This document shows positions 1-64,000 of a stretch of 64,000 nt of DNA, piece by piece. This DNA comes from Thermoplasmatota archaeon (GTDB taxonomy: Archaea; Thermoplasmatota; JASEFT01): NCBI GenBank assembly GCA_030018475.1, contig JASEFT010000001.1, positions 15,111 to 79,110 on the forward strand, in the 5' to 3' direction. The position numbers were made by a program, and so were the translations under genes. A model generated the notes under the pieces. It had not been told where the DNA came from. It saw only the letters and a list, made by a program, of their open reading frames with translations, and made no database searches. How positions within the stretch are numbered: position 1 is the stretch's first letter; each line of letters starts with the position of its first letter.

Positions 1-951
1 GGCAGTCATGAGAAAGTCTCTGATAAAGATGCTAGAAATCTTTTAGGAATGCCTTTAAATTATATTTCTAGTAGCTCTAAATATCCTAATGAGTTTGAAT
101 ATGTAGGTAGTACTTCAAGAGGTACTGAAGTAAAGCTCAATAAAACATATCTAGAAGCTGATTTTAGAATATTAATTGGCGATGTAGAGCTCCATTATTT
201 TGCAGGATATGGCGGCGGAAGAAAATCTATTTTGCCAGGTGTTTCTGCACATGAAACTATTCAGAGCAATCACAAGCTAATGTTCGATAGAAACTGCAGA
301 CTAGGTAATTTGGAAAATAATCCTGTTCATTTAGATATGCTAGAAGCTTACGAGCTTGCAAACGTAGATTTTTTAGTTAATGTAGTGCAGAATGCGCAGC
401 GCAAACTTGTTGGCGTGTATGCTGGTAGCCATGACGCTTTTTACAAATGCGTTGAGCTCGTTGATAGAATGTGTAAAGTAAAAATATCTGAAAAACCAGA
501 TATTGTAGTTGCAGCTGCTGATGGTCATCCTCACGATATTGATTTCTATCAAGCAATTAAAGCTATTCAGACAGTTATTGAGGTTATAAAAGAAGGTGGA
601 GTGCTAATTCTTGTATGCAAATGCTCTAATGGTATTGGAAGCGATATATTTTATCAAGCAATGCAAAAATATAGTAGTAGTGACGAGGTAAAAGCTCATT
701 TACTTGAAAATTTTGTTATGGGTGTGCATAAAGCTTATTATTTACTTAAAGCTCTTGAAAAATTAAATATTATTTTAGTTTCTGAAATAGAAAGAAATAT
801 TGTAGAGCATGTTTTTAAATTAAGGTACGCAAAGAACATAGAGGCTGCCTTAAATTTAGCATTTGAACTTGTAGGCAAAGACTCAAATATTTTAGTTTCG
901 CCTAACGGAAGTACAACTCTTGTAGAGCTAAATCGTAATAAGAATGTTTAG
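1..951 (+). CDS. LarA-like (lactate racemase family, DUF2088) protein, 5' partial (continues upstream of window)
   Basis: Open frame from nt 1 with no upstream stop in the window. Motif HYFAGYGGGRK...H resembles the LarA H-x-F-x-G-x-x-GG-x-K nickel-pincer-cofactor binding region. Overlaps the next gene by 8 nt. Confidence 0.5.
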   Translation, partial: GSHEKVSDKDARNLLGMPLNYISSSSKYPNEFEYVGSTSRGTEVKLNKTYLEADFRILIGDVELHYFAGYGGGRKSILPGVSAHETIQSNHKLMFDRNCRLGNLENNPVHLDMLEAYELANVDFLVNVVQNAQRKLVGVYAGSHDAFYKCVELVDRMCKVKISEKPDIVVAAADGHPHDIDFYQAIKAIQTVIEVIKEGGVLILVCKCSNGIGSDIFYQAMQKYSSSDEVKAHLLENFVMGVHKAYYLLKALEKLNIILVSEIERNIVEHVFKLRYAKNIEAALNLAFELVGKDSNILVSPNGSTTLVELNRNKNV

Positions 952-2029
952 ATCTTTGTATTCTTTTGGTGTTGAAAAAGTCAAATGCAGGGTCTGTGGG
1001 AAAGAAGGTATAGAAACATCAAAAACTCTCGCGGTATGCTCCAACTGCATTAAAAGTAGATGGCAAGAGGCAGAGCCTTTGGTTAAAGAAGCACACTCAA
1101 ATATAAGGGGAAAATTTTCTATGCCTATTGAGCCACCTAAAAGTGAAGGTGGTATTGATTGCGGGCTATGCTTAAACAACTGCAAGCTCAAGTCTGACGA
1201 AATAGGGTATTGCGGGATAAGAGTTAATAGAAACGGTAGAATTGAAAGTCTTGTTGGCAATAATAATGCAGTTCTAGAATGGTACTATGATGCTCTACCA
1301 ACGAATTGCGTTGCAATGGAGTTCTGCGAAAATCGCAAGCTCAGCTACCAGTACAAGAACTTAGCGGTGTTTTATGGCGCTTGTAGCTTTAATTGCCTTT
1401 TCTGTCAGAACTGGCATTATCGTCACTTAGTGAAAGAGCTGAGACCTGTAATGAGTGCAAATGAACTCGCCTCTAAAGTAGATGGAAGCACAAAGTGCGT
1501 TTGCTATTTTGGCGGCGATCCTACACCTCAAATTCTGCATGCAATTGAAACCAGTAAAATTATTCTAGGAACTAGAAATGATGTAAGAATATGTTTTGAA
1601 ACTAATGGTAGCATGAGCAGAAGTATAGTTAAAAAAGCTGCTGAGCTAGCTTTCCAATCCAAAGGTACTATTAAATTCGATTTGAAAGCTCATACTGAAG
1701 AGCTCAATATTGCGCTATGCAGCGTTTCAAATAAAAACACTCTCGCTAATTTCGAATGGCTTGCAGAAAACTTTAGTTCTGATTATAATTTCCTAGTCGC
1801 AAGTACTTTACTTGTCCCCGGCTACGTTGATGAAAAAGAAGTCGAGAATATTGCAAAATTTATCTCTGCGCTAAGCAAAAAAATTCCATATAATTTACTT
1901 GCATTTCATCCACAGTTTTATATGACCGATATGCCCGTAACCTCAAAAGAGCTTGCTTTTAAATGCTATAAAATAGCAACTAAATATTTAGAAAATGTAA
2001 GAATTGGTAATGTGCATTTGCTGGTGTGA
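944..2029 (+). CDS. radical SAM enzyme (PflA/glycyl-radical-activase-like) with N-terminal Cys-rich extension
   Basis: CSFNCLFCQNW matches CxxxCxxC. Extra CxxC...CxxC and CGLCLNNC...C cluster motifs lie upstream. 361 aa; translationally coupled to the LarA-like gene. Confidence 0.7.
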   Translation: MFRSLYSFGVEKVKCRVCGKEGIETSKTLAVCSNCIKSRWQEAEPLVKEAHSNIRGKFSMPIEPPKSEGGIDCGLCLNNCKLKSDEIGYCGIRVNRNGRIESLVGNNNAVLEWYYDALPTNCVAMEFCENRKLSYQYKNLAVFYGACSFNCLFCQNWHYRHLVKELRPVMSANELASKVDGSTKCVCYFGGDPTPQILHAIETSKIILGTRNDVRICFETNGSMSRSIVKKAAELAFQSKGTIKFDLKAHTEELNIALCSVSNKNTLANFEWLAENFSSDYNFLVASTLLVPGYVDEKEVENIAKFISALSKKIPYNLLAFHPQFYMTDMPVTSKELAFKCYKIATKYLENVRIGNVHLLV

Positions 2030-2074
2030 ATATTGTTGGAAAACTTTTTACCGCTCTAGAACCTTTTCGTTAAT

Positions 2075-3238
2075 ATGAGCAATAGATTTGCTAGATCGTT
2101 GTATAGGCTAAGTGGCGAAGCTGCTTTTGAAACTCTTGCTAAAGCAAAGCAGCTGGAGCGCGAAGGTAAAAAGATAATACATTTTGAAATAGGCGAGCCT
2201 GATTTTAATACGCCTAGCGCTATAAAGCAAGCTGCTAAAAAAGGATTGGACCTCAATCTCACTCACTATGTACCTTCAGCAGGGCTTTTAGAGCTACGCG
2301 AGAGTGTTAGAGAATATATTAAAATTAAAAGAGGCTTTGAGCCAGAGCTAGAGCAAGTAGTAATAACTCCTGGCGTAAAGCCTGCGGTTTTTTATTCTAT
2401 TTTATCTTTGGTGGAAAAAGGCAACGAGGTTATATACCCAGACCCAGGCTATCCAACTTACTACTCCCTAATAGATTACGTGGGTGCTAAAAAAGTGCCT
2501 GTAAAGCTTGTAGATGAAGAAGAGTTTAGAATGACTCCTGAGGATATTAACGAAAAAATCACTAATAAAACTAAGCTTATTATCCTAAACTCACCAGAAA
2601 ACCCTACAGGTGGAACGAATACAGAAAAAGATATGAAAGGTATCGCTGAGTTAGCTGAAGATCATGATTTGTTCGTAATATCTGATGAAATATACTCAGA
2701 GATAATCTATGATGGCAAGCATTATTCTCCATGTAAATACGATGCTTGCACTGAGCGCTCAGTACTTATAGACGGCTTTTCTAAATCATTTGCAATGACT
2801 GGCTGGAGGCTTGGCTATATTATTACTAATAAAGAGCTTGCACGAAAAATAACTACTTTCATTACAAACTCAGTTAGCTGTACCAACTCTTTCGTTCAAT
2901 ACGCAGGTATAGAAGCGCTAAGGCGTTGTGAACAAGAAGTAAAAAAGATGGTTAAAGAATTTAAGCGCAGAAGAGATGCTATAGTTAAAGGATTGAATTC
3001 TGTAAAAGGATTTAAGTGCCTATTACCCAAAGGCGCTTTCTATGTATTCCCTAATATTGAAGAAACAAACTATACTTGCGAAGAGCTTGCAGAGCTTCTA
3101 TTAGAGAAAATAGGAGTCTGCACATTGCCTGGAACAGCTTTCGGAGAAGGCGGTAAGGGGCATATTCGCTTCTCTTACGCAAATTCTATTGAAAACATAG
3201 AAAAAGGGGTAGAGCTAATAAAATCAATATTAGGCTAG
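2075..3238 (+). CDS. class I/II (aspartate-family) PLP aminotransferase
   Basis: NSPENPTG motif and PLP-lysine motif SFSKSFAMTGWRLGY. 387 aa. Confidence 0.85.
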   Translation: MSNRFARSLYRLSGEAAFETLAKAKQLEREGKKIIHFEIGEPDFNTPSAIKQAAKKGLDLNLTHYVPSAGLLELRESVREYIKIKRGFEPELEQVVITPGVKPAVFYSILSLVEKGNEVIYPDPGYPTYYSLIDYVGAKKVPVKLVDEEEFRMTPEDINEKITNKTKLIILNSPENPTGGTNTEKDMKGIAELAEDHDLFVISDEIYSEIIYDGKHYSPCKYDACTERSVLIDGFSKSFAMTGWRLGYIITNKELARKITTFITNSVSCTNSFVQYAGIEALRRCEQEVKKMVKEFKRRRDAIVKGLNSVKGFKCLLPKGAFYVFPNIEETNYTCEELAELLLEKIGVCTLPGTAFGEGGKGHIRFSYANSIENIEKGVELIKSILG

Positions 3239-3753
3239 AGCGGCTCTCTAGCAGATGCTTTTGTGCAATAATAATCGTTATAACTCACGTTTTCACCTGA
3301 ATAACCAATACCTGAAGCTTCTACTCTGAGTTTCCACATGCCTGGCGTAGGGCTCGATATCAGTGGAGATTCTTCCGCAGTCTCTCTATAAGTTTTGTTA
3401 AAATATATGCCATCCGGCGAATCTAAAGATACAGTTACATACCTTTGCTGAGCTATTATCTCAGTAAGCGGTATAAGCTCTGCAATCTCCGGAAAAGTCT
3501 TAATATTAACCTTGATATCTATACGTAAAGAGTAAGTTCCTTCAATTATTGTAAACTGCTTCTCATCAGTTTGCTGCTCTGGAATAATTGTAGTGAATGT
3601 ATATTCTAAACTGGCTTTATCAGTAATTTTATAATTTATCTCGGGAAGAAAAGTCTTTCCACCGAACAGCTCTTTACCTAAATGGACATCTAAGCACCCT
3701 GAAATACTAATTGTAACAGAAATAATCACGAAGGCTAAAAGCGCAGTTTTCAT
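3235..3753 (-). CDS. secreted lipoprotein-like hypothetical protein
   Basis: N-terminal hydrophobic signal with a lipobox-like ISGC. 172 aa. No recognisable catalytic motif. Confidence 0.4.
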   Translation of the reverse strand: MKTALLAFVIISVTISISGCLDVHLGKELFGGKTFLPEINYKITDKASLEYTFTTIIPEQQTDEKQFTIIEGTYSLRIDIKVNIKTFPEIAELIPLTEIIAQQRYVTVSLDSPDGIYFNKTYRETAEESPLISSPTPGMWKLRVEASGIGYSGENVSYNDYYCTKASAREPL

Positions 3754-3797
3754 CAGTACTATATCAGCTTAAAATATATAAAATTTTTATCCTACGA

Positions 3798-5576
3798 ATG
3801 TATTCATTAAAATCAATGAGACTTGCCGCTTTGCTAAAAGAACGCTGTAATTCTAAGATTTGCGGTTTAGAATGCATTAAATACTGTCCTGTGGTTCGGA
3901 GCGGTAAAGAAGCTGTTGTGCTAGTAGCTGACAAGCCTTCGATTTCAGAAGAGCTTTGCGTAGGGTGCGGTATTTGTACGCACAAATGCCCTTTTGAAGC
4001 TATTAAAATTATTAATTTACCAGAAGAGCTGAAAGAGGAGCTTGTGCACCAGTATGGCAGGAACGAGTTTAGATTGTTTAGATTGCCGTCTATAAAAGAA
4101 GGAAAAGTTATTGCTCTCTTAGGTCCTAACGGTATAGGAAAGACTACAGCTTTAAATATACTGTGCGGAGACCTTGTTCCTAATTTAGGAAATTGCTATA
4201 AGCCAGCTGAATGGCAGCACTGCTTGAAAAAATTTGCAGGTACTGAACTTTATAACTATTTAAGCAAGCTTGCAACTAAAAAAATCACTGCCTCAATAAA
4301 GCCTCAATATGTAGATAAACTGCTCGATACCTGCACAAATAAAAAAGTTATAGAGCTCCTTGAAAGTAACAATCCTTCTAAAGAGCATTTGAATTTCGTT
4401 ATGCAGCAGCTAGAGCTTGAAGATTTAAAGGAACGTTACCTAGCTACTCTTGCAGGTGGCGAATTGCAAAGAGTAGCGATTGCAAATACAATTTTGAAAA
4501 GCGCGGATATTTACTTTTTCGATGAGCCTTCCTCTTATCTTGATGTATACCAGAGATTAAAAGCAGCTAGAATTATAAAAGTATTGGCGGAGCGAAAAAA
4601 AGTAGTTGTTGTAGAGCACGACTTAGCAGTTCTGGATTTTCTAGCAGACGAAATATGTCTTTTATACGGTAGTGAGGGCGCTTACGGAATCGTGGCTCAG
4701 CCTAAAACGGCAAGGGTTGCAATTAACGACTATCTTGAAGGCTATTTAAAAGAAGAAAATGTGAGGTTTAGGGATTGGAAGATTGAATTTGCTACTAAGC
4801 CTGCAATACGCAGATGGCCTAGCGGAGTATTTTTTGAATACGGAGCTTTAGTAAAAAGTTACGAGAAATTCGTACTTAGAGTAAGCGAAGGTAAAGTGCA
4901 TAAAGGCGAAGTTGTAGGTATTGTAGGGCCCAATGCTACTGGTAAAACTACTTTTATGGAGCTTTTGGCAGGCAAGCTAAAACCTAGCGAAGGTAAAATT
5001 GACCTTGCTCTTACTATTAGTTACAAGCCTCAATATATAAATCTTAAAGGCGATGCAAAAGTCAAAGAACTGCTCACCGAGAAAACAGCTGAAGCAAGTT
5101 TGCTAGTAGAGCTTGAACGAGGACTGAGCTTAAAGAGTCTGTACAACAAATCTGTAAATGCTCTATCTGGAGGCGAGCTACAAAGAGTTGCAATTGCTTT
5201 AGCGCTGGCGCAAGAAGCAGATATTTATTTGATTGACGAACCTTCCGCTTATCTCGATTCTAGCCAGAGAATGGAGGCTGCAAAAACTATAAGAAAAATG
5301 ATGGAGCAAAGAGGTAAAAGCGCAATGATTGTAGATCACGACGTTTATTTGATAGATCTTGTGGCTGATAGTTTGGTGGTGTTCTCAGGAATACCAGCTA
5401 AAGAAGGTTTTGCTCAAGGTCCGTTTGATATGCGCACAGGTATGAATCTATTTTTGAAATCTTTAGATATAACTTTCAGAAGAGATGCTGACAGCAACAG
5501 ACCGAGGATAAACAAGCCCGAATCAAGATTAGACAGGGAGCAGAAGGAGAAAGGCGAGTATTATTACATAACTTAA
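3798..5576 (+). CDS. abcE1: ABCE1 / RNase L inhibitor-type ribosome recycling ATPase (true start probably Met at 3816)
   Basis: N-terminal two 4Fe-4S ferredoxin motifs (CGLECIKYCP, CVGCGICTHKCP). Two ABC domains with Walker A GPNGIGKTT and GPNATGKTT and LSGGELQR signatures. Confidence 0.92.
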   Translation: MYSLKSMRLAALLKERCNSKICGLECIKYCPVVRSGKEAVVLVADKPSISEELCVGCGICTHKCPFEAIKIINLPEELKEELVHQYGRNEFRLFRLPSIKEGKVIALLGPNGIGKTTALNILCGDLVPNLGNCYKPAEWQHCLKKFAGTELYNYLSKLATKKITASIKPQYVDKLLDTCTNKKVIELLESNNPSKEHLNFVMQQLELEDLKERYLATLAGGELQRVAIANTILKSADIYFFDEPSSYLDVYQRLKAARIIKVLAERKKVVVVEHDLAVLDFLADEICLLYGSEGAYGIVAQPKTARVAINDYLEGYLKEENVRFRDWKIEFATKPAIRRWPSGVFFEYGALVKSYEKFVLRVSEGKVHKGEVVGIVGPNATGKTTFMELLAGKLKPSEGKIDLALTISYKPQYINLKGDAKVKELLTEKTAEASLLVELERGLSLKSLYNKSVNALSGGELQRVAIALALAQEADIYLIDEPSAYLDSSQRMEAAKTIRKMMEQRGKSAMIVDHDVYLIDLVADSLVVFSGIPAKEGFAQGPFDMRTGMNLFLKSLDITFRRDADSNRPRINKPESRLDREQKEKGEYYYIT

Positions 5577-6341
5577 TTACCTGACTTCAGGAATTGCTGG
5601 TAGCGCCCTTTTATGCTCAGAACTTTCTATCATCTTCTTTACGCGCCCAGCTTCTCTTGACGGCAAATCAAGCTCTTTCGCAATCTCTTTACAGCTCAAT
5701 CCTTTTTCTAATTTCATCAAAATCATATCAAGCTTCTTATAACTTATACCCAACTCTTTCTCGTCAGTTTGTCCTTTCCACAACCCAGCGCTAGGAACTT
5801 TAGCGATGATTTTATGATGAATTCCCAGCCCTTTTGCTAGCTCTCTTACCTGAGTTTTATATAGATTGCCCAAGGGCAAAATATCGCAAGCGCCATCTCC
5901 ATATTTTGTAAAATAGCCCACAAGTCTCTCTGATTTATTACCGGTACCAACAACAAGATAGTTTAGCTTGTTTGCAAAAAAGTAGAGGAGAATCATTCTT
6001 ACCCTTGCCTGTATATTACCGTATTCTTCACGAGTTGCTTTTTCTAAAACAAAGTTATCTGCGATTTTAGAAATATCTATAACCTTATAATTCGCTTTCC
6101 AAGTTTTTGCGAACTCTATAGCGTCTTTAGTATCATCCCATTTTGTAATTTTCCCAGGGAGTATCAGCAGCAGTACATTTTTATTTCCTAGAGCTTCAAT
6201 GCACAGCTTGGCAGTGACTGCAGAATCTAATCCACCACTTAATCCAACAACTGCGCCTCCTGCATTTGCCTCTTTTACTTTAGCTCTGATAAACGATTTT
6301 ATAAGTTCTACGTATCGTGCCTCAAGTTCTGATTTTTTCAT
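5577..6341 (-). CDS. nadE: NH3-dependent NAD+ synthetase
   Basis: PP-loop SGGLDSAV and typical NadE length (254 aa). Confidence 0.85.
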   Translation of the reverse strand: MKKSELEARYVELIKSFIRAKVKEANAGGAVVGLSGGLDSAVTAKLCIEALGNKNVLLLILPGKITKWDDTKDAIEFAKTWKANYKVIDISKIADNFVLEKATREEYGNIQARVRMILLYFFANKLNYLVVGTGNKSERLVGYFTKYGDGACDILPLGNLYKTQVRELAKGLGIHHKIIAKVPSAGLWKGQTDEKELGISYKKLDMILMKLEKGLSCKEIAKELDLPSREAGRVKKMIESSEHKRALPAIPEVR

Positions 6342-6397
6342 AGCAAAGAATCTGTATACGAATAAATAAATATAATCAAAAGATATTCTTCCTTTCT

Positions 6398-7180
6398 ATG
6401 AGACTAAAAGTCGCGATAGTTCAAGGTGCTCCTTCAACATGCAACAAAGAAGAAAATTTAAAATTTATGGAGAGTAAAATTAGAAGAAGCGAAGCAGAGC
6501 TAATAGTATTTCCCGAGCTATTCCTTACGGGCTATGAATGTGACGATAGATTTTCTGAACTTGCGGAACCTTTAGAAGGCGAAAGTATGAGTAGAATTAC
6601 AAAACTTGCGCAATCGAAAAACTGCTATGTGATTTTCGGTATGCCTGAGTTAGCAGGAAAATCTGTGTATAACTCCAGTGTCTTGGTAACATGCGATGGA
6701 TTGGCAAAGAGCTATAGAAAAATCCATCTACCGCATTTCTGGAAATTCAAAGAGAAATCTTATTTTAGGGAGGGCAAGGATCCTGTTATTGCGAATACTA
6801 AATTTGGCAAATTGGGTATGATGATATGCTACGATTTGTTCTTTCCAGAACTTGCTAAATTCTATGCCCTTAAAGGCGCGAATATTATAATTTGTATTTC
6901 CGCAGCTCCAGTGCAGAGCCAGAGATATTTTGAAGTTTTGACTCAAGCGAGAGCATTAGAAAACACAGTGTTTTTGGTTTATGCAAATCTTGTAAGCAGA
7001 GAAAAAAAACTTACATTTTGGGGTGGTAGCAGAGTTATAAATCCTTTAGGAAAATTAATAGCAACTGCAGGCGGTAAACCTTGTGTTTTAGAATGTGTTT
7101 TAGACCTTGCAGAAGTTAAGAGTGCAAGAAAGCAAAGGCCTGTCCTCAGAGATACTAAACTATCGTTTTTCCACGCCTAA
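6398..7180 (+). CDS. carbon-nitrogen hydrolase (nitrilase superfamily) protein
   Basis: Glu-Lys-Cys triad context (FPELFLTGYE, KIHL, MICYDLFFPE). 260 aa. Divergently arranged with nadE. Confidence 0.75.
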   Translation: MRLKVAIVQGAPSTCNKEENLKFMESKIRRSEAELIVFPELFLTGYECDDRFSELAEPLEGESMSRITKLAQSKNCYVIFGMPELAGKSVYNSSVLVTCDGLAKSYRKIHLPHFWKFKEKSYFREGKDPVIANTKFGKLGMMICYDLFFPELAKFYALKGANIIICISAAPVQSQRYFEVLTQARALENTVFLVYANLVSREKKLTFWGGSRVINPLGKLIATAGGKPCVLECVLDLAEVKSARKQRPVLRDTKLSFFHA

Positions 7181-7222
7181 CAGCTAATGAAAACGCTATG
7201 CTGACTGCTACCAACACGACAG

Positions 7223-7882
7223 TTAAGCCACCATTAACCCACATGATCCGGTAACTAAGTTCCACCCCGCCTCTTTGATTCTTACTCCTTTCACCCAAGT
7301 ATCATACTGTGCTATATCACATGTAATTCTTCCGGGATAAAAATAACCATCTCCCTTGGCTTGCAGATGAACATCACACCACCAATCTATATAGATCTTG
7401 CATCCTGGAGATGGGAAAGATACATTAGAATAAATGTAATAGAATATTTCCCCCTGCTCTTTGTGGATCATACTTAATACGATATACTTTTTTTGGTGTT
7501 TGATATAATTTTCTGTGAATATATCTACTTTCCCATTTCCTACAACTTTCAGAGCTTTGCCTCTTTCTGTATCAATTACATCGTAAGTGGCATTTCCATA
7601 AATAGTAAGATTCTCAATAAAAGGTGGGAGTTGCCCATCGACTTTTGGGTTCTCAATAAATTCTGACCAATCGGTAATGTTGATTATCACTGGCAAAGGT
7701 AAAAGCAGGGTAAAGTTTTCACTATTTGGTGGAGAGATACAGACAGTGTAATTGTAGTAACATTCTTCCCGTAATCCTAGTGTGGCACGCCATTGCTTCC
7801 AGAAATAATAATACCCGCCAATCAAAGATACCAAACACAAGGACACGATCAATAATATAAAAATCTTTTTCTTGTAGAGCAT
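7223..7882 (-). CDS. membrane-anchored hypothetical protein
   Basis: Single N-terminal TM (IFILLIVSLCLVSLIGGYYYFW). Extracytoplasmic domain has N-glycosylation sequons. Confidence 0.4.
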   Translation of the reverse strand: MLYKKKIFILLIVSLCLVSLIGGYYYFWKQWRATLGLREECYYNYTVCISPPNSENFTLLLPLPVIINITDWSEFIENPKVDGQLPPFIENLTIYGNATYDVIDTERGKALKVVGNGKVDIFTENYIKHQKKYIVLSMIHKEQGEIFYYIYSNVSFPSPGCKIYIDWWCDVHLQAKGDGYFYPGRITCDIAQYDTWVKGVRIKEAGWNLVTGSCGLMVA

Positions 7883-7888
7883 CTTGTT

Positions 7889-8332
7889 TCACCAAATTTT
7901 TTCAAATTGTATTTCTGTATTGAGTTGTGCTAGACAGGAAGAACAATAATGCATTCTCAGCGAAGATATGTTACCCTGATAGTGTTCTTTTCCGTCCATA
8001 GCACAACCACAGGTAGTGTCATAGAGACCACAGTTATGCCCCAATTCATGCGTAAAAAACTGTACTTGTCTTTTCCAATATTTGCCCCCTGTCGAAACAG
8101 CATCCCAGTATATCATGTGATCAAAAAGTACGAATGTGTTTCCTGGTCGATAACCTTTCCCCCTATCAGTTTCGTCAATACCGCTTTTATGTGCCATTAT
8201 ACAGTACCTTAACTCAAAGGTAAAAGGGAAGAAACGAAAGGTGGCTAGGTGAAGGACGTAAGCCTCATTCTGTTCAGCCTTTCCTATTACTAGAAAAAGG
8301 CTTGATAGCATGTGACTAAGCGCCCTACTCAC
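7889..8332 (-). CDS. amzA: archaemetzincin-like zinc metallopeptidase
   Basis: HELGHNCGLYDTTCGCAM followed by a downstream CSSC. This fits the archaemetzincin pattern HExxHxxG...C...CxM...CxxC. Confidence 0.55.
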   Translation of the reverse strand: MSRALSHMLSSLFLVIGKAEQNEAYVLHLATFRFFPFTFELRYCIMAHKSGIDETDRGKGYRPGNTFVLFDHMIYWDAVSTGGKYWKRQVQFFTHELGHNCGLYDTTCGCAMDGKEHYQGNISSLRMHYCSSCLAQLNTEIQFEKIW

Positions 8333-8459
8333 AGTCTTGAGCTAGTCATCCTGTTCTTTGGGCTTGCTCTAGAGTAAGATAGCCGTTTCACCAAATCTCT
8401 TTAGAACTTCATGCTCTTGCAATCATCATATACTAAAGAGCTGTGCCGTTTCTGCGCTT

Positions 8460-8745
8460 AACTTAAGGCTCTCGCCTTGCAAGCTTGCGCTTGCGCTCCT
8501 GCTCTCAGAGGGAGGACTTTCCTCAGAAGCCTTTTTCTTTTCTTTCCAAGAAAAGAAAAAGCCTTCAGGGAAAAAAGAAAAGAAGCTACGCAATTAGTAA
8601 TTGTTATTGCATTAGCAATCTTCGTATTCTCAAGGGGTTGCAAGGCAATCCCTTGCTTCTTTTTCTTTTCCACAGAGCGCTTTTCTTTTTCTTTTAAAGA
8701 AAAAAGAAAAGGGCTCCCGTGAGCTATCTGCCTTCTCCTAGCCAT
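8460..8745 (-). ncRNA. candidate structured ncRNA, copy B of a two-member family (unknown function)
   Basis: A series of near-perfect hairpins (GGAA and CUUG loops) with an enclosing helix. ~70% identical to the plus-strand element at 44563-44856, with compensatory stem changes. A TATA-like box (plus 8746-8760) lies just 5' on the minus strand. The ORFs that overlap it are low-complexity artefacts. Confidence 0.5.
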
Positions 8746-8794
8746 CTAATATTATATATGAGCTTGTTAAAAAATCTTTCGGCAGAAATGTTTC

Positions 8795-9673
8795 TTAAAC
8801 CAAAATTTTCGCTCTTTCGCCAATAGAGCATATATAGACATGTCCGTATTCTCTCAGCATCCCAACCAATTTCTTAGTATCGCCAATTGCGAACACAGAA
8901 TTTCCGAGCATAGTTTGGGCTGCGTAACCATGTGCTTGGCATTTCTCTACAACTTCAATTACCTTTTTTAGTGCCAGACCTGTTTTTAATGCAAATTCAT
9001 TTGAAACAGCGAAAAAGTTTTCGATACTCATCTTTCTAATCAATTTTTTCAAGCATTTTTCGCCCCAGAAATTAATTTTAGCTCTTAAACTTGGGTTTGT
9101 AAGAACGGATTTTGTCTCTATTTTTCTACCTACTACAGAAATTACAATTTTATTTCCATTGTGCCATGTGATATTTTTAATCAAGCCAAATGGTGGCAGA
9201 CCCTCTTTCAATCTTATTTCAAATCCTCCTATACTTTGCGCAACCACATCTCCCAAACCTGTTTTGCAATAAAGTTCCGCTTTGTGCGCTATAGCTACAA
9301 GAACTTCGTAGCTTAATCCTAGTCTTAAAGCTTCGTTTAATGCAAGTGCTGTAGACAGAGCGCCTGCACCACTAATGCCAAGACCCTGTGAGATAGGGAG
9401 TTGGAATGAGCTCTTCACTCTAACATTTAAATTCTCATTACTCACAAGTTCTTCAGCTACTTTTCTAGTTACCTCAGCTTTTGCTTTTTTATTGTTTAAA
9501 AAAATCACTATTTTTCTAGTGGCACTTCTTTCCACCTCTGCCTCTGTGACTACTCCCTCAGACAAGCACAAACCTGCGCCTCTAGAGCCTTTTCTGCGAA
9601 AATCTTTTGCAGTATTGCCTATTCTGAAGAATCCTGTAATATGCCCTGGTGCGAAAGCTCTTGCAACTCTCAT
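8795..9673 (-). CDS. GHMP kinase family protein, probable archaeal pantoate kinase
   Basis: GHMP motif GLGISGAGALSTALALNEAL. 292 aa. 4-nt overlap with coaBC, as in archaeal CoA-pathway gene pairs. Confidence 0.55.
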   Translation of the reverse strand: MRVARAFAPGHITGFFRIGNTAKDFRRKGSRGAGLCLSEGVVTEAEVERSATRKIVIFLNNKKAKAEVTRKVAEELVSNENLNVRVKSSFQLPISQGLGISGAGALSTALALNEALRLGLSYEVLVAIAHKAELYCKTGLGDVVAQSIGGFEIRLKEGLPPFGLIKNITWHNGNKIVISVVGRKIETKSVLTNPSLRAKINFWGEKCLKKLIRKMSIENFFAVSNEFALKTGLALKKVIEVVEKCQAHGYAAQTMLGNSVFAIGDTKKLVGMLREYGHVYICSIGERAKILV

Positions 9674-10875
9674 AAATCTTCTTTTATCTTATCTAATATT
9701 CTATCTGCAATTTTTTCTTTTCTATCTTTGACAAAAATAAAATTTTTATTTCTATCTATAATTAAAACCTCGCTTGATTCATGGCTAATATTTTTCAAAT
9801 CGTTAGCTACAATTAAATCTAACTTTTCTGATTTTAGCTTTCTATACGCTCGCTCTAAGAGCACTTCTCTAGATACGTTACTTTCTAGTTTAAACCCGAC
9901 AAGATACTTTTTATAATCCTTTCTTATTAATTCTAATATCTTAGGAGCTTGTGTCAAGCTCAGTAATAAATGTTTTTTTTCGGAAGATAATTTACCTGCT
10001 TCCTTTTTAGGTATGTAATCAGAGATTGCAGCAGGACAAATAATAACATTATAAGAAGCTAAATTTTTTAACTTGCGTCTCAAATCGTCAGTAGATTGGA
10101 ATCTTTCTGTTTTAAGGTAGTTCGGAGCTTGCTCTAAAGCTGAGCCGTAAAGTAATTCAACCTCAGCACCACGTTCAAACGCGCACTTTGCAATTTCTAT
10201 ACCTGTTCTTCCTGAACTTTTTGCAGCTATAAAGCGCACATCATCGATAGGCTCAGCGGTAGAGCCTGCTATCACCAATATTTTTTTGTTTTCTAAATCG
10301 TTTTTCCATAGTTTCCTTATTACTCTCTCAACTATTTCTCCTATACTAGCGAGTTTTGCTTTTCCTTCTTCCACCCTGGGCTCTATAAATTCTATACCTA
10401 ACTTTTTCAACTTCTTTATATTCTCTTGCACAATTTCATGTTCATACATACTAGAATGCATCGCAGGCACAATGATAATTGGTATTTTAGAGCTGAGCGC
10501 TGTAGTTGCAAATGTAGTTACTGGCGTATCATCGATACCACATGCTATTTTAGAAATAGTATTAGCTGTGCATGGTGCAATAAGCAGAAGCGAAGCTTTA
10601 CTCTTTGTTGAGCCACATAGCGATACATGCTCAACTTTACCAGTTATTTCAGTGATAGGTTTGTTGCCGGTAGCGAACTCAACAGCATTGGGATGGATTA
10701 TTTTATGAGCTTCAAAGCTCATTACTGCAAAAACCTCTGCGCCATGCCTTATAAGCTCTCTAGCCAGTTTCACAGTCTCTACAGCTGCAATACTGCCTGT
10801 AATTCCTAGAACGATTGTTTTACCTTCTAGCTTAGCACTTTTGGTAGAGCGCAACTCTTCGCTTGGATGAAGCAT
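9670..10875 (-). CDS. coaBC: bifunctional phosphopantothenoylcysteine decarboxylase / phosphopantothenate-cysteine ligase
   Basis: N-terminal flavoprotein motif (IVLGITGSIAAVETVKLARELIRHGAEV) and C-terminal CoaB region (GSTAEPIDDVRFIAAKSSG). 401 aa. Confidence 0.85.
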   Translation of the reverse strand: MLHPSEELRSTKSAKLEGKTIVLGITGSIAAVETVKLARELIRHGAEVFAVMSFEAHKIIHPNAVEFATGNKPITEITGKVEHVSLCGSTKSKASLLLIAPCTANTISKIACGIDDTPVTTFATTALSSKIPIIIVPAMHSSMYEHEIVQENIKKLKKLGIEFIEPRVEEGKAKLASIGEIVERVIRKLWKNDLENKKILVIAGSTAEPIDDVRFIAAKSSGRTGIEIAKCAFERGAEVELLYGSALEQAPNYLKTERFQSTDDLRRKLKNLASYNVIICPAAISDYIPKKEAGKLSSEKKHLLLSLTQAPKILELIRKDYKKYLVGFKLESNVSREVLLERAYRKLKSEKLDLIVANDLKNISHESSEVLIIDRNKNFIFVKDRKEKIADRILDKIKEDL

Positions 10876-10929
10876 TCTTTAGTAAATAATGGGTTAAGGT
10901 TTATATAATAGTTAATATTTTTGTAAAAC

Positions 10930-11316
10930 ATGAACTATTTTAGATTAGCGTTTATAGTATTTGTATCGGGAATTATATTGATAGCATTAAGTGCTTTAAT
11001 AAGTGGAAGTATCTCATTGTTTCTTTTTATACCAGTCTTCTATACTACGGGACTACTTGGATTTCTAGGCGCTCTGTTCATAATTTTAAGTTTAATCTTG
11101 TTCGTTTTTGGCTTCACTAAAGGGTTGGTTTATGAAGAAGAGCAGGAAATAACACCTGCGGGTAAAGGAGAGAAGAAGCTCAAGGCTGGCGGAATTGTGT
11201 TATTAGGGCCAATACCTATAATATTTGGAACTGATAGAAGTTTGGTAATGATATTACTACTTTTAGCTATAATACTGATTATAGCAATGCTTGCCCTCTT
11301 TCTAATGCTCAGCTAA
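10930..11316 (+). CDS. small integral membrane protein (3-4 TM), hypothetical
   Basis: Highly hydrophobic 128-aa ORF. Confidence 0.4.
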   Translation: MNYFRLAFIVFVSGIILIALSALISGSISLFLFIPVFYTTGLLGFLGALFIILSLILFVFGFTKGLVYEEEQEITPAGKGEKKLKAGGIVLLGPIPIIFGTDRSLVMILLLLAIILIIAMLALFLMLS

Positions 11317-11535
11317 AATCTCTTTCTTCTTCCTTTTTTTCAATCTTTTCAAATACTCCTCTATCGCTTCTCTGTGCTCAGGGCTAAGCCATGCCTGCTC
11401 TAAGGCTTCGCACTCATCAGCACCGCCAGCAATCCCCAGATATTCTACAAGCTCTTGATAAGCGTAGCTCTTTTCTAGCTCATCTAAAAAAATTCCGAGC
11501 TCCTCTAGAATCTTTTCAAGTACTCTAATAGACAT
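11302..11535 (-). CDS. small acidic helical hypothetical protein
   Basis: 77-aa ORF immediately downstream of the CBS gene on the same strand. Confidence 0.3.
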   Translation of the reverse strand: MSIRVLEKILEELGIFLDELEKSYAYQELVEYLGIAGGADECEALEQAWLSPEHREAIEEYLKRLKKRKKKEILAEH

Positions 11536-11538
11536 TTT

Positions 11539-12012
11539 TTACTTACCTGCAAAACTTCTTATAATATCGCCTCTTGTGATTATACCAATAAGTTTGTCGT
11601 TCTCTACAACCGGCAGTCGGTTAACTTTTCTTTCCACCATAATCTCAGCAGCTTTCTCAACAGTATCATTGCACCCTATCACAATGGGATTCTTTGTCAT
11701 TACCTCAGTTACTTTCTTCCTACTAATATCTTCTAAACTGAGTTTAACTTCTGCAAACGTTATAGCCTGACGAAAAGGTATCTCTATTAAATCGAACGGC
11801 GTAGGTAAAAATACGATATTGGGAGCGCTGTAGCGCGTTTTTAAAACTCTTAGAATATCTGCTTCACTTAAAATACCCATAACTTTATTGTTTTTATCAA
11901 CAACAGGTGCGCCGCTAATGTTTTTTGAAGCCAGCTTTTCAGAAGCCTCTCGAATAGTATTCTCAGGAGCTAAGGTAATTACATATTTGGTCATTACATC
12001 TTTTACAAGCAT
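11539..12012 (-). CDS. tandem CBS-domain protein
   Basis: Two CBS repeats (GAPVVDKNNKVMGILSEADILR; RLPVVENDKLIGIITRGDIIR). Confidence 0.75.
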   Translation of the reverse strand: MLVKDVMTKYVITLAPENTIREASEKLASKNISGAPVVDKNNKVMGILSEADILRVLKTRYSAPNIVFLPTPFDLIEIPFRQAITFAEVKLSLEDISRKKVTEVMTKNPIVIGCNDTVEKAAEIMVERKVNRLPVVENDKLIGIITRGDIIRSFAGK

Positions 12013-12116
12013 TTTTTTTCTTTGTAAGAATTTGTTAGATGGTTAATAAATTTTTGTGCTTTGGCTGTATTGTACAGGTATATTATTTATCTATCTAAAA
12101 TCATTTTCTACTGAGA

Positions 12117-13523
12117 ATGCTTGCCAAAGCAGAGAAGATAGCTTCGTATTTAAAAGCGCATAAAGAAGTAAAACTTGTATCTCATATTGATGCAGATGGT
12201 ATTGCATCCGCAGCTATTGCTAGTACAGCATTGAGCAGAGCTAATGTTGAGCACAGCATAGAGTTCGTAAAGCAGTTGGATGAGTGTACAATTGAAAGGT
12301 TGAAGAACGAAAGCCAGTTGATTTGGTTTGCAGATTTAGGCTCCGGCGTCATAGAATATTTGGAAGACTTGCGTTTTATTATTACAGATCATCATAAGCC
12401 CAGTATGCGCAAGCTCAAAGGTAATTCCTTACTTGATTTTTATAGCGCTAAAGATGAGCTTGAACTGAATCCTCATTTTTTCCAGCTTGACGGCTCTACA
12501 GCTGTTAGCGGCGCTGGAGTTACATATCTAGTTGCAAGAGCAATGAGCTCAGAAAATTTAGATTTAGCACCTCTTGCTATCGTAGGCGCTGTTGGCGATT
12601 TGCAGGACAGCGCTTACTCTAAGCTTGTGGGCTTGAACAGAAATATTCTCGAAGAAGCTAAAGAGCTAAATCTAATAGATTCTTTTATCGATATAAGATA
12701 TTTCGGTAGAGAGTCTCGTCCTGTATTTAAACTTCTAGAGTACGCGAGCGATCCTTTGCTACCAACACTTTCAGGCAGAGAGGAAAATTGCATTCAGTTC
12801 CTTATAGAGCTGGGTATAGAACTGAAATTTCAAGAGCATTGGCGTAGATGGATTGATTTGAATAAAGAAGAGAAGCACAAAATAATTTCAGAGCTCGTTA
12901 ATTTATTGCTATCAAAAGGTTTTGGATATAGAAATGCAAAGCGCGTTGTAGGCGAAGTTTATACACTGAGTAAAGAGCCTTTGGGCACAGAACTTCATGA
13001 CGCTAAAGAGTTTGCAACTTTGCTCAACGCTTGCGGAAGATATGGCAAAGCAGAGATAGGATATAAGGTATGTCTTGGTGACAGAGCTGAGTACTTAGAG
13101 CGTTCAAGAGCTCTGCTTAGAGGGCATCGTAAAACTTTGGCTGAAAGCTTGCGTTTTGTAAACGAGTCAGGAACTGTTAGAAGAGATTTTCTGCAATATT
13201 TTCATGTGTTTGATAATATAGGTGAGAAAATTGTAGGTATAGTAGCAGGTATGGTGCTGAATAGTGGCATAGCGCAAGATTTGCCTTTATTAGCTTTTGC
13301 GCAAACTGACGATGGCAAACAAATAAAAGCATCTGCAAGAGCTACAAGAGAACTTGTAGCCAAAGGTATTGATTTAGCAGCAGCTCTGACGAAGGCAGCG
13401 CAAGTGGTTGGCGGTGTCGGCGGCGGTCATAATATTGCTGCAGGCGCTACAATACCTAAAGGCAGTGAAGAAGAATTTTTGAATGAAGTTGAAAGAGTAA
13501 TTAAAGAGCAACTATCTGGATAG
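12117..13523 (+). CDS. DHH/DHHA1 phosphoesterase (archaeal RecJ-like / GAN-like nuclease or nanoRNase)
   Basis: DHH motifs (SHIDADGIAS, ITDHHKP) and the DHHA1 GGGH motif near the C-terminus. 468 aa. Confidence 0.7.
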   Translation: MLAKAEKIASYLKAHKEVKLVSHIDADGIASAAIASTALSRANVEHSIEFVKQLDECTIERLKNESQLIWFADLGSGVIEYLEDLRFIITDHHKPSMRKLKGNSLLDFYSAKDELELNPHFFQLDGSTAVSGAGVTYLVARAMSSENLDLAPLAIVGAVGDLQDSAYSKLVGLNRNILEEAKELNLIDSFIDIRYFGRESRPVFKLLEYASDPLLPTLSGREENCIQFLIELGIELKFQEHWRRWIDLNKEEKHKIISELVNLLLSKGFGYRNAKRVVGEVYTLSKEPLGTELHDAKEFATLLNACGRYGKAEIGYKVCLGDRAEYLERSRALLRGHRKTLAESLRFVNESGTVRRDFLQYFHVFDNIGEKIVGIVAGMVLNSGIAQDLPLLAFAQTDDGKQIKASARATRELVAKGIDLAAALTKAAQVVGGVGGGHNIAAGATIPKGSEEEFLNEVERVIKEQLSG

Positions 13524-13653
13524 AGGTCATAGAAAGATTTGTATGAAGCAATCTTCAGTTATTTCAAAGTTGTGTTTGAAGAGAGAATAATCAATAAAAA
13601 AATGAGAAAAATTTATCCAATTACTGTGTTTCCAATCGGGGGAGGTGATTGGT

Positions 13654-13773
13654 ATGGAAAAAGTACTACCTTATCCATGCCTTTGCGGCGGTAAAATGAA
13701 AGGAATAAAAGATTATGTAGAGTTTTTTGGTGAGCAGTTCGGCCCTGTAACTGTAGAAATTTGTACTGCGTGA
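13654..13773 (+). CDS. possible 39-aa small protein (CxC...C)
   Basis: ATG preceded by a strong GGAGGTGA Shine-Dalgarno at 13641-13648. Intergenic position. Below the ORF-track length cutoff. Confidence 0.25.
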   Translation: MEKVLPYPCLCGGKMKGIKDYVEFFGEQFGPVTVEICTA

Positions 13774-13796
13774 TCCAATTGCGCGATTAATTAGAA

Positions 13797-14465
13797 TTAG
13801 AGATAGAAATCAGCGTTAGGATTGCCATCAAATTGCATCGGCTGATCGTTTGCCCAATCCGTGCCCCAATTAATATAATCAGTATAGTATGCGCTCCAAG
13901 CAGCTGCGAAATTACCTTCCATATCTGTAGAATTAGAATTTCCATTTACCAAGCCCCACTCTAAAAACCAGTAAGTCCAAGCGCCGTTCTGATATTCATC
14001 TACATCATAGCCCAAGCCTGTTACGGTACATGTTGTAGTGCAGTAGAATGTAGAATTGTTTGGAAGCGCTGCAATATTATCAATAAACCCGCCTGAGTAG
14101 CAGTGGTCTAAAAAGATAAAATTTCGGCTTGCTTTTGAATTTGCAAACAAAGCTGCCAGCTCATAATCCCATAAATTGCCGTCCTCACCACTTTCTCCTG
14201 CACCAGAGTCCCACATACAGAGGTAAGCCGAGTTTGCGCCCCCGTAACCTCCGTGCCCTGAAGAAACAAATGCAATAATATCGTTTTCGCCAGCAATTGA
14301 AAGTACGTATTGTAATATTTGCTTTATATTGTATTCAGTTGCATATCCGTCCCACTTAGGATAATTAGATATATTCCCGTCCCCATAGACCCAGCATGTG
14401 TAGCCCTGAGCCACGAAAAAAGTTATACCAGTCTGATGCATCTTCATCGCAGTATGATAAGTCAC
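13797..14465 (-). CDS. caspase-like (clan CD, C11/C13-type) cysteine peptidase domain, frame-shifted C-terminal continuation of the 1953-aa surface protein
   Basis: The domain begins in the upstream ORF (KKYAIIVGISDY...CDEDASDWYNFF). It continues here in another frame (VAQGYTCWVYGDG..., SSGHGG His, LDHCYSGG Cys). The frames meet at a T6 run near plus 14413-14418. A 1-nt change restores one ORF. Confidence 0.6.
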   Translation of the reverse strand: MTYHTAMKMHQTGITFFVAQGYTCWVYGDGNISNYPKWDGYATEYNIKQILQYVLSIAGENDIIAFVSSGHGGYGGANSAYLCMWDSGAGESGEDGNLWDYELAALFANSKASRNFIFLDHCYSGGFIDNIAALPNNSTFYCTTTCTVTGLGYDVDEYQNGAWTYWFLEWGLVNGNSNSTDMEGNFAAAWSAYYTDYINWGTDWANDQPMQFDGNPNADFYL

Positions 14466-17400
14466 TCATAACTTTATAATCTGAAATTCCAACTATGATA
14501 GCGTATTTCTTAGCGCTATAAGAGCTTACAACGTATAAAGTTACCCATTCAAAATATGCGTCATCGTAAGGATTAGGGTCTCCGCCAGGAACTAACGTGA
14601 TTATAGTTGTGCCGCTAACAGATACATTCACACTAGAATAGCTAGATAACAGATAGCCTGCCGGCAGCTCTATAGTAAATATTGCGTTTTGGGTGTAAGG
14701 TATTTTTACTTTGATGTTATGAGCTCCAACTGAAGGTGTTCCGGAAGAATACATATTATAAGAGACTGTAAGCGATATTGGTGCGTTAAGATTCCACATA
14801 CCTGTAATATTGCTAAAAGCAGTTGTCATACCGCCTGGCTGAGTTATGTAATAATATAGATTATCCAAAATGAGTGTATCAGCAGTATTGAAATAAGGGC
14901 TACCGAATTCAGGGCTTGTCCAGAGCATTGTCAGAAACTTTTCAGCTTCACTTTCATCTACTATATAATCGCCGTTACCGAAAAAGTCTATCATTAGTCG
15001 TAGAAGAGCACTACAGTTTATTCCAAACTGGATATTCATTGTTAGCGATAACTGCTCCCAAGTATAGAATTTTGCATAGCCACTCATTGTTATTGGTTCA
15101 GGATGCCCCAAAATAAAGTTTAGAGATATATCATTATACGCGTCAATCTCTTGATAAGCAATCGTTATTGTTCCCCTCGGCATTTCTGCAAATAGTTCTG
15201 CAATACCGATATAATGTCCTGGAGAAACTGCAACCTGATAATAGCCTGTAGAGTCTGTCATACCGCCGTATAGCTTAGAGCTGTTATAGAACCATACTAT
15301 GCCATTTGCTACCGGCTTGTTTTCAGAATCGTAAACATACCCTGAGACCGTAACTGTACCTGACTGTATTATGATCTTGCATTCCAGACTTCCGCCTTGA
15401 GCTACCGTGACTCTAACGGCGTTGCTGCATGGATACGAAGAGGCTAGTATTAACACATTGCCTGCAAGCACGCCTATACTATAATAGCCTGTAGAATCTG
15501 AAAAAGTATAGTTAGACCATTGATAGCCTTTTGCATCAAAACATATTACACTAATAGATGCATACTGTACAGGGTTACCGTTTTCATCACTAACGTATCC
15601 GTAAATTGAGGCGTTAGCAACAGGCATAGGCTCGAGCATTAAGTCCAACTGTAAACTACTGCCTACTAAAAGATATGTGGTTGTATAATTGGAATAGTAA
15701 GCTCCATACATAGATGCGTGAATTCTTACACTCCCTGCAAGCACTCCTATCTTATAATAGCCTGTTTCGTTAGTCCATGTATAATTCCACCAATAATTTC
15801 CTTGCGAGTCGTAACAAGATACGCTTATTGAAGCGTAAGGTATACCAGTATTTGCAACCGCATCTTTTACGTATCCGTAGAGCCATGCGTTAGCAACAGG
15901 TTTCGGCGTTAAGTAGATATCCAGAAGTAGCGATTGCCCTTGGGAAACGGTCACTGTGGTCTCGTTAGAGTAATAACCATCTGCGTAGACGTGAATTTTT
16001 ACACTTCCTGCAAACACTCCTATCTTATAATAGCCTGTTTCGTTAGCCCATGTATAATTCCACCAATAATTTCCTTGCGGGTCGTAACAAGATACGCTTA
16101 TTGAAGCGTAAGGTATACCAGTATTTGTAACCGCATCTTTTACGTATCCGTAGAGCCATGCGTTAGCAACAGGTATAGGAGTTAAGTAGATATCCAGAAG
16201 TAGCGATTGCCCTTGGGAAACAGTCACTGTGGTATAGTTAGAGTAATAACCATCTGCGTAGACGTGAATTTCTACACTTCCTGCAAACACTCCTATCTTA
16301 TAATAGCCTGTTTCGTTAGCCCATGTATAATTCCACCAATAATTTCCTTGCGGGTCGTAACAAGATACGCTTATTGAAGCGTAAGGTATACCAGTATTTG
16401 TAACCGCATCTTTTACGTATCCGTAGAGCCATGCGTTAGCAACAGGTATAGGAGTTAAGTAAATATAATTCCAAATTATCTGGCCCTCTGAGATATTAAA
16501 ATCTTCGCAGTAGTATATATAACCTTCTGCGTAGACGTAAATCCAATAGCTCCCATGCGGTATATGGAATTCGAAATAGCCCGACTCGTTTGTATAAGTC
16601 CAATCGTTGTAGTAGGAATAGTTGCACTCGTAAGAGAACTTTGAGTATATCATCACATATGCACCAGATATAGGCTCTTTCGTTACGTTATCATAAACAT
16701 AGCCTTTCTTCCAGCAGTCTTTAGCTACCGTAGGCTCTAAAGTTATATTGTTCCAAAGCACCTTACCCTGAGCTAAAGTAAATTCTTCGTAATAATCTTC
16801 GTACCCTGCAGACCGTACATATAAGTAATACTTGCCGTGCGGAATGTAAAACTCATAATACCCTGTTGCACTAGTAGAAGTTTGATTGTACCAGCCTACT
16901 TCAGACCATATATACACGTAAGCACCTTTTATAGGCTCCGATGTGCTACTATCCCGAACATAGCCTTTCTTCCAAGAATCTTTTTCAGTACCGTAAGGTA
17001 CTAGGTATATCTTATTCTCTAATGTTTCCCCTTTCTTTATTACGAACTCTTCGTAGTAGCTACTGTAGCCAAAATGGTAGATATAGAGTGAAGCGTTGCC
17101 GTGAGGAATACCAAGCTCGAAGTAGCCTGTTCCGTTTGTATAAGTATAGTTATAATAGTACCAAGACCAGTCTGGTGCATAGGAATAAATGTACACAGAA
17201 ACATTTTGCAGACACTGATTTGTAGCTGAGTCGTACACGTAACCCACCTTCCAACAGTCTACCTCCGGTACATAATAAGGCTCCAGACTGATATTATTCT
17301 GTTTAGTGTCATTCTTTTGAATAGTGAACTCCTCGTAGTATAAATAATATCCCTCAGCCCATACAGAGATATAGTAAGAGCCGTGTGCCAGCCCTAATTT

Positions 17401-20226
17401 GAAATAGCCAGTTGCATTAGTATAAGTCCAGTTATAGAACCACCAACTTTGATTATAAGAGCATACATATACGTAAGCATTACTTATTCCTTTATCTGTA
17501 CTCTTATCATATACTTTACCTTCTTTCCAAGAATCTTCTCTCGGTACATAGTAGGGCTCTAGTTTGATAAGATTCCATTCCGTAGAATTTGGCTTGAGAC
17601 TAAACTCGCCATAATAACTATAGTACCCGTCAGCCCATACATAGATATAATAGGAGCCGTTAGGTATGCCAAGCTCAAAGTAGCCTGTAACATTAGCAGA
17701 AGTCCAGTTATAATACCACCATGTTGCGCTCTTAGAATAAACGTAAACGTATGCATCTTTTATAGGACTGTTCGTTGCGTTATCATAAACATAACCTTTC
17801 TTCCAAGAATCTTCTTTAGGTATATAGTATTTCTCTAGAGCTAAGTGATTCGTTTTAGTCTCGTTCGCATTTAAAGTGAAATTTTCGTAATAAGAATAGT
17901 ACCCTTCGGCATAGACGTACAAATAGTAACTGCCGTGCGGCAATGAGAAATTGAAGTAGCCTGTACTATCGGTAGATGTGTAATTCCAGTAGTACCAGTA
18001 GTCTGTAGAATAAATGTACACGTAAGCGCCCTCGATAGACATGTGATTTTCTTTATCGTATACATATCCTTCTTTCCTACAATCATCCACAGTAGTCGGG
18101 GCTTTAAGACGGATATTATTCAATACAATCTCGCCACTTTTCAAATTGAAACTTTCGTAATAAGAGTAGTACCCTTCAGCCCAAACGTAAATTTCGTATT
18201 TGCCTGCGGAAAGATTGAATTTGAAAGAGCCGTTTGCATCTGTTTGTGTATAGTTATAGAATGAGTAGTCTGCAGAATATACATAGACCCATGCGCCTTC
18301 TATAGGAGTAAACGAGCTTGCATCGCAAACGTATCCTTTCTTCCAGCCCTCAACAACGCCTTCAATGTAAATATCGAAGAACACGTCGAAGAAGCTATCA
18401 TGGACTATGTGCACTTCATGGTTGCCTGAAGATAAGTTCTTGACAGCGCATGTACCATTAACAGTTTTACCTTGATATACGCTGTCAGTAAATATTTTCG
18501 CATTACTTATAGGATAGTTTGTGCTATTCCATACATAGAACTCAACATCGTTGTAAATTCCATCTCCATCAAAGGCAGATATTGTGTAATCTGTAGTCAT
18601 ATAATCGCCGACAGTAAATTCTGTATAGGCATATAGAGTTGCATAGTACACATCAACTTTATATTTGCCCGGAGAGAGGTTAGAAAGGTAAAGTTTACCC
18701 TCTGCAGATGTGTTGCCTCTATAATTACTGTTTAATATTACGCTTGCATTCGCTACCGGCGTGTGATTAGAATCTTTCACATAGACCCAGCCGCTATCTA
18801 ATGCTAATACATTCCAATCCCAAAGCCATTCTGCATAAATAAAGTATCCAACTTCTGCAGTTGCATTGCCAGTATATAGAGAGCCTGCCTTTACCGCTTT
18901 TATAATGTGCTTACCGTGAGGGAGAGTAACTCTCAAGTTCCCAGTGCTGTTAGTCTTCCCCATATACCTGTTGTTAATATATATAATTGCATCAGCAACA
19001 GCACCTGTATCGTTGTACACATGTGTCACTACTGGCGAATATCCTCCACCAACACCACGTGTGCTGGGAAGTACTTCAGTAGTAATATAAAGTGTATTAC
19101 CTACATCTATAACTGTACTTGAGACAAAAGTTTGATAAATTGCTTTGACTTCACGCCAGCCATCAGCCACGTTGAGCGCTTCAAAATCGCCAGGCGCGAA
19201 ATCGCCAGGGCCTGTCTTACCTTTGTATTTTCTATCTATGTAAATGGAAGCATTATCTACAGGTAAATTATTAGAATCGCAAACAGATATGCGCAAATCG
19301 TTATTGTAGCCTATACCGTCGATATTTTTCTTTTCAACCTTAATACTAATCCCAGTTATAGCTCTTACACTCGTAGTCAGCGCTATTGAATCTTTTTTGG
19401 TAGGGTCACTAGTAGAAGTAGCATTTACCCAGACCGTCAACTGCGCACCTTCAGCAAAATCGCCAGCAGTGACTCTAAGTGTGAGCTCAGCAAAATCGCC
19501 TGGCGCAAGTGCCTTTTCTGCAAATTTCGTAAAGTCGCCTGGAGCAAAGACGATCTCAGGACTTAAATTAAAACTCACAGGCCAATCTAAAGAGCTTCTT
19601 GTAATTGTCAAGTTAATTGTATCGCTTACAGTTCCGTTATTTTTTACAGTAATTTCGTATATCACACTTCTGCCACGAGTTATGTACTTACTAAGCTCCA
19701 GACAGCTTAGCTCTATTCCATAAGGTGATATTGCAGTTGTAGTTCTAGAAATAGAAGAGCTCTTGGTAGGATCTCCTTGAGAAGTCCCTGTTACTGTTAT
19801 CGCTGCAGAACCAACAGCATGTGGTGCAACTACATTAAGTGTTATTGTGGTCTCTCCACCTGCATCTAATATAACAGACTCGCTACTAAGTGTAGCAGTC
19901 CAACCCGTAGGGGGCGAAGTCCTAGAAATAGAGATTGTATCTTTTACATTACCAGTATTTCTTACAGATATTTGGTAAGTAGCTGTAGCACCGATATTAA
20001 TGGTTTTGTCAGGTTCTGCACAGCTCAGCTCAACTCCGTATACTGCAGCAGTAGGCGCTACCCAAGGCTTCATTAAAACTACTGCGCATGCAGCCACTAC
20101 TATAGCTACCGCAGCAACCGCTACGCCAATTAAAACTTTCTTCTTCACCATTTCTTTCAACCTCTTTTTATGTGCTTTTTCAATAAAATCCTCAATCTCT
20201 CTCCACTCATTTCTTTCCTTTGCCAT
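14365..20226 (-). CDS. giant cell-surface protein (N-terminal TM anchor, CARDB-like domains, ~16 transthyretin/CarboxypepD_reg-like repeats), 1953 aa
   Basis: Cytoplasmic N-terminus plus TM (VLIGVAVAAVAIVVAACAVVLM). Repeated ~91-100-aa units (KxGYVYD...GYFEL.IPHGSYYIYVWAEGYY...). Very dense NxS/T sequons. Confidence 0.8.
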   Translation of the reverse strand: MAKERNEWREIEDFIEKAHKKRLKEMVKKKVLIGVAVAAVAIVVAACAVVLMKPWVAPTAAVYGVELSCAEPDKTINIGATATYQISVRNTGNVKDTISISRTSPPTGWTATLSSESVILDAGGETTITLNVVAPHAVGSAAITVTGTSQGDPTKSSSISRTTTAISPYGIELSCLELSKYITRGRSVIYEITVKNNGTVSDTINLTITRSSLDWPVSFNLSPEIVFAPGDFTKFAEKALAPGDFAELTLRVTAGDFAEGAQLTVWVNATSTSDPTKKDSIALTTSVRAITGISIKVEKKNIDGIGYNNDLRISVCDSNNLPVDNASIYIDRKYKGKTGPGDFAPGDFEALNVADGWREVKAIYQTFVSSTVIDVGNTLYITTEVLPSTRGVGGGYSPVVTHVYNDTGAVADAIIYINNRYMGKTNSTGNLRVTLPHGKHIIKAVKAGSLYTGNATAEVGYFIYAEWLWDWNVLALDSGWVYVKDSNHTPVANASVILNSNYRGNTSAEGKLYLSNLSPGKYKVDVYYATLYAYTEFTVGDYMTTDYTISAFDGDGIYNDVEFYVWNSTNYPISNAKIFTDSVYQGKTVNGTCAVKNLSSGNHEVHIVHDSFFDVFFDIYIEGVVEGWKKGYVCDASSFTPIEGAWVYVYSADYSFYNYTQTDANGSFKFNLSAGKYEIYVWAEGYYSYYESFNLKSGEIVLNNIRLKAPTTVDDCRKEGYVYDKENHMSIEGAYVYIYSTDYWYYWNYTSTDSTGYFNFSLPHGSYYLYVYAEGYYSYYENFTLNANETKTNHLALEKYYIPKEDSWKKGYVYDNATNSPIKDAYVYVYSKSATWWYYNWTSANVTGYFELGIPNGSYYIYVWADGYYSYYGEFSLKPNSTEWNLIKLEPYYVPREDSWKEGKVYDKSTDKGISNAYVYVCSYNQSWWFYNWTYTNATGYFKLGLAHGSYYISVWAEGYYLYYEEFTIQKNDTKQNNISLEPYYVPEVDCWKVGYVYDSATNQCLQNVSVYIYSYAPDWSWYYYNYTYTNGTGYFELGIPHGNASLYIYHFGYSSYYEEFVIKKGETLENKIYLVPYGTEKDSWKKGYVRDSSTSEPIKGAYVYIWSEVGWYNQTSTSATGYYEFYIPHGKYYLYVRSAGYEDYYEEFTLAQGKVLWNNITLEPTVAKDCWKKGYVYDNVTKEPISGAYVMIYSKFSYECNYSYYNDWTYTNESGYFEFHIPHGSYWIYVYAEGYIYYCEDFNISEGQIIWNYIYLTPIPVANAWLYGYVKDAVTNTGIPYASISVSCYDPQGNYWWNYTWANETGYYKIGVFAGSVEIHVYADGYYSNYTTVTVSQGQSLLLDIYLTPIPVANAWLYGYVKDAVTNTGIPYASISVSCYDPQGNYWWNYTWANETGYYKIGVFAGSVKIHVYADGYYSNETTVTVSQGQSLLLDIYLTPKPVANAWLYGYVKDAVANTGIPYASISVSCYDSQGNYWWNYTWTNETGYYKIGVLAGSVRIHASMYGAYYSNYTTTYLLVGSSLQLDLMLEPMPVANASIYGYVSDENGNPVQYASISVICFDAKGYQWSNYTFSDSTGYYSIGVLAGNVLILASSYPCSNAVRVTVAQGGSLECKIIIQSGTVTVSGYVYDSENKPVANGIVWFYNSSKLYGGMTDSTGYYQVAVSPGHYIGIAELFAEMPRGTITIAYQEIDAYNDISLNFILGHPEPITMSGYAKFYTWEQLSLTMNIQFGINCSALLRLMIDFFGNGDYIVDESEAEKFLTMLWTSPEFGSPYFNTADTLILDNLYYYITQPGGMTTAFSNITGMWNLNAPISLTVSYNMYSSGTPSVGAHNIKVKIPYTQNAIFTIELPAGYLLSSYSSVNVSVSGTTIITLVPGGDPNPYDDAYFEWVTLYVVSSYSAKKYAIIVGISDYKVMSDLSYCDEDASDWYNFFRGSGLHMLGLWGREYI
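15620..16460. repeat. intragenic tandem repeat, 273-bp period, ~3 near-identical copies (91-aa protein repeat)
   Basis: The string gccatgcgttagcaacagg recurs at 15883, 16156 and 16429. Long stretches between them are identical. Confidence 0.85.
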
Positions 20227-20322
20227 TTTTAGCGCTTTAGCACCCTAATCTCACTTGGTAGTTAATAAATGTTTCTTGTAAATGTACAAAAATTTATATG
20301 CTATTAGATAAATGAACCAACA

Positions 20323-21957
20323 GTGCAAAAATTTACTATAAAGGAGAGAACGCTACTCCATCTTTTAGAGTGCGGATTGCCAAAAGAGGACATGCATGGT
20401 GAAATTGACGCTAGCTATTCGCAAGAAGGTATTTCTTTAGCTATTGGCGCTGCTAGAAGTCTTGTCTCTAGAGCTGTTGAAGAGCTTGAGGAGCAAAAAT
20501 TTATACTTGCAACTTCAGCGCGAGTAATAGGAAAAAGAGCTAAAGTAAAAGTTTATTATTTAACTAGTGAAGGTATAAAAAAAGCTAAAGAGTTGAAGAG
20601 CGATGCTGATAATTTAACTTTAACTGTGAAAGATTTTAATAGCAAACTGAAGGAAGTTAAAGTTAGTGATTTGAAAAAAGAGTTGCCAGAACTTTCTATT
20701 GTCAAAATTCTAAAGCTGGCGTCTGAAAAAGAGTATTTAGCATTTGAAGATTTAAATGCTTTAGCAAAAGCAGCGCAATTTGTTGATTTCTCTTCTCAAG
20801 CGCCTAAACTAAGATATTTTTTCGGTCGTGATAAAGAACTTGCGCTGCTGAGAAGCTGGGTTGAAGATAGCGAGACTAAAATTATTGCTATCAGAGGAAT
20901 TGCAGGGATAGGTAAGAGCGCACTTTGCTCTCGATTTATCAACATTGTAAAAGGAGAAAGGAATGTTTTTTGGTATACAGTGCAAGAATGGACTACGCAG
21001 ACCGATATTCTCCAGCTACTATCGCGATTTATGTATGCTATGAACAAGCCAGCACTTAACAACTATTTGAGTCCTACTAAAGAACCACAGCTTGAAGAAA
21101 TATCTAAATTATTGCAAGCCGAACTTCACGGTACTAATACTATCTTGGTATTTGATGATATAGACAAAGCTCAATCCGAAGTCGCAGTATTTTTCAAATC
21201 TTTATTTGCTCGATTGAAAAACACCCAGAAAGTAAAATTTTTAATTGTTGGGAGATGGCTGAAAGAACTTTATACTGTTAGAGAGGTAGCTATAGAAAGA
21301 GCAGTTAAGGAACTTACGCTGGAAGGTTTGAATGAGAGAGGTGCTTTTGAGCTTTTAAAAGCCAGAGGTTTTGTAAAAGAGCTGAAAAAGCTTTATGAGA
21401 GTACTGCTGGCCATCCGCTATGCCTTGAGCTAATTGATTACAAAGGTGTTAAGCGCAATGTCGCAAGATATATACGAGAAGAGATATTTTCAAAGCTCAG
21501 TGAGCAGGAGCGAAAAGCGCTAAGCTTGAGCTCTGTGCTCAAAGCGCCTTTTTCATCAGAAGTACTCTTTAAATCAGGTATAGAGCCTACTACTGTAGAG
21601 ACTCTTACAGAAAAATCACTACTCCATGTATATGAGAATGATACTTATAGTACCCATGATTTGATTAAAAACTTCTTCTGTAGCAGACTAACAGCGCAAG
21701 AGCTGGCTTTACATCATAAAACAGCTGCTCACTACTATGATGAGATTGAAGATTATCTTGAGGCTGCCTTCCATTATCTGCAGGCTGGCGATAGGGCTCA
21801 GTCTTTAGAACTACTTGCAAGCAGAGCAGAAAAGATTTTAGAGCAGGGTAATGAAGAAGAGTTAAGAAAGTTAGCCGAGAAAATAGCGCTCGAGGATTTG
21901 AGCTTTGAAGAGCGCGCTAAGCTAGCGAGAATAGAAAAGGTATTAATGCAAACTTGA
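20323..21957 (+). CDS. HTH-AAA ATPase-TPR-like (STAND/Arch_ATPase-type) putative regulator
   Basis: N-terminal wHTH (ISLAIGAARSLVSRAVEEL), Walker A GIAGIGKSAL, Walker B LVFDDID, and a C-terminal helical repeat region. Divergent from the giant surface-protein gene. Confidence 0.55.
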   Translation: MQKFTIKERTLLHLLECGLPKEDMHGEIDASYSQEGISLAIGAARSLVSRAVEELEEQKFILATSARVIGKRAKVKVYYLTSEGIKKAKELKSDADNLTLTVKDFNSKLKEVKVSDLKKELPELSIVKILKLASEKEYLAFEDLNALAKAAQFVDFSSQAPKLRYFFGRDKELALLRSWVEDSETKIIAIRGIAGIGKSALCSRFINIVKGERNVFWYTVQEWTTQTDILQLLSRFMYAMNKPALNNYLSPTKEPQLEEISKLLQAELHGTNTILVFDDIDKAQSEVAVFFKSLFARLKNTQKVKFLIVGRWLKELYTVREVAIERAVKELTLEGLNERGAFELLKARGFVKELKKLYESTAGHPLCLELIDYKGVKRNVARYIREEIFSKLSEQERKALSLSSVLKAPFSSEVLFKSGIEPTTVETLTEKSLLHVYENDTYSTHDLIKNFFCSRLTAQELALHHKTAAHYYDEIEDYLEAAFHYLQAGDRAQSLELLASRAEKILEQGNEEELRKLAEKIALEDLSFEERAKLARIEKVLMQT

Positions 21958-22007
21958 TTTTTTTTTTACGATATCTTTTTGTATTCATTCACTATTATTA
22001 TTTTCTA

Positions 22008-23411
22008 ATGATAGGTGAAGAAGAGTTTAGCGAGCGCTACAGCGAGCTTATTGAAAGAGCTGAAATTTCTGATAAGCGTTACCCTATCAAAGGAATGAAT
22101 GTATGGCTTCCTTACGGCTGGAAGCTTATGCTCAATATCGATAATTTAATTCGTGAAGAGCTTGACAAAAAAAAATATCGAGAAGTAATGTTTCCAGCTT
22201 TGATTACCAAAGAGCAGTTTAGTAAAGAGAAAGGGCATATAAAAGGGTTTGATGCACAAGTCTATTGGGTAACTAAAGGAGGCACTACTGAGCTTGAAAG
22301 CCCTCTTTTACTAAGACCCACTTCAGAAACTGCAATGTACTCAATGTTCTCGCTATGGATAAGAAGCCATGCAGATCTGCCACTTAAACTCTATCAGCTT
22401 GTTAATGTTTATAGATACGAGACCAAGCAAACCAGGAGTTTTATTAGAGTTAGAGAAATACATTTTTTCGAAGCTCATACTTGTCATGATAGCTTTGAGC
22501 AAGCAGAAGAGCAAATCAAAGAATATTTTGAAATTATTAAAAAAATAATGGAAAAGCTTTGCATTCCCTATTTAGCAACTAAGCGTCCAGACTGGGATAA
22601 GTTTCCAGGCGCTTACTACTCTATAGGATTCGATACACTTATGCCTACAGGTAAAACTTTGCAAGTAGCTTCAGTGCATCAATACAAAGAAAACTTTTCT
22701 AAAGTTTATAATATAAAATACGAGACAGTCACTGGCGAGCACAAATACGTACATCAGACAACTTACGGTATGAGTGAAAGGCTTGTAGGAGCTATTATAG
22801 GGTTGCACAGCGATGAAAGAGGTCTTGCATTACCGCCTGCAATTGCGCCAATCCAAGTTGTTATCGTGCCGATCCATAACAAGCAGGAGCGAATATTAAA
22901 AGAAGCTGATAGTGTGAAGCGAGAATTAGAATCTAATAATTTTAGAGTTGAACTTGATAGTAGAGCTGAACTCACGCCCGGCAGCAAATTTTATTACTGG
23001 GAGCTTAGAGGCGTACCTTTGCGTATAGAGCTCGGAGCTCGAGAGCTCGCTGCTAACGAAATTAGTTTTGTTAAGCGCACAAGCAAGGAAAGAATAGTGT
23101 GCAAAAGAGATAAATTGGTTGAGAGTGCAAGGGCGCTTTTGCGGGAGCTAGAGGAAAAGCTCAGTCTCAGAGCGAAAAATTTTCTAGAGAATAATATTAA
23201 ATCTGCAACTAGTATAGAAGAGCTGAGTGAGAACGCTATTTATAAAGTTTTATGGTGTGGCGAAAAAGAGTGTGCTCTTGAGTTAGAGAGTAGAACAAAC
23301 TTTAAAACTCTGGGATTGGAGCTGGCTGTAGCGGCATTTGAAAAGGGTGAGAAATGCCTTAATTGTAGCAAGCCTGCAAAATCAACTATCTATTTAGCTA
23401 AAACATATTAA
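22008..23411 (+). CDS. proS: prolyl-tRNA synthetase, archaeal/eukaryotic type (ORF opens at 21954; likely start 22008)
   Basis: Class II aaRS motifs including RPTSETAMY. C-terminal zinc-binding ProRS-C region (WCGEKECA...CLNC). Confidence 0.9.
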   Translation: MIGEEEFSERYSELIERAEISDKRYPIKGMNVWLPYGWKLMLNIDNLIREELDKKKYREVMFPALITKEQFSKEKGHIKGFDAQVYWVTKGGTTELESPLLLRPTSETAMYSMFSLWIRSHADLPLKLYQLVNVYRYETKQTRSFIRVREIHFFEAHTCHDSFEQAEEQIKEYFEIIKKIMEKLCIPYLATKRPDWDKFPGAYYSIGFDTLMPTGKTLQVASVHQYKENFSKVYNIKYETVTGEHKYVHQTTYGMSERLVGAIIGLHSDERGLALPPAIAPIQVVIVPIHNKQERILKEADSVKRELESNNFRVELDSRAELTPGSKFYYWELRGVPLRIELGARELAANEISFVKRTSKERIVCKRDKLVESARALLRELEEKLSLRAKNFLENNIKSATSIEELSENAIYKVLWCGEKECALELESRTNFKTLGLELAVAAFEKGEKCLNCSKPAKSTIYLAKTY

Positions 23412-23419
23412 TTTTTTTT

Positions 23420-23779
23420 TCAAACCGTCAATTCCTCTATTACTTCCTCTATATTTTCAGCTGCAATACTTACTTCTATACTACCTAAAGGCGGACGCTC
23501 ATCAGTAATAAAATTCACTTTTCCTATAAAAGCTACTTGCTTGCTGAGCTTGAACTCTAATTTAGAGCCTCTTTTAGCGCTCAACAATACACTTTTCGCT
23601 GCCTTCCTTATTTTTTGTAATCTCAGTAGCTCTTTAAATTTGGATATAGAACTTGTCCTGCCCTTAATCTCGTTGTCTTTAATATCGAGTTCGAGCTCCG
23701 GAAAAATATTGAGTAGCGCGGATCTGACTTTATCTACATTTTCTGTTTTGTGCACAGACGCTCTTACAACTACATCCAT
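23420..23779 (-). CDS. conserved small archaeal protein (possibly UPF0201/COG1931-like RNA-binding), hypothetical
   Basis: 119 aa of alternating beta-alpha character. No catalytic motif recognised. Confidence 0.3.
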   Translation of the reverse strand: MDVVVRASVHKTENVDKVRSALLNIFPELELDIKDNEIKGRTSSISKFKELLRLQKIRKAAKSVLLSAKRGSKLEFKLSKQVAFIGKVNFITDERPPLGSIEVSIAAENIEEVIEELTV

Positions 23780-23850
23780 CTTCTCAGTACTCTAATCGGC
23801 TTTACAACTGAAAAAGTTTTTTATCTTCCTACGTAATTCTCTCTTTCTAA

Positions 23851-24285
23851 ATGCTTATTAGGAAGTTCAAGCGCGGCGATATCTTCACAGTGATGCGCCT
23901 AGTCAACGAAATTTTTCAAGAAGATTACGACCCTCAAATACTATTCGGATTCTATAATGAGTGGCGGGATGGCTTTATTGTTGCAGAGGAAAATAATGAG
24001 ATTTTGGGATTGGTTGTAGGCAGTCTTCCTGAGCCGACTAGAGCTAGAATTCTAATACTCGCTGTAGAAGAGCCCTATCGTAATAAAGGTATCGGCTCTC
24101 AACTACTGCAAGTATTTTTAAATGAGTGCATTATTAGAGGAGTAAAGTTAGTGACTTTAGAAGTAAGAGTTAGCAATCTCGGCGCTATAGAGTTTTACAA
24201 AAAGCGCAAGTTCTTTATAGTCCAAATAATACCTCATTATTACAAAGACGGCGAAGATGGCTATGTAATGCAGAAACTACTCTAG
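23851..24285 (+). CDS. GNAT family N-acetyltransferase (RimI/Ard1-like)
   Basis: Acetyl-CoA binding motif A (RNKGIGSQLL). 144 aa. Confidence 0.75.
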   Translation: MLIRKFKRGDIFTVMRLVNEIFQEDYDPQILFGFYNEWRDGFIVAEENNEILGLVVGSLPEPTRARILILAVEEPYRNKGIGSQLLQVFLNECIIRGVKLVTLEVRVSNLGAIEFYKKRKFFIVQIIPHYYKDGEDGYVMQKLL

Positions 24286-25901
24286 GAAGCGAGCATTTCA
24301 AGAGCTATTACAGGATGCGCAAGCTCGAAATTTACAATAACTTTAGGATGCAGCTCACCAAAATAGCCGATCTCCTTGTTGTTATGTATTATAGATGCGC
24401 ATCTTCCTGTGATAAAAGGAGGCCGTGCACTCTCCTCTAACTTATATTCCAAATTTCTAGCTTCTAATAAACTTCTCACAATCGATTTCATTTCTGCAAA
24501 GCTAGCTTTAGAATGAATTACAACACAAGCGAGCATCCTTATATTTTCACCTTTAATAATCACATCTCCAATCTCAAATATTTTATGTGGTAGCTCGTAG
24601 CGCTTGTTTAATTTCAAAATGCTCAATAAGCATGGCAGTAACGAGACTCTAAGAATAGTATGCTCTTTGGTTACTGGGTTGATAATTGCAGCTACCTCCA
24701 TACTCTTTGGTAATAGCATTTTATCGAACTGCTCTTCTTCATTTGAAAGTGTTAGCGTTACCACTTCATTGAAGCCGAGCCCTATCATTATTTCTCTTAA
24801 CTCGTTAGTTATAATTTCCAAAGCTCTTTCTTCGCCGAAAGTTAATTTTTTAGGTAGCTTGAGAGCAACGTTCTCAAACCCATAGCCTATAGCTACATCT
24901 TCAATTAAATCTGCAGTTTGAAATATATCTTTACGATACGGCGGTATTGTAACGAGCACTCTATTTTTGGCTTTAGCTCTAGCGTCAAAGCCCATACGCC
25001 TCAAGCATTTTATTACATCAGAAAGCTGAAGTTTTGTACCTAGTAATGAATTAGCTTCATTTAAACTCAGAGCTTTTGTCTCAGTAGCTAGATTTGGAAG
25101 TTCTAGTTTCTTCTTGCCAGCTGCTACCTCTACGGTATAGAGCTCACCACCCCTTTCTGCAAGTGCGGTAGCTACAAGCAGGACTGCAAAACTTACTGTA
25201 TTGAAATCCAACCCAGTAGCTTCTATAAATATGCTTTTAGTGCTTGATGTTACCTCGGTAAGCGCCCCGTTAATTATTGGTGGAAATGAAAGTACTTCAT
25301 TATGAGAATCTAAAATTATCGGATATTTTTTGAACCCGGCAAGCAAATCCTTGTACTCAATACCTTTCTCATGCGAGGCTAATATTTCATTTAAATCCAT
25401 AGCTCTACTACCACTTAAAGGTACAAATTTTATAGCGCTAGGCACAACTGCTTTGTAAGTAAAAGGATGCTTAACTCTATTGAAATCGTGCACTCCAATT
25501 GCAACTTTTCTACGCTTCCTGCCAATAGTGGCATGGAGCTTTTCTTGCAACTCCATTAATGAAAGAATAGCACTCTTAGTCATATTAACGTTCTTAACCA
25601 GTGCGCAAGCAATGAAAGGTCTTATGCTTTTTACAGAGCTATCTACAAATAATTTTATATTAGATTTTTTCAGCTTGTAATTTACCAAGCCAGTGACGTT
25701 AATGTAGGAGTTAAGTGCTCTTGCAATACCTTCCACTGAGAACAAGTCTGGTCTATTTGATAAAAACTCAACTTCTAATTTATTATCTATGATTTTAGCC
25801 TCGCCACCTAAGCTCGAGAGTATTTTCACAAGCTCTAAATTGCTCGGCTTTTTAACTAGTAATGTATTCAAATCTTCTAAATCTATTGCGATTGTTGGCA
25901 T
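24282..25901 (-). CDS. pheT: phenylalanyl-tRNA synthetase beta subunit, archaeal type
   Basis: 539 aa with B3/4, B5 and catalytic-like domain order typical of archaeal PheT. Confidence 0.8.
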   Translation of the reverse strand: MPTIAIDLEDLNTLLVKKPSNLELVKILSSLGGEAKIIDNKLEVEFLSNRPDLFSVEGIARALNSYINVTGLVNYKLKKSNIKLFVDSSVKSIRPFIACALVKNVNMTKSAILSLMELQEKLHATIGRKRRKVAIGVHDFNRVKHPFTYKAVVPSAIKFVPLSGSRAMDLNEILASHEKGIEYKDLLAGFKKYPIILDSHNEVLSFPPIINGALTEVTSSTKSIFIEATGLDFNTVSFAVLLVATALAERGGELYTVEVAAGKKKLELPNLATETKALSLNEANSLLGTKLQLSDVIKCLRRMGFDARAKAKNRVLVTIPPYRKDIFQTADLIEDVAIGYGFENVALKLPKKLTFGEERALEIITNELREIMIGLGFNEVVTLTLSNEEEQFDKMLLPKSMEVAAIINPVTKEHTILRVSLLPCLLSILKLNKRYELPHKIFEIGDVIIKGENIRMLACVVIHSKASFAEMKSIVRSLLEARNLEYKLEESARPPFITGRCASIIHNNKEIGYFGELHPKVIVNFELAHPVIALEMLAS

Positions 25902-25902
25902 T

Positions 25903-26487
25903 TTACTTTTTCCAAATTTTAATTATAGCAACAAATCCTAAAACTATGCACAAGCTTATAAGAATGCTGTACACAGAGCTTAGCTCTAGCGAATCTGAAA
26001 GTTTCAAGCTAAAGCAGGCAATAAGTTTGCTAAATGCTAATACAAACGCTGCAATTAAAGTTATCGGTAGCATTAGCAGCGATGTAGCACTCAAATAAGG
26101 CTTAGCAAGTTTTGCCCAAGCTTTAATATTGACAAGTTTTGCATAGCTACAACTCCATTCTAGGAACCATAGTAGCGCCACCGAAAATATGAGTAATTCT
26201 ACAACTTCTATAATTTTCAGCTCACGCACTGGCGATAGCGTTGCAATTGCGAGCATTGCGGCAGTGAAAAGCACTACTCCCCAAGTACTTCTTGCAACCA
26301 CTGCGTAAATACCTAGAATTATTGGCAAATAAAACAAACCAGTTGCAAGTATTATTTGTAAAAAACTCATTTTTTCGTAGCTCGCTATTTCTAACACCTG
26401 CGGCAGGTGCAGTGAGTAATTTAAATAGATAATAAAGGGTAGAAAAGCAATAAGTACTAAAACTATCTTGTTAATCTTAGCTTCCAT
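25903..26487 (-). CDS. polytopic membrane protein, hypothetical (last gene of the MoxR/DUF58 operon)
   Basis: 194 aa with 5-6 predicted TM segments. 25-nt overlap with the DUF58 gene. Confidence 0.45.
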   Translation of the reverse strand: MEAKINKIVLVLIAFLPFIIYLNYSLHLPQVLEIASYEKMSFLQIILATGLFYLPIILGIYAVVARSTWGVVLFTAAMLAIATLSPVRELKIIEVVELLIFSVALLWFLEWSCSYAKLVNIKAWAKLAKPYLSATSLLMLPITLIAAFVLAFSKLIACFSLKLSDSLELSSVYSILISLCIVLGFVAIIKIWKK

Positions 26488-27713
26488 TTAGATTCCATCA
26501 CCTCTAATACAGGCGCTAATGGTAGTGAAGCTCGCCACTCTATAACTTCAGCACCGCACTCTTTTAGACCAGTAACTAATATTTCACGCTCCAATTTTAG
26601 GATTTCTAAGCTCTCAAGTGCAAGTCCGCGCTCTAGCTCTAGAGCTGAAGGTGTAAGCACTGTAAGAGAATAACCTCTATCGCAAATTTCCTTTACACCT
26701 TGCTTTAGACTATCATCCTCTTCAAGACTAGAAATCAAAATAATCACAGATTGTGGAGTAGCTATAGAAACTAAACTTCTGGCTACAGAAGAAAAACCAA
26801 TGCTACCATCACTTTTTATTTCAGCAAGAGCGCATAGTATTTTGTAAAGCTGCCTTTCGCCATAGCCTGGTGCTAAACTTTTAATAGCGTTGCTATAAGT
26901 TATCAATCCCACATTGCATCTCCTTCTAATGAAGAAGGCGGCAATAGAAGCGCAAGCTCTAGCAGAATAAACCAAAGGATTTGCATTTATATAGCCAGTG
27001 CCAGTTATGCTGCGTGCATCTAAAATAATTGTGACATCAGAAATTGTTTCTAGCTCTCTTTGCACAACCATGAGTTTTCCTAGCCTAGAGTAAACTTTCC
27101 AGTTGATGTCTTTGAAAGGGTCTCCGCTTACATAATCACGCATACTAAAAAATTCTAATCCACGGCCTGGATATTTTATAGGAATAGTGCCTGGTATCAT
27201 TCTTGGTACTACAGCTCTTACTTCGAATTCTTTTAACTCCTCTATTTTAGGAAACACAATAAGCTCTGAGATAATATCTAGCCGGCTCTCTTTGTAAAAC
27301 ATCGAAAAAGGGTCTTCAGTTCTAACACTCAAAGGGCCTATTGTATAAACGCCTCGTAAAGGGCACTCTACAGAATATTTAAAAACATAGCTTTTGGCAG
27401 GCTCTAATATTGAAGTAGCGCAGTTATTACCTTCTCTCAACGCAAACACTTTAGGAAGCTCGTCTTTGAGCTCAACAGTTCCTTTACCTTTAATATAAAG
27501 AGTAATTTCTGCAGAGCCTTCTTCAAACAGCTTTTCAGTAGAAAGCTCTCTTGTGACTTTTAAGTTGGGCTTTCGTATAGTAAAAGCTCCCACTACGAGC
27601 ATTGAGAATATGAATACTGCGAATGTAGCAAGTGAAAAATTTTTCAAAATAAGCGCAAGAAATATTAGTAATATGCCGAGCACGCAGATTAAAATACTTT
27701 TTTCAGTCCACAT
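26463..27713 (-). CDS. DUF58 (VWA-like) domain protein with N-terminal TM segments
   Basis: Two N-terminal TM helices followed by a DUF58-type domain. Canonical partner position downstream of MoxR. Confidence 0.6.
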   Translation of the reverse strand: MWTEKSILICVLGILLIFLALILKNFSLATFAVFIFSMLVVGAFTIRKPNLKVTRELSTEKLFEEGSAEITLYIKGKGTVELKDELPKVFALREGNNCATSILEPAKSYVFKYSVECPLRGVYTIGPLSVRTEDPFSMFYKESRLDIISELIVFPKIEELKEFEVRAVVPRMIPGTIPIKYPGRGLEFFSMRDYVSGDPFKDINWKVYSRLGKLMVVQRELETISDVTIILDARSITGTGYINANPLVYSARACASIAAFFIRRRCNVGLITYSNAIKSLAPGYGERQLYKILCALAEIKSDGSIGFSSVARSLVSIATPQSVIILISSLEEDDSLKQGVKEICDRGYSLTVLTPSALELERGLALESLEILKLEREILVTGLKECGAEVIEWRASLPLAPVLEVMESKWKLRLTR

Positions 27714-27722
27714 TGGCTTTGC

Positions 27723-28673
27723 TCATAGTGCAGGCACCGGTACTTGCCTCAGAATATCTTCTAGAACATTCTCGCTTGTAACGCCTCTTACTCTAATCTC
27801 AGGCTTTAGTATCAATCTATGCGCTACCCCTGGGATTACAGCTCTTTTCACATCGTCAGGCGTAACGTAATCGCGGTTGTTAAGTATAGCAATGGCTCTT
27901 GCAATTTTGAAAACAGCTAAAGAGCCTCTGGGGCTAGCGCCTAAAACCAATCTTTTATCAGCCCTTGTCCTTGCGATTATTTCTACAATATATTCCTGGA
28001 TAGAGCTATCAATATGGATTTCTTCAACTGCTTTCTGTAACTCAAGTACTTTCGTAGGATTTGCTATAAGATCAACGTTTACATCTTCGCTTTTCCTGGC
28101 TATTCTTCTTCGCATAATCTCAATCTCATCCTTTTTATCAGGATACCCTATTCTTAGGCGCATTAAAAACCTATCTATTTGAGCTTCTGGTAACGGGTAA
28201 GTACCTTCGTATTCAATTGGGTTTTGAGTAGCCATCACAATAAAAGGTTTGGGTAATACATGAGTAATTCCTTCTATTGTGGCTTGCCTCTCCTGCATTG
28301 CTTCAAGTAAAGCTGATTGCGTTTTAGGGGGTGCTCTATTAATTTCGTCAGCTAATAAAATATTAGTGAATAAAGGTCCTTTACGAAGCTTGAATTCACC
28401 TGAGCTTTCATCATACACATAAGTACCTATAATATCTGCCGGCAGTACATCGGGTGTAAATTGAACCCTTCTGAAACTACAGCCTAGTATGCGAGCAAGT
28501 GTTTTCGCCATTAGAGTTTTAGCCAAGCCTGGAAAATCCTCAATAAGTATATGCCCATCGCAAAGTACTCCAGCCACAACAAATTTCAGAACATTTTCTT
28601 TTCCTACTATTGCTTTCTCTGCTTCTTTGATTATATTATTTGATATTTTCCACGACTCCTCTCTACTATTCAT
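27723..28673 (-). CDS. moxR: MoxR-family AAA+ ATPase
   Basis: Walker A GHILIEDFPGLAKT, Walker B LLADEINRAPPKTQSALLEAMQE. 316 aa. Confidence 0.88.
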   Translation of the reverse strand: MNSREESWKISNNIIKEAEKAIVGKENVLKFVVAGVLCDGHILIEDFPGLAKTLMAKTLARILGCSFRRVQFTPDVLPADIIGTYVYDESSGEFKLRKGPLFTNILLADEINRAPPKTQSALLEAMQERQATIEGITHVLPKPFIVMATQNPIEYEGTYPLPEAQIDRFLMRLRIGYPDKKDEIEIMRRRIARKSEDVNVDLIANPTKVLELQKAVEEIHIDSSIQEYIVEIIARTRADKRLVLGASPRGSLAVFKIARAIAILNNRDYVTPDDVKRAVIPGVAHRLILKPEIRVRGVTSENVLEDILRQVPVPAL

Positions 28674-29800
28674 GTTCTTCCCACTCCCAGCTTTTTTACA
28701 GCTCTAACAAGTTCCTCGCGAGTAATACTCTTGCCCCTTACTATTTTAGTAACTACAGGGTCGATACTATCTAGTTGTTTGTCGTTCAAGAGCTCAATCT
28801 GAGATATGTTGTAAGCTATTTTAACTTTTTCAACCACAGCTTTTGCAGCTCTTTCGTAAATATTTTGAGGCTCGTAAGACTTAAATTCTCTAATATTGAA
28901 CTCGTGCTTCCAAGGTATTTTGCCTTTTGATTTTATTATCACGCAAGCAAGTACAGCACCAACAATAATAGAACTTAATACAACCCATAACTGGTACGAA
29001 GTTAAGAATATTATGGTAGCGAGTGCTATATAGCTGCCGTGTCTGCTTTCATCGAAAATTACAACGGCATACTCTGATTGCGGCAGTAGCGAGCTTACAA
29101 GCTCTAGAATAAAGTCCAAATTATCTTGCTTCACTATCATTCGATTAATAAATATACTGGGATCGGCGATAAAAACTATAGCGCCTGCGCCAAACTTGAT
29201 TTTTAGAATTAGGGGCATGTCTTGAATAAGCTCGTCATCTAAATCTATGATTCGATTGCCATTCCAATCGATATAACATTCTAAAGCTTTACATATTATT
29301 TCAATTTCTTCACCATATATTCTAAACCCTGTAGGAATGTTAAATACAAGCTCATATTTTTTACCGTTGAGCACTGCGCAAGCATTTACAAATTCAGGTG
29401 AATCAGTAAAACTTTCATAATATATTCTGTGCTCGTAAAATGTAAAATTGAATTTTTCAGCTAAATTTCTTATGTTGCCGGTATCGTCTGCAATTATAGC
29501 CTTGCCGCCATTTTGCACAAACTCGTAAATACCCCAGGCTTCTTCTTCTGTATAAGGCTTCTCCACACCTGTAACAATAAGTAAAGTATCAGCGGGATTT
29601 AGATTCTGTAGTAATATGGGCGTTGATACAATACATTTAGGAATGTAGTTCCTTGCTTTAAGCTCTTCTCTTAGAATTGACACATCTGCCCAGCTAGTAT
29701 CGTAACCTGAAAGTTGCTTGGTATTGTAAGAAGGAATAAGTAAAATTGCAAGAGTTGTTATTATGAAAATACTAATTAGAATCTTAATTTTCAACTTCAT
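28670..29800 (-). CDS. bitopic membrane protein with GATase1-like ectodomain (DUF4350-like)
   Basis: N-terminal signal anchor, central GGKAIIADD-containing domain, and a second TM near the C-terminus. 4-nt overlaps on both sides. Confidence 0.4.
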   Translation of the reverse strand: MKLKIKILISIFIITTLAILLIPSYNTKQLSGYDTSWADVSILREELKARNYIPKCIVSTPILLQNLNPADTLLIVTGVEKPYTEEEAWGIYEFVQNGGKAIIADDTGNIRNLAEKFNFTFYEHRIYYESFTDSPEFVNACAVLNGKKYELVFNIPTGFRIYGEEIEIICKALECYIDWNGNRIIDLDDELIQDMPLILKIKFGAGAIVFIADPSIFINRMIVKQDNLDFILELVSSLLPQSEYAVVIFDESRHGSYIALATIIFLTSYQLWVVLSSIIVGAVLACVIIKSKGKIPWKHEFNIREFKSYEPQNIYERAAKAVVEKVKIAYNISQIELLNDKQLDSIDPVVTKIVRGKSITREELVRAVKKLGVGRT

Positions 29801-32800
29801 TTTCTTTTCATCCGCTCTTCTAACTCTTTTATACTAAGCTCTACAGCATTAAAATTTGCTATTGCCGCATCTCTATGCTTAGAGCTAATTTCATGATGCG
29901 AGTATCGTACTTCTTCTATAATACCAATAAACTTATCAAGGCACTCTTCAGCTATAGGCAAAGCCTTTCTAACTGCATATTCAAACTCTCTAAAAGTTTC
30001 AAAGCTTTTGCGCAAGAAGCCGAATTTTTTCAAATGCACACATAGTTTGCGATAGAGCTCTAGTATTGTTTTGATATAAGCGCTTCCTGCAACTAGCTCA
30101 CCTTTCGCAGATTCTATAATTTTGCGCATTTTAGCTATCTGGCGCTTTCGTAGTATGCAATAGCCCACGAAAGGTATTGGAAGTGCTAGTAAAGGCAGTA
30201 GATAGAGCCAAGTTGGGATTGCATATAACTTCCTCTCGTAAACACTAACGTTACAAACTATACTCGAAGGTATGTAGTAGTCATAATACTCAGTACCTGC
30301 AAACTCAGTTATCCCCTCTAATGTAAGGGTTCCTGTAAAGGTTGGAACGATTAGAGAGAAGCTCAGATTACCTTTACTATCTGCTTGCAATATTCGCTCT
30401 GCCATACCTGTTTCGTTTGTTAAAAGCTCATCAACTCTATTGCCAATCTTCAGTACAATTGTAATATTTTCTAGCTCTTCATCAACCAATCTCAGTTTTA
30501 ACTTTATATTTGCATTTGAAAGTCTAGGATTTAGCGAAAGCAAGCATTTAAGTTCGCAGCCTGCTTCTATAGCCGGTAGCGTATCGATAGCAATTTTAAC
30601 TCTTTCTTTTACAGCAATTGACTCCTCAAACTTAGAGCTTTCATAGTACCCAGAGCCGTTAAATTCGATTTTTATAATTTGACAGCCTAAGCTTATAGAG
30701 CCCGTAAGTATGCCAGTAAAGTTAGCAATGCCATTAATATCAGTACATGCATTTCCTAAACTGTGATTTGCAATGCTCAACAACATATATTTGCGAGCTA
30801 TTGGCAGTAAAGAATCGGTTTCTAAAAGCAGCGCTTCTATCGTAAAATTTTCGTATCTAACTAACAGCTCAGGCATAAACACTAAAATTGTAGTGTTTGA
30901 GTAAATTTTATAATACGTTATATTTTCAGAAGGCTCGTAAATATCGGTGCCGCTAAATTTAGCGCTAACTTTAGCCTCGCCAACAGCATCTAAAGCAGGG
31001 ATATTGTAGTAGAACGAGAACCCGCTAAAGTTAGTGACTGCAGCTCCAATTTGCCTGTCTCTCCAGAAAATACTAATTAACTGATTTGCAACAATGCTGC
31101 ATTGGTCATCTAATAAAGTACCGTTAATCTCTACAGTTGAATTTTTATAAATTTTTTCTGCTTTAGCAAGCACTAACGTTGTGTTTGAATAGATAGTATA
31201 GATGGCAGTAGCTTCAGAGCTATTATAAAAGTCTGCTCCTGAAAACTTAACGGTTACATTAACTTTTCCTACTGAATGATTGTAAGGAATATGATAAAGA
31301 CAGCTGAAAAAGCCTGAAGAATTAGAATGAGCAGTGATTGTTGTAGTATTCCAATGGATTTCTAAATCAACTTCTAAAGGCACGTATTGATCGTCTACTA
31401 TACTTCCTGAAATTTCTACTGTTGCGTTTCTAATCGATCTTTTACCAGCAACTTGAATATATGTCTCAGAGTAGATTTCGTAATATACTTCCGTGTGATT
31501 TGATTCGTATTTAGAAGATTGATTGAGCTCAGCTCTTATTTTTACATTACCAAGGCTCTGACTTGATTCTACAAGCCAAGCAAAAGAAAATTTACCTACG
31601 CTTGTAGTTGTAGTGTTTATAAGACTGTCATTCCAGAAAATTCTAATTGTTAATTCCTCGTCACTTATCATCATACCATTATCTGCAAAAATACTACAGG
31701 CAATATCCACAGTACTATTTCTTATAGCTCTACTAGGCTCTAACCTCAGCTCAATTCTTGTTTCCGAAGTTATTGTGTAATTTACAATTGCCTCAGAGCG
31801 AGCGAAAGTCTCGTTCTCTTCAAACACTGCTTTTACAGTTACATTTCCAAGAAAATGGTCTGAAGGTACCAGATAGGTGTAGGAAAACCAGCCTGTGGAA
31901 TTAGTAATATTGCTACCTATTTGCTCCTCGTTCCAGAACAGCGAGATATTAGCATTGTGCATATCTTCTCCATCGTCATCGAAGACACGACCTTTAATCT
32001 CAGTAGTATAGCGACGAACAGCTCTTTTACCTTCAAGAATAATATTAGCACCTCGCTGTACTGTGTAAGTTGTATTATTAGAACTGCTTTCATAATAATT
32101 TGAGCCACTAAAATTAGCAGTAACGTTTATAGTATTCGAGGGAGGAGCTCCCACGTAGAACTCTACACTGAAATTTCCAAATTCATTGGTTGTTGCGTTT
32201 TTTTCACTGTTATCCCACCAGCGTACAGTCACATTCTCGTCTGCGAGCGTAACATTCATATTATCAACTAAAGTCCCGGTAACATCTGCAGTTTTATTCC
32301 TTCCCACAACTTTAGAATTTAAAAGAATTTGAGTTTTTCTTTGTACAGTAACATTCAGCTCAGCACTCTTTTCAAGCCAGTACACTGAGCGCGGGTGAAA
32401 AACACGTATTATATGATTGCCTGCAGTTGTAATCAATGGAACAGTGTAATTAATTCTAAAATAGCCTTGCGAAAGAGTTTTAGTATCGTTTTTTGAAACA
32501 TTGTCTAGCAGCAACTCTACAGTCTCGTTCACTAACGCTGTGCCATCATCATCCTCTAGTTCGCCACTAATAGAAATATTATTACCGACAACCACAGAAG
32601 TTGTGCTCTCCACTACATTTATCACTACTTGGTGCATTACTTTAATTTTAGTCTCGTTCCAAGAGCTATTTCTATAGGTATCGCCCTCGAAACTTACATT
32701 TAATGGATAGCAGCCAGCTCTTTCTTTAGGAATAAAACTAAAGTTAAACGTGCCGTTTAGAGCAGGGTCTGAGGACAGCACAGTAACGAGTTCTGATAGC

Positions 32801-33063
32801 TTTGTATTATTCCAAGAAATGTTTAGAGTAGCGCCCCCAACACCGTTATAGCCTGGCACTTCAAATAACCTGCCTTCAACGCTTAAGCTTGTGTTGTTCT
32901 CTACCCAATCACGTGTGTATAAGTGTATTGTTGTGTTTGACGTTATATTGATATCGTCTCTTTCTACTTGAGCTATAATAACAGAAAACTGTGAGCTTTC
33001 TAAACTCATTATTGAGACTGACAGAAAAAGTACAATTCCAGAAAACATCAAAAATTTTTTCAT
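29797..33063 (-). CDS. giant glycoprotein-like surface protein (Ig/CARDB-like repeats) with C-terminal TM and cytoplasmic DUF4129-like tail, 1088 aa
   Basis: Signal peptide, ~950-aa sequon-dense ectodomain, then TM (WLYLLPLLALPIPFVGYCIL). Tail carries the ETFREFEYAV motif reminiscent of DUF4129. Confidence 0.65.
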   Translation of the reverse strand: MKKFLMFSGIVLFLSVSIMSLESSQFSVIIAQVERDDINITSNTTIHLYTRDWVENNTSLSVEGRLFEVPGYNGVGGATLNISWNNTKLSELVTVLSSDPALNGTFNFSFIPKERAGCYPLNVSFEGDTYRNSSWNETKIKVMHQVVINVVESTTSVVVGNNISISGELEDDDGTALVNETVELLLDNVSKNDTKTLSQGYFRINYTVPLITTAGNHIIRVFHPRSVYWLEKSAELNVTVQRKTQILLNSKVVGRNKTADVTGTLVDNMNVTLADENVTVRWWDNSEKNATTNEFGNFSVEFYVGAPPSNTINVTANFSGSNYYESSSNNTTYTVQRGANIILEGKRAVRRYTTEIKGRVFDDDGEDMHNANISLFWNEEQIGSNITNSTGWFSYTYLVPSDHFLGNVTVKAVFEENETFARSEAIVNYTITSETRIELRLEPSRAIRNSTVDIACSIFADNGMMISDEELTIRIFWNDSLINTTTTSVGKFSFAWLVESSQSLGNVKIRAELNQSSKYESNHTEVYYEIYSETYIQVAGKRSIRNATVEISGSIVDDQYVPLEVDLEIHWNTTTITAHSNSSGFFSCLYHIPYNHSVGKVNVTVKFSGADFYNSSEATAIYTIYSNTTLVLAKAEKIYKNSTVEINGTLLDDQCSIVANQLISIFWRDRQIGAAVTNFSGFSFYYNIPALDAVGEAKVSAKFSGTDIYEPSENITYYKIYSNTTILVFMPELLVRYENFTIEALLLETDSLLPIARKYMLLSIANHSLGNACTDINGIANFTGILTGSISLGCQIIKIEFNGSGYYESSKFEESIAVKERVKIAIDTLPAIEAGCELKCLLSLNPRLSNANIKLKLRLVDEELENITIVLKIGNRVDELLTNETGMAERILQADSKGNLSFSLIVPTFTGTLTLEGITEFAGTEYYDYYIPSSIVCNVSVYERKLYAIPTWLYLLPLLALPIPFVGYCILRKRQIAKMRKIIESAKGELVAGSAYIKTILELYRKLCVHLKKFGFLRKSFETFREFEYAVRKALPIAEECLDKFIGIIEEVRYSHHEISSKHRDAAIANFNAVELSIKELEERMKRK

Positions 33064-33066
33064 TTT

Positions 33067-36000
33067 TTACCATTCATCCCAAGCTTCTAAATACTCATAG
33101 GTGGCTTCTGATTTAGCAGCAATTGTAGCAGTACCAGCACTAATATTTTCAGGTACTTGGCATTCCACAATAAATTCGCCTGATTCGTTTGTCTTATTTA
33201 TACCTACAACGTAAGAGATTCCAGATTGATTAAGATAAATTGTTACTGTTATGTTTGGAATAGGCTGCGTAGGATTACTTGCATTAACAACTTTACCTCT
33301 CACCCAAAAACGTTCGCCTTTATAATAAAAATCTTTTAAAGGCCAAATCTCTAGAATAGTAATTTCTGCAACGTATCTCCCAACTGTTTGGTCGTCATTA
33401 GGATTTGTTGGGTTTGTGCCCCCCCCAACTTCAGTACCATCGCTTACACCGCCACCGTCACTGTCAGGGTTTGTTGGGTCTGTGCCAATGCTCAGCTCGC
33501 CAATGAATATTACCAGAGCATCGGTGCAATTATAGATTATACCACGATTCATAAGATGATTATACCGCTCCAAACCTTGATCGGTTGTTGTAGGCGTTAC
33601 GGTCTCAGTTATATTATAATCGCATAACATATACCAACACGTCCACGTTACAGTATTTACAGTTATATTAAATCCATCGAGCAGCCTATCCAAATCAGTA
33701 TCACAATGTGTTGGATTTGTGTCAGTTACTAAGAACTCAAATCTGTTAGTTAAGCCATCTAGATCTGGGTCTTCAGAATCGTCATTTCCATATGTAGGAT
33801 TAAAGCCATATTTAACCTCCCAGCCATCCCAACATCCGCAACAATCGCTATCTGGATTTAGCGGGTTTGTTATATATAGGTTGGGATAGCCGTCTCTTTC
33901 TACTATTCCAAGCTCATCGCCATCCCAGAGCCAATCTCCATCAGTATCTGGATTGTTAGGGTTTGTGCCGTAAATATTTACTTCTTCCCAGTTAGTCAGA
34001 CCATCGCCGTCACTATCTGCAGTCTCATTTTTTACGAGAGGGTTAGTCCCTAAAGTTAGCTCACCATAGAACGTTATGGTACCATCCAAGTTGTCGATAT
34101 GCGCAATACTATAATTTAAGAAATACCTGTAAAGCTCTGAGTTATTCATCACTATAAGATTATATCCATCCAGGAAAGTGTCGCTGTCAGTGTCTGGAGA
34201 CAATGGGTTGGTATTGTAATTTAGGTTGCCATCGCCATCCCAATCTATTTCAGATTCTTGGTAATAGGAGCTCATTTCAGCTCCGTCTAGCAAGCCGTCG
34301 CTGTCGCAATCCGGATTTAATGGGCTAGTGCCATTCCACCAAACGCCATACCAAGGAACAGCCCACCAGCTTGGAATTGAAACTAAATATTCCTCTAAAT
34401 TTGTGAGATTATCCTCGTCTTCGTCATTACCTGAATCTATTGAGCTGAGCGGATTAAGATTATAGCTTGCTTCCCAGCCATCAGGCATACCATCATTATC
34501 AGTATCCCAATTTATTGGGTTTGTGCCGTTCCACCAAACGCCATTCAAAGGAACGTCCCAGGCTGTTGGGAGATTAAATTGATATTCTTCTAAATTTGTT
34601 AAATTATCGTTATCTGCATCCAAAAGAGAATCATTAGCAAGCGGATTTAGCTGATAGAAAAACTCCCAGCCGTCAGGCATACCATCATTATCAGTATCCC
34701 AATTTATTGGATTTGTGCCGTTCCACCAAACGCCATTCATTGAAACACTCCAGTTATTAGGAATATTAAACAAATATTCTTGAAAATTAGTTAGTGCATC
34801 GCTATCGCTATCGCCGGCACTGTCATTTCTTCTAGGGTCGATATTCCAGTAATAGAAATCAATTTTGTAAACTGCATATTTTACTTCCCAGCCGTCAGGC
34901 ATACCATCACTATCAGTATCCCAGTTGTTAGGATGAGTGAGCCATGCTTTGACCTCATCGCCATCCAAAAGCGCATCGTTATCGCTATCGTAATTACATG
35001 GGTTTGTGGGTTTAATATCTGGGTAGCGCCAAACTAGCGCTCTAAAACAACTTCTTAAAAATACTTCTTCGTAGTCAGTCAATCCATCGTTATCAGTATC
35101 TTTAGCGCAAGGATTCGTAAAACTAATATTGTAAAGTTTGTAGAGTTCAGGAAACACTAATTTCAGAAATACTTCTTGGTAATCGTTTAGTCCATCTCCA
35201 TCAGTATCTGGATTAATTGGAGATGTATTGTAAAGTTTTACCTCATCGCCATCTATAAGGCCGTCGTAATCAGTATCGTTTAGTCTCGGATCTGTGAGTG
35301 CTAAGTATTCTTCTAAGTTAGTTAAATTATCCAAATCCTCGTCACTATAGGTATCGTTTGCAAGGGGATTTAGTCTGTAAAAAACTTCCCAGCCGTCAGG
35401 CATGCCATCGCTATCGCTGTCGGGATTGCGAGGATTTGTGCCTGCTAAATATTCTTCTAGATTTGTGAATTTTTCATCTTGGTCGATTGCTCCATTCCTA
35501 TCAAAATCGTAACCATCATTGTCAGGATCTTCGCTTGAATCGTCTCTAAGCGGGTCTAGTAAATAGTAAACTTCCCAGCCGTCAGGCATGCCATCGCTAT
35601 CAGTATCTGGGTTTGTGGGATTTGTTTTATAAATGTAAATCTCGTCGTAGTCGCCAAGACCATCGTTATCTGTATCGTTATTTTTAGGATTTGTGCCTGC
35701 TAAATATTCTTCTAAGTTTGATAACCCATCGTCATCCAAATCTAAAGAAGAGTCATTAGCCAGTGGGTTTAGTCCATAGAATACTTCCCAGCCATCAAGC
35801 ATGCCATCGCTATCAGTATCGTTATTACCAGGATTCGTGTCAGCTAGATATTCTTGAAGATTTGTAAGGCCATCGCTGTCAATATCGCAATTAGAGTCTG
35901 CACGATTTGGGTCTGCAGGCTGGTATTTGTCTTCAGCCATATCGAACCATAATCGATATTTTACTTCCCACCCATCTGGAATACCGTCTCCGTCAGTATC

Positions 36001-36210
36001 CGGATTAGTGTAGTTAGTTGCAGGAAAGCCGGGTGGATAGCCGAGCTCTTTTATATCAGGTAGTCCATCTTCATCTGTATCTATAAGTGGTATTTGCTCC
36101 TCTTTGCCTTCAAATACATGTTGCGCATACCTTAAAGGATAAAACTGAAAAAAATGGATCAAAAACAGTATGGCGATAAGCGCGAGAATTGCAAGTATTA
36201 GCTTCTTCAT
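33067..36210 (-). CDS. secreted protein with ~25 thrombospondin type-3-like Ca-binding repeats, 1047 aa
   Basis: Repeated NPxNxDTDxDGxxDGWE motifs throughout. N-terminal signal/TM and a C-terminal beta-sandwich-like domain. Confidence 0.75.
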   Translation of the reverse strand: MKKLILAILALIAILFLIHFFQFYPLRYAQHVFEGKEEQIPLIDTDEDGLPDIKELGYPPGFPATNYTNPDTDGDGIPDGWEVKYRLWFDMAEDKYQPADPNRADSNCDIDSDGLTNLQEYLADTNPGNNDTDSDGMLDGWEVFYGLNPLANDSSLDLDDDGLSNLEEYLAGTNPKNNDTDNDGLGDYDEIYIYKTNPTNPDTDSDGMPDGWEVYYLLDPLRDDSSEDPDNDGYDFDRNGAIDQDEKFTNLEEYLAGTNPRNPDSDSDGMPDGWEVFYRLNPLANDTYSDEDLDNLTNLEEYLALTDPRLNDTDYDGLIDGDEVKLYNTSPINPDTDGDGLNDYQEVFLKLVFPELYKLYNISFTNPCAKDTDNDGLTDYEEVFLRSCFRALVWRYPDIKPTNPCNYDSDNDALLDGDEVKAWLTHPNNWDTDSDGMPDGWEVKYAVYKIDFYYWNIDPRRNDSAGDSDSDALTNFQEYLFNIPNNWSVSMNGVWWNGTNPINWDTDNDGMPDGWEFFYQLNPLANDSLLDADNDNLTNLEEYQFNLPTAWDVPLNGVWWNGTNPINWDTDNDGMPDGWEASYNLNPLSSIDSGNDEDEDNLTNLEEYLVSIPSWWAVPWYGVWWNGTSPLNPDCDSDGLLDGAEMSSYYQESEIDWDGDGNLNYNTNPLSPDTDSDTFLDGYNLIVMNNSELYRYFLNYSIAHIDNLDGTITFYGELTLGTNPLVKNETADSDGDGLTNWEEVNIYGTNPNNPDTDGDWLWDGDELGIVERDGYPNLYITNPLNPDSDCCGCWDGWEVKYGFNPTYGNDDSEDPDLDGLTNRFEFLVTDTNPTHCDTDLDRLLDGFNITVNTVTWTCWYMLCDYNITETVTPTTTDQGLERYNHLMNRGIIYNCTDALVIFIGELSIGTDPTNPDSDGGGVSDGTEVGGGTNPTNPNDDQTVGRYVAEITILEIWPLKDFYYKGERFWVRGKVVNASNPTQPIPNITVTIYLNQSGISYVVGINKTNESGEFIVECQVPENISAGTATIAAKSEATYEYLEAWDEW

Positions 36211-36212
36211 AG

Positions 36213-39200
36213 CTATTTTATTAATTGCTTTTTCATTAATTGCTTTTTCAAACTATAAATGTATGTGGCTCGGCGCTTTTTACTCCTTCTCCTTAGCTCC
36301 CTCAATCCTAAAGTTATAGTTATCGCTACAGCAATTGCTACTACTATGTATAGATATATATTCCAAAACTCTATAAAGCTGACTTCGAATTTTTGAATGA
36401 AAACGTTATTGTCTTCGTTAAGCTCTGGGAACCTGTTTTCGGGATCGAGCTCTATTCTTAATATATAACTTCCTGGTTTAGCATACCATGTAAACCATAG
36501 GTAGACGACTTCATTCGCCATTAATACTGAAATTTCTTCACTCTTAAAAAGAGCATCATTTTCATATAACGATACCAGCACATTTTGCATTGTAATATTA
36601 CCTTCGTTAGTTATACCTACCCTTATTCTCACCTCTTCACCAGCCTTAGGATTTAAATTAGAAATTTTTATATCTGCAAATTTAAAATCAGGTAGTAGCA
36701 GTATTAGTTTAAGAGTAATTTTTTTGACTAAACTATTATTGCCGCAAGATTGTATTAAAAGCTCAAACTCATAGCTAAAATTATCTATCTTAAAAGGTAT
36801 ATGTACTCGTACAGAAATATTTTTACGCTCGCTTAAATTTAACACTGAGCTTGTATTCTCTAACCATCCAAAATTGCTTATTAACAAAATAATATCTTTT
36901 CCATTACCTAAATTTTCCACTTCAATATTGTACTTTACTGTTGTGTTTGGTGCTCCCGCTACTACCGGCTTTTCACATGCAATATTAAAATCATAATATT
37001 GAGCCACTTCAATTGTAATATTCAATATAAAACTAACATTTTTGGCGCTAACGTTAAGTTCTAAATAATATTCCTCCTCAGCAGACGCTGCTCTTGGAGC
37101 GAAAATCAATATTTCCAAATATTTTAGCTCGTTAGGAAGTATTGAGAAATTCAAGTATGAAAGACTAACTTCCCAGTTAGGTGGCTTTGCTAATAGCTTG
37201 AATTTAAGTAAATTTTCTACGTTACCATTATTTTTGAAGCCCAAATTTAAACTTTCGTTTTTGCCAGGCTCTATAACAAAAGTCTTGTTATAAATTGCAG
37301 TAATATTATAAATTGGAGCTACTATTGCAGTCAAAATAATATTGCCAGTGTAGTTTTCTAGCTTTGAAGTTAAATTGACTTTCAAACACTCGCCACTAAT
37401 TGCATTTTCAGGTACTTTTAGGTATAGATAAATTAGAGACTTAGCTCCTGTGGCTAAATAAATTCTATCTTCAGATAGGGAAGCGTTCCATAAGGTAGTA
37501 TTAAGTTCAAAGTTGATTTCGCCGCTTCCAACTAGGTTCCAAACGTTAATTGTATAGTTTAGAGTGGCACCAGGGACTGCGTATTTAGTAGCTTCATCAC
37601 AAGACAAATCTATTGTAAAATTCTTGATCCCAGTGTAGGTTGTAACGTAATCTCTTTTGGTACTGTCGTATTTAGAAAGCGCTCTTACTTTTACCTCTGC
37701 AATTCCTTTATCAGCTTCAGGTGCTTTAACGCAAAGGTAAAAATATTTAGTTTCGCTATGCTCTAATACCAGTTCGTAATCGCTAAGTGATGAATCCCAG
37801 CCGAATGGCACACTTACCTGAATTAAATCCAGAAGGTAGACATTATCTCTGCGATTTCCTCTATTCTGAACCGATATAGTGTAATAAGCTATTCCACCCG
37901 CTTCTACAATACTGCTACTATACTCACATTCTAAAGCCAGATTGTAGATCGGAATAATACTTGTAACTGTCTCTATAGAATCCTCGATATTGCCATAATT
38001 AGAGTGGGCTATTACTAAAATATAAGCTTTAGAGTTAATATCTGGGGTACTAGCAGTAACTGTTAAATTCACAGTTGCATCCTTTCTCGGCTCTAAAATT
38101 AGAGCTGTTAAGTTTAGGGAAGCACTCCAGTTGAGGGTATCAACCTGCTGATTAGAGAACTCCCATCTCAGCTCTATATTATCAACTCTGCTACCTAGAT
38201 TTTTTAAAATAATAGTGTAATTAACAGAGGAGTTAAAATTTAACTCTTTAGAATTAATTTCGCATTCGAGCTTTAGTTGATAACGCTCTTTCTCAGGTCT
38301 AGTATAATAAATATCGAAATCTCCGTCAAGATTATCATGCCAGAATATGTTAGTAGTGTTATCAAGACAGAGCGTGGGGCAATCTGACACGCAAATATTA
38401 GTATATGTTACTCTTTCGCAGTCCCATGTAATGCCATTATAACTCACTCCAAGATAGATTTCAAAATTACCTGGTGTACTATCAGACCATACTACATAAA
38501 TACCTGTATCGTTTACTGCAATTGCCGGGTTTTTAGAATCGCCGCTAGTAGTTGTAAGCTTTTTTTGCTCTAACGCAGTTAAATTAGCCCAGTAAATCTC
38601 CCAATTACCATCTCTGTTATCTTGCCATACTATCCAAGCATCGGTTTCATTTGCTGCAATTGCTGGCTTTTCTGAACAGCTTAAAGTGTTAGTTACTCTT
38701 CTTTCAGTCCAGCTCAAGCCTTTATCGGTACTAAAACTACAATATATATCCCAAGTATACAAATCTTCAGATTCTTGCCAGGCGACATAAACACTATCGT
38801 TCCAGCATGCTATTGCAGGGTTCTTAATATAATAACCATAGGCAATAGTATAGGCAGGAGACCAATTATCGCCGTTATCGCTGCTGTTAGCAAGGCGAAT
38901 ATAGCACTGATCGTGCCATACTATGTACAGCTCGGTTTCGTTAAGCGCAATTCTTACTTCAGAGCAATATGCTGAAATTATCGTCTTAGGATAGAAATCC
39001 CAGCTAGAGCCATTCGTACTACTTCTCAGATAATATATAAAATTGCCTTTGACCCAAACAATATGCACATAATTTTGCCATACAGCAATTGCTGGCGAAC
39101 GACCCAAGGAAGAGGCAGGTATATTTACCTCTTCCCATACGCATCCCGAAGAGCTACTTCTATTATACCTAATGCCCTGAGCATCTTCCCAAACTACATG

Positions 39201-39380
39201 AACATAATTTTTCCAGCTTGCTGCTGCAGGATGCATTGAGCTGACTGTATTATTAGACAAATTCACAGGATCTTCCCAGGTTGTTAGTCTGTTAGAACTA
39301 CTCAGAGCTACGAGAGTAATATTACTGACAACTATAGAACTTAAAACAGCCAGTACAATTACAAATTTATGCACAGTCAA
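36213..39380 (-). CDS. BNR/Asp-box beta-propeller surface protein with CARDB-like domains and C-terminal TM anchor, 1055 aa
   Basis: Asp-box motifs (SSTNGSSWD, SSDNGDNWS, STDKGLSWT). C-terminal TM plus basic tail (IVVAIAVAITITLGL-RELRRRSKKRR). Confidence 0.75.
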   Translation of the reverse strand: MTVHKFVIVLAVLSSIVVSNITLVALSSSNRLTTWEDPVNLSNNTVSSMHPAAASWKNYVHVVWEDAQGIRYNRSSSSGCVWEEVNIPASSLGRSPAIAVWQNYVHIVWVKGNFIYYLRSSTNGSSWDFYPKTIISAYCSEVRIALNETELYIVWHDQCYIRLANSSDNGDNWSPAYTIAYGYYIKNPAIACWNDSVYVAWQESEDLYTWDIYCSFSTDKGLSWTERRVTNTLSCSEKPAIAANETDAWIVWQDNRDGNWEIYWANLTALEQKKLTTTSGDSKNPAIAVNDTGIYVVWSDSTPGNFEIYLGVSYNGITWDCERVTYTNICVSDCPTLCLDNTTNIFWHDNLDGDFDIYYTRPEKERYQLKLECEINSKELNFNSSVNYTIILKNLGSRVDNIELRWEFSNQQVDTLNWSASLNLTALILEPRKDATVNLTVTASTPDINSKAYILVIAHSNYGNIEDSIETVTSIIPIYNLALECEYSSSIVEAGGIAYYTISVQNRGNRRDNVYLLDLIQVSVPFGWDSSLSDYELVLEHSETKYFYLCVKAPEADKGIAEVKVRALSKYDSTKRDYVTTYTGIKNFTIDLSCDEATKYAVPGATLNYTINVWNLVGSGEINFELNTTLWNASLSEDRIYLATGAKSLIYLYLKVPENAISGECLKVNLTSKLENYTGNIILTAIVAPIYNITAIYNKTFVIEPGKNESLNLGFKNNGNVENLLKFKLLAKPPNWEVSLSYLNFSILPNELKYLEILIFAPRAASAEEEYYLELNVSAKNVSFILNITIEVAQYYDFNIACEKPVVAGAPNTTVKYNIEVENLGNGKDIILLISNFGWLENTSSVLNLSERKNISVRVHIPFKIDNFSYEFELLIQSCGNNSLVKKITLKLILLLPDFKFADIKISNLNPKAGEEVRIRVGITNEGNITMQNVLVSLYENDALFKSEEISVLMANEVVYLWFTWYAKPGSYILRIELDPENRFPELNEDNNVFIQKFEVSFIEFWNIYLYIVVAIAVAITITLGLRELRRRSKKRRATYIYSLKKQLMKKQLIK

Positions 39381-39485
39381 TTTATTGTGCTCAGTTGTAT
39401 ATAATATTTGCGACTATGCTGAGCAATTTTGCGCCCTTATTTGACAATTTAGAAATTATATACTTGTATATCCATGTATATCTAA

Positions 39486-39695
39486 GTGAAGGAATGCTCT
39501 ATTAGAGGTTCAGTACGTGGAGAGTATAGAATCGTACAAAGAGGAATCTCTACAAAAGAGTTGCGAGAGACTATACTAAAAGGTGCTAAGACAGTGAAAT
39601 GGAATAGAATAATATCAAGATACAAAAAACTTGAGGTTGTATGGAAGAAATTGCCCTGCTTGTATTTTGTGATAACGACCTATTGGAGGGAATAA
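39486..39695 (+). CDS. small basic hypothetical protein (possible toxin-like partner)
   Basis: 69-aa ORF overlapping the start of the downstream Zn-ribbon/AbrB gene. No recognised motif. Confidence 0.25.
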   Translation: MKECSIRGSVRGEYRIVQRGISTKELRETILKGAKTVKWNRIISRYKKLEVVWKKLPCLYFVITTYWRE

Positions 39696-40027
39696 GATGG
39701 AATGTCCTATCCGCCAAAAAGGAAAACTTGTATCAAAAAAAAATTGACTACTTGTATGAGGATTTGTATCTTGGTAAGTTCGAGGCGGATGTATGCAACC
39801 AATGCGGCGAGGCTTTCTTTACAGAGAATGCTATGAATAAAATAGAAAAGAAGGCAAAAGAGATAGGAATACGGGGTCTGGAGCGAAAAACAAAGATCTC
39901 AAGGTCCGGGAACTCGCTCATTATCCGAATACCGAAAGCAATTGCTGAGTTCGTTGGTGCAAAGGATGGTACAAGTGTCACCATTCGACCCGGTGGTAAA
40001 AGTAAACTTATCGTGGCAATGGAGTAA
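39641..40027 (+). CDS. YgiT/MqsA-type zinc-ribbon plus AbrB/SpoVT swapped-hairpin DNA-binding protein (antitoxin-like)
   Basis: VCNQCGEAFF...IEKKAKE zinc-ribbon half-motif. C-terminal SGNSLIIRIPKAIAEFVG AbrB-type motif. An A9 homopolymer at 39735-39743 separates an alternative MECP... start. Confidence 0.55.
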   Translation: MEEIALLVFCDNDLLEGIRWNVLSAKKENLYQKKIDYLYEDLYLGKFEADVCNQCGEAFFTENAMNKIEKKAKEIGIRGLERKTKISRSGNSLIIRIPKAIAEFVGAKDGTSVTIRPGGKSKLIVAME

Positions 40028-40039
40028 AACACGTATCCC

Positions 40040-40431
40040 CTATACTCGTTCCACAATTCCCTTCTCCGCATCCACAACCAGCTTATCGCCCGTTTTAATC
40101 TGCTCTATTTTAATTTTATCAACACATGGTATGCCTGGTAGGATCACACCGGTAGCAACGATAGTTTCGGTTTCTTCATTTATAATCGCTCTCGGCGCTA
40201 CACCATTCTTTTTCAAGCCGTAGATCGCATAAGAGCCTGCTGTAGAGCCCTTACCGCATGGGAACACCAGTATCTTATCCTTAACACATTTGCCCTCGAG
40301 CTCGTGCCACTTTTCTATTCACGGTACCTGTCTTTGCATCTATCCCGCCGTAAAAACCAAGAGGCTCTTTTGAAACGAGCGCTTCACCTTCTGCTTTTCC
40401 TGGACAGATTGTTCTCCCTCTCATAATAACC
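40040..40431 (-). pseudogene. phosphomevalonate dehydratase small subunit (aconitase X swivel, DUF126), frameshifted
   Basis: N-terminal part MRGRTICPGKAEGEALVSKEPLGFYGGIDAKTGTV stops after ...GQMC. The C-terminal part continues in another frame (KILVFPCGKGSTAGSYAIYGL...). A single extra A in gtgaAtagaa (plus ~40318-40325) accounts for it. Confidence 0.6.
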
Positions 40432-40850
40432 TCGCTATCAGCTCATCAATATTTTTGAAAACAACCTTCTGCTTGCAAAAACTAGGCAGATAATTTGCAG
40501 CCTTGCCTGAATTGACACCTGTGGTTTTGTAGCCTATTCTTTCAATAGGTGAAACAACCATGCAAGTATCTGCAACTATTTTACTCCCGGCATTTTCTAC
40601 AATCTTCGTATAACCCATTCTGTTAGCGCATTCCTTCATAACCCTTGAGGTGCAAATCCATAATGGTTTCTTCGGTTTTTTTCCCTTTTAGCTTCTCAGC
40701 TAAAACAGATATTTCTCTTAATGAAGCGTGCGGACAACCAAGAACCACAATATTCGGATCTTTACCTGTGTTCAGTTTCTCATAAGTCTCCTTTACAAAA
40801 TGCTCGTTAAACAAAATCACCTTCCCAAAGCCCCAGCCTTCTCCCATCAA
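40421..40850 (-). pseudogene. phosphomevalonate dehydratase large subunit (aconitase X, DUF521) C-terminal fragments, N-terminally truncated and frameshifted
   Basis: Two adjacent ORF pieces (..GCPHASLREISVLA..; ..ECANRMGYTKIVEN..). They cover only ~140 of ~390 aa. The 5' end abuts the transposase remnant. Confidence 0.55.
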
Positions 40851-40866
40851 ACCTCACCGTGTGATA

Positions 40867-41037
40867 ATGAATTTGAAACGGAAAAAGTTTTTTATCTCTG
40901 CACAGATTGGAGAAATAGAAAGATTTGCTAACTCAAAGAAATTATGTTCTGATGCAGGACTTGTTCCTTCATTAAAACGATCTGGAGGCTACTTAAAAAT
41001 GGGACATATACCAAAACCGAGAAGAAAATGGAGGTGA
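40867..41037 (+). mobile_element. IS110-family transposase C-terminal remnant (Transposase_20-like)
   Basis: FISAQIGEIERFANSKKLCSDAGLVPSLKRSGG matches the IS110-family (l)aeiGdisrF...laayaGLvP...SGg signature. It is truncated by a stop, and no N-terminal DEDD domain is present. Confidence 0.5.
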
Positions 41038-41177
41038 AAATTAAGTACTCATAATCATATTGATGTAACAAAAAGGGAGCCATCAGGGGTGACGGGGGTT
41101 AAATACGTGGAGTGAATGTAGGTGTTTGGAGTAAATAGTGATAAACTAAGAGCCAACCAACAGCCCAATTTTACCTA

Positions 41178-41675
41178 CTACTTTCTTTCTATTTTTTCCT
41201 GTTTCTTTATAGACTGAACAAAAATATGATATCTTGCTATTATGTGATGAAGTGTGATCTCGCCTATGATAACGTCATTCTCCGTTACTGGCAGGCGCCT
41301 CACGCCGTATCTTGACATCAAATCCAGTGCAGCTTTAATTGTAGTTTTTGGGGCGCATTTGATAAGCTTCTTTGACATTATGCTACCTGCAGTTGCTTCG
41401 TGCAGGGTTCTAACATCAGGTATGCCGAAAACATAAGATGGCAGCTTCTTAGGCGCGAGAATTGACAGAATATCGTGTTCCGTTATCACGCCAACCAATT
41501 TTTTAGTTTCCTTACTTTCGACAACCCAAACGTGGCTCTTCCCGCTCAAAACAGCTAACACGTGCTCCACATCTGTATCCTTTTCAATTAAAGGCAGGTC
41601 CCACAAACGCTTGTCCATAATTTCTTCTACCGTAAATTTGTAGAACTCGGGCACAACCACTTTTTCTTCATGCAT
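41178..41675 (-). CDS. tandem CBS-domain protein
   Basis: Two CBS repeats. 165 aa. Downstream of and co-oriented with the antiporter gene. Confidence 0.75.
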   Translation of the reverse strand: MHEEKVVVPEFYKFTVEEIMDKRLWDLPLIEKDTDVEHVLAVLSGKSHVWVVESKETKKLVGVITEHDILSILAPKKLPSYVFGIPDVRTLHEATAGSIMSKKLIKCAPKTTIKAALDLMSRYGVRRLPVTENDVIIGEITLHHIIARYHIFVQSIKKQEKIERK

Positions 41676-41704
41676 ATACTTCCCCTCTACCGACTTTTTA
41701 TGTA

Positions 41705-42928
41705 TTAAACCTTCTCCTTCTCTTTCTTTTCTTTTCTAATCATTTTCAGGGCTTTAACTAATAAAGGAGGTGTGATAAGAGTGGTAACGATAATCATGAT
41801 AAGTATAGCGGATGCTATATTCGAGCCTATAATCTTATAGTCCAATGCAAATTTGAGCAATATTAGTTCTACGCCCGCTCTTGGTATCATGGCAATACCA
41901 ACAGCAAAGGACTCGCGCCCGCTAAATTTAGATATCTTAGCGCCACCACCACAACCTACAATCTTACCGATTATTGCGACAATTAGAAGAACGACTGCGA
42001 ATAGCCCGATGGTTAAGAATGCGCGAACATCGAACTTCGTACCCATGAAAACAAAAAAGATAGGTATGAAAAAAGCACCACCGATCAACGATACGTGTTC
42101 TCTAACCTCAGCAGCCAAGCGGGACTGTCCAACAACCAAGCCTGCCACAAAAGCGCCAACAATAGATGCCAGCCCAATTTCTTCTGTTATCAGCCCGAAG
42201 AGTAAAACCACGATTAAGCCCAACAACAGAACGCTTTCCTTTCCTAGATGTATTTTTTCTGAGAATTTTCTAAACCCTTTTATTCCCAAAGTAAGAGCTA
42301 TCAGGAAAAATAGTACAACAAAAACAACAAGTAGAGATATTCTTGCTAGAGGTATAGTACCAGTTACCACGATACCCACAAGAGCGCTTATCATTACTAC
42401 GCCTATCACATCATCTACCACTGCTGCGCCCATAATCAACGTGCCAAGCCTAGTTCTTAACATTTTCAATTCTGTAAGAATTGAGGCGTTGACTCCAACC
42501 GATGTCGCCACTAGACTAACGCCTAGATATAGCGCGATGATAGTAGAAAAACCAAAAAAGATTGCCACCAAATAACCGAGTAGAAATGGAAAGATCACGC
42601 CTAAGGAAGCGACAACGCTTGAAGCAATTTCAAGCCTTTTAAATTCTTCAAAATTTATTGCCAAGCCCGTAGAAAATAGTAATAGGATTATGCCGATATC
42701 TGCAAGATGAGACATTATCTTTAGGTCATCTTCGGTGAAAATAAGGCTCTGCAGGCTTTGGATATCTACAAGCTGAGGTATAGGACCTACCAAAACGAGA
42801 TAGCCTAGGTTCCCAAGAATCATGCCCAAAATTATTTCACCAAGAATTACCGGCTGTTTTATTGCTCTTGACAATATTCTCCCCAATCCCACGGCAATGA
42901 GGATAATCAAGAGACTCAGGATAAACAT
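41705..42928 (-). CDS. CPA2-family monovalent cation:proton antiporter (Kef/NapA-like)
   Basis: 407 aa with ~12 TM and glycine-rich TM pattern (ILGEIILGMILG). Paired with the CBS protein. Confidence 0.7.
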   Translation of the reverse strand: MFILSLLIILIAVGLGRILSRAIKQPVILGEIILGMILGNLGYLVLVGPIPQLVDIQSLQSLIFTEDDLKIMSHLADIGIILLLFSTGLAINFEEFKRLEIASSVVASLGVIFPFLLGYLVAIFFGFSTIIALYLGVSLVATSVGVNASILTELKMLRTRLGTLIMGAAVVDDVIGVVMISALVGIVVTGTIPLARISLLVVFVVLFFLIALTLGIKGFRKFSEKIHLGKESVLLLGLIVVLLFGLITEEIGLASIVGAFVAGLVVGQSRLAAEVREHVSLIGGAFFIPIFFVFMGTKFDVRAFLTIGLFAVVLLIVAIIGKIVGCGGGAKISKFSGRESFAVGIAMIPRAGVELILLKFALDYKIIGSNIASAILIMIIVTTLITPPLLVKALKMIRKEKKEKEKV

Positions 42929-43307
42929 GCGGCGCCTTCTATTCTGAAATATTAATTGGTGGATTAACTTTTGTTTTATTAAATTTTGTTATGGAAATGG
43001 ACTCTCCGAAAAGAATCTTGCTGGGGGTTACCAATTGTCGTTTCTAGAATTTAAAACCCTATTATTGTTTGCCTAGGTTGACCTCCGCAATCTGTTCCCC
43101 CCTTCAACTCCAACTTCTGGACTATCACTCCACTGCGCCCATTTGTTTGAAGCATGCGTGGGCAGAATTTTGATATACTAAGAAATCAATCCAGTTAAGA
43201 ACAGAATTAAATTCAATTCGATGAGATTGTCGGCTTATAAGTGTTTAGAAGTGATAAAACAGTACCTCGATTTTAAATACTATATCCAAAGACATTTTGA
43301 AGATAAA

Positions 43308-44033
43308 TTAGAAAGGTTTTAATCCATGGAACTTGCAGGTTTGTACAGAAACTATATTTCGTAGCTCTAACAGTGAATTTATTTTTATTATTGGGCTTTT
43401 TAATGAGCTAGAGCTCAAGTTGCTGGAAAATAATATTGGGATCATACCGACAGCTCTTGCGCCTAAAATATCGCGCTCAATCGAATCGCCAATATAAAGC
43501 GCATTTCGAGGCTCACATTTTGCTTTCTTAAGTGCAATTTTAAAAATTTTCTTGGAAGGTTTTCTAACCCCAACTTCTTCAGAAGTAGTTATAGAATCAA
43601 AAAATTTCAGTATTTTTAGCGCTTTTAATTGCTCGTGAAGATAGGCATTATCTACATCTGATATAAGCCCCAAATGAAGTTTTTTAGCTTTTATATTTCT
43701 TAATATAACTCTTGCACGTTTGTTAAGCCGTACGTTTTTCAAATGAGCTTTGAGATACTCTTCCCAAAACCAATCGTAGTCAGGAATTTTATTTTCTTCT
43801 TTTAATATTTGTGAGAATGCGTTATTTATGTTCTTCAAGCCATGCGATTGCTCATACTTTAAAGGGTTTGGGTAAGTATGGGTGCAGTATTCGTATTTTT
43901 CTACTAGCTCTTTTATTGGCGCTCTAAGATTGTATCTCCGTTTTACGGCTTTCATTAGTTTCCAATGAGCTTTCCTATCACTCTCGGTGCTCATAAGAGT
44001 ACCGCCAAAATCAAAAAACACAGCTTTTACCAT
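43308..44033 (-). CDS. HAD-superfamily hydrolase
   Basis: Motif I FFDFGGTL (atypical: the second Asp is Gly), motif II LGLISDVD, motif IV YIGDSIERD. 241 aa. Confidence 0.6.
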   Translation of the reverse strand: MVKAVFFDFGGTLMSTESDRKAHWKLMKAVKRRYNLRAPIKELVEKYEYCTHTYPNPLKYEQSHGLKNINNAFSQILKEENKIPDYDWFWEEYLKAHLKNVRLNKRARVILRNIKAKKLHLGLISDVDNAYLHEQLKALKILKFFDSITTSEEVGVRKPSKKIFKIALKKAKCEPRNALYIGDSIERDILGARAVGMIPILFSSNLSSSSLKSPIIKINSLLELRNIVSVQTCKFHGLKPF

Positions 44034-44038
44034 TTATC

Positions 44039-44464
44039 TCACTCTCTAAACCACAATGTATTTTTTATTTCATCGCAATCTAAGGAGAGCCATTTTTTGT
44101 CAATGAAAAGGGCTCTTTCGGCAAGGATTCTCAGAAAAATCACTGAGCTACAATCATAGCAATAAATTTCGTAAATCAGCCCTTTAAGGATATCTGCCTG
44201 CTTAACTCCTAAATCTACATTTTCGCCTTCCTCTAATACAAATCTTTGTACTTCACATTTTGAATTCTTAATTGTTTCTTCTGCGATAAGCGCTATTTCT
44301 TGAAAAATTACATCCAAAAACTCTTCACTAGGCTCTAGATTCACAGAACCTATTCTGTAATTATTATCTTTTTTCATTAGAACATTAAACCTTTGCTTGA
44401 GCCTCTTATCGTCTTTGAATTTAATTTCTATTGCCGGGAATAATCTTTCTACGAATTGGCACAT
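44039..44464 (-). CDS. hypothetical protein
   Basis: 141-aa ORF. No motif recognised. Confidence 0.35.
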   Translation of the reverse strand: MCQFVERLFPAIEIKFKDDKRLKQRFNVLMKKDNNYRIGSVNLEPSEEFLDVIFQEIALIAEETIKNSKCEVQRFVLEEGENVDLGVKQADILKGLIYEIYCYDCSSVIFLRILAERALFIDKKWLSLDCDEIKNTLWFRE

Positions 44465-44562
44465 TCTAAAAACTATAATATACTGGAACGTTTATTTAGC
44501 TATCGCGATTTAGCTATCAAGGAAAAACTTCGTTTTTCCTCTTATCATTCGCCTCTGCTTAC

Positions 44563-44856
44563 GCGGGCTCATGAGGTAAAGGATAGCCTACCAGGCTTCG
44601 GACCAGCCCTTTCTTTTCTCTTAAAAAGAGAAAAGAAAGCGACTGGCGGGAAGAAAAGAGAAACAAGGGATTACTTCGTAATCCCTTAATAATACGAAGA
44701 TTGCTACGCAATTACTAGTACTAATTGCGTAGTAACTAACGAAAGTTCTTTTCTTTTTCCTGGAGAGACCTGGAAGTCGGGGTTCGATTGGCGTTGAGGC
44801 GCTTCACGCCTCAACTCATTTTCAAGGCTATGTCTCGAAAATCCCCGTGAGCCCGT
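44563..44856 (+). ncRNA. candidate structured ncRNA, copy A of a two-member family (unknown function); lies upstream of orc1/cdc6
   Basis: Terminal 11-bp helix (GCGGGCUCAUG/CGUGAGCCCGU). Perfect hairpins with loop AAAAA, UUCG (GGGAUUACUUCGUAAUCCC), CTAGTAC, and GUUGAGGCG-CUUCA-CGCCUCAAC. A closing helix around the central hairpins. Homologous to 8460-8745(-). An upstream ctataatata box and an extra UUCG hairpin lie at 44521-44539. Confidence 0.55.
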
Positions 44857-44895
44857 CTAAAAAGCGATCTCGTTCAACGCAGTTCACACATTACA

Positions 44896-44903
44896 TTTAT
44901 AAT
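44896..44903 (+). promoter_or_regulatory. TATA-box-like element for orc1/cdc6 (leaderless transcript likely)
   Basis: tttataat lies ~25 nt upstream of the ATG at 44926. Confidence 0.35.
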
Positions 44904-44925
44904 CCCACAACTACTTTTCCTCTGT

Positions 44926-46068
44926 ATGCCCTTCTCCTTCAAAGACGAATCAAAACTTTTCGTTGACTATTACGTGCCTGACGAGTTGCCTCATCGTGAA
45001 GAAGAGCTTGAGAGCCTTAAGAAAACGTTCGCGCCGATGCTCGAAAAAAATATTCCATGCAAGGCAGAAATTACAGGCGCTCCCGGAACAGGCAAAACAG
45101 CGGTTGCAAAACTATTTAGCAAAATTGTAGCTGAGAAAGCGCATGTAAAACCAGTTTACTTAAATTGCAGAGTTGTGCCGAGCGGTGTAAGTGCAATTAC
45201 AGAGACTATAGCTGAATTTGATAAAGAAGCGCGAGCGAGAGGCAAAGGTTTCTCTATGCACGAAAATTTTAAGGCTTTAGTTAAAATTTTAAAAGAGCGC
45301 GAAGCGCATTTGCTGCTTGTTCTTGACGAAGCAAACATTTTAGCAACCAAAGAGAAAGATTTTCTGTATCTTATTGGCAGGGCAAAGGAGATTGCAAAAT
45401 GCAATATTTCTGTAATTCTCATAGCTGTTTACGATATTCTTCATTACTTAGATATTGCAACTCAGGATACGTTTAGAGTAATGAATAGAATAAATTTGAA
45501 CATTTACACAGAGAAGCAGCTTATAGATATTATCAAGCAAAGAGTCGAGCTAGCATTTTATCCAAAAAGCATTACAAGTGCTTCTATAGACCTAATTGCA
45601 AAACTAGCAGCTAAGCAGGGGAGCGCTAGAATTGCAGTAGAATTGCTTAGAGGCGCAGGCTGGTATGCAATAAATAATTATCTTGACAAGATAACTCCGG
45701 AGTGCGTTAGAGCTACGCAGGCAGAAATATATCCTTTTTATAGTTATGATAAGCTCAGAGAACTAAGTGACCAAGAAAAAGCATACTTGCTGGCTGTAGC
45801 AAGAAAGCTAAAAGTCAAAGAAGAGCCTTACGCTACAAGCGGTGAAGTTGATAATCTATATCTTGTTGTGTGCGAAGAATATAATCTAGAAAAGTTAAGC
45901 TCTAGAACGTTACTGAGAATGCGCGAGAAACTAAAAGAGCACGGCTTTATAGACACTAAGAAATCTGCTACAAAAGAAGGTTTGACAAGTCATATTTACT
46001 TAACTGATATTCCTGGAAGCGTTCTGGAAGAGAAACTGGAAGAAGAATTAAAGAGATTAGCTAGATAG
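44926..46068 (+). CDS. orc1: Orc1/Cdc6 replication initiator
   Basis: Walker A GAPGTGKTAV, Walker B LVLDEAN. C-terminal winged-helix region. 380 aa. Confidence 0.88.
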   Translation: MPFSFKDESKLFVDYYVPDELPHREEELESLKKTFAPMLEKNIPCKAEITGAPGTGKTAVAKLFSKIVAEKAHVKPVYLNCRVVPSGVSAITETIAEFDKEARARGKGFSMHENFKALVKILKEREAHLLLVLDEANILATKEKDFLYLIGRAKEIAKCNISVILIAVYDILHYLDIATQDTFRVMNRINLNIYTEKQLIDIIKQRVELAFYPKSITSASIDLIAKLAAKQGSARIAVELLRGAGWYAINNYLDKITPECVRATQAEIYPFYSYDKLRELSDQEKAYLLAVARKLKVKEEPYATSGEVDNLYLVVCEEYNLEKLSSRTLLRMREKLKEHGFIDTKKSATKEGLTSHIYLTDIPGSVLEEKLEEELKRLAR

Positions 46069-46255
46069 CACTAGACATCTTGTGGCGAGTGGCTTTCACG
46101 TCGCTGAGGAGCTCTAAGAGCACTCGCCATTTTTCTAGCCGGGTTCACCTAAGCTTTAAATACTCCAAAATCCTAACCAGAGTTCGTAATTGCGCTTCCC
46201 AGATATATAGCGCCCTAAGGCGGGCTCTGGGAAAGCGTTTATTGCCCAGCCCCTA

Positions 46256-46930
46256 TTATTTTTTTGTTTCTAATTCTTCAATTATACAAGCGCCTGAACT
46301 CCCAGACCACTCTTTTCTAGCTTTGCTAACTTCTAATTTGTATTTGAACAATGGCATATTTAGAACGAAAGTTTCGTATTCGCCGCCTTCGCCAGCTAGT
46401 TGAATTTTATATTTTTTGTTAACAGCTTTTAAATCTTCAACAAGTTTCTTATCGATTTTCCTGCCGAGCAAGCTTTCATCTAATCCATAGGCGGAGACTG
46501 CTGTAACGATTATTTCGAAGCCAGCGCTCAGCATATCCTCTAACAGCATTTCTTGGTCTTTGTGCCATAATGGCGCAAAAGAACGTAAGCTAAGCTCTTC
46601 GCAAATAAAATCTATTCTCTGCTTCTGGTATTCTGAGGCTATAGCTCCTGTAACTATTCCGTCAAGCTCATCCTTTACCGATTTGATTAGCTCAGCTAAA
46701 TCTTTTAATTCTTCTTCTTTCTCACCTTTAGTGGATTTTTGAATTAATGGAATTCCAATAGAGCAAGCTTGAAATTCCGTCAGCTTAGCATTATAGTAAT
46801 GGAACATATAGCTGTAGGGATTCTCTGGCAGTAGTGTGATAAGGTACTTTAACTCAAAGCCTTGAGAATGCATAATATAGGCAGCGTATAAGGAATCTTT
46901 GCCTCCCGAAGTCAGTACCCCAAGCTTCAT
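46256..46930 (-). CDS. PP-loop ATP pyrophosphatase, diphthine-ammonia ligase (Dph6/MJ0570-like)
   Basis: N-terminal SGGKDS PP-loop. 224 aa, the typical archaeal Dph6 size. Confidence 0.7.
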   Translation of the reverse strand: MKLGVLTSGGKDSLYAAYIMHSQGFELKYLITLLPENPYSYMFHYYNAKLTEFQACSIGIPLIQKSTKGEKEEELKDLAELIKSVKDELDGIVTGAIASEYQKQRIDFICEELSLRSFAPLWHKDQEMLLEDMLSAGFEIIVTAVSAYGLDESLLGRKIDKKLVEDLKAVNKKYKIQLAGEGGEYETFVLNMPLFKYKLEVSKARKEWSGSSGACIIEELETKK

Positions 46931-48222
46931 TTTTCTAATTTACTAACTAACTCGAGAGCTGATTCAGAAGCTTTTGCTAAGATTTCCAGCTCGTTTAGAG
47001 TTTTAACTTCATAATCTTCCATTAATATTTTGCCATTAACTATAGTTGTAGCTACATCAGAGCTTTTTGCAGAATATACTAGATTAGAGACAATATCATG
47101 GCACGGCGTTAAATGGGGGCTCGTCAGCTCCAATAATATCAAGTCTGCTTTTTTACCTACTTCGACTGAGCCTAATAAATGCTCTACTCCAAGCGCTTTA
47201 GCACCGTTTATAGTTGCCATATCCAGCGCTATTTGCGCTGGTATTACTCTAGGGTCCCATCTATGCATTTTCTGTAACAGAGCAGCTACTTTCATTTCTT
47301 CAAATAAATCCAAGCTATTATTTGAGACTGGGCTATCAGTTCCCAAAGCAACAGCTACGCTGTTATCAAACATCTCAGCAAGTGGCGCTACGCCACCAAC
47401 GCCTAATTTCATATTAGAGACAGGGCAGTGCACTGCCTTAGCGCCCGTCTTGCTTAATATCGAAATCTCTTCTTTAGTTATCCAACCTAAATGGACTGCA
47501 ACTACATTTTTATCTAAAAAACCAATTTCGTTGAGATATTCAACAGGTCTTCTGCCATGCTCTTCTAACGATTCGTAAACTTCTTTTCTTGTCTCAGCTA
47601 CATGGATATGTAGCAAAGTTTCGTATTTTCTCGCCAGCTCTTTCGCTTTTAGTAAAGTTTCTGTAGAGCAGGTGTATTGAGAATGCGTTCCTACTGTTGG
47701 GGTAAATAGCTCAGAGCTACTTTTCGCTAAATTTTCAAATGCTCTGAAAGCTCCTGATGAATTCCTAAACTCAGCAGTTGGAAAATCGACAATAGCTTGA
47801 GCGAAGAAAGTTCTCACCCCACTTTCTTCAGCTGCACGCTTAACAGCGGTGCCGAAAAAATACATATCGTGGAAAGTTGTAATTCCAGCTTTGACGAGCT
47901 CTAGCATTCCTAGCACAGCACCGCGATAAACATGTTTTTCAGTTAGATTTGATTCTAAAGGCCATATCTTATCTTCAAGCCATTCTTGTAGTAAAAGATC
48001 ATCAGCATAACCTCTGAAAAGAGTCATTGGTAAATGGGTGTGAGAATTAATCAAGCCTGGCAGCACTATTTTATCACTGCAATCAATTATATAGTCCTTG
48101 GTGGTTAAGTTACAGCCAATCCCAGCGATTCTATCGTCTTCTATAGAAATGTCGACGTTGCGCAGAATTTCACGATTTGCATTTTGAGTCACTACCCAAG
48201 AGCAGTTTCTTAAGAGTATCAT
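46927..48222 (-). CDS. amidohydrolase, 5-methylthioadenosine/S-adenosylhomocysteine (or 5'-deoxyadenosine) deaminase-like (MtaD/DadD)
   Basis: Metal-binding HxH (INSHTHLPM) and HVAE. 431 aa. 4-nt overlap with the Dph6-like gene. Confidence 0.65.
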   Translation of the reverse strand: MILLRNCSWVVTQNANREILRNVDISIEDDRIAGIGCNLTTKDYIIDCSDKIVLPGLINSHTHLPMTLFRGYADDLLLQEWLEDKIWPLESNLTEKHVYRGAVLGMLELVKAGITTFHDMYFFGTAVKRAAEESGVRTFFAQAIVDFPTAEFRNSSGAFRAFENLAKSSSELFTPTVGTHSQYTCSTETLLKAKELARKYETLLHIHVAETRKEVYESLEEHGRRPVEYLNEIGFLDKNVVAVHLGWITKEEISILSKTGAKAVHCPVSNMKLGVGGVAPLAEMFDNSVAVALGTDSPVSNNSLDLFEEMKVAALLQKMHRWDPRVIPAQIALDMATINGAKALGVEHLLGSVEVGKKADLILLELTSPHLTPCHDIVSNLVYSAKSSDVATTIVNGKILMEDYEVKTLNELEILAKASESALELVSKLEK

Positions 48223-48266
48223 AATATTGTATAACTCAGACTCGTTATTTAAATTTACTTACTCTT

Positions 48267-48734
48267 TTAGGAAGTTAGCCACACAGTTCCTGTCAAGCAA
48301 AGCAGTGTTACGAGCAAGCCTGCAATAATTACACCTATTGAGATAGTTAATATAGCCTTTGTAAGTTTAAGTCCGAAAAGATAAGCTATTAAGGAGCCGG
48401 TCCAAGCGCCTGTAAATGGTGATGGGATAGCTACGAAAGCTATAAGCCCTAGAGTTTTATATTTCTGGATTTTTGGGTTTGCTCTCCTCCTTGTACGGTC
48501 GAAAAGCCTTGTAAGAACTCTATCCCAGCGCTTGTATCTGCGCAGTAATATTTCTATATAACTAAAAAATAATATGATGAAAGGTACTGGTAAAATATTG
48601 CCGAGCACGGAAATTGAAAAAACTTGCCACAGCGGTAGGTTATAGAGAAGTCCCATTAGAATTGCTACTCTGAGCTCTGCGAAAGGCATCATTGAGATGA
48701 TAAATATTATTAGATGCGGTGTCAGTTCTAGCAT
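48267..48734 (-). CDS. small multi-TM membrane protein (COG2426-like), hypothetical
   Basis: 155 aa with 4 predicted TM. Confidence 0.4.
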   Translation of the reverse strand: MLELTPHLIIFIISMMPFAELRVAILMGLLYNLPLWQVFSISVLGNILPVPFIILFFSYIEILLRRYKRWDRVLTRLFDRTRRRANPKIQKYKTLGLIAFVAIPSPFTGAWTGSLIAYLFGLKLTKAILTISIGVIIAGLLVTLLCLTGTVWLTS

Positions 48735-48743
48735 TTTAATTTT

Positions 48744-49991
48744 TTATTCATTACTTATAAACTTGCCATAGCCTTTTTCGCCAACGAACTCTAAATTCTC
48801 AATTATAGGTGTGCCTCTTATAAATACCCATAGCGGAAATACCACTGAAAAATTTTCAAACGCGCTCCATTGGCATTTAGAATGTAGCTTAGAGCTTTTG
48901 ATTTTTTGCACTTCATTTAAGTCAACTAGTATCAAATCTGCGTCATAGCCTTTAGCAATTTTACCTTTTTTCAATTTGAGGAACGAGGCAGGCTTTTCAC
49001 AAAACAATTCTACAGCTCTTGCTAAAGATATTTTTTGCTCTCTCACCAAATTCAGAAGCAAAGGGTAGGTTGTTTCTACGCCAGGCATGCCTGGCGGAGC
49101 TTCTGAAAAATCTTTTTTCTCTTCAAGTGTATGCGGAGCATGATCACTTGCAATAATATCTATTTCATTTGCTTTTAGCGCTTGCCAGAGTGCGTTGCTG
49201 TCTTCCTTAGTTCTAAGAGGAGGTACAACCTTACCTAAGCCTTCTATCTTCAGTTTTGAGTTTGAATTTAGCAATAAATAATGAAGTGCAACTTCAGAAC
49301 TAAAATTTTTATTTTCTAGATAAGGGAGCGATTCCTTTGCAGAAACATGGCATATATGTAGAGGTCTTTTGGTAAAGGAAGATAATTTTTTTATAGCTTC
49401 TGGTTCAGCTTTCCAACTAAGCTTCATGTGCTCATTCAAGTTTTTTGCATGCCCTTGTTTAATGAAATTTTTATCTTCTGCATGGACCAGCAAAGGCTTA
49501 GAAATATTTTCTTTTTCTATCAATTTTAGAGTTTCTTCGTAAACTGAGAAATCAATTTCAGGCAGGTAGATTTTAAAGCCGGTAGCTAATTTAGCAAGTT
49601 TTTTTAGCTCTTTGCTCACTGCGCTAGCGTATAACCCGAAATCAATACACGACTTATTTTTTACAATTCTTAACTTATTTTGAAATCTTTCTACAGAATC
49701 TACTTTAGGTATTGTATTAGGCATATCTGCCACATAGCTTACACCTCCGAAGCAAGCTGCTAAACTTCCTGTGAAAAAATCTTCTTTATGCTCTAAACCA
49801 GGCTCGCGAAAATGCACATGAACATCTACACCTGAAGGTAAAATAAGTTTAGAGCCGAAATCTAAGTTTTTTTCTCCCTTAAGCACTTTTTTTATTTCTA
49901 CAATTCTACCGTTTTCAATTCCAACGCAGCACTTCATTAACTCGTACTCGCCACCAAGCCAGAGATTACCTTCTATTACAAGATAGCTCAT
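48744..49991 (-). CDS. pyrC: dihydroorotase
   Basis: DVHVHFREPG (DxHxH) and SDHAPHT motifs. 415 aa. Confidence 0.8.
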   Translation of the reverse strand: MSYLVIEGNLWLGGEYELMKCCVGIENGRIVEIKKVLKGEKNLDFGSKLILPSGVDVHVHFREPGLEHKEDFFTGSLAACFGGVSYVADMPNTIPKVDSVERFQNKLRIVKNKSCIDFGLYASAVSKELKKLAKLATGFKIYLPEIDFSVYEETLKLIEKENISKPLLVHAEDKNFIKQGHAKNLNEHMKLSWKAEPEAIKKLSSFTKRPLHICHVSAKESLPYLENKNFSSEVALHYLLLNSNSKLKIEGLGKVVPPLRTKEDSNALWQALKANEIDIIASDHAPHTLEEKKDFSEAPPGMPGVETTYPLLLNLVREQKISLARAVELFCEKPASFLKLKKGKIAKGYDADLILVDLNEVQKIKSSKLHSKCQWSAFENFSVVFPLWVFIRGTPIIENLEFVGEKGYGKFISNE

Positions 49992-49993
49992 AA

Positions 49994-50596
49994 TTATTCC
50001 TCAACAAGTTTCCTTTCAACTATTTTCCCTCTAGGCGAGACCTCTGAAAATATCTGAGCTTGGAATTTATAAATTTTGATGTCTTTACTCAGCCAAGCAT
50101 CTGGTGGTAAGCCTGCTTTCATACACACATGTGTAAGAAAATCTTCTTCATCCCACTTCCACTCGACAGGAACTTGCGGTAGCAAAATACCTCTAAAAAG
50201 AGCTTTCTCTGCAATTAGTCCGTCAACGCCAATCTTAATCTTCTCTTTGTATTCAAGAGGATGTCTGACTTCAATTAGCTCAGGGTGTGTTAAAATACTT
50301 AATTCTACAACTATTTTATCAATTTCTTGCTCAGTTAAAGGCTCAAATCTAGGGTCGTTACATGCGTTCTGAGCACTCTCTATTATCGCATTTGCTAGTT
50401 CTAAACTAGGTTCTAGATAACCTATACATCCACGTAGCTCTTTCTCAGGATATGTATTGATAGTAACGAACACGCCTAATTTTTGATCGAATTTAGCTGA
50501 TAACTTTTCTGTGATTTTTGGCTCGCCTTTCACATATCTTTCAATCGTTTCTCGTGCAAGCTTCACTGCCTTTATACCTTCTTCTAAAGAGAGCAT
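49994..50596 (-). CDS. AMMECR1 domain protein
   Basis: Conserved LRGCIGYLEP motif. 200 aa. Confidence 0.8.
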   Translation of the reverse strand: MLSLEEGIKAVKLARETIERYVKGEPKITEKLSAKFDQKLGVFVTINTYPEKELRGCIGYLEPSLELANAIIESAQNACNDPRFEPLTEQEIDKIVVELSILTHPELIEVRHPLEYKEKIKIGVDGLIAEKALFRGILLPQVPVEWKWDEEDFLTHVCMKAGLPPDAWLSKDIKIYKFQAQIFSEVSPRGKIVERKLVEE

Positions 50597-50653
50597 GCTT
50601 TGTTAATGCGCTCCGAAGGTTTTTAATTTTACTACTGCTATTCTATTTTCTGA

Positions 50654-51766
50654 ATGTTCGCGAAAAGAATGAAAAGTATAGAAGTTACTGGTATAAGAAA
50701 AATGTTCGAGCTTGCAGGCGAAGGAGCAATTAATCTAGGACTTGGCGAGCCCGATTTTCAACCTGCTCAACACATAAAAGAAGCGCTAGAAAAAGCTCTG
50801 GCAGATGGTTTTAATAAATACGGTCCTACTGCAGGTATTTATCAGTTAAGGGAAGCGGTTGCAGAAAGGCTAAAAAAATACAAGTCAGATATTACTCACG
50901 ATGAAATAATTATTACTGCAGGCGCTACCGAAGCTCTGCATGCAGCTATGCTCACTTTTATTGAAAAAGGCGATGAGGTTTTAGTTCCCAACCCAGGCTT
51001 TCCGCTATATCCAACTGAAGTTTCACTTGCAGGCGGCAAACCTGTTTTTTATAGACTGAAAGAGGATTTCATGCCTAACGTAGCTAATTTTAAGGTTAGT
51101 AAAAAAACCAAGGCTATTATTGTGAACTCGCCTTCTAATCCCACAGGAAGTGTTTTTAGCAAAGAGAAAGTAAAAGAAATAATAGAATTTGCAGAAGATA
51201 ATGACTTAATTATATTTTCAGATGAGGTTTACGACGAAATAATCTACGACTGCGAGCATTTCTCTTTTCTAGGAAATTACGATAATGTAGTGCACATAAA
51301 TTCATTTTCCAAAACTTATGCTTTGACAGGCTGGAGGCTTGGCTATTTAGCCGCTAAAAAAGAATTTGTTAATGAAATATTGAAAATGCATTACTATACA
51401 GTGGCATGTCCGCCTACACCTACTCAGTATGCAGCGCTTACAGCACTTAAAAGTTCACAGGAATGCGTTAAAAAAATGGTATCAGAATTTAGAAAAAGGC
51501 GCGATACAGCTATAAAAATCATCAATGATATGAAGGGCTTTCGCTGTGTGCCGCCCAAGGGCGCTTTCTATCTATTCCCTTCTTATAACTTAGATATTAC
51601 TTCTGAAAAGCTCGCACTGAAAATACTTGAAAAAAACGTTATTTGCGTTCCTGGAATTGCGTTTGGCACTGCTGGCGAAAGCCATTTAAGAATTTCTTAT
51701 GCAAATTCAATTGAGAACATAGAAAAGGGCTTGGGAATAGTCAGAGAAGTTGTTGAAAAGCTTTAG
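50654..51766 (+). CDS. class I/II PLP aminotransferase (paralog of 2075-3238)
   Basis: NSPSNPTG and SFSKTYALTGWRLGY motifs. The C-terminus RISYANSIENIEKG is nearly identical to that of the first paralog. Confidence 0.85.
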   Translation: MFAKRMKSIEVTGIRKMFELAGEGAINLGLGEPDFQPAQHIKEALEKALADGFNKYGPTAGIYQLREAVAERLKKYKSDITHDEIIITAGATEALHAAMLTFIEKGDEVLVPNPGFPLYPTEVSLAGGKPVFYRLKEDFMPNVANFKVSKKTKAIIVNSPSNPTGSVFSKEKVKEIIEFAEDNDLIIFSDEVYDEIIYDCEHFSFLGNYDNVVHINSFSKTYALTGWRLGYLAAKKEFVNEILKMHYYTVACPPTPTQYAALTALKSSQECVKKMVSEFRKRRDTAIKIINDMKGFRCVPPKGAFYLFPSYNLDITSEKLALKILEKNVICVPGIAFGTAGESHLRISYANSIENIEKGLGIVREVVEKL

Positions 51767-54700
51767 AATAAAAGCAACGAGAGTATAGGCGCTATAAAAA
51801 TATAATGTGTTGCGGTATCTGTTATTCGAATAGAGTTCCTGCGCGTGCTCAGTGAAAAGCCTCCAAAATTTGTCAGCGCAAGTTTATCTAGCTTGCCTAC
51901 TGGCGTACTGACAAGTATTTTGAGATTTATTTGGAGCTCTTTGACATTACAACTTAGTTCTAGAACAGGCATTTTACCAAACAGCGAATGAACAGCAAAT
52001 CTCACGCTAGTTAGCTCTACAGCTAAAAGCTCTAATTTCTCCACTCTTGCTAGTCCCACTGTAGCGTTACCAGCCTCGAACAATAGCTTATCTACGTCGC
52101 CTGTCATGAGCACAGTATCACTTTCGCTTCTCACTGAGTAATACTTCAGCCCTTCTACGTATAGCTTGTACTCTCCCTCTCTCCCAACAAGCTCGCCTGC
52201 TAGCTTTAGCTGAAAATCAAATTTCTCAGAAGCACTGATATTGAATTCAGGCAAGGCTTTATGGATAGCAAACGTCTCACCAACTAATTTCGGTGAAGGC
52301 AGTATTTTGAACTCAAATTTTTCAGGTAGTTTATGAGCTAGGAAGTAGCTTTTACGCGTTCCTTTTCCTCCTGCAATATTTAGATAGATAGCAGGTGTGG
52401 AAGAGCTTGCTTCCCAAACCATAGTAAGATTAGGCCTACGAGTAAAAGTTAAACTTAAGTTCTGAGGTACGTTAGCTATTAAAATCTCTATACTTAAATT
52501 TAGTTGCTCAAGCGTTTCTGTTAGTGTAACTTCAACTCCATCTTTCACAACCTCTTCTTCAACTATTTTTATAACTCCGCTTCCGTTTTTCAGTTCGGTA
52601 ATATTCAATAGATGCGCAAATAGTTTTGTATTATCCCTTTCTAAACTAGCGGTAAGCCAGTTAAAAGAGCTTACCCAGTTTTCAAATAAATATCTTAGCT
52701 CAAGACCGTTGCTCCTGTTCAAACTAAAAGTTCCATTTTGAGGTAGCTCTAAATACATTTTACTGTGTAAAGATGATTTTGTAGCGCTCAATGCTATTCC
52801 GTGAGTCCAAGGTAGTGTGTTTTCATCAGCGCTAAGATTAGCAATAATGATTGGGGCTTGAGCAGAAGTATAAGAGAACGTTAGGCTCTCGCTAAGTATA
52901 AGCTCTTCAAACAACTTGCCAAAGGTATGCGTAGCTTGCTCTAGAGCATTAGCAAAGGAAGATAATACTTCGAGCTTTGAAAAGTTCAGCTCCTCAAGTT
53001 CAGGTATCGCAACTAAAGGTCGCGCTAATGAAATATTGATTTTAGTAGCTAAGTTCTTAACCAATATTTTTCCTCCAGCGTAATTAGCGTTGAGAAGTAC
53101 TTTCAGAGGGTATTCTTTGAAGAGCTCTAGCTCAAAGATTTCCCCGGCTCGTAAAAATTTAAGTTTCTCTAGTCTTAGAGCTATCGCACTCTCAAAAGTA
53201 TTTACGAAAAGGTAGTTATCAGTCATTTTATAGAAATGTCCTTTACTCAATGCGCAGTGTAGCTCAACCTCAGAACCGAATTCAAAACTGACATTTTGAT
53301 TCTCTCTTGTAAAATTACCTTCCTGCGCATTTTTTACATATCCTTCTAGATTATAATTTTGAGTTTTTGCTATAATAGCAAGTTCTACAGGCTCCTTGAA
53401 AATATAACTCAGCCCTTTAACGCTACCTTCAATTGCTAGTTCTGATGGAAGCTTAGAAATATCAACTAAAATTTCTATACCCTTGTAAATGCAAATAGCT
53501 TTGAATGCCTCGTCACCGGCGCTCCTTTTTAGTAAGAGAGTTATATTTCTACCGAGCGATAGCTTGAGCTCTGTAACATTTGTCAAGCCTGCTTGGATTG
53601 AAGTGTTGAGCGACCCAATATAATTACCTGACAGCAGTAATTGTTCTGCATTTACAGTATTATTCTCAACACTACCCTTTAGAAATGCAAATTCAAGTTT
53701 AGCTATAGGAGACTGAAGGTGAAACACGTTATCAGGAGCGTAGAATGTTTCTGAGATACTTCTTAAAGCCTTCCGCACTCTGTTCATTGCGGCAGATATC
53801 CTTGCAATAACATAATTTAGAGCTCTACCGATAAAAGTATCACTGGCGTCTGGATTGAGCTCTTCTTTAGGTGGAATTGTAAAAGTACCTCTCAGCACAA
53901 GCTTTATTGGTAAATTTAAAAGCTCTAGTTTGGCTATCTGCCCAGCACTGAAATCGTAATAGATAGATGAAAATTTAGAGACTGTGCCTGAGGCGTTGTA
54001 TTCAAGGACAGAGAACGGCCTCCCAATCTCAGCTGATAGATTTATAATTGATAGATTTAGATTTGAAGGTAAGTTGCTGAGCTCGAATTCCCCATATAAA
54101 TTTTCATCTTTGTAGCAAGCGCTAATATTTGTCTCTTCGCTTCCAGACCAAGTTAGAGCTGTTCTTTCAGCAACTTCTTCATAGTAGATATTTCCATATT
54201 TTATTCCAGGCGAGAATCTTGCCTCAAACGAATTTAAAGCTTTCACAGGCTGAAATTGCGCGTAGCCTATAAAAATTGAGAGTTCAGAAATTTGTATATC
54301 CATATTCCAAGTTATTTGATAAGGTGGTGTTACGTTAATTATGGTCTGCCCGCCCATCGCAAAAGCAACGGCTTCAAGTGTAATATTTTCAGAAATTGCG
54401 GTAAAAGAAAAAGTCCCAGGTAAAGAATAGAAATAAAAACCAATTATCCAAATATAAGTTTTATTTTCGTAACTTACGGGTTTGACGAAATAGATCGTCA
54501 GGTTATCAAGCTCTCTAGCTCTATAAATATTGATATTTAACCCACCAATCAGGTGAGTGGGTGGTTCCCACCAATCCCTAAAAGGCTCGTTCACTATGCC
54601 AGTTAATACTAACGAAACAACAAAGTCGTCGTCGCCATCCCCATCAACATCTATAGAATTATTTTCATGTAGAGTAAATCCCAATTGAGGTATTGCACCG

Positions 54701-55824
54701 CCAGCTACGCCATCTCTATCAACTTGTAAAATATCATTGTAATAAGTGAATACATAATATCTTCTATCTATAGTGGCTGTTGCAACGTTGATAGTAATAT
54801 CTTCTAGCAGAGGTTTATCATCAACGCCTCCCAAAAAAACTACTGCATACATAAAATATCTTCCTGAGACAACTTCCTTAACAATTTCCTCAAAATCCGG
54901 GAATAGTTGCTTAACCGCCTCTGGAATCACGTCTCTGGAAGACCAAACTGGTACCCAAATCCCGAGAGTAAGGTTATAGGAGACCCCAACAATGATTACA
55001 ATCTCTGATAAGTGAGGTTGAGTTGTAGGATGCCAAACAACATTTTTCAAAACTGCATTATCTGTCCCTGAATCTAAAGGTGTAGAAATGAACACACCTT
55101 GAGCAGCAAGGGTATGCAGTCTAATCATATCATTTGCTATATCTACGTTTTCGCTAAAAGAGCAATTATTCCGAAAGTCAGCAGTTGTTGTATGGGTCCA
55201 TGGTTTATAAGTAGTTTCTGGAGTGATATTTGCATTCTCAATATCTTCAAATATTCTTGACCATTCAGGCTTTGGCTTACTTATTCTACCTACGTTATAA
55301 CTTATTTCTTTCGGCGATTTCTTTTCATAACCCCAGTCGAGCTCGTTAACTAAGTTCTCTGCCCTCTCTTTTACTAAGCCACTCGAACTTTCAAATTCTT
55401 GCTTCGCAAGCTCAAGTTCTTGCGGTATACCGAAGTCATTCGGTACAATTCTCGTTTCGCCAGTAGGTATAAGCGATGCTAGCTGTACGCTTGTGAGAAT
55501 TATTGCAACTACAAGAAGTATCACTATAGGCTTTATTATCCTCTGCTTTAGGAAATTCTTTAGCTTAGAACGGATAGAAACAGGAGTAGGTTTGGATGGA
55601 GCAAGAGGGGGCTCAGCTTCCTTTACCTCTTTTTCAAGCTTTGGCTTGGCTTCTTCCTTTCTTATCTCTTTCTTGGGTTCGGGCTTAGGCTCTGGCTTTG
55701 GGAGCGGCTCCCTTAAAATACCAACAGCTTTACACTCAGGGCATTTAACTTTCAAAGGTCTTTTCTTAGATGTTACTTCTATGATATGTTCGCATTTATG
55801 GCATTTGACTTTAACCTTTTCCAT
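51763..55824 (-). CDS. giant membrane-anchored surface protein with cytoplasmic N-terminal zinc ribbon, 1353 aa
   Basis: N-terminal CHKCEH...CPECK zinc ribbon, then a Pro/Glu/Lys-rich linker, a TM (IVILLVVAIILTSVQLASLI) and a ~1200-aa sequon-rich ectodomain. Confidence 0.7.
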   Translation of the reverse strand: MEKVKVKCHKCEHIIEVTSKKRPLKVKCPECKAVGILREPLPKPEPKPEPKKEIRKEEAKPKLEKEVKEAEPPLAPSKPTPVSIRSKLKNFLKQRIIKPIVILLVVAIILTSVQLASLIPTGETRIVPNDFGIPQELELAKQEFESSSGLVKERAENLVNELDWGYEKKSPKEISYNVGRISKPKPEWSRIFEDIENANITPETTYKPWTHTTTADFRNNCSFSENVDIANDMIRLHTLAAQGVFISTPLDSGTDNAVLKNVVWHPTTQPHLSEIVIIVGVSYNLTLGIWVPVWSSRDVIPEAVKQLFPDFEEIVKEVVSGRYFMYAVVFLGGVDDKPLLEDITINVATATIDRRYYVFTYYNDILQVDRDGVAGGAIPQLGFTLHENNSIDVDGDGDDDFVVSLVLTGIVNEPFRDWWEPPTHLIGGLNINIYRARELDNLTIYFVKPVSYENKTYIWIIGFYFYSLPGTFSFTAISENITLEAVAFAMGGQTIINVTPPYQITWNMDIQISELSIFIGYAQFQPVKALNSFEARFSPGIKYGNIYYEEVAERTALTWSGSEETNISACYKDENLYGEFELSNLPSNLNLSIINLSAEIGRPFSVLEYNASGTVSKFSSIYYDFSAGQIAKLELLNLPIKLVLRGTFTIPPKEELNPDASDTFIGRALNYVIARISAAMNRVRKALRSISETFYAPDNVFHLQSPIAKLEFAFLKGSVENNTVNAEQLLLSGNYIGSLNTSIQAGLTNVTELKLSLGRNITLLLKRSAGDEAFKAICIYKGIEILVDISKLPSELAIEGSVKGLSYIFKEPVELAIIAKTQNYNLEGYVKNAQEGNFTRENQNVSFEFGSEVELHCALSKGHFYKMTDNYLFVNTFESAIALRLEKLKFLRAGEIFELELFKEYPLKVLLNANYAGGKILVKNLATKINISLARPLVAIPELEELNFSKLEVLSSFANALEQATHTFGKLFEELILSESLTFSYTSAQAPIIIANLSADENTLPWTHGIALSATKSSLHSKMYLELPQNGTFSLNRSNGLELRYLFENWVSSFNWLTASLERDNTKLFAHLLNITELKNGSGVIKIVEEEVVKDGVEVTLTETLEQLNLSIEILIANVPQNLSLTFTRRPNLTMVWEASSSTPAIYLNIAGGKGTRKSYFLAHKLPEKFEFKILPSPKLVGETFAIHKALPEFNISASEKFDFQLKLAGELVGREGEYKLYVEGLKYYSVRSESDTVLMTGDVDKLLFEAGNATVGLARVEKLELLAVELTSVRFAVHSLFGKMPVLELSCNVKELQINLKILVSTPVGKLDKLALTNFGGFSLSTRRNSIRITDTATHYIFIAPILSLLLF

Positions 55825-55870
55825 CAGTGAGTAAATTCTCTGGCGGATATATAAACTATAGCTCGAAAGA

Positions 55871-55944
55871 TGCGTCTGCCGGGATTTGAACCCGGGCTAT
55901 GAGCTTGGGAAGCTCAAGTCCTAACCAGACTAGACTACAGACGC
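55871..55944 (-). tRNA. tRNA-Gly (anticodon CCC), no encoded CCA
   Basis: Manual cloverleaf fold. Acceptor GCGUCUG/CAGACGC, D-stem GUCU/GGAC, anticodon stem UGAGC/GCUCA with loop UUCCCAA, T-stem CCGGG/CCCGG with loop UUCAAAU, discriminator A. Confidence 0.9.
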
Positions 55945-55989
55945 TCCAATACCAAAATAACTTTACGCTCGTTTAAAAGTTGCTTTTAG

Positions 55990-56571
55990 AAGAACTGGTG
56001 CGAGCAAAGTAGTAAAGGTATGAAGAAGATAGCAAGCATGCCTATGTCCTTTATCGCAGATAGATCTATTATTGCGCCAATCCAGACGAAAAAACAAAGG
56101 TATGAAAAATTAAATCATAACCGGCAATGACATAGTGCCGTTTAGCACTCTAGTTAGTAAAAACGGTCCTAGCAAGATTCCAGCAAGTATTTCTCCAATA
56201 ACCGTCAGCTGCTTGAGCTTTTCAAATGCATAGCCTAACGCTTTTGCAGCGATAATTGCAAGTGCAATCTCAAGCAGCATTTTCAGACAGAAGTCAAGTC
56301 AGGCATGCCGAATCTATAAGAGGGAAAACTTTCGGTGCGAAAATATTAAGGACGTTATGCTCAGTAATTACACCTACAACTTTTCTGCTGCCTTCACTCT
56401 TTACAACCCAAATATGGTCTTTACCTCATAAAATCGCTAATACTTTATCCAAAACCGCTTGTCAACAATATCTTCAACTTTAAGCTCGTAAAACGATTCC
56501 GTTAATTCCTTCTGCTCAGTCATGGCTTTTAAAAGGCGATAGAATGGCTTAAATATTCTCATTACTATATG
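55990..56571 (-). pseudogene. degraded duplicate of the CBS-domain protein plus CPA2 antiporter pair (remnants)
   Basis: Minus-strand fragments FYELKVEDIVDKRFW and WVVKSEGSRKVVGVITEHNVLNIFAPK match the CBS protein at 41178-41675. MLLEIALAIIAAKALG...VIGEILAGILLG and FFIPLFF match the antiporter at 41705-42928. Multiple stops and frameshifts. Confidence 0.7.
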
Positions 56572-56651
56572 AATAAAACGGTGAAAATAAGATTAGCGTA
56601 ATAAAAGGTATCTCAGAAACTCTATACAAAGCTTACAAAAAGAAGTTAGCG

Positions 56652-57464
56652 TTGGATGAGTTACTACGTAAAAAAACAGGGCTAAAAATTAACTTGATGA
56701 AGCAACTGTCAGATAGTTTCTCTAAAGTTTACGAGAGGAAGCTTACTGAAGAGATCTTAGCAAATCCTCTTCCTAATCATATAGCTATTATAATGGACGG
56801 AAATAGAAGATTTGCAGAAAAGCTAGGCTTGAAGCCTATTGAAGGACATGTCATGGGCAGGGATAAACTAGAAGAAGTGCTTGACTGGTGTTTAGAGCTA
56901 GGTATAAAGATAGTTACTGTTTATGCGCTTTCTACGGAGAATATTATGAGAACTGCTGAGGAGTTAAAAGCGCTCTTGGAACTTTTCACAGAAAGTTTCA
57001 GAAAGGCTGGCGATGATGAAAGAGTACACAGAAACAAAGTAAGAATAAAAGCTATTGGCAGAGTAGATATTTTGCCTAGAGAAGTTCAAGAATCGATAAA
57101 ATATGCAGAAGATAGGACAAAAGAGCACGAGAATTACTATCTTAACATAGCAATAGCTTACGGGGGCAGGGAGGAAATAGTGCAGGCTGTGAGAGGAATT
57201 GCAAATGATGTGAAGGTTGGTAAATTAGATGAAAGCAGTATAAACGAGGAGCTAATATCTTCTTATCTCTATACTAAAGATTTGCCTGATCCTGATTTGA
57301 TTTTAAGGACTTCTGGTGAGGAAAGAATCTCTAATTTCCTGCTCTGGCAGCTTGCTTATTCAGAACTATATTTTGCAGATGTTTATTGGCCTGAACTTAG
57401 AAAGATAGATTTTCTTAGAGCAATAAGAGCTTATCAGCATCGTCAGCGCAGGTTTGGAGAGTAA
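56652..57464 (+). CDS. uppS: cis-prenyltransferase (undecaprenyl/dehydrodolichyl diphosphate synthase)
   Basis: HIAIIMDGNRRFA and downstream RTSGE..SNFLLWQ motifs. 270 aa. Confidence 0.85.
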   Translation: MDELLRKKTGLKINLMKQLSDSFSKVYERKLTEEILANPLPNHIAIIMDGNRRFAEKLGLKPIEGHVMGRDKLEEVLDWCLELGIKIVTVYALSTENIMRTAEELKALLELFTESFRKAGDDERVHRNKVRIKAIGRVDILPREVQESIKYAEDRTKEHENYYLNIAIAYGGREEIVQAVRGIANDVKVGKLDESSINEELISSYLYTKDLPDPDLILRTSGEERISNFLLWQLAYSELYFADVYWPELRKIDFLRAIRAYQHRQRRFGE

Positions 57465-57499
57465 AATATATATTGAGTTAAAAATCTTTACTTATAAAG

Positions 57500-59992
57500 A
57501 TGAAAATAAAAAAGCTTAGCGCTGTGATAGCCTTTGTTCTTATATTGCTCTCGTCCCTGAGTTTTATTCCTTTAAATGCCAAAGGCGCTGTTGTGGAAAG
57601 TGATAGCGAAGTACCAATAGCTCTATATTTTCATAGGAATAATACAATGAATACCACTCCGCCAGCCGTAGGCGTAGAGGCGAAAGCATCACTAAAAGAT
57701 GGTGGATCAATAACTTTTTTCTCTCCTGAGTTGAAAGAGGATCTAACTGTGAACACAATTTACTGCAACGTTAGTTTTTATCTAGAGATCAAAGTTACAC
57801 AAGTACATACGCCGCACACTGATCCAAACGAAACTGTTGATGTGAAGTTGAGTTTCTCTTTCGAGAATCCAGAGCTGCGTGCAGAGGCTACAGAATGGTT
57901 TGAAGACGTTATCGAATGGAGTGGCTGGAAAACAGTCAATCTTACTTACGATAAGACTGGTAAGGTTACATTAAAAAAATATTCTAACTTAACTTTAAAA
58001 ATCTCTTCAAAAGCGGTTCCCTCGTCAATTCTTGCATACAACTATAATGTAACGCTTTACTACGACGAGAAAAATTACGCATCGCAGGTATCATTTCCTT
58101 GTTCGCCGGTAACAGCCACTGTAACTACAGAAGGTGGTACTGAATTCAAGCCTTATGCGCCAACCCCCGAAATACCATTTAAAGGAAACATAAAAGACGC
58201 TTTTGACAACGAAGACTTAAAAGAAGTAAGATTAGAAATCAATGGCCCAGGCTATCATTATACTACTCCGCCACTGGAAAATATAACAACCGGCGATTAC
58301 ACCTATAAATGGAACTATTCTGGTGAGAGCTCCAGACTGAAAGCAGGCAACTACACAGCAAGACTTAACGTAATAACTCATCAGCATACATTTTACAAAA
58401 CCACTAATTTTACGTTTATTGCCTGCGCTTTGGATTCATGGTCAAATCGTACATATGAAACAATACTTGTAGGCAAGTCTGCAAGCTATGCAGTAGCTAT
58501 AAGAAACACAGGTTCATATGATACTACAGTTACTATCAATATATCTTTCGATATACAAATTATACCCGGCGGAAGTCATTTATGGAACATAACTGTTTTT
58601 GACAAAGATAGAGGCGTTATTGTGGGTAACGTAAGTACTAACGCAAGCAGGAGTTTGTATTATGATGTTTACAATTTCAATGGCGGCAGTACTAAAAATC
58701 TTATTTTAACTGTAACTTCTGCAGACACCACAATAGGCGTGGATTGGAAATGCAGAGTAGATTTACATGCACGCTCGATTACTCCCGGCCATGAGGCAGA
58801 TGCGCCGCCAGTTACTATTTTCACTTATATTGCGGCGCCTTACGAAATAAATATCACATGGTCGAAAAGGTATGATTACATACTTGTTAACAGACTATAC
58901 CAGCTCGAGCTTACTGTAATTAATCTAGGCTCTATGCCGGATTCGGTTGAAATTGTGCTCAACTATACTAATAAAGCTGTCTGGAATATAACCTTAGAAA
59001 AGGACATCGTAGAAAATCTTAATCCCTATGGCTCACCAGGCTATTTTAGTGCAGTTAAACTTAACGTTACAGCTAATACCACCGCAGGTGCAGATAATAC
59101 TACACTAAACATTACTGCAGAATCTGTTTACGCGCCACTGGATTATAAAGCCAACTGGACTAATAAGACACTCAAATATTTAACTCTAGAGCTTAAGCGC
59201 GCGTTCGGAATATCTCTGCCTGATGTGGGTGAGTATACTAAGAATGTAGATGTGAAAGTTTCTCAAGATCAAGCGCAATATACAATCGCTCTAGAAACTA
59301 ATGACGAGATTCCTCATTTGGTTAGGCTAACTGCAAACGCAACTCCTCCTTTAACCGCAACTCTTGAAAGTACTTACGTAGAAGTCTCTAAAGCTACTCG
59401 TAAGGAAGTAATTTTAACAGTTACAGCTCCTAAAGGAACTCGCGCAGGCAGCTATACAACAATTATAAACGTGGGTATTGAGGTAGAAGGTATCGTTAGT
59501 CCGGAGCATACTAAAACGAAATCTGTAATTACAATTGTAAATACTTACTATGATATAGACGTGGTATGGTCTGACGAAAACATCAAGGTTATTAATCTTA
59601 CCGCCTCTCCAGGCGCTACGATAACGAAGAGCTTAAAAGTAACTAATAAAGGCAATAATTTTACAGATGTCGCTCTATTTCTGGCTAAGGGTTGGGAATA
59701 TGCTAGTTTAGAAACAGAGCGTATAGATGGATTGGCGCCAGCCCCCAACAACACCTGTAAAATAGATATAATTTTGAAAATACCTAGTGATGCAAAGCAC
59801 GGCCAGAAAATTCTAATTGAAGTAAGAGCTACTGCTTATGGCGAAACAGAAACTACAACTCTTATAATTGAAGTTACTAAAACAGAGCTGGAGCGCTTTT
59901 GGGACATTCTAGCTCAGATGGCTCATTTCATTATACTTTTAATCGCTGTTATTGTTGTTTTTGTAACGATGTGGCTGAAGAGAAGGAAGTAG
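57500..59992 (+). CDS. cell-surface glycoprotein-like protein with N-terminal signal and C-terminal TM anchor, 830 aa
   Basis: Signal (LSAVIAFVLILLSSLSF). Repeated Ig/CARDB-like segments with dense NxS/T. C-terminal TM plus basic tail (FIILLIAVIVVFVTMWLKRRK). Confidence 0.7.
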   Translation: MKIKKLSAVIAFVLILLSSLSFIPLNAKGAVVESDSEVPIALYFHRNNTMNTTPPAVGVEAKASLKDGGSITFFSPELKEDLTVNTIYCNVSFYLEIKVTQVHTPHTDPNETVDVKLSFSFENPELRAEATEWFEDVIEWSGWKTVNLTYDKTGKVTLKKYSNLTLKISSKAVPSSILAYNYNVTLYYDEKNYASQVSFPCSPVTATVTTEGGTEFKPYAPTPEIPFKGNIKDAFDNEDLKEVRLEINGPGYHYTTPPLENITTGDYTYKWNYSGESSRLKAGNYTARLNVITHQHTFYKTTNFTFIACALDSWSNRTYETILVGKSASYAVAIRNTGSYDTTVTINISFDIQIIPGGSHLWNITVFDKDRGVIVGNVSTNASRSLYYDVYNFNGGSTKNLILTVTSADTTIGVDWKCRVDLHARSITPGHEADAPPVTIFTYIAAPYEINITWSKRYDYILVNRLYQLELTVINLGSMPDSVEIVLNYTNKAVWNITLEKDIVENLNPYGSPGYFSAVKLNVTANTTAGADNTTLNITAESVYAPLDYKANWTNKTLKYLTLELKRAFGISLPDVGEYTKNVDVKVSQDQAQYTIALETNDEIPHLVRLTANATPPLTATLESTYVEVSKATRKEVILTVTAPKGTRAGSYTTIINVGIEVEGIVSPEHTKTKSVITIVNTYYDIDVVWSDENIKVINLTASPGATITKSLKVTNKGNNFTDVALFLAKGWEYASLETERIDGLAPAPNNTCKIDIILKIPSDAKHGQKILIEVRATAYGETETTTLIIEVTKTELERFWDILAQMAHFIILLIAVIVVFVTMWLKRRK

Positions 59993-60105
59993 TAGAAGAA
60001 ACTCTTCAGAGAAAGAAAAAGTAGGTCAAAGTTTTGTCTTTTTGAAAAGCAGTGAAAATATTATTAATATAGCAAATCATTTCTCTAAAAAGGTGAACTG
60101 GCAAA

Positions 60106-63100
60106 ATGAGCGCAAAAGGAGTTTGGGTCGCATATTTGGCTTTGGGACTGCTCGTTGCTGGATTGGTAGTAAGTGCGCAGCAAAATATCTGGAATCAGAA
60201 TGAGAAGAATATTGTGAAGGCAAGCGGAGACGAAATAATAGATAGTGCGATAACATGGTTTAATTTAACTAAGATTATGGATGGCAATCTCACAATAACT
60301 TCAACTGGTAAACTCACGCTCAGAAATGTTACCCTGATAATGAACTGCACAATAAACGGTCAATATTATATTGAAGTACAGAGCGGCGGAGAAATGTACA
60401 TTTTGAACAATTCTAACATAACTTCTGCGAGAGAGTTTCATTATCTTTTCTGGGTGCGCAATAATAGCACATTTGAAATGAGGGATAGTGAGTTCCACGG
60501 GTGCGGGTACGCTAACTGGACAGAGCCAAGTCATAGAGGACTATTCATTCAAGCGAATAATACAGTGATAGCAAATAATCTGATTTCAAATAACTATTAT
60601 GGGATATTCCTTTATCAATCTTCGGATGGACTAATTCTCGATAATAACATAAGTTCGAACCAAGATGGTATAGAACTTTACTACTCCACTAACAACCTAA
60701 TATCTAACAATCAAATAAGTTCGAGTATCTCTGTGGGCATCTATCTAGATATTAGTTCTACGCACAATATTTTATTGAACAATACTATTAAAGGCGATGG
60801 AATTTCAGGTGATTATGGTATCGTCGTCTCTCAATCAAATAATAATACAATTTCAAACAATAAAGTAAGCTCAGAAGATTATGGTATCTATCTCGATAGC
60901 TCAGGCAATATTACCATCGTAAACTGTAGTGTATTAAACAGCGAAACGGGTATATCGCTCGAGGACTACTCTCACAATAATCGATTAATCAGTAACGAAA
61001 TACGCAATAACAAATACGATGGCATCAGGCTAGATAATTCTGACAACAACACATTAATTGGAAATCTATTATACAACAATTCTTATGATGATGCTTACGG
61101 CGGGATTCGTCTCTCCCACAGTGATAATAATTTGATATTTAATTGCTCCATGATCAATAACTTTTATAATGGGATTATAATTAGTCACTCGAGCAGCAAT
61201 ATCGTTGATAGCTGCAATATTTCTGGTAATGAACATAACGGGACAAGAGTTGAGTTTTCTAAAAACAATGCAATTGTAAATTCAACTATCTCTGGCAATT
61301 ATTCTAATCTGAGCTATCGCGATATTTACTTGTGGGGCGACTCAATACTGAGCCTTGTGAATACTACATTTAACAGTTCGAGCGTGTTCATCATCTCGCC
61401 TCTCGCTATACTCAATGTTTCTTGGTATTTGAACGTTAAAGTTATAGACACTGATGCAAAGCCAATCCATTATGCTAACGTTGCTGTTAGAGATAATCAT
61501 AGCAAATTAGTAGGAAATTTTGCAACTGATAAAGGAGGCTGGGCGAAATATATTCCTTGCATGGCATATAGTGAGAACATTACCGGCAGAGATTACTCAA
61601 TGAACAATCACAGTATAGTCGTTGGTAATAACACTCAGAGCCATAATATGTCAGAAAACCAAGAGATAGTCATGCCTGTAAGCTATTTCTCTATAGCAAG
61701 TCCTGTCCCAACTGCTCTGAGCTACGAAAACTATCTAATTGTGCAAGAAAATAATCTGACAATCACTGAAAACGGAACTCTAACCTTGAGCAATATAACT
61801 CTAAAAATGAACTGTAGCTATAACGGCTCACTTGCTATTGAAGTTTTGAGCGGTGGTGAAATGTATATTCTCAACAACTCAAACATCACCTCAACAAATT
61901 CAAACAATCATTATCTTTTCTGGGTGCGCAATGATAGCAAATTTGAGATGAGGGATTCTGAGTTGAGTGAGTGCGGATACGACTACCCTTATGACTCTGC
62001 GGGGCTTTGGGTAAATACAGATAATGCTATCATAGAAAACTCCACTCTTTCATGGAATTATAAAGGAATAATCTTAGACTGCTCCAATTGGAGTACCATT
62101 TCAAACACTACTATTTCATATAACAACAATGACGGGGTTGACATTATCTCCGCTATGAATAGCAGTATAGCAAACTGCACAATAAATAACAATTGTCGTG
62201 GCATCGTTTTGGACTATTCTATAAACAACATCGTAATAGACTGTACAATTTACAATGTTTTTGGTGGTTTTCATCTTGAATATTCTTCATATAATATAAT
62301 CACGAACTGTACAATCTACGACTCTGACATCGGCATCTATCTTGGACTTTCTTCGGTGAACATCATAACAAACTGTGTAATTTACAATGGCTCTCAGGGC
62401 ATCCAATTTTCTTTTTCTTTAAATAATATTGTAGAAAATTGCGCAATCTACAACAGCTCCGGGTGGGGCATCTATATGTCCTCCTCGTCGGATTACAACA
62501 ATATAATAAAATGCACGATTTATAATAACAGCTACAATGGTATAAAAATTGTTTACTCCTCAAACAACACCATAACAAATTGTACGATCTATAATAACTC
62601 CCCCTACGGCATCCATATTTACTGGACATATTTAACCATTTATCCGTGCCCAAATAATACCAAAATCATAAACTGCGCCATTTATAACAACTCATGGGCT
62701 GGCATTAAAATAGATTCTTCTCTAAACACCGATATAATAAACTGCGTAATTTATAACAGTTCTTCTGGCATCTCTCTCTACAATTCTTCAAATAACGTTA
62801 TGACAAACTCTAGTATCTATAACAATTTTTACGATTTATATTTATCTGAGCATTCCATGCTTCACTGTCTCAATACTACGTTCGATAAATCTAAAGTTCA
62901 GTTTCCCTTTGGCGACTACAACTCCACTCTCAACGTCTCTTGGTATCTGCACATTAACGTTCTCTGGAACAACAGCGTTCCTGCAGAAGAGGCGAACGTT
63001 AGCGTTCGAGATTTTAATTGTACATTTGATATGATAAATAGAATAACTGATCTATTTGGCTGGGTGAAAGACATAGTTGTTCAGGAATACACTCAAAATC

Positions 63101-64000
63101 AGACAAATACTACATACTTTATTCCTTATAATGTAAATGCTTCTCAAGGCGCTTTCTGGAATTCAACTTCTATACCAATAACTAATACTCTAGAGCTTAT
63201 ACTTTACCTTAATCAACCGTTTCCGCATAACGCGCCTGAAATCTCGGATATATCACCGGATCTAAAATATACAATAACAGAAGGCGTTAGAGTTGAGTTT
63301 AAATTCAACATCTTTCATCAAAATAATTTAACTCTAACTTACTATTGGTATTTTAGTGACGTAGAAGTGAAAAACAACACTCTAGAAAACACTAATATCA
63401 CGCAAGAACTCAACTGGAGCAAATATTTTGACTATCTTTCTGGCAGCGAAATCGGTACTGAATATAAAATCAAAATTAAAATTTCAGACAGCAATGCAAC
63501 TGTATCTAGGACTTGGAAAGTAATAGTGATAAATATCGATGCTCCACCTGAAATTACATCTTACGAGCCGAAATGGTATACTATGAGCATAACTGAAGAG
63601 CAAATAATAACTTTTACTGTCGTGGTTTTCGAAGCAGACTGCGATGCTATAAGCTATTGGTGGTATGTTTATTACGAAAATGTAACTGAGTGGGTTAAAA
63701 CATATGGCGGAGTTAATGCTACAGGCACGCAATCGTTCGGACCTTTTGATGCAGCTGGGAATTATACTGTGTTGGTAAATGTTTCTAGTTACAATGCAAC
63801 TCTTAATGAGAGTTTAACTGTCACACATAATTGGCTTTTGAGGGTTTGGAATGTAACTGAGTTAAGCCAGCAGCTCGCTAACTTACAGCAGCAAATAAAT
63901 ACGATGAACGATACGATAACAAATTTAAATTCAAACCTTACTCAATCAAACGCTACTATTAGCTCTTTACAAGACCAGCTTGACACACTAAACGGTACTG
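60106..64000 (+). CDS. giant right-handed parallel beta-helix (PbH1/NosD-like) surface protein, 3' partial (runs off window), at least 1298 aa
   Basis: ATG at 60106 with AGGTGA 10 nt upstream. Signal/TM (VWVAYLALGLLVAGLVV). Two ~540-aa modules, each starting G.LTL.N.TL.MNC...EV.SGGEMYILNNSNITS...HYLFWVRN and filled with PbH1-like repeats (N.I..N.....GI.L). Coiled-coil-like heptads near 63850-64000. Not in the ORF track because no stop occurs in the window. Confidence 0.65.
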   Translation, partial: MSAKGVWVAYLALGLLVAGLVVSAQQNIWNQNEKNIVKASGDEIIDSAITWFNLTKIMDGNLTITSTGKLTLRNVTLIMNCTINGQYYIEVQSGGEMYILNNSNITSAREFHYLFWVRNNSTFEMRDSEFHGCGYANWTEPSHRGLFIQANNTVIANNLISNNYYGIFLYQSSDGLILDNNISSNQDGIELYYSTNNLISNNQISSSISVGIYLDISSTHNILLNNTIKGDGISGDYGIVVSQSNNNTISNNKVSSEDYGIYLDSSGNITIVNCSVLNSETGISLEDYSHNNRLISNEIRNNKYDGIRLDNSDNNTLIGNLLYNNSYDDAYGGIRLSHSDNNLIFNCSMINNFYNGIIISHSSSNIVDSCNISGNEHNGTRVEFSKNNAIVNSTISGNYSNLSYRDIYLWGDSILSLVNTTFNSSSVFIISPLAILNVSWYLNVKVIDTDAKPIHYANVAVRDNHSKLVGNFATDKGGWAKYIPCMAYSENITGRDYSMNNHSIVVGNNTQSHNMSENQEIVMPVSYFSIASPVPTALSYENYLIVQENNLTITENGTLTLSNITLKMNCSYNGSLAIEVLSGGEMYILNNSNITSTNSNNHYLFWVRNDSKFEMRDSELSECGYDYPYDSAGLWVNTDNAIIENSTLSWNYKGIILDCSNWSTISNTTISYNNNDGVDIISAMNSSIANCTINNNCRGIVLDYSINNIVIDCTIYNVFGGFHLEYSSYNIITNCTIYDSDIGIYLGLSSVNIITNCVIYNGSQGIQFSFSLNNIVENCAIYNSSGWGIYMSSSSDYNNIIKCTIYNNSYNGIKIVYSSNNTITNCTIYNNSPYGIHIYWTYLTIYPCPNNTKIINCAIYNNSWAGIKIDSSLNTDIINCVIYNSSSGISLYNSSNNVMTNSSIYNNFYDLYLSEHSMLHCLNTTFDKSKVQFPFGDYNSTLNVSWYLHINVLWNNSVPAEEANVSVRDFNCTFDMINRITDLFGWVKDIVVQEYTQNQTNTTYFIPYNVNASQGAFWNSTSIPITNTLELILYLNQPFPHNAPEISDISPDLKYTITEGVRVEFKFNIFHQNNLTLTYYWYFSDVEVKNNTLENTNITQELNWSKYFDYLSGSEIGTEYKIKIKISDSNATVSRTWKVIVINIDAPPEITSYEPKWYTMSITEEQIITFTVVVFEADCDAISYWWYVYYENVTEWVKTYGGVNATGTQSFGPFDAAGNYTVLVNVSSYNATLNESLTVTHNWLLRVWNVTELSQQLANLQQQINTMNDTITNLNSNLTQSNATISSLQDQLDTLNGT

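Follow-up and report, generated by a model that had tools for sequence, protein, structure and literature searches.

An overlapping LarA-like and radical SAM gene pair in a Thermoplasmatota archaeon probably reflects a local gene-order habit of a few archaeal lineages

The stretch of Thermoplasmatota DNA analysed here (64 kb, the window) opens with two overlapping genes, one of the LarA superfamily, whose enzymes use the nickel-pincer (NPN) cofactor, and one for a radical SAM protein (rSAM). An earlier note, made from the sequence alone, had suggested that the second product could be a maturase or activase of the first, and had added that the pairing was not known as a characterised system. 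In agreement with this last remark, a literature search yielded no report that ties LarA and its nickel-pincer cofactor to a radical SAM enzyme. The question is whether the two genes form a dedicated two-part system or are joined by gene order only. When the window rSAM was looked up by its exact sequence, no match came back, and two proteins were used as stand-ins, P0001 for the rSAM (98% identical) and P0121 for LarA (100% identical across the portion present in the window).

As read from the window ORFs, frame 1 is uninterrupted from nucleotide 1 to a TAG at 949–951, and holds the 3' three-quarters of a LarA-superfamily gene (1..951, plus strand, 316 codons and a stop). The first 98 codons (294 nt) are clipped by the window edge; the complete copy, encoding 414 aa, is present in a 99%-identical relative (L001:2268-3512). 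The ORF 49..951 was rejected as the extent of the gene, as position 49 is an internal ATG and the true start lies 294 nt before the window. Even in its truncated form, the product matched both Lar_N (PF09861, 98.9 bits, cutoff 23.3) and LarA_C (PF21113, 85.6 bits, cutoff 25), and this domain pair places it in the LarA superfamily, in agreement with the earlier note, which had called it LarA-like (DUF2088). Full-length P0121 scored 398.5 bits, under the cutoff of 500, on the MAR/LarAH6 equivalog model NF052593, and the full-length homologue scored 311.7 bits on NF033504 (cutoff 460). The best solved relative was Mar2 (PDB 6d6z, E 7e-73). Judged by its sequence, the window protein falls in the malate-racemase-like branch of this superfamily.

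In Lactiplantibacillus plantarum LarA, K184 tethers NPN, H200 is a nickel ligand, H108 and H174 are catalytic, and D72, R75, Q295 and K298 are further reference residues (L. plantarum numbering, PMC7583248). P0121 was aligned with this protein (PDB 5huq) by HMMER, and D72, R75, H108, H174, K184, H200, Y294, Q295 and K298 all had equivalents. On the plus strand of the window, the catalytic histidines correspond to codons H3 (nt 7-9; P0121 H101, L. plantarum H108) and H65 (nt 193-195; H163, H174), the NPN tether to K75 (nt 223-225; K173, K184) and the nickel ligand to H91 (nt 271-273; H189, H200). Codons Q184 and K187 are P0121 Q282 and K285 (L. plantarum Q295 and K298); P0121 D67 and R70, which correspond to D72 and R75, fall just beyond the window edge. 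The NPN-binding and catalytic set is thus complete, and it is conserved in 13–15 of 15 close homologues. The protein looks like an ordinary NPN enzyme as far as its residues tell, and with all NPN ligands present there is no reason to invoke unusual cofactor chemistry.

The substrate-pocket residues of the window protein are of the MAR type and not of the LAR type found in L. plantarum LarA. The MAR signature 'GHK' is formed by codons G241, H243 and K244 (nt 721-732, plus strand; G339-V-H341-K342 of P0121, at L. plantarum D356/W358/T359) and was invariant in 15 homologues; it suggests that malate or a similar dicarboxylic hydroxy acid would be the substrate. Mar2 of Thermoanaerobacterium thermosaccharolyticum, a LarAH6 protein, aligns end to end with the window protein in the same two-domain LarA fold family, and shares its NPN-binding and catalytic residues, its 'GHK' motif and a Phe at the position of L. 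plantarum T353. The 'GHK' motif and this Phe are both typical of MAR groups. The two proteins differ in the loop residue that follows the catalytic His-Tyr, which is Phe in the window protein and Lys in Mar2; the window substrate may therefore differ from that of Mar2. Compared with Mar2, the window protein is archaeal, scores below the LarAH6 cutoff and is a candidate racemase by sequence.

Unlike its L. plantarum counterpart, the window gene lies outside any larABCDE operon. Models of LarB (AIRC), LarC (DUF111) and LarE found no match among the scanned ORFs of the 64-kb window, in line with the earlier observation that none of these genes is nearby. None was present either in the 2.3 kb upstream of the LarA gene in L001; of the three genes there, one encodes a protein with a PKD domain, another a DUF7121 protein, and the third, clipped by the contig end, a 180-aa product that has no Pfam assignment.

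The second gene (944..2029, plus strand) encodes a 361-aa protein that matches the radical SAM model PF04055 (52.6 bits). Its start, ATG 944-946, is backed by an N-terminal 'MFRxL' conserved in distant homologues. Three cysteine motifs were recognised: an N-terminal Cys4 ribbon, C15-x2-C18 ... C32-x2-C35 (986..1048), its four Cys invariant in 21 sequences; an auxiliary-cluster-like motif, C73-x2-C76-x3-C80 ... C90 (1160..1213), its Cys invariant in the alignment; and the radical SAM cluster motif C147-x3-C151-x2-C154 (GACSFNCLFCQNW, 1382..1405), also invariant (all on the plus strand). From this pattern, the ribbon may bind Zn or Fe-S, and C73, C76, C80 and C90 may form a cluster-binding site. 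The AF2 model was confident (pLDDT 87.6 overall, 94–97 in the ribbon), and its closest fold was that of the pyruvate formate-lyase activating enzyme PFL-AE (3c8f/8fo0, TM 0.74–0.77 target-normalised, Foldseek E 6e-10); the cores of NifB, HydE and viperin were also matched. The CxxxCxxC motif and the partial TIM-barrel core place the protein in the radical SAM superfamily, and the earlier description of a PflA-fold rSAM with extra Cys motifs agrees with the Pfam match, the profile scores and the fold. The fold search yielded a PflA-type core and nothing further, and a sequence search of the PDB returned PflA only (E ~5e-3).

Homologues of this rSAM are 46–58% identical across archaeal and bacterial phyla. 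Of 600 pattern matches in species-representative genomes, 594 turned out to encode relatives, which puts the family in at least 594 species; it spans Bathyarchaeia, Thermoplasmata, Methanomassiliicoccales, Hydrothermarchaeota, Dehalococcoidia, Brocadiales, Aminicenantes and others. Clustering at 50% identity (E<=1e-30) gave 213 groups, a large share of which were fragments. None of the best 120 homologues, all 338–394 aa long, showed a fusion to LarA, AMMECR1 or Memo; among the best 150 representatives, the three longest proteins were intein carriers, and three other over-length relatives that were tested had radical SAM/Fer4_12 domains only, or no Pfam match. This rSAM family is widespread, strongly conserved, slowly evolving and uncharacterised.

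At the junction of the two genes, the rSAM start codon (ATG 944-946) sits within the last codons of the LarA gene (stop TAG 949-951), giving an 8-nt overlap, ATGTTTAG (944..951, plus strand), where the earlier note had placed it. The rSAM gene is therefore expected to be co-transcribed with the upstream ORF, so that the co-expression proposed earlier is accepted as a reading of the overlap. Judging by the overlap alone, ribosomes that finish the upstream ORF probably go straight on to translate rSAM. A class I/II aminotransferase gene, aspartate-aminotransferase-like (2075..3238, plus strand; PF00155 222.7 bits; 357 bits on NF041091, cutoff 550), begins 45 nt past the rSAM gene on the same strand. 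It follows rSAM in L001 and in the related loci L169/L170 (86% identical) and at no other rSAM locus. Within this lineage alone, it probably completes the transcription unit as a third gene; it was rejected as the true rSAM partner as it is conserved only in the immediate lineage of the window. A terminator-like hairpin with a T-run at 3234-3252 is weak evidence in an archaeon, and a sigma-70 promoter scan gave 14 matches for 11 expected with a model that is uninformative for an archaeon.

We examined how far the pair is conserved. The expectation that it would be found elsewhere held in L001, with the same ATGTTTAG junction, and in three further loci (L006-L008) in which LarA is 55% identical and separated from rSAM by a 4-nt gap. 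It failed in close LarA relatives (L005, L089 and L176, 56–59% identity), where rSAM is not beside LarA, and in close rSAM relatives (L002, L003 and L174/175), where LarA is not beside rSAM. In the broad sample it failed throughout: no LarA gene was found near rSAM in any of 80 representative genomes (flanks up to 10 kb, 886 kb in total; 59 of the 80 loci with at least 1.5 kb of upstream sequence). In L169/L170, where rSAM is 79% identical, LarA is reduced to a 110-aa in-frame remnant that lacks the VAIVVDDNTRP motif, H101, H163, K173 and H189, and the rSAM gene, the overlap (ATGTTTAG again, the upstream ORF being the stub) and the aminotransferase gene are intact.

Other arrangements were observed further away. 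In L173, a different MAR-like LarA paralogue (32% identical) lies 3.1 kb upstream of rSAM. A Bathyarchaeia lineage carries LarA, GNAT, in some cases a 184-aa protein, and rSAM in this order on a single strand; among the 30 loci of one LarA cluster that could be assessed, 11 had this arrangement, which is compact in L121 (gaps of 30–60 nt), whose LarA passes NF052593 with 509.4 bits. By Bathyarchaeal sub-cluster, the LarA–rSAM link was seen at 6/8 and 3/4 loci, but at 0/9 and 0/3 in two others. A MAR-like LarA thus lies within 0–3 kb of rSAM in three LarA lineages of two phyla, and LarA-family genes near rSAM are commoner than a naive chance estimate. No neighbour of rSAM was conserved family-wide; nitroreductase, DUF72, ThiS/MoaD-like and GNAT genes, considered as partners, were each seen at 4–15 loci. 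Conservation of the pair is thus confined to sub-lineages, both of the rSAM family and of the LarA clade. In conclusion, the LarA–rSAM pairing is probably a local gene-order habit of a few archaeal lineages and not a dedicated two-part system. The two may nevertheless be loosely linked in function, because a MAR-like LarA recurs within 0–3 kb of rSAM in three lineages.

A functional tie between the two proteins could take several forms: rSAM could be the maturase or activase of LarA, stand in for a missing step of NPN biosynthesis, or act on the same hydroxy-acid-derived metabolite, the two genes then forming a two-component operon. The overlap kept in L001, the 4-nt gap kept in L006-L008 although LarA is only 55% identical there, the second paralogue in L173, the compact Bathyarchaeal order, the lack of larB, larC and larE in the window and the lack of prior literature are in its favour. 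These are outweighed by the 80 representative rSAM genomes devoid of a nearby LarA, by LarA relatives at 56–59% identity that do without rSAM, by the absence of fusion proteins and by the patchiness of the link in Bathyarchaeia, where a housekeeping GNAT gene, a neighbour of rSAM also in lineages without LarA, may bring it about indirectly. The maturase or activase idea in particular is not supported, because the NPN-binding set of LarA is complete, the rSAM family is far wider than the pairing, and rSAM stays intact beside a LarA decayed to a stub. Taken in all its forms, we regard such a tie as decidedly unlikely.

The rSAM could belong instead to one of two known systems. The label 'pyruvate formate-lyase activating enzyme' given by some sources, and by JGI to many homologues, would make it the activase of a glycyl-radical enzyme, in line with its fold, nearest to that of E. 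coli PflA (3c8f/3cb8/8fo0), which has CxxxCxxC at the same position. However, identity with PflA is 17–18%, the window protein is about 115 residues longer N-terminally and carries two extra Cys4 modules foreign to PflA, and the activase models were matched far below their cutoffs (TIGR02493, PFLA, 39.5 of 231.75 bits; TIGR02494, PFLE_PFLC, 24.3 of 174.35; NrdG, 36.9 of 131.15). Neither the window nor the recurrent neighbours of rSAM included a glycyl-radical enzyme, and this assignment is highly improbable. The other system is AmmeMemoRadiSam, whose name was found in the literature as an annotation label only, and in which the window rSAM would act, as main or as second, accessory radical SAM component, with the AMMECR1 homologue (AmmeMemoRadiSam protein A) encoded at 49994..50596 on the minus strand. 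That homologue is genuine (PF01871, 177.7 bits; TIGR04335, 179 bits, cutoff 99), as the earlier note had recognised. The rSAM of the system (TIGR04337) is moreover the best-scoring curated family for the window protein; the two have in common a PflA-like core and, towards the N-terminus, a CxxCxxxC...C auxiliary motif: the C73–C90 region aligns with the N-terminal part of the model, from position 8 onward. True TIGR04337 genes directly adjoin members of the window rSAM family in seven loci (L002, L043, L062, L065, L073, L075 and L081), which come from several phyla. Membership of this subfamily, assumed in the earlier note, was nevertheless contradicted: the window rSAM scored 74.8 bits for a cutoff of 220 and four other family members 50.7–74.6 bits, whereas neighbouring true members scored 252.6 and 324.8 bits. 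At its N-terminus the window protein carries an additional CxxC...CxxC ribbon (about 60 residues) outside the TIGR04337 match, which begins at residue 67, and nothing in the protein corresponds to the last ~60 positions of the model. Since the same genomes can hold both the rSAM family and true TIGR04337 genes, the family is paralogous to the AmmeMemoRadiSam rSAM and does not belong to it. As for the partners, AMMECR1 is 48 kb away in the window and not linked to the LarA–rSAM locus, it lay within 10 kb of rSAM in 2 of the first 88 loci, and no Memo homologue was present among the scanned window ORFs, as noted earlier. A role of the window rSAM in the AmmeMemoRadiSam pathway is, on balance, unlikely.

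The reading that we favour, and consider reasonably probable, is that of a lineage-specific three-gene unit (LarA homologue, rSAM and aminotransferase) in which the functions of the first two genes are unrelated and gene order is all that connects them. The first would encode an NPN-dependent 2-hydroxy-acid racemase of the malate-racemase-like branch, with the cofactor tethered to the conserved Lys and the nickel held by the conserved His; the two other His would shuttle the proton while the hydride is transferred to the pyridinium ring, and the cofactor would be supplied by larB, larC and larE, presumably present elsewhere in the genome. The second would encode a stand-alone radical SAM enzyme, whose PflA-type core would cleave SAM at the C147/C151/C154 cluster to give a 5'-deoxyadenosyl radical. 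Its second Cys4 site probably holds an auxiliary Fe-S cluster, like that of the paralogous AmmeMemoRadiSam rSAM, and the family-specific N-terminal ribbon probably docks a macromolecular or cofactor substrate, which would be something other than LarA. Translational coupling would account for an upstream ORF that preserves its start, its end and its frame in loci where LarA itself is destroyed.

With these results, the malate-racemase-like branch of LarA proteins gains an archaeal member; no new LarA maturation system is revealed. They also bring to attention a large rSAM family that has no assigned function and in which some members carry inteins. Given its repeated placement beside both gene types, this family might act in a pathway that touches nickel-pincer/hydroxy-acid chemistry or the AmmeMemoRadiSam product, an idea that we hold to be quite improbable. 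The placements concerned are those in three LarA lineages (Thermoplasmatota and Bathyarchaeia) and at the seven AmmeMemoRadiSam loci. Were this idea true, the window operon would be a rare place where the partners are still joined in a translationally coupled unit. If the proximity of rSAM to LarA or to AmmeMemoRadiSam genes is functional, it would provide a first handle on the substrate of an rSAM family that occurs in hundreds of anaerobic species, both archaeal and bacterial.

The reading frame upstream of the radical SAM gene (frame 1) has no stop codon between window position 1 and the TAG at 949–951, so the LarA gene is truncated by the window edge; the ORF 49..951 of a mechanical ORF list was rejected as the gene start, its ATG being internal to a frame open from nt 1. 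The 3' part present (1..951, + strand) matched Lar_N (98.9 bits) and LarA_C (85.6 bits). The whole gene was found at 2268–3512 of L001, a 99% identical contig (GCA_030017735.1, 'Candidatus Thermoplasmatota archaeon'), where it codes for 414 aa; protein P0121 is 100% identical over the part inside the window. The 361-aa product of the radical SAM gene (rSAM; 944..2029, + strand) matched Radical_SAM at 52.6 bits. The ATG of this gene (944–946) lies inside the final LarA codons, and the genes therefore overlap at 944–951, where ATGTTTAG is common to both; this start is credible because distant homologues open with the same 'MFRxL'. The earlier note was thus right on both gene identities and on the 8-nt overlap. 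A class I/II aminotransferase gene (2075..3238, + strand) lies 45 nt 3' of rSAM, the gene after that is in convergent orientation; positions 3234–3252 hold a hairpin with a T-run. LarA and rSAM are presumably co-transcribed and coupled by termination–reinitiation.

The closest solved relative of the LarA homologue is the malate racemase (MAR) Mar2 (6d6z, E 7e-73); lactate racemases come next. The defining LarA residues are listed in L. plantarum numbering in PMC7583248, and were mapped by HMMER alignment of P0121 to L. plantarum LarA. All nine are present in P0121: D67 (D72 in L. plantarum), R70 (R75), H101 (H108; window codon 3), H163 (H174; codon 65), K173 (K184; codon 75), H189 (H200; codon 91), Y281 (Y294), Q282 (Q295) and K285 (K298); each is kept in 13–15 of 15 close homologues. 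The positions that distinguish malate racemases ('GHK' motif) are G339/H341/K342. Judged from these residues, the nickel-pincer nucleotide (NPN) site is intact, and the protein looks like an ordinary NPN enzyme; it is a member of the LarA superfamily and of its MAR-like branch. On the NCBIfam model for LarAH6 malate racemases (cutoff 500), full-length P0121 reached 398.5 bits, and it stayed under the cutoffs of all other LarA equivalog models, too; its substrate would be malate-like. In an alignment of LarA homologues (A2), Arg replaces the NPN-tethering Lys, at the column of P0121 K173, in two 45% identical proteins (P0141 and P0142), in which for this reason the cofactor may be bound non-covalently.

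LarB, LarC and LarE models gave no match among the window ORFs scanned, which agrees with the earlier claim that these genes are absent near the pair. The three genes 5' of LarA in L001 likewise include no candidate (they encode one protein with a PKD domain, one DUF7121 protein and, truncated at the end of the contig, a product of 180 aa without Pfam result); larB, larC and larE are presumably sited elsewhere in the genome.

A protein-collection search with rSAM returned thousands of matches, the best 120 of which cover it end to end (48–98% identity, 338–394 aa). In an alignment of 21 diverse members (mean column identity 63%), the invariant cysteines are C15/C18/C32/C35, C73/C76/C80/C90, C122/C128, C147/C151/C154 (the SAM cluster) and C185/C187/C217/C341; the extra Cys4 sites would hold Fe-S or Zn. 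An AlphaFold model built from this alignment is confident (pLDDT 87.6, pTM 0.88); among solved folds, E. coli PFL-AE is nearest to it (TM 0.74–0.77 on target, 17–18% identity). Relatives occur in at least 594 species-representative genomes (594/600 among the pattern matches listed), the hosts among the matches listed including Bathyarchaeia, Thermoplasmata, Methanomassiliicoccales, Hydrothermarchaeota, Theionarchaea, Baldrarchaeota, Dehalococcoidia, Brocadiales, Aminicenantes, Syntrophobacterales and Ignavibacteria. At 50% identity the family forms just 213 clusters (E<=1e-30), many of them fragments, consistent with slow evolution. Inteins lie directly before the SAM-cluster region in P0242 (869 aa), P0251 (818 aa) and P0244 (534 aa), the longest three proteins among the best 150 representatives, with LAGLIDADG domains in two; three other over-length relatives tested had radical SAM/Fer4_12 domains alone or no Pfam match. 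None of these 150 representatives was seen to be fused to LarA, AMMECR1 or Memo.

The earlier note had placed rSAM in the AmmeMemoRadiSam (TIGR04337) subfamily. This assignment fails: on the curated families that match it best, rSAM stayed well under the cutoffs, at 74.8 bits on TIGR04337 (cutoff 220), 39.5 on PflA (cutoff 231.75) and 36.9 on NrdG (cutoff 131.15), with similar scores for further family members, and true TIGR04337 genes stand beside window-type rSAM genes at L002 (9126–10160), L065 (4906–5958), L043, L062, L073, L075 and L081. Because the two co-reside, the window family is a separate paralogue that tends to neighbour TIGR04337 rSAM, which hints at a relation to the uncharacterised AmmeMemoRadiSam system. 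No family-wide neighbour was found in a survey of 103 rSAM loci; recurrent ones were ThiS/MoaD-like (15 loci, Bathyarchaeia), GNAT (9), DUF72 (8, four phyla), aIF5B (8), true TIGR04337 rSAM (7; 252.6 and 324.8 bits; Thermoplasmata, Ignavibacteria, Dehalococcoidia and others) and nitroreductase (4). The window AMMECR1 gene (49994–50596), reported earlier as 48 kb from rSAM, is confirmed there above the TIGR04335 cutoff.

Elsewhere, the window carries markers which show that it comes from an archaeon: archaeal RNase P RNA (8247–8538, - strand, 133.7 bits; the overlapping ORF 7889–8332 was rejected as spurious), RLI/ABCE1 and Orc1/Cdc6. A tRNA-Gly(CCC) gene lies at 55871–55944 (- strand). Upstream of the Orc1/Cdc6 gene (44926–46068), 460 nt of intergenic sequence contain palindromes (44609–44639 and 44701–44735), and 44465–46068 is a possible replication origin. 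In this otherwise gene-dense window, a run of short ORFs resembling aconitase-X type (DUF521/DUF126) fragments at 40040–40850 (- strand) is probably a frameshifted pseudogene. At 26463–39380 (- strand), DUF58, MoxR AAA+ ATPase and DUF4350 genes adjoin three tandem ORFs of ~1050 aa (29797–33063, 33067–36210 and 36213–39380), the first of which was the one scanned and contains Ig-like, CarboxypepD_reg and DUF4129 domains. The region resembles a gene cluster for a MoxR-type chaperone and surface proteins. Three ORFs encode putative surface proteins of very large size: 14365–20226 (- strand; 1953 aa, 13 CarboxypepD_reg repeats), 51763–55824 (- strand; 1353 aa, no Pfam match) and 60097–64000 (+ strand; >1300 aa, running past the window end).

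The pair was expected to be conserved elsewhere, with rSAM as a possible maturase or activase of LarA. Conservation held in L001 (rSAM 98% identical) and in L006–L008 (LarA 55% identical), where rSAM starts 4 nt downstream of LarA. It did not hold in L005, L089 and L176 (LarA 57%, 56% and 59% identical), which have no rSAM beside LarA, nor in L174/175 and L002 (rSAM 58%), where a nitroreductase occupies the upstream slot, nor in L003 (rSAM 52%, Methanocellales), with neither LarA nor nitroreductase. LarA was not found in the 430 nt present upstream in L171/172 (rSAM 69%). In L173 (rSAM 58%), a LarA of another subfamily (32% identical to that of the window) lies 3.1 kb upstream, beyond three opposite-strand genes. 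A tblastn search with LarA of 886 kb of flanks from the 80 best representative genomes (rSAM 46–52% identical; 59 loci with at least 1.5 kb upstream) gave no match in any of the 80; its sensitivity was adequate, since it detected the L173 gene.

The maturase or activase hypothesis is unlikely, because rSAM outlived LarA in L169/L170 (rSAM 79% identical). At these loci rSAM and the ATGTTTAG junction persist, as does the aminotransferase (86% identical), and LarA is a 110-aa in-frame remnant (1190–1522 and 322–654, respectively) in which residues ~1–100, without the VAIVVDDNTRP segment, are joined to residues ~387–414; H101, H163, K173 and H189 are all missing. The stub retains the original start, frame and rSAM-overlapping stop, as expected if the upstream ORF must be translated for rSAM to be expressed. 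Such a stub has the look of a natural deletion that left translational coupling in place, and it argues that selection acts there on rSAM, which does not need LarA.

The same rSAM family was present 0.6–1.9 kb from LarA in 12 of 80 metagenomic LarA loci (LarA 42–56% identical; the rSAM match was full-length in ten and truncated at a contig end in two), all 12 Bathyarchaeia-like. The single-strand order is LarA, RimI/Ard1-like GNAT, sometimes a 184-aa membrane-like protein, and rSAM, with shortest gaps of 30–60 nt, as in L121 (5986–8958; its LarA exceeds the malate-racemase cutoff at 509 bits) and 10 similar loci (L115, L124, L133, L137, L138, L148, L149, L152, L160 and the divergent, rearranged L135). 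Within the bathyarchaeal LarA cluster (>=70% identity), rSAM was found at 11 of 30 assessable loci (by sub-cluster 6/8, 3/4, 1/2, 1/1, 0/9 and 0/3). This proximity may be indirect, as GNAT is immediately 5' of rSAM in LarA-lacking lineages (L018, L020, L056) and follows LarA at many loci without rSAM. A MAR-like LarA lies within 0–3 kb of rSAM in three different LarA lineages and two archaeal phyla; by a rough, uncomputed estimate, a given gene falls within two genes of another by chance in a few per thousand cases per independent lineage. For this reason there may be a weak functional or regulatory link; within the library searched, no paper connects LarA with radical SAM enzymes. In conclusion, the pairing is patchy and does not amount to a new system. 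The LarA gene adds a member to a superfamily already known, and rSAM belongs to a family that is visible in databases and unstudied.

What the first reader, a model, noticed from the sequence alone, without database searches (positions are those of the whole stretch)
8460..8745. Second, divergent copy (B) of the same structured element on the opposite strand, with compensatory stem changes
On the minus strand, 8460-8745 aligns with copy A through a shared core (AAUACGAAGAUUGCUA, AUUGCGUAG, AAGGGAUU, UUCUUUUCUUUUUUCC). Stems differ by compensatory changes. The first hairpin is cuuuucuuuuu/aaaaagaaaag in B against cuuucuuuucuc/gagaaaagaaag in A. The small 5' hairpin is GCUC-ACGG-GAGC in B against AGCCU-ACC-AGGCU in A. 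The GGGAUUGC/GCAACCCC stem in B replaces GGGAUUAC/GUAAUCCC in A. B also carries an extra 14-bp hairpin with a GGAA loop. Paired substitutions that preserve the helices are the classic signature of a functional RNA structure. A TATA-like box (plus 8746-8760) sits immediately 5' on the minus strand. The three ORFs predicted here (8458-8745, 8477-8722, 8485-8697) are low-complexity artefacts of the AAAAG/CTTTT stems.
Basis: seen in the sequence. Interest (0 to 1): 0.8.

Follow-up and report, generated by a model that had tools for sequence, protein, structure and literature searches.

The report
tRNA-intron-like insert inside RNase P RNA
The flagged region is not a separate RNA gene: it is the front half of this archaeon's RNase P RNA gene, whose P3 helix carries a roughly 150-base structured insert related to an intron of a tRNA-Arg gene elsewhere in the window.

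Summary
The sequence similarity is real, but the reading as an independent RNA gene is wrong.

- **Copy B.** Positions 8247-8538(-) match archaeal RNase P RNA (Rfam RF00373, 133.7 bits). The P1, P2 and P3 helices close around the flagged segment, so the gene runs 8743-8243(-), 501 nt.
- **Position of B.** Copy B (8719-8569) lies inside the P3 loop. The "extra 14-bp GGAA hairpin" (8561-8531) also belongs to this P3 expansion.
- **Relatives.** One relative (L007) has a plain 8-bp P3. A sister genome (L001) has a roughly 110-nt expansion at the same site.
- **Copy A.** This is intron 1 (44602-44767, 166 nt, position 37/38) of a tRNA-Arg(UCG) gene that standard tools miss. The gene has a second, 53-nt intron in the T-loop. 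Removing both introns gives a cloverleaf that ARAGORN calls.
- **Intron family.** Relatives carry 240-nt and roughly 340-nt tRNA introns built from the same polypyrimidine/polypurine hairpin modules.
- **Helix conservation.** Seven of 41 pairs change on both sides across the three copies.
- **Splice motifs.** No bulge-helix-bulge (BHB) splice motif flanks B.

Most likely B is a retained P3 expansion that descends from a tRNA-intron family. Whether it is excised from the RNA is untested.

The parts
8243..8743 (-). Complete RNase P RNA gene (archaeal type A), 501 nt. It contains the whole flagged segment.
   Evidence: Rfam RF00373 scores 133.7 bits at 8247-8538. P1 is GGCUAGGAGAAGG (8743-8731) with CCUUCACCUAGCC (8255-8243). 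P2 is GAUAGC (8728-8723) with GCUAUC (8309-8304). The minimum-energy fold of 8230-8748 pairs the two ends. In relatives L001 and L007 the Rfam hit begins within four bases of the equivalent GGCU.
8767..8774 (-). Probable TATA box (TTTTTTAA) of the RNase P RNA gene, 24-31 nt upstream of the first P1 base (8743).
   Evidence: The motif is conserved at the same distance in L001 (ACTTTTTTAACA) and L007 (GTTTTTTAATAG). Its promoter function is inferred, not tested.
8712..8719 (-). P3 base helix, 5' strand (CGGGAGCC).
   Evidence: It pairs with GGCUUCUG (8531-8524). It covaries with L007's CGACGACC/GGUUGUCG at three positions. It forms in the minimum-energy fold of the isolated domain with pair probability 0.54.
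8569..8719 (-). Copy B proper: the insert in the P3 loop that is homologous to the tRNA-Arg intron. It comprises hairpin 1 (polypyrimidine/polypurine), a purine strand, the GGGAUUGC hairpin, the conserved AAUACGAAGAU junction, the GCUA..GCAAU/AUUGC..UAGC hairpin and a closing pyrimidine strand.
   Evidence: Covariance model R1 scores 137.3 bits at 8585-8719. See also alignment A3 and the coordinates.
8531..8561 (-). The "14-bp GGAA-loop hairpin" (hairpin 3), a further polypyrimidine/polypurine module of the P3 expansion. It has no counterpart in copy A.
   Evidence: The homologous hairpin in sister genome L001 is at 6512-6540.
8524..8531 (-). P3 base helix, 3' strand (GGCUUCUG). CR-I (GAGGAAAGUCC) follows directly.
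44565..44855 (+). tRNA-Arg(UCG) gene with two introns. The exons are 44565-44601, 44768-44788 and 44842-44855.
   Evidence: The BHB scan defines the introns. ARAGORN calls tRNA-Arg(tcg) on the spliced sequence. Neither ARAGORN nor Rfam finds the gene on the raw sequence.
44602..44767 (+). Copy A = intron 1 of tRNA-Arg, 166 nt, at canonical position 37/38.
   Evidence: The exon helix is CCAGG/CCUGG, the central helix is CUUC/GGAG and the bulges are GGA and AGA. Model R1 scores 151.2 bits at 44603-44733. The orthologous intron is in L012.
44789..44841 (+). Intron 2 of tRNA-Arg, 53 nt, in the T-loop (59/60).
   Evidence: The motif is CGGGG-UUCG-[AUU].../...CGAA-[AAU]-CCCCG, with h=5 and h'=2. The same intron is in L012 at 1190-1242.

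Best explanation
**Shown**
- The flagged segment is the 5' part of the RNase P RNA gene.
- The terminal loop of P3 has been replaced by a multi-helix expansion of about 180 nt.
- About 150 nt of that expansion (copy B) is homologous to intron 1 of a tRNA-Arg(UCG) gene 36 kb away (copy A).
- Related organisms carry large modular tRNA introns built from the same hairpin modules.
- No BHB splice motif flanks B.

**Inferred**
- An intron-family element, or modules of one, entered the P3 loop of RNase P RNA in the common ancestor of this genome and its sister. Alternatively it arrived by recombination with the tRNA intron through the shared purine/pyrimidine tracts.
- The insert is transcribed from the RNase P promoter as part of the RNA.
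- Because no splice motif flanks it and P3 still closes beneath it, it most likely stays in the mature RNA as a peripheral expansion segment.
- It may fold as three side hairpins or as one long rod that extends P3. It would project away from the catalytic core, much as variable P3 extensions do in other RNase P RNAs.
- The helices are kept by paired substitutions, so the fold itself is under constraint in both hosts.

No specific biochemical role is shown. The default is a tolerated, selfish-origin expansion.
For: - **RNase P identity.** Rfam RF00373 matches at 133.7 bits.
- **Enclosing helices.** P1, P2 and the P3 base enclose the element and show compensatory changes against relatives. P1 changes A-U to G-C in L007. 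P3 has three double changes between the window and L007 (sequences).
- **P3 series in syntenic genes downstream of pantoate kinase.** L007 has an ordinary 8-bp hairpin in a roughly 333-nt RNA. L001 has a roughly 110-nt insert in a roughly 405-nt RNA. The window has a roughly 180-nt insert in a 501-nt RNA.
- **Copy A is a tRNA intron.** BHB motifs bound it, and excision gives a cloverleaf that ARAGORN calls. Its ortholog is in L012.
- **A, L012 and B are one element.** The model scores them at 137-151 bits, and 7 of 41 pairs are compensatory.
- **Family in relatives.** L003 has a tRNA-Asp(GUC) with a strict-BHB 240-nt intron. It also has a tRNA-Val with a roughly 340-nt T-loop intron. Both start with the same CAGCC + CUUUUCUUUUCUCU/AGAGAAAAGAAAAG hairpin.
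- **Restricted distribution of the hairpins.** Such hairpins occur nowhere else in the 64-kb window or in the fetched loci.
- **No splice motif.** No BHB flanks B or the L001 insert, even when bulge sizes are relaxed.
Against: - There are no expression data, so retention versus excision is untested.
- The low-complexity tracts produce many spurious BHB-like pairings. A relaxed motif could therefore be hidden among them.
- Copy A itself lacks the outer h' helix, and the L012 ortholog lacks a strict BHB at 37/38. The endonuclease of this lineage may therefore accept relaxed motifs.
- Only three copies of the core exist, so covariation statistics are weak.
- The direction of transfer is not resolved. 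The core is 91% identical between A and L012, 83% between A and B, and 79% between B and L012. B is therefore not a recent copy of the window's A.
- L001 may have lost modules rather than never having had them.
- All the sequences come from metagenome assemblies.
Confidence: 0.8

Rival explanations
1. B is a true intron of the RNase P RNA gene. The tRNA splicing endonuclease, or another nuclease, would excise it through a relaxed or unrecognised motif, the exons would be ligated, and the mature RNA would have a short P3.
For: - B belongs to a family whose other members are excised tRNA introns.
- Copy A and the L012 ortholog function with incomplete BHB motifs.
- The pyrimidine strand of hairpin 1 and the purine strand of hairpin 3 can pair with 3-nt bulges on either side of a 4-bp helix: UUUUCUUU-UUUC[UUU] against GGAA[AGA]-AAAGAAAA.
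Against: - That candidate is made of low-complexity U/A-G tracts, of the kind that produce many chance motifs.
- Nothing BHB-like sits at the P3 base.
- The sister genome's 110-nt insert at the same site has no candidate motif at all.
- The P3 base helix is conserved beneath the insert.
Confidence: 0.13
2. One reading: A and B are two copies of a free-standing structured non-coding RNA gene, each with its own promoter.
For: The helices are conserved with compensatory changes. An AT-rich stretch lies upstream of B.
Against: - B lies between P2 and CR-I of RNase P RNA and inside the conserved P3 base.
- The upstream promoter motif is shared with relatives whose RNase P RNA lacks the element.
- A is bounded by BHB splice motifs inside a tRNA-Arg gene.
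- No further copy was found in the window, in the other fetched loci, or by exact-pattern scans of three public collections.
Confidence: 0.03
3. The shared module is functional in both hosts. For example, it could be a binding platform for one protein. Alternatively it could be a set of purine/pyrimidine strands that pair between RNase P RNA and intron-bearing pre-tRNAs. Either would couple 5' processing to splicing.
For: - The 17-nt junction GAAUACGAAGAUUGCUA is identical in A and B, and 16 nt of it are also identical in L012, while the surrounding stems drift with compensation.
- The element sits in the enzyme that processes the very pre-tRNAs that carry its relatives.
Against: - The sister genome's RNase P RNA lacks the core and L007 lacks any insert, so the module is dispensable for RNase P.
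- The core is known from only two genomes.
- No candidate partner protein or pairing site was identified.
Confidence: 0.04

Closest known systems
Archaeal type A RNase P RNA (Rfam RF00373)
   Same: The score is above the gathering threshold. CR-I (GAGGAAAGUCC) and ACAGAA..GGCUUA are present. P1, P2 and P3 are present with covariation. The gene is syntenic with ordinary RNase P RNA genes in relatives.
   Different: The P3 loop holds a roughly 180-nt multi-helix insert, giving a 501-nt RNA against about 333 nt in relative L007. As a result the Rfam model aligns only from 8538 onward and misses the true 5' end.
Archaeal BHB tRNA introns and their transposition between tRNA genes (Fujishima et al. 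2010, as reviewed in PMC4090602)
   Same: Copy A is a BHB-bounded intron at 37/38. Related introns sit at different positions (37/38, T-loop) and in different tRNAs (Arg, Asp, Val). This is the pattern attributed to intron transposition (PMC4090602).
   Different: Here one family member lies in RNase P RNA rather than in a tRNA, and it lacks a BHB. The introns are long (166, 240 and about 340 nt) and modular, and are built from polypyrimidine/polypurine hairpins. The host lineage is Thermoplasmatota, not Thermoproteales.
Lineage-specific expansions of RNase P RNA helices (the long eukaryotic P3; large insertions in Candida RNase P RNAs). This comparison rests on my own knowledge and was not checked here.
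   Same: Peripheral helices of RNase P RNA tolerate large insertions without loss of the conserved core.
   Different: Those expansions are not known to share sequence with tRNA introns of the same genome.

Membership tests
Archaeal RNase P RNA (RF00373) | Covariance-model score at or above the curated gathering score | tested here: met
   133.7 bits against a gathering score of 84, at 8247-8538(-).
Archaeal RNase P RNA (RF00373) | Long-range helices P1 and P2 and hairpin P3 upstream of CR-I, with conserved CR-I and CR-V sequences | tested here: met
   P1 has 13 positions with one mismatch, P2 has 6 bp and the P3 base has 8 bp. All covary with relatives. GAGGAAAGUCC and ACAGAAUGAGGCUUA are present.
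Archaeal BHB tRNA intron (applied to copy A) | Two 3-nt bulges separated by a 4-bp helix, next to an exon helix. Excision must restore a cloverleaf tRNA. | tested here: met
   The motif is CCAGG-CUUC-[GGA] / GGAG-[AGA]-CCUGG. The outer helix h' is absent. ARAGORN calls tRNA-Arg(tcg) on the spliced sequence.
Archaeal BHB intron (applied to copy B in RNase P RNA) | A BHB motif at the borders of the insert, such that excision restores a normal P3 | tested here: not met
   Only low-complexity candidates were found, and none sits at the P3 base, even with bulges relaxed to 2-4 nt. There is none in the L001 insert.
Archaeal BHB intron (applied to copy B) | Excision and exon ligation in vivo | not testable with these tools
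   No transcript data are available for this metagenome-assembled genome.
   The element lies inside P1, P2 and P3 of RNase P RNA. The conserved TTTTTTAA lies 24-31 nt upstream of the start of P1 and is shared with relatives that lack the element.
Intron-encoded box C/D guide RNA (as in the euryarchaeal tRNA-Trp intron; my own knowledge) | C box (RUGAUGA) and D box (CUGA) near the ends of the element | tested here: not met
   There is no UGAUGA in A (44602-44767) or B (8719-8569) on reading the sequences. This was a check by eye only.

The most novel reading that the evidence does not exclude
An RNase P RNA gene has been colonised by a member of a mobile tRNA-intron family. Either the insert is still spliced out, which would be the first intron reported in an RNase P RNA. 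Or the shared module physically links RNase P to the intron-bearing pre-tRNAs it processes, through a common protein or through pairing of purine and pyrimidine strands.
Probability: 0.15. Interest if true: 0.85.

Novelty: new variant of a known kind. Interest (0 to 1): 0.6.

Why it matters
- **Intron spread.** Archaeal BHB introns are thought to spread between tRNA genes by an unknown mechanism. An element of such a family lodged in the RNA subunit of RNase P shows that the family can reach other structured RNAs. It also gives a natural series (no insert, 110 nt, 180 nt) for studying how an RNA enzyme acquires an expansion segment.
- **Unusual introns.** The work exposes a clade of Thermoplasmatota with large, modular tRNA introns of 166 nt, 240 nt and roughly 340 nt.
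- **Annotation.** Standard tools miss the genes these introns interrupt. ARAGORN and Rfam both miss the tRNA-Arg gene, and Rfam truncates the RNase P RNA. This matters for annotating such genomes.

Tried and rejected
- **Rfam on both loci.** Copy A matched no family. The region of B matched only RNase P plus chance microRNA-like hits to the purine/pyrimidine hairpins.
- **A as a miniature RNase P-like paralogue.** I considered this because of its P1-like and GAUAGC helices and its GGAAGUC motif. I rejected it once the tRNA-Arg cloverleaf and the two BHB introns explained every flanking helix.
- **Exact-pattern scans for the core.**
  - Viral contigs gave 0 hits.
  - GTDB genomes gave 1 hit, in an Anaerococcus (bacterial) contig; I did not examine it and take it for chance. 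That pattern required AATTGCGTAG and would have missed L012-like copies, which read AATTGTGTAG.
  - JGI metagenomes gave 16 hits, all chance.
- **Pantoate kinase neighbours.** L003-5, L008, L009 and L029 were fetched in search of more RNase P loci. Rfam found no RNase P next to the kinase in L003, L008 or L009; L029 was not checked.
- **Other motifs.** A reading by eye for box C/D and kink-turn motifs found nothing conserved.
- **Thermodynamics.** Folding could not decide between three local hairpins (-72.1 kcal/mol) and a nested rod on the P3 base (-72.8 kcal/mol).

Full report
**What is at the coordinates**

Reading 8200-9000 on the minus strand and scanning the window against Rfam showed that 8247-8538(-) is an archaeal RNase P RNA (RF00373, 133.7 bits against a gathering score of 84). 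The model's P1/P2 positions were poorly matched there.

The true 5' end lies further upstream.
- **P1.** GGCUAGGAGAAGG (8743-8731) pairs with CCUUCACCUAGCC (8255-8243).
- **P2.** GAUAGC (8728-8723) pairs with GCUAUC (8309-8304).
- **P3 base.** CGGGAGCC (8719-8712) pairs with GGCUUCUG (8531-8524).

The minimum-energy fold of 8230-8748 also joins the two ends (z = -5.4). The RNase P RNA therefore spans 8743-8243, 501 nt. The flagged interval 8460-8745 is its 5' half.

**Relatives**

The neighbouring gene is pantoate kinase. Its homologues identify the source as a Candidatus Thermoplasmatota metagenome-assembled genome. Two relatives keep RNase P RNA downstream of this gene.
- **L007** (kinase 70% identical) has a roughly 333-nt RNA with an ordinary P3, CGACGACC-UGCA-AGGGUUGUCG.
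- **L001** (kinase 71% identical) has a roughly 405-nt RNA in which the P3 loop holds about 110 nt. This insert consists of two polypurine/polypyrimidine hairpins and lacks the AAUACGAAGAUUGCUA core.

Against L007, the window's P3 base differs at three pairs by double changes, and P1 differs by one A-U to G-C change. These helices are therefore real and still form around the insert. A TTTTTTAA motif, 24-31 nt upstream of the P1 start at 8743, is conserved in all three.

**What copy A is**

The exact 16-mer core occurs only at 8613-8628(-) and 44691-44706(+). Copy A lies upstream of a cdc6/orc1 gene, and Rfam finds nothing there.

Orthologous cdc6 loci gave the clue. L011 has an obviously tRNA-like sequence at the same place, and L012, from the same genome as L001, has a homologue of copy A. 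A scan for BHB motifs found two clean sites in the window.
- **Intron 1** is 44602-44767, 166 nt, at position 37/38. The motif is CCAGG-CUUC-[GGA].../...GGAG-[AGA]-CCUGG.
- **Intron 2** is 44789-44841, 53 nt, in the T-loop. The motif is CGGGG-UUCG-[AUU].../...CGAA-[AAU]-CCCCG.

After both are removed, ARAGORN calls tRNA-Arg(tcg). On the raw sequence neither ARAGORN nor Rfam sees the gene. Copy A is thus intron 1 of a tRNA-Arg(UCG) gene.

**A, B and the family**

RNAalifold on A (44603-44733), L012 (1028-1159) and B (8719-8585) gives three hairpins with 41 pairs, of which 7 change on both sides. A covariance model built from this alignment scores the three copies at 137-151 bits. Elsewhere in the window the only hits, at 48 bits or less, overlap these same two loci on one strand or the other.

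The model also gave 29-55-bit hits clustered in L003, a more distant relative. Reading that region revealed two tRNA genes with very large introns.
- **tRNA-Asp(GUC)** has a strict hBHBh' intron of 240 nt.
- **tRNA-Val(CAC)-like** has a T-loop intron of about 340 nt.

Both introns begin with CAGCC followed by a CUUUUCUUUUCUCU/AGAGAAAAGAAAAG hairpin, as A does. Hairpins of this kind with at least 11 bp occur in the 64-kb window only in the tRNA-Arg intron and in the RNase P P3 insert. In the other fetched loci they occur only in tRNA introns and in L001's P3. B is therefore a member, or a mosaic of modules, of a lineage-specific tRNA-intron family that happens to sit in RNase P RNA.

**Is B spliced?**

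No convincing BHB flanks B or the L001 insert, even with bulges relaxed to 2-4 nt. The only candidates are pairings between low-complexity tracts. The P3 base is conserved beneath the insert.

Folding the isolated P3 domain gives two nearly equal solutions.
- A nested rod, in which the strands of hairpins 1 and 3 pair with each other on top of the P3 base, scores -72.8 kcal/mol.
- Three local hairpins score -72.1 kcal/mol.

I therefore judge retention as a P3 expansion segment most likely. Excision through a relaxed motif is the main rival. That rival stays open because copy A lacks the outer helix and the L012 ortholog lacks a strict motif at 37/38.

**History**

In the core, A and L012 are 91% identical, A and B 83%, and B and L012 79%. 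B is therefore not a recent copy of the window's own intron. Either the common ancestor of the window and L001 genomes already had the full element in P3 and L001 lost modules, or B evolved faster. The 5' junction with the RNase P backbone is at AGC|CC. The 3' junction lies within the shared UUCUUUUCUUUU tract, which would suit recombination through the repeats (sequence comparison).

**Distribution and literature**

Exact-pattern scans for the core found nothing in viral contigs. They found one hit in GTDB genomes, in an Anaerococcus contig that I did not examine and take for chance. They found 16 chance hits in JGI metagenomes.

The reviewed literature describes intron transposition among tRNA genes in Thermoproteales (PMC4090602). 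Two full-text searches found no report of an intron or intron-derived element in an archaeal RNase P RNA.

**Verdict**

The observation of a second, structure-preserving copy is real. The interpretation as an independent RNA gene is not supported. What is there is an RNase P RNA with a tRNA-intron-family expansion in P3, together with a hidden two-intron tRNA-Arg gene. This is a new variant of known kinds. It is moderately to highly interesting and needs transcript data.

Noticed in passing
window 44565-44855 (+): A tRNA-Arg(UCG) gene with two introns (166 nt at 37/38 and 53 nt in the T-loop). ARAGORN and Rfam both miss it on the raw sequence. It is the only tRNA found in the window besides tRNA-Gly(CCC) at 55871-55944(-).
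   Followed up: yes
L003 9078-9530 (-) and 9835-10170 (-); the same region occurs in L004 and L005: Two adjacent tRNA genes with very large modular introns. One is tRNA-Val(CAC)-like with a T-loop intron of about 340 nt plus a D-region intron. The other is tRNA-Asp(GUC) with a strict-BHB 240-nt intron (10114-9875). The gene caller placed ORFs over them.
   Followed up: partly
L011 461-600 (+): A tRNA-Val(CAC) gene upstream of cdc6 with two short introns (483-512 and 558-586). The second is at the same T-loop position as intron 2 of the window's tRNA-Arg.
   Followed up: partly
window 8276-8303 (-); L001 6771-6797; L007 1597-1631: An extra hairpin (AAGCCUUUUUCUAGUAAUAGGAAAGGCU) between the P2 3' strand and ACAGAA of RNase P RNA. 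It is present in all three relatives with length and sequence variation, and Rfam treats it as an insertion.
   Followed up: no
L012 800-960 (+), and 726-790 / 1268-1328: Three tandem repeats of about 57 nt, each starting with the tRNA-Arg 5' acceptor sequence (GGGCUCAUGAUUCGGAUGA...), lie just upstream of the tRNA-Arg gene. The whole cluster is bracketed by two similar long hairpins (AAACUCCGCGAC...GUCGCGGAGUUU).
   Followed up: no
L001 6810-6880 and 6895-7696: The last bases of RNase P RNA (CTTACGTCCTT) are repeated 20 nt downstream as part of a hairpin, next to a phage-type integrase gene. This may be an integrated element that uses the 3' end of the RNase P RNA gene as its attachment site.
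   Followed up: no
window 44494-44519 (+): A direct repeat of ATTTAGCTATC (two copies) lies between the divergent ORF and the tRNA-Arg/cdc6 genes. It could be a promoter element or an origin-recognition-box-like element.
   Followed up: no
window 7889-8332 (-): The 147-aa ORF overlaps the 3' end of RNase P RNA (8243-8332). Its real start is probably the internal Met. It has a weak, sub-threshold match to Peptidase_M54 (archaemetzincin).
   Followed up: no

Follow-up and report, generated by a model that had tools for sequence, protein, structure and literature searches.

The influenza A virus protein PA-X is produced by a +1 programmed ribosomal frameshift at UCC_UUU_CGU, where shifting is reduced, though not lost, when the UCC is changed (Firth et al., 2012, PMC3498833). 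'PA-X-like' UUU_CGN sites are present in fijiviruses, amalgaviruses, and chronic bee paralysis virus; the same study raised the question of motifs of this type in cellular genes. In bacteria, the tetranucleotide UUU_Ynn is prone to +1 shifting, and a YopN-TyeA fusion is formed in Yersinia via +1 frameshifting (Atkins et al., 2016, PMC5009743). In Archaea, recoding has hardly been explored. The only experimentally shown case in an archaeal cellular gene is the -1 programmed frameshift at A_AAA_AAU in fucA1 of Saccharolobus solfataricus, and +1 frameshifting has only been suggested, for one haloarchaeal virus (PMC8211752, 2021 review). Frames can also be rescued by transcriptional slippage, as at the A9 tract of Thermus dnaX, the T9 tract of Shigella mxiE, and the poly(A) tracts of endosymbionts (PMC1088944, PMC5009743).

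Here, a 64,000-nucleotide stretch of a contig from an uncultured Thermoplasmatota archaeon, referred to as the window, was analyzed. Its minus-strand region 13797-20226 is probably one recoded gene, in which programmed +1 ribosomal slippage of tRNA-Phe at UUU_UUU_CGU would join a giant surface protein to the remainder of its C-terminal protease domain. The locus offers a concrete cassette of ~20 nt that is backed by comparison of four diverged lineages. For an archaeal cellular gene, it may well represent the first +1 programmed ribosomal frameshift that is phylogenetically conserved and maintained by selection, with a PA-X-type UUU_CGU site and a low, possibly tunable protease ratio.

The 0-frame ORF (14365..20226, minus strand) encodes the 1953-aa product of standard decoding and ends in ...DWYNFFRGSGLHMLGLWGREYI*, with its TAA stop at 14365..14367. 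A second minus-strand ORF, 13797..14465, translates as ...GITFFVAQGYTCWVYGDG...SSGHGG...LDHCYSGG...DFYL*, and its frame is +1 relative to the upstream one. The two ORFs and the T run proposed as the point of the frame change in the first-pass annotation were both confirmed. The run is exactly T6 (minus strand, 14421..14416) in the context AAC TTT TTT CGT, and deletion of one T yields a single ORF of 2142 aa with no internal stops, in agreement with the ~2140 aa estimated before. The split is more than chance, because the match to the protease family spans the junction and the same split occurs in nine related contigs.

The 0-frame product has a putative membrane anchor at its N-terminus, together with DUF11/CARDB-like Ig domains and 13 CarboxypepD_reg repeats. 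Behind a Lys/Arg-rich start, the hydrophobic N-terminal segment VLIGVAVAAVAIVVAACAVVLM (aa 31-52; 20071..20136, minus strand) is a putative signal-anchor, which would place the remaining protein outside the cell. Near its end, the product contains residues 1-34 of the caspase domain (SAKKYAIIVGISDYKVMSDLSYCDEDASDWYNFF; 14416..14517, minus strand), corresponding to strand beta1 and most of helix alpha1, and it closes with a 16-aa out-of-frame tail. The shift site TTT_TTT_CGT lies at 14413..14421 (minus strand), 16 codons upstream of the stop, and consists of the T6 run at 14416-14421 and the rare 0-frame A-site codon CGT at 14413-14415. The +1-frame continuation (13797..14420, minus strand; 207 codons plus stop) encodes the remainder of the domain. 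It includes the catalytic His codon CAC in SSGHGG (14253..14255, minus strand; H88 of the fused domain) and the catalytic Cys codon TGC in LDHCYSGG (14100..14102, minus strand; C139), both invariant among 54 homologues. In the predicted transframe product of 2142 aa, encoded by the whole of 13797..20226 (minus strand), the junction reads ...DWYNFF-VAQGY..., and the tryptic peptide spanning it would be ...VMSDLSYCDEDASDWYNFFVAQGYTCWVYGDGNISNYPK.

Under standard decoding, the gene would yield the 1953-aa N-terminally anchored surface protein of beta-sandwich repeats, devoid of a working protease domain. On some ribosomes, peptidyl-tRNA-Phe (anticodon GAA) would sit on the second UUU while the A site awaits the rare CGU, and could slip one base forward from UUU to UUC, where re-pairing would improve the third codon position to a G:C pair. 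Translation would then proceed in the +1 frame for 207 codons and produce the 2142-aa isoform with a complete C-terminal Peptidase_C14 domain. The outcome would be a major protease-less isoform and a minor protease-tipped one. With PA-X (about 1%) as the model, the efficiency of the shift is expected to be low, and its role would be to keep down the ratio of the protease-bearing form to the plain surface protein. One may speculate that the supply of Arg-tRNA and the wyosine modification state of tRNA-Phe could tune the shift.

Among the known systems, PA-X shares with this locus the identical UUU_CGU core, the +1 direction, and the ability of tRNA-Phe to re-pair from UUU to UUC. Furthermore, in both cases the A-site codon is a rare Arg codon of the host (at our locus in nine of ten sequences, with rarity judged from codon counts in the window), no strong RNA structure is apparent, and the transframe product keeps the N-terminus and gains a new C-terminal part. 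Unlike PA-X, which belongs to a eukaryotic virus, the present gene is a cellular archaeal one with a predicted transframe product. Its E-site codon is UUU, making the T6 run, instead of UCC, and one lineage has CAU in the A site. Moreover, the +1 part completes a domain begun in the 0 frame, whereas PA-X adds an unrelated peptide. Similarly, the bacterial UUU_Ynn and YopN-TyeA cases have UUU followed by a pyrimidine, prokaryotic translation, and no adjacent stop codon in common with our locus. Two adjacent frames are joined into one functional hybrid in YopN-TyeA and, by prediction, here; each part of YopN-TyeA is functional alone, however, while here two halves of one fold would be joined in an archaeal host. 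The likeness to fucA1 lies in an archaeal cellular gene whose two ORFs together encode one enzyme fold, in a slippery homopolymeric site conserved in close relatives, and in distant homologues of full length. The fucA1 shift differs in being -1, at an X_XXY_YYZ heptamer flanked by rare codons and a stem-loop, as opposed to +1 slippage on a P-site UUU_C. Finally, the homopolymers rescued by transcriptional slippage are likewise ancient frameshifts that were kept, with a downstream frame under purifying selection; those tracts are typically 9 nt or longer, whereas the present one has 6 nt and a context that fits ribosomal slippage.

The C-terminal domain had been described as a clan-CD peptidase with a His/Cys dyad like that of clostripain (C11) and legumain (C13), and C11, C13, and C25 (gingipain) had been suggested as families to compare it with. 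The domain itself was borne out, and its family assignment had to be corrected. In the Pfam profile test, the fused 241-aa C-terminus matched Peptidase_C14 (PF00656) with 34.1 bits (gathering cut-off 21.4, E 3e-8) over fused-domain residues 5-149, thus crossing the frame junction. Of these four families, it was the only one above its cut-off: Peptidase C13 reached 15.2 bits (cut-off 22.8), and C11 and C25 gave no match at E<=1. The PADLOC 'caspase' profile matched with an E of 2.6e-9, and the family profile retrieved metacaspase-1 (4f6o) from the PDB sequences at E 1e-10. The domain is best classified as Peptidase_C14 (caspase/metacaspase/orthocaspase) and, judging from sequence and model, is a candidate protease. 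In the AlphaFold2 model of the fused domain (pLDDT 94.7, pTM 0.93), both halves are predicted to fold as one caspase domain, with the frame junction F33/F34 inside helix alpha1 (residues 23-36). In a Foldseek comparison with the PDB, E values of 1e-11 to 1e-7 and TM scores of about 0.65-0.73 were obtained for matches to GSU0716, MALT1, Yca1, AtMC9/MC4, legumain, and caspases, with 3bij included. Legumain was seen only as a clan-level fold match.

The domain shares with the orthocaspases and metacaspases (MEROPS/Pfam C14, clan CD) the caspase-hemoglobinase fold and a His-Cys dyad set in the motifs SGHG and D(H)CxSGG. H88 and C139 are retained in all nine sequences with an intact +1 ORF, the window included, and their motifs align with the metacaspase sGHG and DsChSG; behind beta1, the domain has an acidic C-D-E-D motif in alignment with the C-x-N-D region of metacaspases. 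In contrast to those enzymes, the domain forms the extreme C-terminal end of a predicted 2142-aa repeat protein with a membrane anchor, where translation would arrive by recoding only. Among prokaryotic caspase homologues, this would be a predicted extracellular one, fused to a body resembling an adhesin or S-layer protein, with a dose apparently set by frameshifting. A reading as a defence system was considered and set aside; the neighbouring STAND NTPase and the caspase domain gave only weak or generic PADLOC matches.

The window and nine related contigs provided ten sequences, representing eight distinct alleles from four lineages (three NCBI MAGs, two JGI metagenomes, two ENA assemblies, and three Logan assemblies). 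The string GACTGGTATAAC-TTTTTT-C (GACTGGTATAACTTTTTTC) is invariant, and the same +1 change is needed in all eight alleles. UUU_UUU_C is present in 10/10 sequences and UUU_CGU in 9/10; the exception, lineage L001, has the A-site codon CAU in place of CGU. In the long ORFs of the window, CAU occurs 10.7 times per 1000 codons and CGU 3.2 times, which is 8% of the Arg codons. T runs are expected to be indel-prone; a one-base deletion restoring the frame was present in no lineage. The 207 +1-frame codons are open and free of indels in nine of the ten sequences, i.e., in seven of the eight distinct alleles. The remaining sequence, L016, carries an extra G and an insert of ~80 nt with stops; these additional lesions indicate that the domain can be lost, and the decayed copy provides a natural negative control. 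A distant relative, L049/L050, is a truncated, frameshifted remnant. The shift predates the divergence of at least four lineages.

Nucleotide differences between the four lineages come to 12-17%, and over the 207 +1-frame codons dS amounts to 0.44-0.78 with dN/dS of 0.12-0.23. In this part, pS is 0.34-0.48 versus a pN of 0.07-0.11 (pN/pS ~0.2, Fisher p 1e-12 to 1e-21), and no indels were found between lineages, while the same DNA read in the 0 frame contains 14-17 stops. In a neutral simulation, the +1 ORF stayed open in four lineages with a probability of ~6e-5. For the 31 upstream 0-frame codons of the domain, five lineage pairs were informative and likewise gave pN/pS of ~0.1-0.2 (p 6e-7 to 7.5e-4), whereas L014/L001, the sixth pair, is identical over this part. 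These codons retain the residues that are invariant across the 54 homologues. Purifying selection thus acts on the coding sequence on both sides of the shift. Programmed frameshifting is favoured since eight diverged alleles keep the shift under such selection. According to the first-pass annotation, termination of the orthologues at this point, together with reads uniformly supporting T6, would indicate a genuinely split or dead gene. The orthologues do terminate here, but this view was too simple: selection on both frames points to recoding.

Candidate stimulators were sought around the site. Minimum free energy folds of the 90 nt past the site differed among seven alleles. RNAalifold produced weak stems of -14 and -7 kcal/mol for the regions -6..+110 and -90..+12, and in each the covariation term was positive, hence unfavourable, with a single compensatory pair. 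The better of these stems buries the shift site itself and therefore cannot serve as a downstream barrier. No convincing conserved RNA structure with a stimulatory role emerged. Inspection of the aligned sequences revealed no SD-like motif, either before the shift site, the position known from prfB, or before the internal ATG. Synonymous conservation near the site was marginal (2/11 codons vary vs 47% background, p ~0.05), and similar runs of low-variation codons elsewhere in the domain make this signal not decisive. In a check for avoidance of the motif, in-frame TTT_CGT occurred once in the ORFs of the window against 1.4 expected, with few codons counted.

The main rival explanation, less likely on the present evidence, is transcriptional slippage. 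Archaeal RNA polymerase would sometimes make U5 for U6 on the weak rU:dA hybrid, and normal translation of this in-frame mRNA subset would give the same 2142-aa protein. A +1 and a -2 shift, as well as ribosomal and transcriptional slippage, lead to the same or nearly the same protein and are inseparable from DNA alone. Oligo-T tracts pause and terminate archaeal RNA polymerase. Slippage of the polymerase would suit a homopolymer that is invariant in 8/8 alleles down to its first TTT, which a pure UUU_C model does not need, and bacterial homopolymer frameshifts are rescued in this way in Thermus dnaX and Shigella mxiE (PMC1088944, PMC5009743). However, T6 is short; in bacteria, productive slippage and the selection against it are typically found at ~8-9 or more A/T (PMC1088944). 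The window (38% GC) contains 55 T6 and 31 A6 runs, and tracts as common as T6 are probably not very slippery. In addition, the C after the run and the rare CGU suit the ribosomal P-site model and are irrelevant to a polymerase. These features point to the ribosome rather than RNA polymerase as the probable agent of the shift.

It is improbable that the region comprises two genes, with the downstream ORF translated from an ATG or GTG in the overlap and its product acting alone or paired non-covalently with the beta1-alpha1 stub. Gene callers do annotate two genes in every assembly, and all public annotations split the gene into a giant 'hypothetical protein' and a 'hypothetical protein' of 205-216 aa (216 or 205 aa in the assemblies compared), thereby hiding a putative caspase-family protease. 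A +1-frame ATG (within GAT GAA) is found in all alleles, and purifying selection on the +1 ORF shows its translation but not the route. Yet this ATG is dictated by the conserved 0-frame Asp-Glu, and no conserved SD-like motif precedes it. A separate product would have no signal sequence, and it would lack strand beta1 and most of helix alpha1 from a fold that is modelled, at high confidence, as a single unit. The upstream stub is still selected as part of the domain, which is in one piece in 43/43 other, more distant homologues (<=62% identity), all single-frame across the junction.

Far less credible is an old pseudogenising frameshift in slow decay, after which production of the protease domain would have ceased, leaving its conservation as a mere residue. 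The lesions of L016, with its extra G and stop-containing insert, and the truncated remnant L049/L050 are what such decay would leave. Against it, seven of the eight alleles are open over 207 codons with a pN/pS of ~0.2 at dS up to 0.78, the neutral expectation for four open lineages is as low as stated above, and the catalytic His, Cys, and all family-invariant residues are kept. Recent pseudogenisation is contradicted as well, the shift being older than lineages separated by dS of 0.44-0.78 and both halves being under purifying selection.

An error of sequencing or assembly at the homopolymer, or a T run that varies reversibly in phase through slipped-strand mispairing, can be dismissed as the least probable explanation of all, even though both are classically met with as a one-base homopolymer change in a surface-protein gene. 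In contingency loci, tract length should vary between strains, with some alleles ON, whereas T6 and the shift recur in the window and nine other assemblies from different assemblers, projects, and at least four sources, the tract length is constant over 8/8 diverged, distinct alleles, and no second frameshift-like ORF pair or other broken gene was found in the window, whose assembly is thus not error-ridden. Of the four options listed in the first-pass annotation, the programmed +1 frameshift survives, whereas sequencing error, phase variation, and recent pseudogenisation do not.

The usual architecture of the family is an in-frame beta-sandwich with a C-terminal C14 domain. Scans of genome and metagenome contigs returned distant homologues only (<=55% identity), every one of them in frame, and found no intermediates between 62% and 84% identity from which the shift's origin might be dated. 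At the site, AAT TAT CTG is present in P0003/L052 (62%), the closest in-frame relative; its contig begins with adapter sequence, which hides the upstream architecture. With the final 247 aa of the 0-frame protein as query, matches were confined to the caspase stub, and none were relatives of the body. Between lineages, the bodies that precede the caspase cassette are unrelated to one another.

The 0-frame ORF of the giant surface protein (14365-20226, minus strand; 1953 aa) ended in ...KKYAIIVGISDYKVMSDLSYCDEDASDWYNFF-RGSGLHMLGLWGREYI*, and the downstream ORF in the +1 frame (13797-14465, minus strand) read ...GITFF-VAQGYTCWVYGDG...SSGHGG...LDHCYSGG...DFYL*. The two frames joined at AAC TTT TTT CGT, within a T6 run at 14421-14416 (minus strand). 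A +1 change of frame was needed at this shift site, and removal of one T gave a single ORF of 2142 aa. Re-reading of the ORFs in the window confirmed this anatomy as described in the first-pass annotation (giant ORF, +1 continuation, T6 meeting point, and fusion upon deletion of a T). The +1 ORF was identical to MDI6855187.1 from a 'Candidatus Thermoplasmatota archaeon' MAG.

Joining of the two frames yielded a 241-aa C-terminus that matched Pfam Peptidase_C14 with 34.1 bits (cut-off 21.4) across the frame junction. In Pfam, Peptidase_C13 stayed under its cut-off, and neither C11 nor C25 matched. A profile of 54 homologues matched PDB metacaspases of yeast, plant, and trypanosome (E 1e-10 to 1.5e-5), and His88 and Cys139 were unchanged throughout these homologues. 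The AlphaFold2 model of the fused domain (pLDDT 94.7, pTM 0.93) was matched by Foldseek to GSU0716, MALT1 paracaspase, metacaspases, legumain, and caspases. The domain therefore belongs to clan CD, as first proposed, and to the orthocaspase/metacaspase-like family C14 instead of C11, C13, or C25. In the model, strand beta1 covers residues 4-10 and helix alpha1 residues 23-36, so that the frame junction (F33/F34) falls within alpha1.

At 90% identity, the two protein clusters around the downstream ORF comprised 8 members, all of 139-216 aa. Their contigs provided nine loci from NCBI MAGs (L009, L011), JGI metagenomes (L012, L013), ENA assemblies (L014, L015), and Logan assemblies (L001, L010, L016), which were compared along with the window. 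The ten sequences represent eight distinct alleles in four lineages, with nucleotide differences of 12-17% between lineages. The 19-mer GACTGGTATAAC-TTTTTT-C was invariant in all of them, and the identical +1 shift was required in the window and in 9/9 loci. In seven of the eight alleles (9/10 sequences), the +1 frame was open for exactly 207 codons without an indel, and reading of the same DNA in the 0 frame met 14-17 stops. In a neutral simulation with substitutions only, all four lineages stayed open with a probability of about 6e-5. Between lineages, dS over the 207 codons was 0.44-0.78 and dN/dS 0.12-0.23 (synonymous versus non-synonymous proportions, Fisher p 1e-12 to 1e-21). The 31 upstream 0-frame codons of the domain were under equal constraint, with pN/pS of about 0.1-0.2 and p of 6e-7 to 7.5e-4 in the five lineage pairs that were informative (L014 does not differ from L001 in this stretch). 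All 43 of the more distant homologues fetched (≤62% identity) read in a single frame across the junction; the closest has GAC TGG TAT AAT TAT CTG at this site.

The likeliest explanation of these features is that the ribosome slips by +1 at UUU_C in the P site while the A site is hungry, giving a transframe product. At the site UUU_UUU_CGU, UUU_C was found in 10/10 sequences and UUU_CGU in 9/10. CGU is rare (3.2 per 1000 codons, 8% of Arg codons) in the 33 long ORFs of the window, among which the shift site is the sole in-frame TTT_CGT. Likewise, TTTTTTCGT occurred on the sense strand within an ORF only here in the whole window. Influenza PA-X arises by the same type of slippage, at UUU_C in UCC_UUU_CGU, as determined by mass spectrometry; it is helped by the rare CGU codon, the affinity of tRNA-Phe is higher for UUC than for UUU, and the efficiency is about 1.3% (Firth et al., 2012; PMC3498833). 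The same study anticipated further sites of this class, in which UUU_C is combined with a CGN codon in the A site, and the archaeal site would fit among them. PA-X-type sites have no known structure, and RNA folding of the alleles similarly found no convincing stimulatory structure near the shift site. Extra synonymous conservation around the site was marginal.

Transcriptional slippage to U5, which would yield the same shift, is the strongest competing explanation. It appears less likely, as T6 is short compared to the runs of about 9 nt at which slippage matters in bacteria (PMC1088944), and T6 runs are common in this genome, as counted in the window. Independent translation of the 205-216-aa downstream ORF is still less probable: the product would have neither a signal sequence nor beta1 and would miss the greater part of alpha1, and conservation of the 0-frame stub would be left unexplained. 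The remaining explanations, three of which the first-pass annotation had offered, were ruled out: a homopolymer sequencing or assembly error by the same T6 in independent data sets and assemblers, slipped-strand on/off phase variation by the constant tract length despite diverged flanks, recent pseudogenisation because the shift is ancestral to lineages at dS of about 0.4-0.8 and purifying selection persists on both halves, and an old decaying pseudogene since signs of decay were seen in L016 alone. No other frameshift-like ORF pairs were present in the 64-kb window, which also speaks against an error.

The decayed copy in L016 (940-1300) kept T6 but had gained a G (GGGG versus GGG), and its domain was interrupted by about 80 additional nt that include stops as well as an internal direct repeat (CGATTCCGAAGTAT / CAATTCCGAAGTAT). 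Either this copy is a true pseudogene, or it has received a small mobile insert. A distant caspase homologue was shrunk to a C-terminal fragment (L049:8268-8632, L050:962-1326) with LDACRSGG in place of LDHCYSGG. As the match is broken across two frames, this fragment probably represents what is left of a pseudogene in another archaeon.

Viruses and bacteria already provide examples of this mechanism class. For cellular genes of Archaea, a 2021 review names the -1 event in fucA1 as the sole frameshift demonstrated so far, with +1 frameshifting no more than proposed for one haloarchaeal virus (PMC8211752). Searches of later literature found no cellular archaeal +1 case; the candidate shift would therefore be new for Archaea and for this gene family.

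A hydrophobic anchor lies at the N-terminus of the giant protein, whose body also includes DUF11/CARDB-like domains and 13 CarboxypepD_reg repeats. Asgard archaea and Thermoplasmata have in-frame homologues of 260-460 aa that show this layout in miniature: the C14 domain is C-terminal and is preceded by a beta-sandwich domain (CarboxypepD_reg, PPC, or Big_7). Between lineages, homology starts just 36-40 aa upstream of the shift site, and the bodies further upstream are unrelated (window 14518-16500, minus strand; L012:1-1140, right-handed beta-helix-like repeats; L016:1-946, a different, Asp-rich repeat). The conserved unit is thus a cassette of caspase domain, frameshift, and downstream DHH gene, which suggests that surface-protein bodies were swapped onto it by recombination. 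Within the giant ORF, a 273-nt tandem repeat (15717-16466, minus strand; 2.7 copies, 97% identity) encodes three nearly identical CarboxypepD_reg units; these may reflect recent duplication, or a copy number collapsed or expanded by short-read assembly.

The window is archaeal chromosome, with archaeal RNase P RNA (8247-8538, minus strand; Rfam RF00373, 133.7 bits) and genes for ProRS, PheRS-beta, CoaBC, a DHH nuclease, and CBS proteins. Mechanically listed ORFs at 8458-8745 overlap the RNase P RNA and are therefore not genes. Divergent from the giant gene lies a 544-aa STAND-type NTPase gene (20323-21957, plus strand; AAA_16, NB-ARC, NACHT-like) with an N-terminal HTH. Caspase-STAND pairings are known from prokaryotic conflict systems; PADLOC matches of this neighbourhood were weak (PDC-S27, E 1e-4). 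A second cluster of predicted large extracellular proteins is encoded at 29797-39380 (minus strand), where three ORFs in a row, each of about 1050-1090 aa, carry surface-protein domains (Big_3_5 + CarboxypepD_reg + DUF4129; bacterial TSP3 repeats; CARDB/DUF11). ORFs of 1353 aa (51763-55824, minus strand) and 830 aa (57500-59992, plus strand) had no Pfam match at E≤1e-5. The start of an ENA contig with a distant homologue (L052:1-70) translates as ...SDVYKRQ and DTATTEIYT, which we take to be Illumina/Nextera adapter signatures; this contig end would therefore be adapter contamination and not genome.

Follow-up and report, generated by a model that had tools for sequence, protein, structure and literature searches.

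The minus-strand segment 40040-40847 of the window, by which we mean the whole 64-kb stretch of DNA that was analysed, is very probably what is left of a dead mevalonate operon, a dispensable second copy with the order mvk / ubiD-type decarboxylase / LpdD-like gene / acnX-large / acnX-small. What remains of the operon are codons 1-18 of mvk, codons ~277-400 of acnX-large and a frameshifted acnX-small. The ubiD-type decarboxylase, which in the complete operon is a candidate anhydromevalonate phosphate decarboxylase (AMPD), and the LpdD-like gene are absent, and tblastn with the five operon proteins of a related locus, L007, gave no further match in the 64 kb. The initial annotation had described a decayed locus of AcnX, the phosphomevalonate dehydratase (PMDh), with two frameshifts beside an IS110 remnant, and this description is borne out by profile matches and by a second assembly. 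It had named AcnX as the gene lost, but most of a five-gene operon is missing (mvk, the ubiD-type decarboxylase, the LpdD-like gene and acnX-large). The relic presumably encodes no function, and redundancy would account for its decay. The support for redundancy covers the acnX pair; for mvk and the ubiD-type decarboxylase the word "redundant" would be wrong if the relic held their only copies.

Table 1. Features of the relic and its flanks (positions in the window).
Feature	Position	Strand	Evidence
acnX small subunit pseudogene (PMDh small, DUF126)	40040..40424	-	NF003046, PF01989, tblastn
acnX large subunit 3' remnant, about codons 278-400 of ~400	40421..40793	-	PF04412, tblastn
mevalonate kinase 5' remnant, codons 1-18	40794..40847	-	tblastn, blastn
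Shine-Dalgarno-like GGTGAGGT, putative function	40851..40858	-	read from sequence
IS110-family transposase gene, internal fragment	40888..41025	+	PF02371, NF033542, tblastn
spacer, IS fragment to stop codon of CBS-domain gene	41038..41177	.	without ORF or homology
putative toxin-antitoxin pair, left flank	39486..40027	+	Pfam and NCBIfam, some below curated cut-offs
intact CBS-domain protein, right flank	41178-41675	-	PF00571
intact Na+/H+ exchanger, right flank	41705-42928	-	PF00999

The minus strand has four short ORFs from 40040 to 40850. The two distal ones make up the small (swivel) subunit: ORF 40281-40424 matches positions 4-47 of the 132 positions of NF003046 (DUF126, NCBIfam; E 8e-9), while ORF 40040-40267 matches positions 56-128 of the same model (E 3e-29) and also PF01989 (Pfam; E 1e-16). 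Combined, the two pieces cover positions 4-128 of 132, giving a full-length family match. The frame is broken by one extra A in GTGAATAGAA, corresponding to the plus-strand T at 40318/40319 (+1). Without the insertion, GTGAATAGAA would read GTGATAGAA, and taking out the extra A restores ...GTV-IEKWHELEGK... (GGIDAKTGTVIEKWHELEGK), in agreement with the homologues, to the best of which the repaired small subunit is 85% identical. A tblastn search with the small subunit of L007 places amino acids 1-38 at 40424..40311 and amino acids 36-124 at 40318..40052. The gene runs from an ATG at 40424-40422, which shares bases with the stop codon of the large subunit (ATGA), to its own stop codon at 40040-40042. 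Hence, the single-base insertion proposed to split a small subunit at 40040-40431 is confirmed by the two NF003046 halves and by tblastn, while the end of the gene is at 40424 and not at 40431.

The large-subunit pair is formed by the two proximal ORFs. Matches to PF04412 (Pfam) are limited to positions 270-320 (E 4e-9) and 333-399 (E 4e-19) of 400, whereas intact relatives cover positions 1-400; the full three-domain protein of ~400 amino acids is not present in the relic. The remnant comprises the last ~124 codons, with the frame broken by a +1 shift in an A7 run (plus-strand T7, 40676-40682) where an unbroken frame would need A6. In tblastn, amino acids 277-315 of the L007 large subunit align to 40796..40680 and amino acids 321-396 to 40663..40436. 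The three cluster-binding cysteines and the conserved glutamate of A. pernix PMDh are Cys122, Glu145, Cys297 and Cys356 (PMC10040528). In the alignment to this protein, the cysteine motifs GCPH and DTCMVV are retained in the remnant and, by our own assignment, would be the equivalents of Cys297 and Cys356. The N-terminal two thirds are gone, including the region equivalent to Cys122 and Glu145, which are catalytic-centre residues of PMDh tested by mutagenesis (PMC10040528). The large subunit had been annotated as two C-terminal fragments in different frames at 40421-40850; both fragments are recovered with PF04412, and the part from 40794 to 40847 is mvk according to tblastn and blastn.

A contig scan with the repaired large-subunit fragment gave 80 related loci, most of them in Thermoplasmatota MAGs. 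The order MVK-UbiD-(PAC/LpdD-like)-AcnXL-AcnXS is found in 48 of the 80, including nearly all that have enough upstream DNA, with the LpdD-like small gene usually, not always, present. These 48 loci come from Thermoplasmatota, Hadesarchaea, Methanomassiliicoccales and others. L007 encodes an MVK of 319 amino acids (TIGR00549, 250 bits against a cut-off of 163), followed downstream by a UbiD-family decarboxylase of 436 amino acids, a PAC_bac-like protein of ~104 amino acids, AcnX-large (400 amino acids) and AcnX-small (127 amino acids). Among archaea, the archaeal-type mevalonate pathway dominates, and the genes for it are usually found in clusters (PMC11052028). Beyond the operon, synteny with the flanks of the window was found in none of the 80 loci. 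In L009, acnX is preceded by about 9 kb of upstream DNA without mvk or ubiD, and several shorter loci are alike. Dispersed pathway genes are therefore normal, and the arrangement of the intact acnX copy described below is not unusual.

The ORF formerly taken for the truncated large subunit opens with codons 1-18 of mvk, MGEGWGFGKVILFNEHFV, starting from an ATG at 40847, with GGTGAGGT located 3 nt upstream. Amino acids 4-22 of the L007 MVK match 40850..40794 with 79% identity (E 4e-5, tblastn), and in a blastn comparison of the junction region with the 80 related loci, the mvk start of L002 matches at 88% over 50 nt (E 2e-11). Roughly 30 loci match 40794-40849 at their mvk start, more weakly than L002 and in the same orientation; in these, the acnX match follows several kb downstream, at about 3.3 kb in the closest loci. 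The clade-typical motif GKxILFNEHFV is kept in the remnant. Of mevalonate kinase (TIGR00549), with its N- and C-terminal GHMP domains, just these 18 N-terminal codons remain, and the remainder is missing from the window.

This mvk remnant is fused in frame to acnX-large from about codon 277 onwards. The deletion junction lies between 40794 and 40793 (...CATTTTGTA|AAGGAGACT...), and the sequences of relatives at the corresponding points are CATTTTGTA|GTGTAT (mvk) and GAATTA|AAGGAG (acnX). The junction is without significant repeats or long microhomology, and any microhomology would appear to amount to no more than 2 bp (TA). In L007 coordinates, the missing segment is ~3.3 kb long and contains the rest of mvk, the entire decarboxylase and small genes and two thirds of the gene for the large subunit. 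The truncation of the large subunit had been attributed to the IS element. The truncation point adjoins mvk codons rather than IS sequence, and the truncation is due to the ~3.3-kb internal deletion.

On the plus strand, the ORF 40861-41037 matches PF02371 (Transposase_20) at positions 18-58 of 87, with 27.6 bits against a cut-off of 21.3, and the NCBIfam model transpos_IS110 (NF033542) at positions 236-279 of 343. The IS110 fragment, contained in the annotated 56-aa ORF 40867-41037, is ~140 bp long and corresponds to about residues 219-272 of a ~340-aa protein. The 56-aa ORF is found verbatim at NCBI as 'MAG: transposase [Candidatus Thermoplasmatota archaeon]'. Among 1.84 billion representative proteins it has 74 matches at E<=1e-3, which, apart from its own record, look IS110-type; the full-length ones (330-430 amino acids) align around residues 220-275 at 35-64% identity, and the best non-self match is 64% identical over 42 amino acids. 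With residues ~219-272 of many IS110 transposases the identity amounts to 45-64%. A close full-length relative was found neither in 5.8 billion nor in 1.8 billion proteins. Four full-length IS110 relatives, used as tblastn queries against the whole window in any frame, match 40888-41025 alone and no other piece. Neither a DEDD (RuvC-like) domain nor a complete Transposase_20 domain is present, and element ends are not apparent. A further IS110 copy or repeat is missing from the window, and the flanks of the fragment are without IS-related sequence. Insertion sequences of the IS110 family encode RNA-guided 'bridge' recombinases, and their non-coding region encodes the guide (bridge) RNA.

The fragment is located outside the operon, on the strand opposite to mvk. 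It precedes the mvk ATG by ~40 bp, and 140 bp separate it from the stop codon of the intact CBS-domain gene. It marks a rearrangement boundary at the 5' edge of the operon, against the CBS / Na+/H+ exchanger pair. Judged from this position, the IS element may have contributed to a rearrangement at the 5' edge or to silencing of the promoter there. The 56-aa remnant had been placed on the other strand directly 5' of the large subunit; its assignment to IS110 holds with both PF02371 and NF033542, and its site is upstream of the mvk start.

The lesions are also present in a second assembly, GCA_030017735.1, whose contig JASEIT010000016.1 aligns to 39737-51035 of the window at 99.23%, with 83 substitutions and 2 indels. 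Within 39737-41447 the differences are limited to two substitutions (40435 and 40557), without any indel. This different strain therefore has the identical two frameshifts, mvk|acnX junction and IS scrap, and its annotation has no gene call across the relic. As the second assembly carries the same lesions, they are not assembly errors, which was the possibility that the initial annotation had set as its refutation test.

In the repaired relic, 5 of 53 near-invariant columns differ in the large and 3 of 60 in the small subunit, near-invariant meaning at least 95% conserved among 72-74 intact homologues. Among intact homologues the mean is about 0.5 such differences, and the highest counts are 3 (large) and 4 (small). 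In a distance tree, the terminal branch of the relic has a length of 0.095, compared to a median of 0.040. The relic is a genuine pseudogene with some time of drift behind it, and its decay is older than the divergence of the two strains.

With the repaired small subunit as query, a search identified P0197, an intact AcnXS of 130 amino acids with 85% identity. It is encoded on JASEIT010000060.1 (L092, 8.9 kb) and belongs to GCA_030017735.1, the MAG that also holds the relic. The AcnX-large of L092 is full length (395 amino acids), has all three AcnX Pfam domains and is without frameshifts, with AcnX-small adjoining. An intact PMDh for a functional archaeal pathway is thus present, and the second copy of AcnX elsewhere in the genome, considered in the initial annotation, exists as an intact pair in the same MAG. 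The end of acnX is overlapped by a gene of the geranylgeranyl reductase (GGR) family (TIGR02032, 206 bits against a cut-off of 159), to which the acnX pair is translationally coupled; a geranylgeranyl reductase beside acnX occurs in none of the other 80 loci. The neighbours are TauE upstream and GGR, Trm5/TYW2, a THUMP methyltransferase, RpoL and TruD downstream, and there is no mvk or ubiD beside the intact acnX on L092.

The link between the relic and the intact locus rests on MAG binning, composition and accession-number proximity. With the overlap region excluded, the tetranucleotide correlation with the window is 0.935 for L092 and 0.939 for the same-species contig L088, compared to at most 0.867 for 73 other archaeal loci. 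The transposase ORF of the relic is recorded as MDI6707861 and MDI6855204, and the intact AcnXS as MDI6708471 and MDI6856431. MDI6708471 is in the same block as MDI6707861 (GCA_030017735.1), and MDI6856431 is 1,227 numbers away from MDI6855204. Judging by this numbering, the assembly holding MDI6855204 and MDI6856431 is probably the window's own, and hence the intact acnX would be present there too. The intact locus was also found in GCA_030019275.1 (98.4%) and in two Logan assemblies (99.2%). The strain differences in the intact copy comprise 10 synonymous and 7 non-synonymous codons in the large subunit and 1 and 0, respectively, in the small subunit, which suggests that the pair is still under purifying selection.

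The relic and the intact copy share ~73% DNA and ~80% protein identity, which argues against a recent duplication. In the distance tree, the relic, the intact copy and L014 are mutually 80-83% identical, a pattern that favours neither duplication nor horizontal transfer over the other. The presence of an intact acnX copy in the same species makes the relic a case of ordinary gene loss and not a sign of host dependence.

To the left of the relic, and convergent with it, lies a toxin-antitoxin-like pair consisting of a weak DUF4258 match and an MqsA-type zinc finger with an AbrB/MazE domain. The CBS / Na+/H+ exchanger pair to the right is conserved in six metagenomic relatives (L081-L086) at 61-71% identity. 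Within the available sequence of these six, no mvk operon follows the pair, and an Orc1/Cdc6 paralogue stands there in four of them. Intact ORFs or RNA genes account for 92.7% of the window, in which the 1,150-bp relic is the largest gap. Elsewhere the window has intact ORFs of up to 1953 amino acids, an archaeal RNase P RNA at 8247-8538 and an intact, IPP-consuming polyprenyl diphosphate synthase at 56652-57464 (PF01255, E 1e-83; TIGR00055, 287 bits). No other copy of AcnX, MVK or UbiD was found in the 64-kb window by tblastn. As a possible second mvk, the GHMP kinase encoded at 8795-9673 was discounted, since pantoate kinase models match it best (below the curated cut-offs) and it adjoins CoaBC. 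An apparently ORF-free region of 4 kb (60000-64000) is an artefact of the listing, in which an ORF of >1298 amino acids runs past the window end. Overall, the window gives no sign of genome reduction or host dependence.

The present state of the locus is the outcome of a ~3.3-kb in-frame deletion that joined mvk codon 18 to acnX-large codon ~277, of two +1 frameshifts and of substitutions at near-invariant sites. The IS110 element, if involved at the 5' edge of the operon through rearrangement or promoter inactivation, would then have been eroded by deletions on both sides. It is very improbable that IS110 instead cut the sole gene for the PMDh large subunit, and that its decay left the organism without isoprenoid precursor synthesis and dependent on a host. 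The IS110 fragment does adjoin the decayed genes, and further AcnX, MVK and UbiD are missing from the 64-kb window; however, the truncation abuts mvk codons, an intact acnX pair belongs to the same MAG and probably also to the source assembly, the IPP-consuming prenyltransferase is intact and the coding density is high. In addition, the nearest relatives are Thermoplasmatota MAGs, and this group is not known to depend on hosts. The loss or bypass of isoprenoid synthesis and the host-dependent lifestyle considered in the initial annotation are thus at odds with the intact acnX/GGR locus of the same MAG, with the polyprenyl diphosphate synthase and with the 92.7% of intact genes. Sequencing or assembly errors that mimic frameshifts and truncation in an otherwise intact operon are even less probable. 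One of the two frameshifts is in an A7 homopolymer, a classic error site, but the one in the small subunit lies outside any long homopolymer, substitutions have built up at conserved sites, and long intact ORFs (up to 1953 amino acids) occur in the rest of the window. Moreover, the same lesions recur in a second assembly despite 83 SNPs over 11.3 kb between the two. We assign a practically negligible probability to the expression of the broken genes by programmed or transcriptional frameshifting, which would yield an MVK(1-18)::AcnX-C-terminal protein and a small subunit. The deletion junction is in frame and slippage is conceivable at the A7 run; against this, the shift in the small subunit has no slippery site, residues that are otherwise near-invariant are disappearing, and the fused product would be without Cys122 and Glu145 (PMC10040528).

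Two further readings concern the fate of the pathway itself. The relic may have been the genome's only mvk and ubiD-type decarboxylase, with another route from mevalonate to isopentenyl phosphate (e.g. of the Thermoplasma type) in place and the acnX pair orphaned or repurposed. The intact acnX has neither mvk nor ubiD adjacent to it, and the activities lost (MVK, PMDh and AMPD) are exactly those that the Thermoplasma-type pathway does not need (PMC11052028). However, the intact acnX is full length with codon differences that suggest purifying selection, for which there would be no reason if MVK and AMPD were missing, and L009 and several shorter loci also keep acnX apart from mvk and ubiD; we therefore regard this reading as unlikely. 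A related speculation, with a slightly smaller chance of being correct, is that the operon held the only mvk and AMPD, so that the lineage would have been caught switching its route and the relic would be a fossil of the archaeal-type pathway; in a milder form, mevalonate operons would move horizontally between Thermoplasmatota on islands bearing TA and IS elements.

The preferred reading, a decaying spare copy of the operon, corrects an impression that a single window can give, since a broken PMDh could be read there as the loss of archaeal lipid-precursor synthesis, with far-reaching consequences for the presumed lifestyle. Although real, the feature is an ordinary one: a redundant operon that has become a pseudogene. 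It illustrates that what looks like an AcnX pseudogene beside a transposase can hide a larger deletion, which here took mvk together with the UbiD-type decarboxylase and the putative chaperone of the latter, and that the whole genome should be checked before a pathway is declared lost on the basis of MAG fragments. As the relic shows, two PMDh loci existed in some Thermoplasmatota, which is of modest interest for how mevalonate operons evolve and possibly spread by horizontal transfer.

Compared to IS110 insertion sequences, which have a transposase with a DEDD and a Transposase_20 domain, the fragment beside the relic shares partial Transposase_20 homology, but it is an internal scrap of ~140 bp without DEDD, a complete C-terminal domain or apparent non-coding ends, and cannot be mobile. 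With the intact locus on L092 the relic has in common the two AcnX families and the genome composition; L092 differs in being full length (395 + 130 amino acids) and in its other neighbourhood without mvk and ubiD, whereas the relic is broken. The archaeal mevalonate gene cluster encodes, besides mevalonate kinase, a UbiD-family trans-anhydromevalonate phosphate decarboxylase and the two subunits of a PMDh that is a type IIb AcnX. Relative to this cluster, the relic is presumably non-functional and reduced to three remnants, with the decarboxylase and the LpdD-like gene gone, but the order, the orientation and the sequences of its surviving ends are the same, and the ATGA overlap is found as in the relatives.

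The decayed copy of the mevalonate operon, or relic, lies in a tract of unusually low divergence between strains. Compared with L088, the contig of a second MAG of the same species, the tract shows only 2 differences in 1,711 bp, while the next 9.6 kb carry ~1 difference per 115 bp. At this rate ~14 differences would be expected across the tract, against the 2 observed (Poisson P ~6e-5, with the tract boundaries picked post hoc). The contig of the second MAG ends at exactly position 39737, which is also the left edge of the tract. The low divergence could be due to a recent recombination or transfer of this segment between strains, or to an assembly collapse.

The flanking regions contain several further features. 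A large surface-protein cluster ends beside the relic and a toxin-antitoxin-like pair. Its three ~1,050-aa products, secreted or surface proteins, carry Big_3_5/CarboxypepD_reg, TSP3 repeat and CARDB domains. The first gene of the putative toxin-antitoxin pair matches DUF4258 weakly, scoring 22.5 bits where the cut-off is 25; in the second protein, the zinc finger is joined to the AbrB/MazE domain. The intergenic stretch that precedes the Orc1/Cdc6 gene holds an 18-nt inverted repeat pair (44559-44576 and 44843-44860) as well as two near-perfect palindromes and may be a replication origin. The right end of the window had seemed free of ORFs because the ORF list omitted a long one there, which runs off the window end.

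Features located in the window and in the annotated related operon, L007
Feature	Position	Strand or context	Content
Low-divergence tract	39737-41447	spans antitoxin part, relic, IS110-family transposase fragment and CBS gene 3' end	comparison with L088
Candidate origin, intergenic, 461 bp	44465-44925	upstream of Orc1/Cdc6 gene (44926-46068)	repeats, palindromes
Putative toxin-antitoxin pair	39486-40027	convergent with relic	DUF4258 (weak); MqsA/YgiT-type zinc finger with AbrB/MazE domain
Surface-protein cluster	26463-39380	all minus	MoxR-type AAA ATPase, DUF58, DUF4350, then three ~1,050-aa proteins
ORF >1,298 aa	60106-64000	plus	extends past window end
LpdD-like gene, ~104 aa	L007:8886-9200	between UbiD-type decarboxylase and acnX-large	PF21758 match

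The MAG of Euryarchaeota archaeon UBA33 also contains two acnX loci, L052 and L069, on different contigs. The species of the window may not be the only one whose genome has two copies of phosphomevalonate dehydratase, though the UBA33 case could be a binning mix.

Of the 80 related loci, 53 carry an equivalent of the conserved LpdD-like gene, which is missing from the window, where its place falls within the segment deleted from the relic. Its product matches Pfam PF21758 (PAC_bac; E 4e-26), and a profile built from 20 of its sequences matched LpdD in the PDB (8p4w, 8pzh, 8po5) at E 9e-7, in an alignment that includes the GGGxxxHIG motif. LpdD is a chaperone that binds prFMNH2 and helps to activate UbiD enzymes; according to the paper describing it, which mentions neither archaea nor mevalonate, it seldom adjoins UbiD (PMC10865409). 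The profile match, together with this activating role, suggests that the decarboxylase of archaeal mevalonate operons may have its own dedicated LpdD-like cofactor chaperone, which, if true, could matter for reconstructing the pathway in other hosts.
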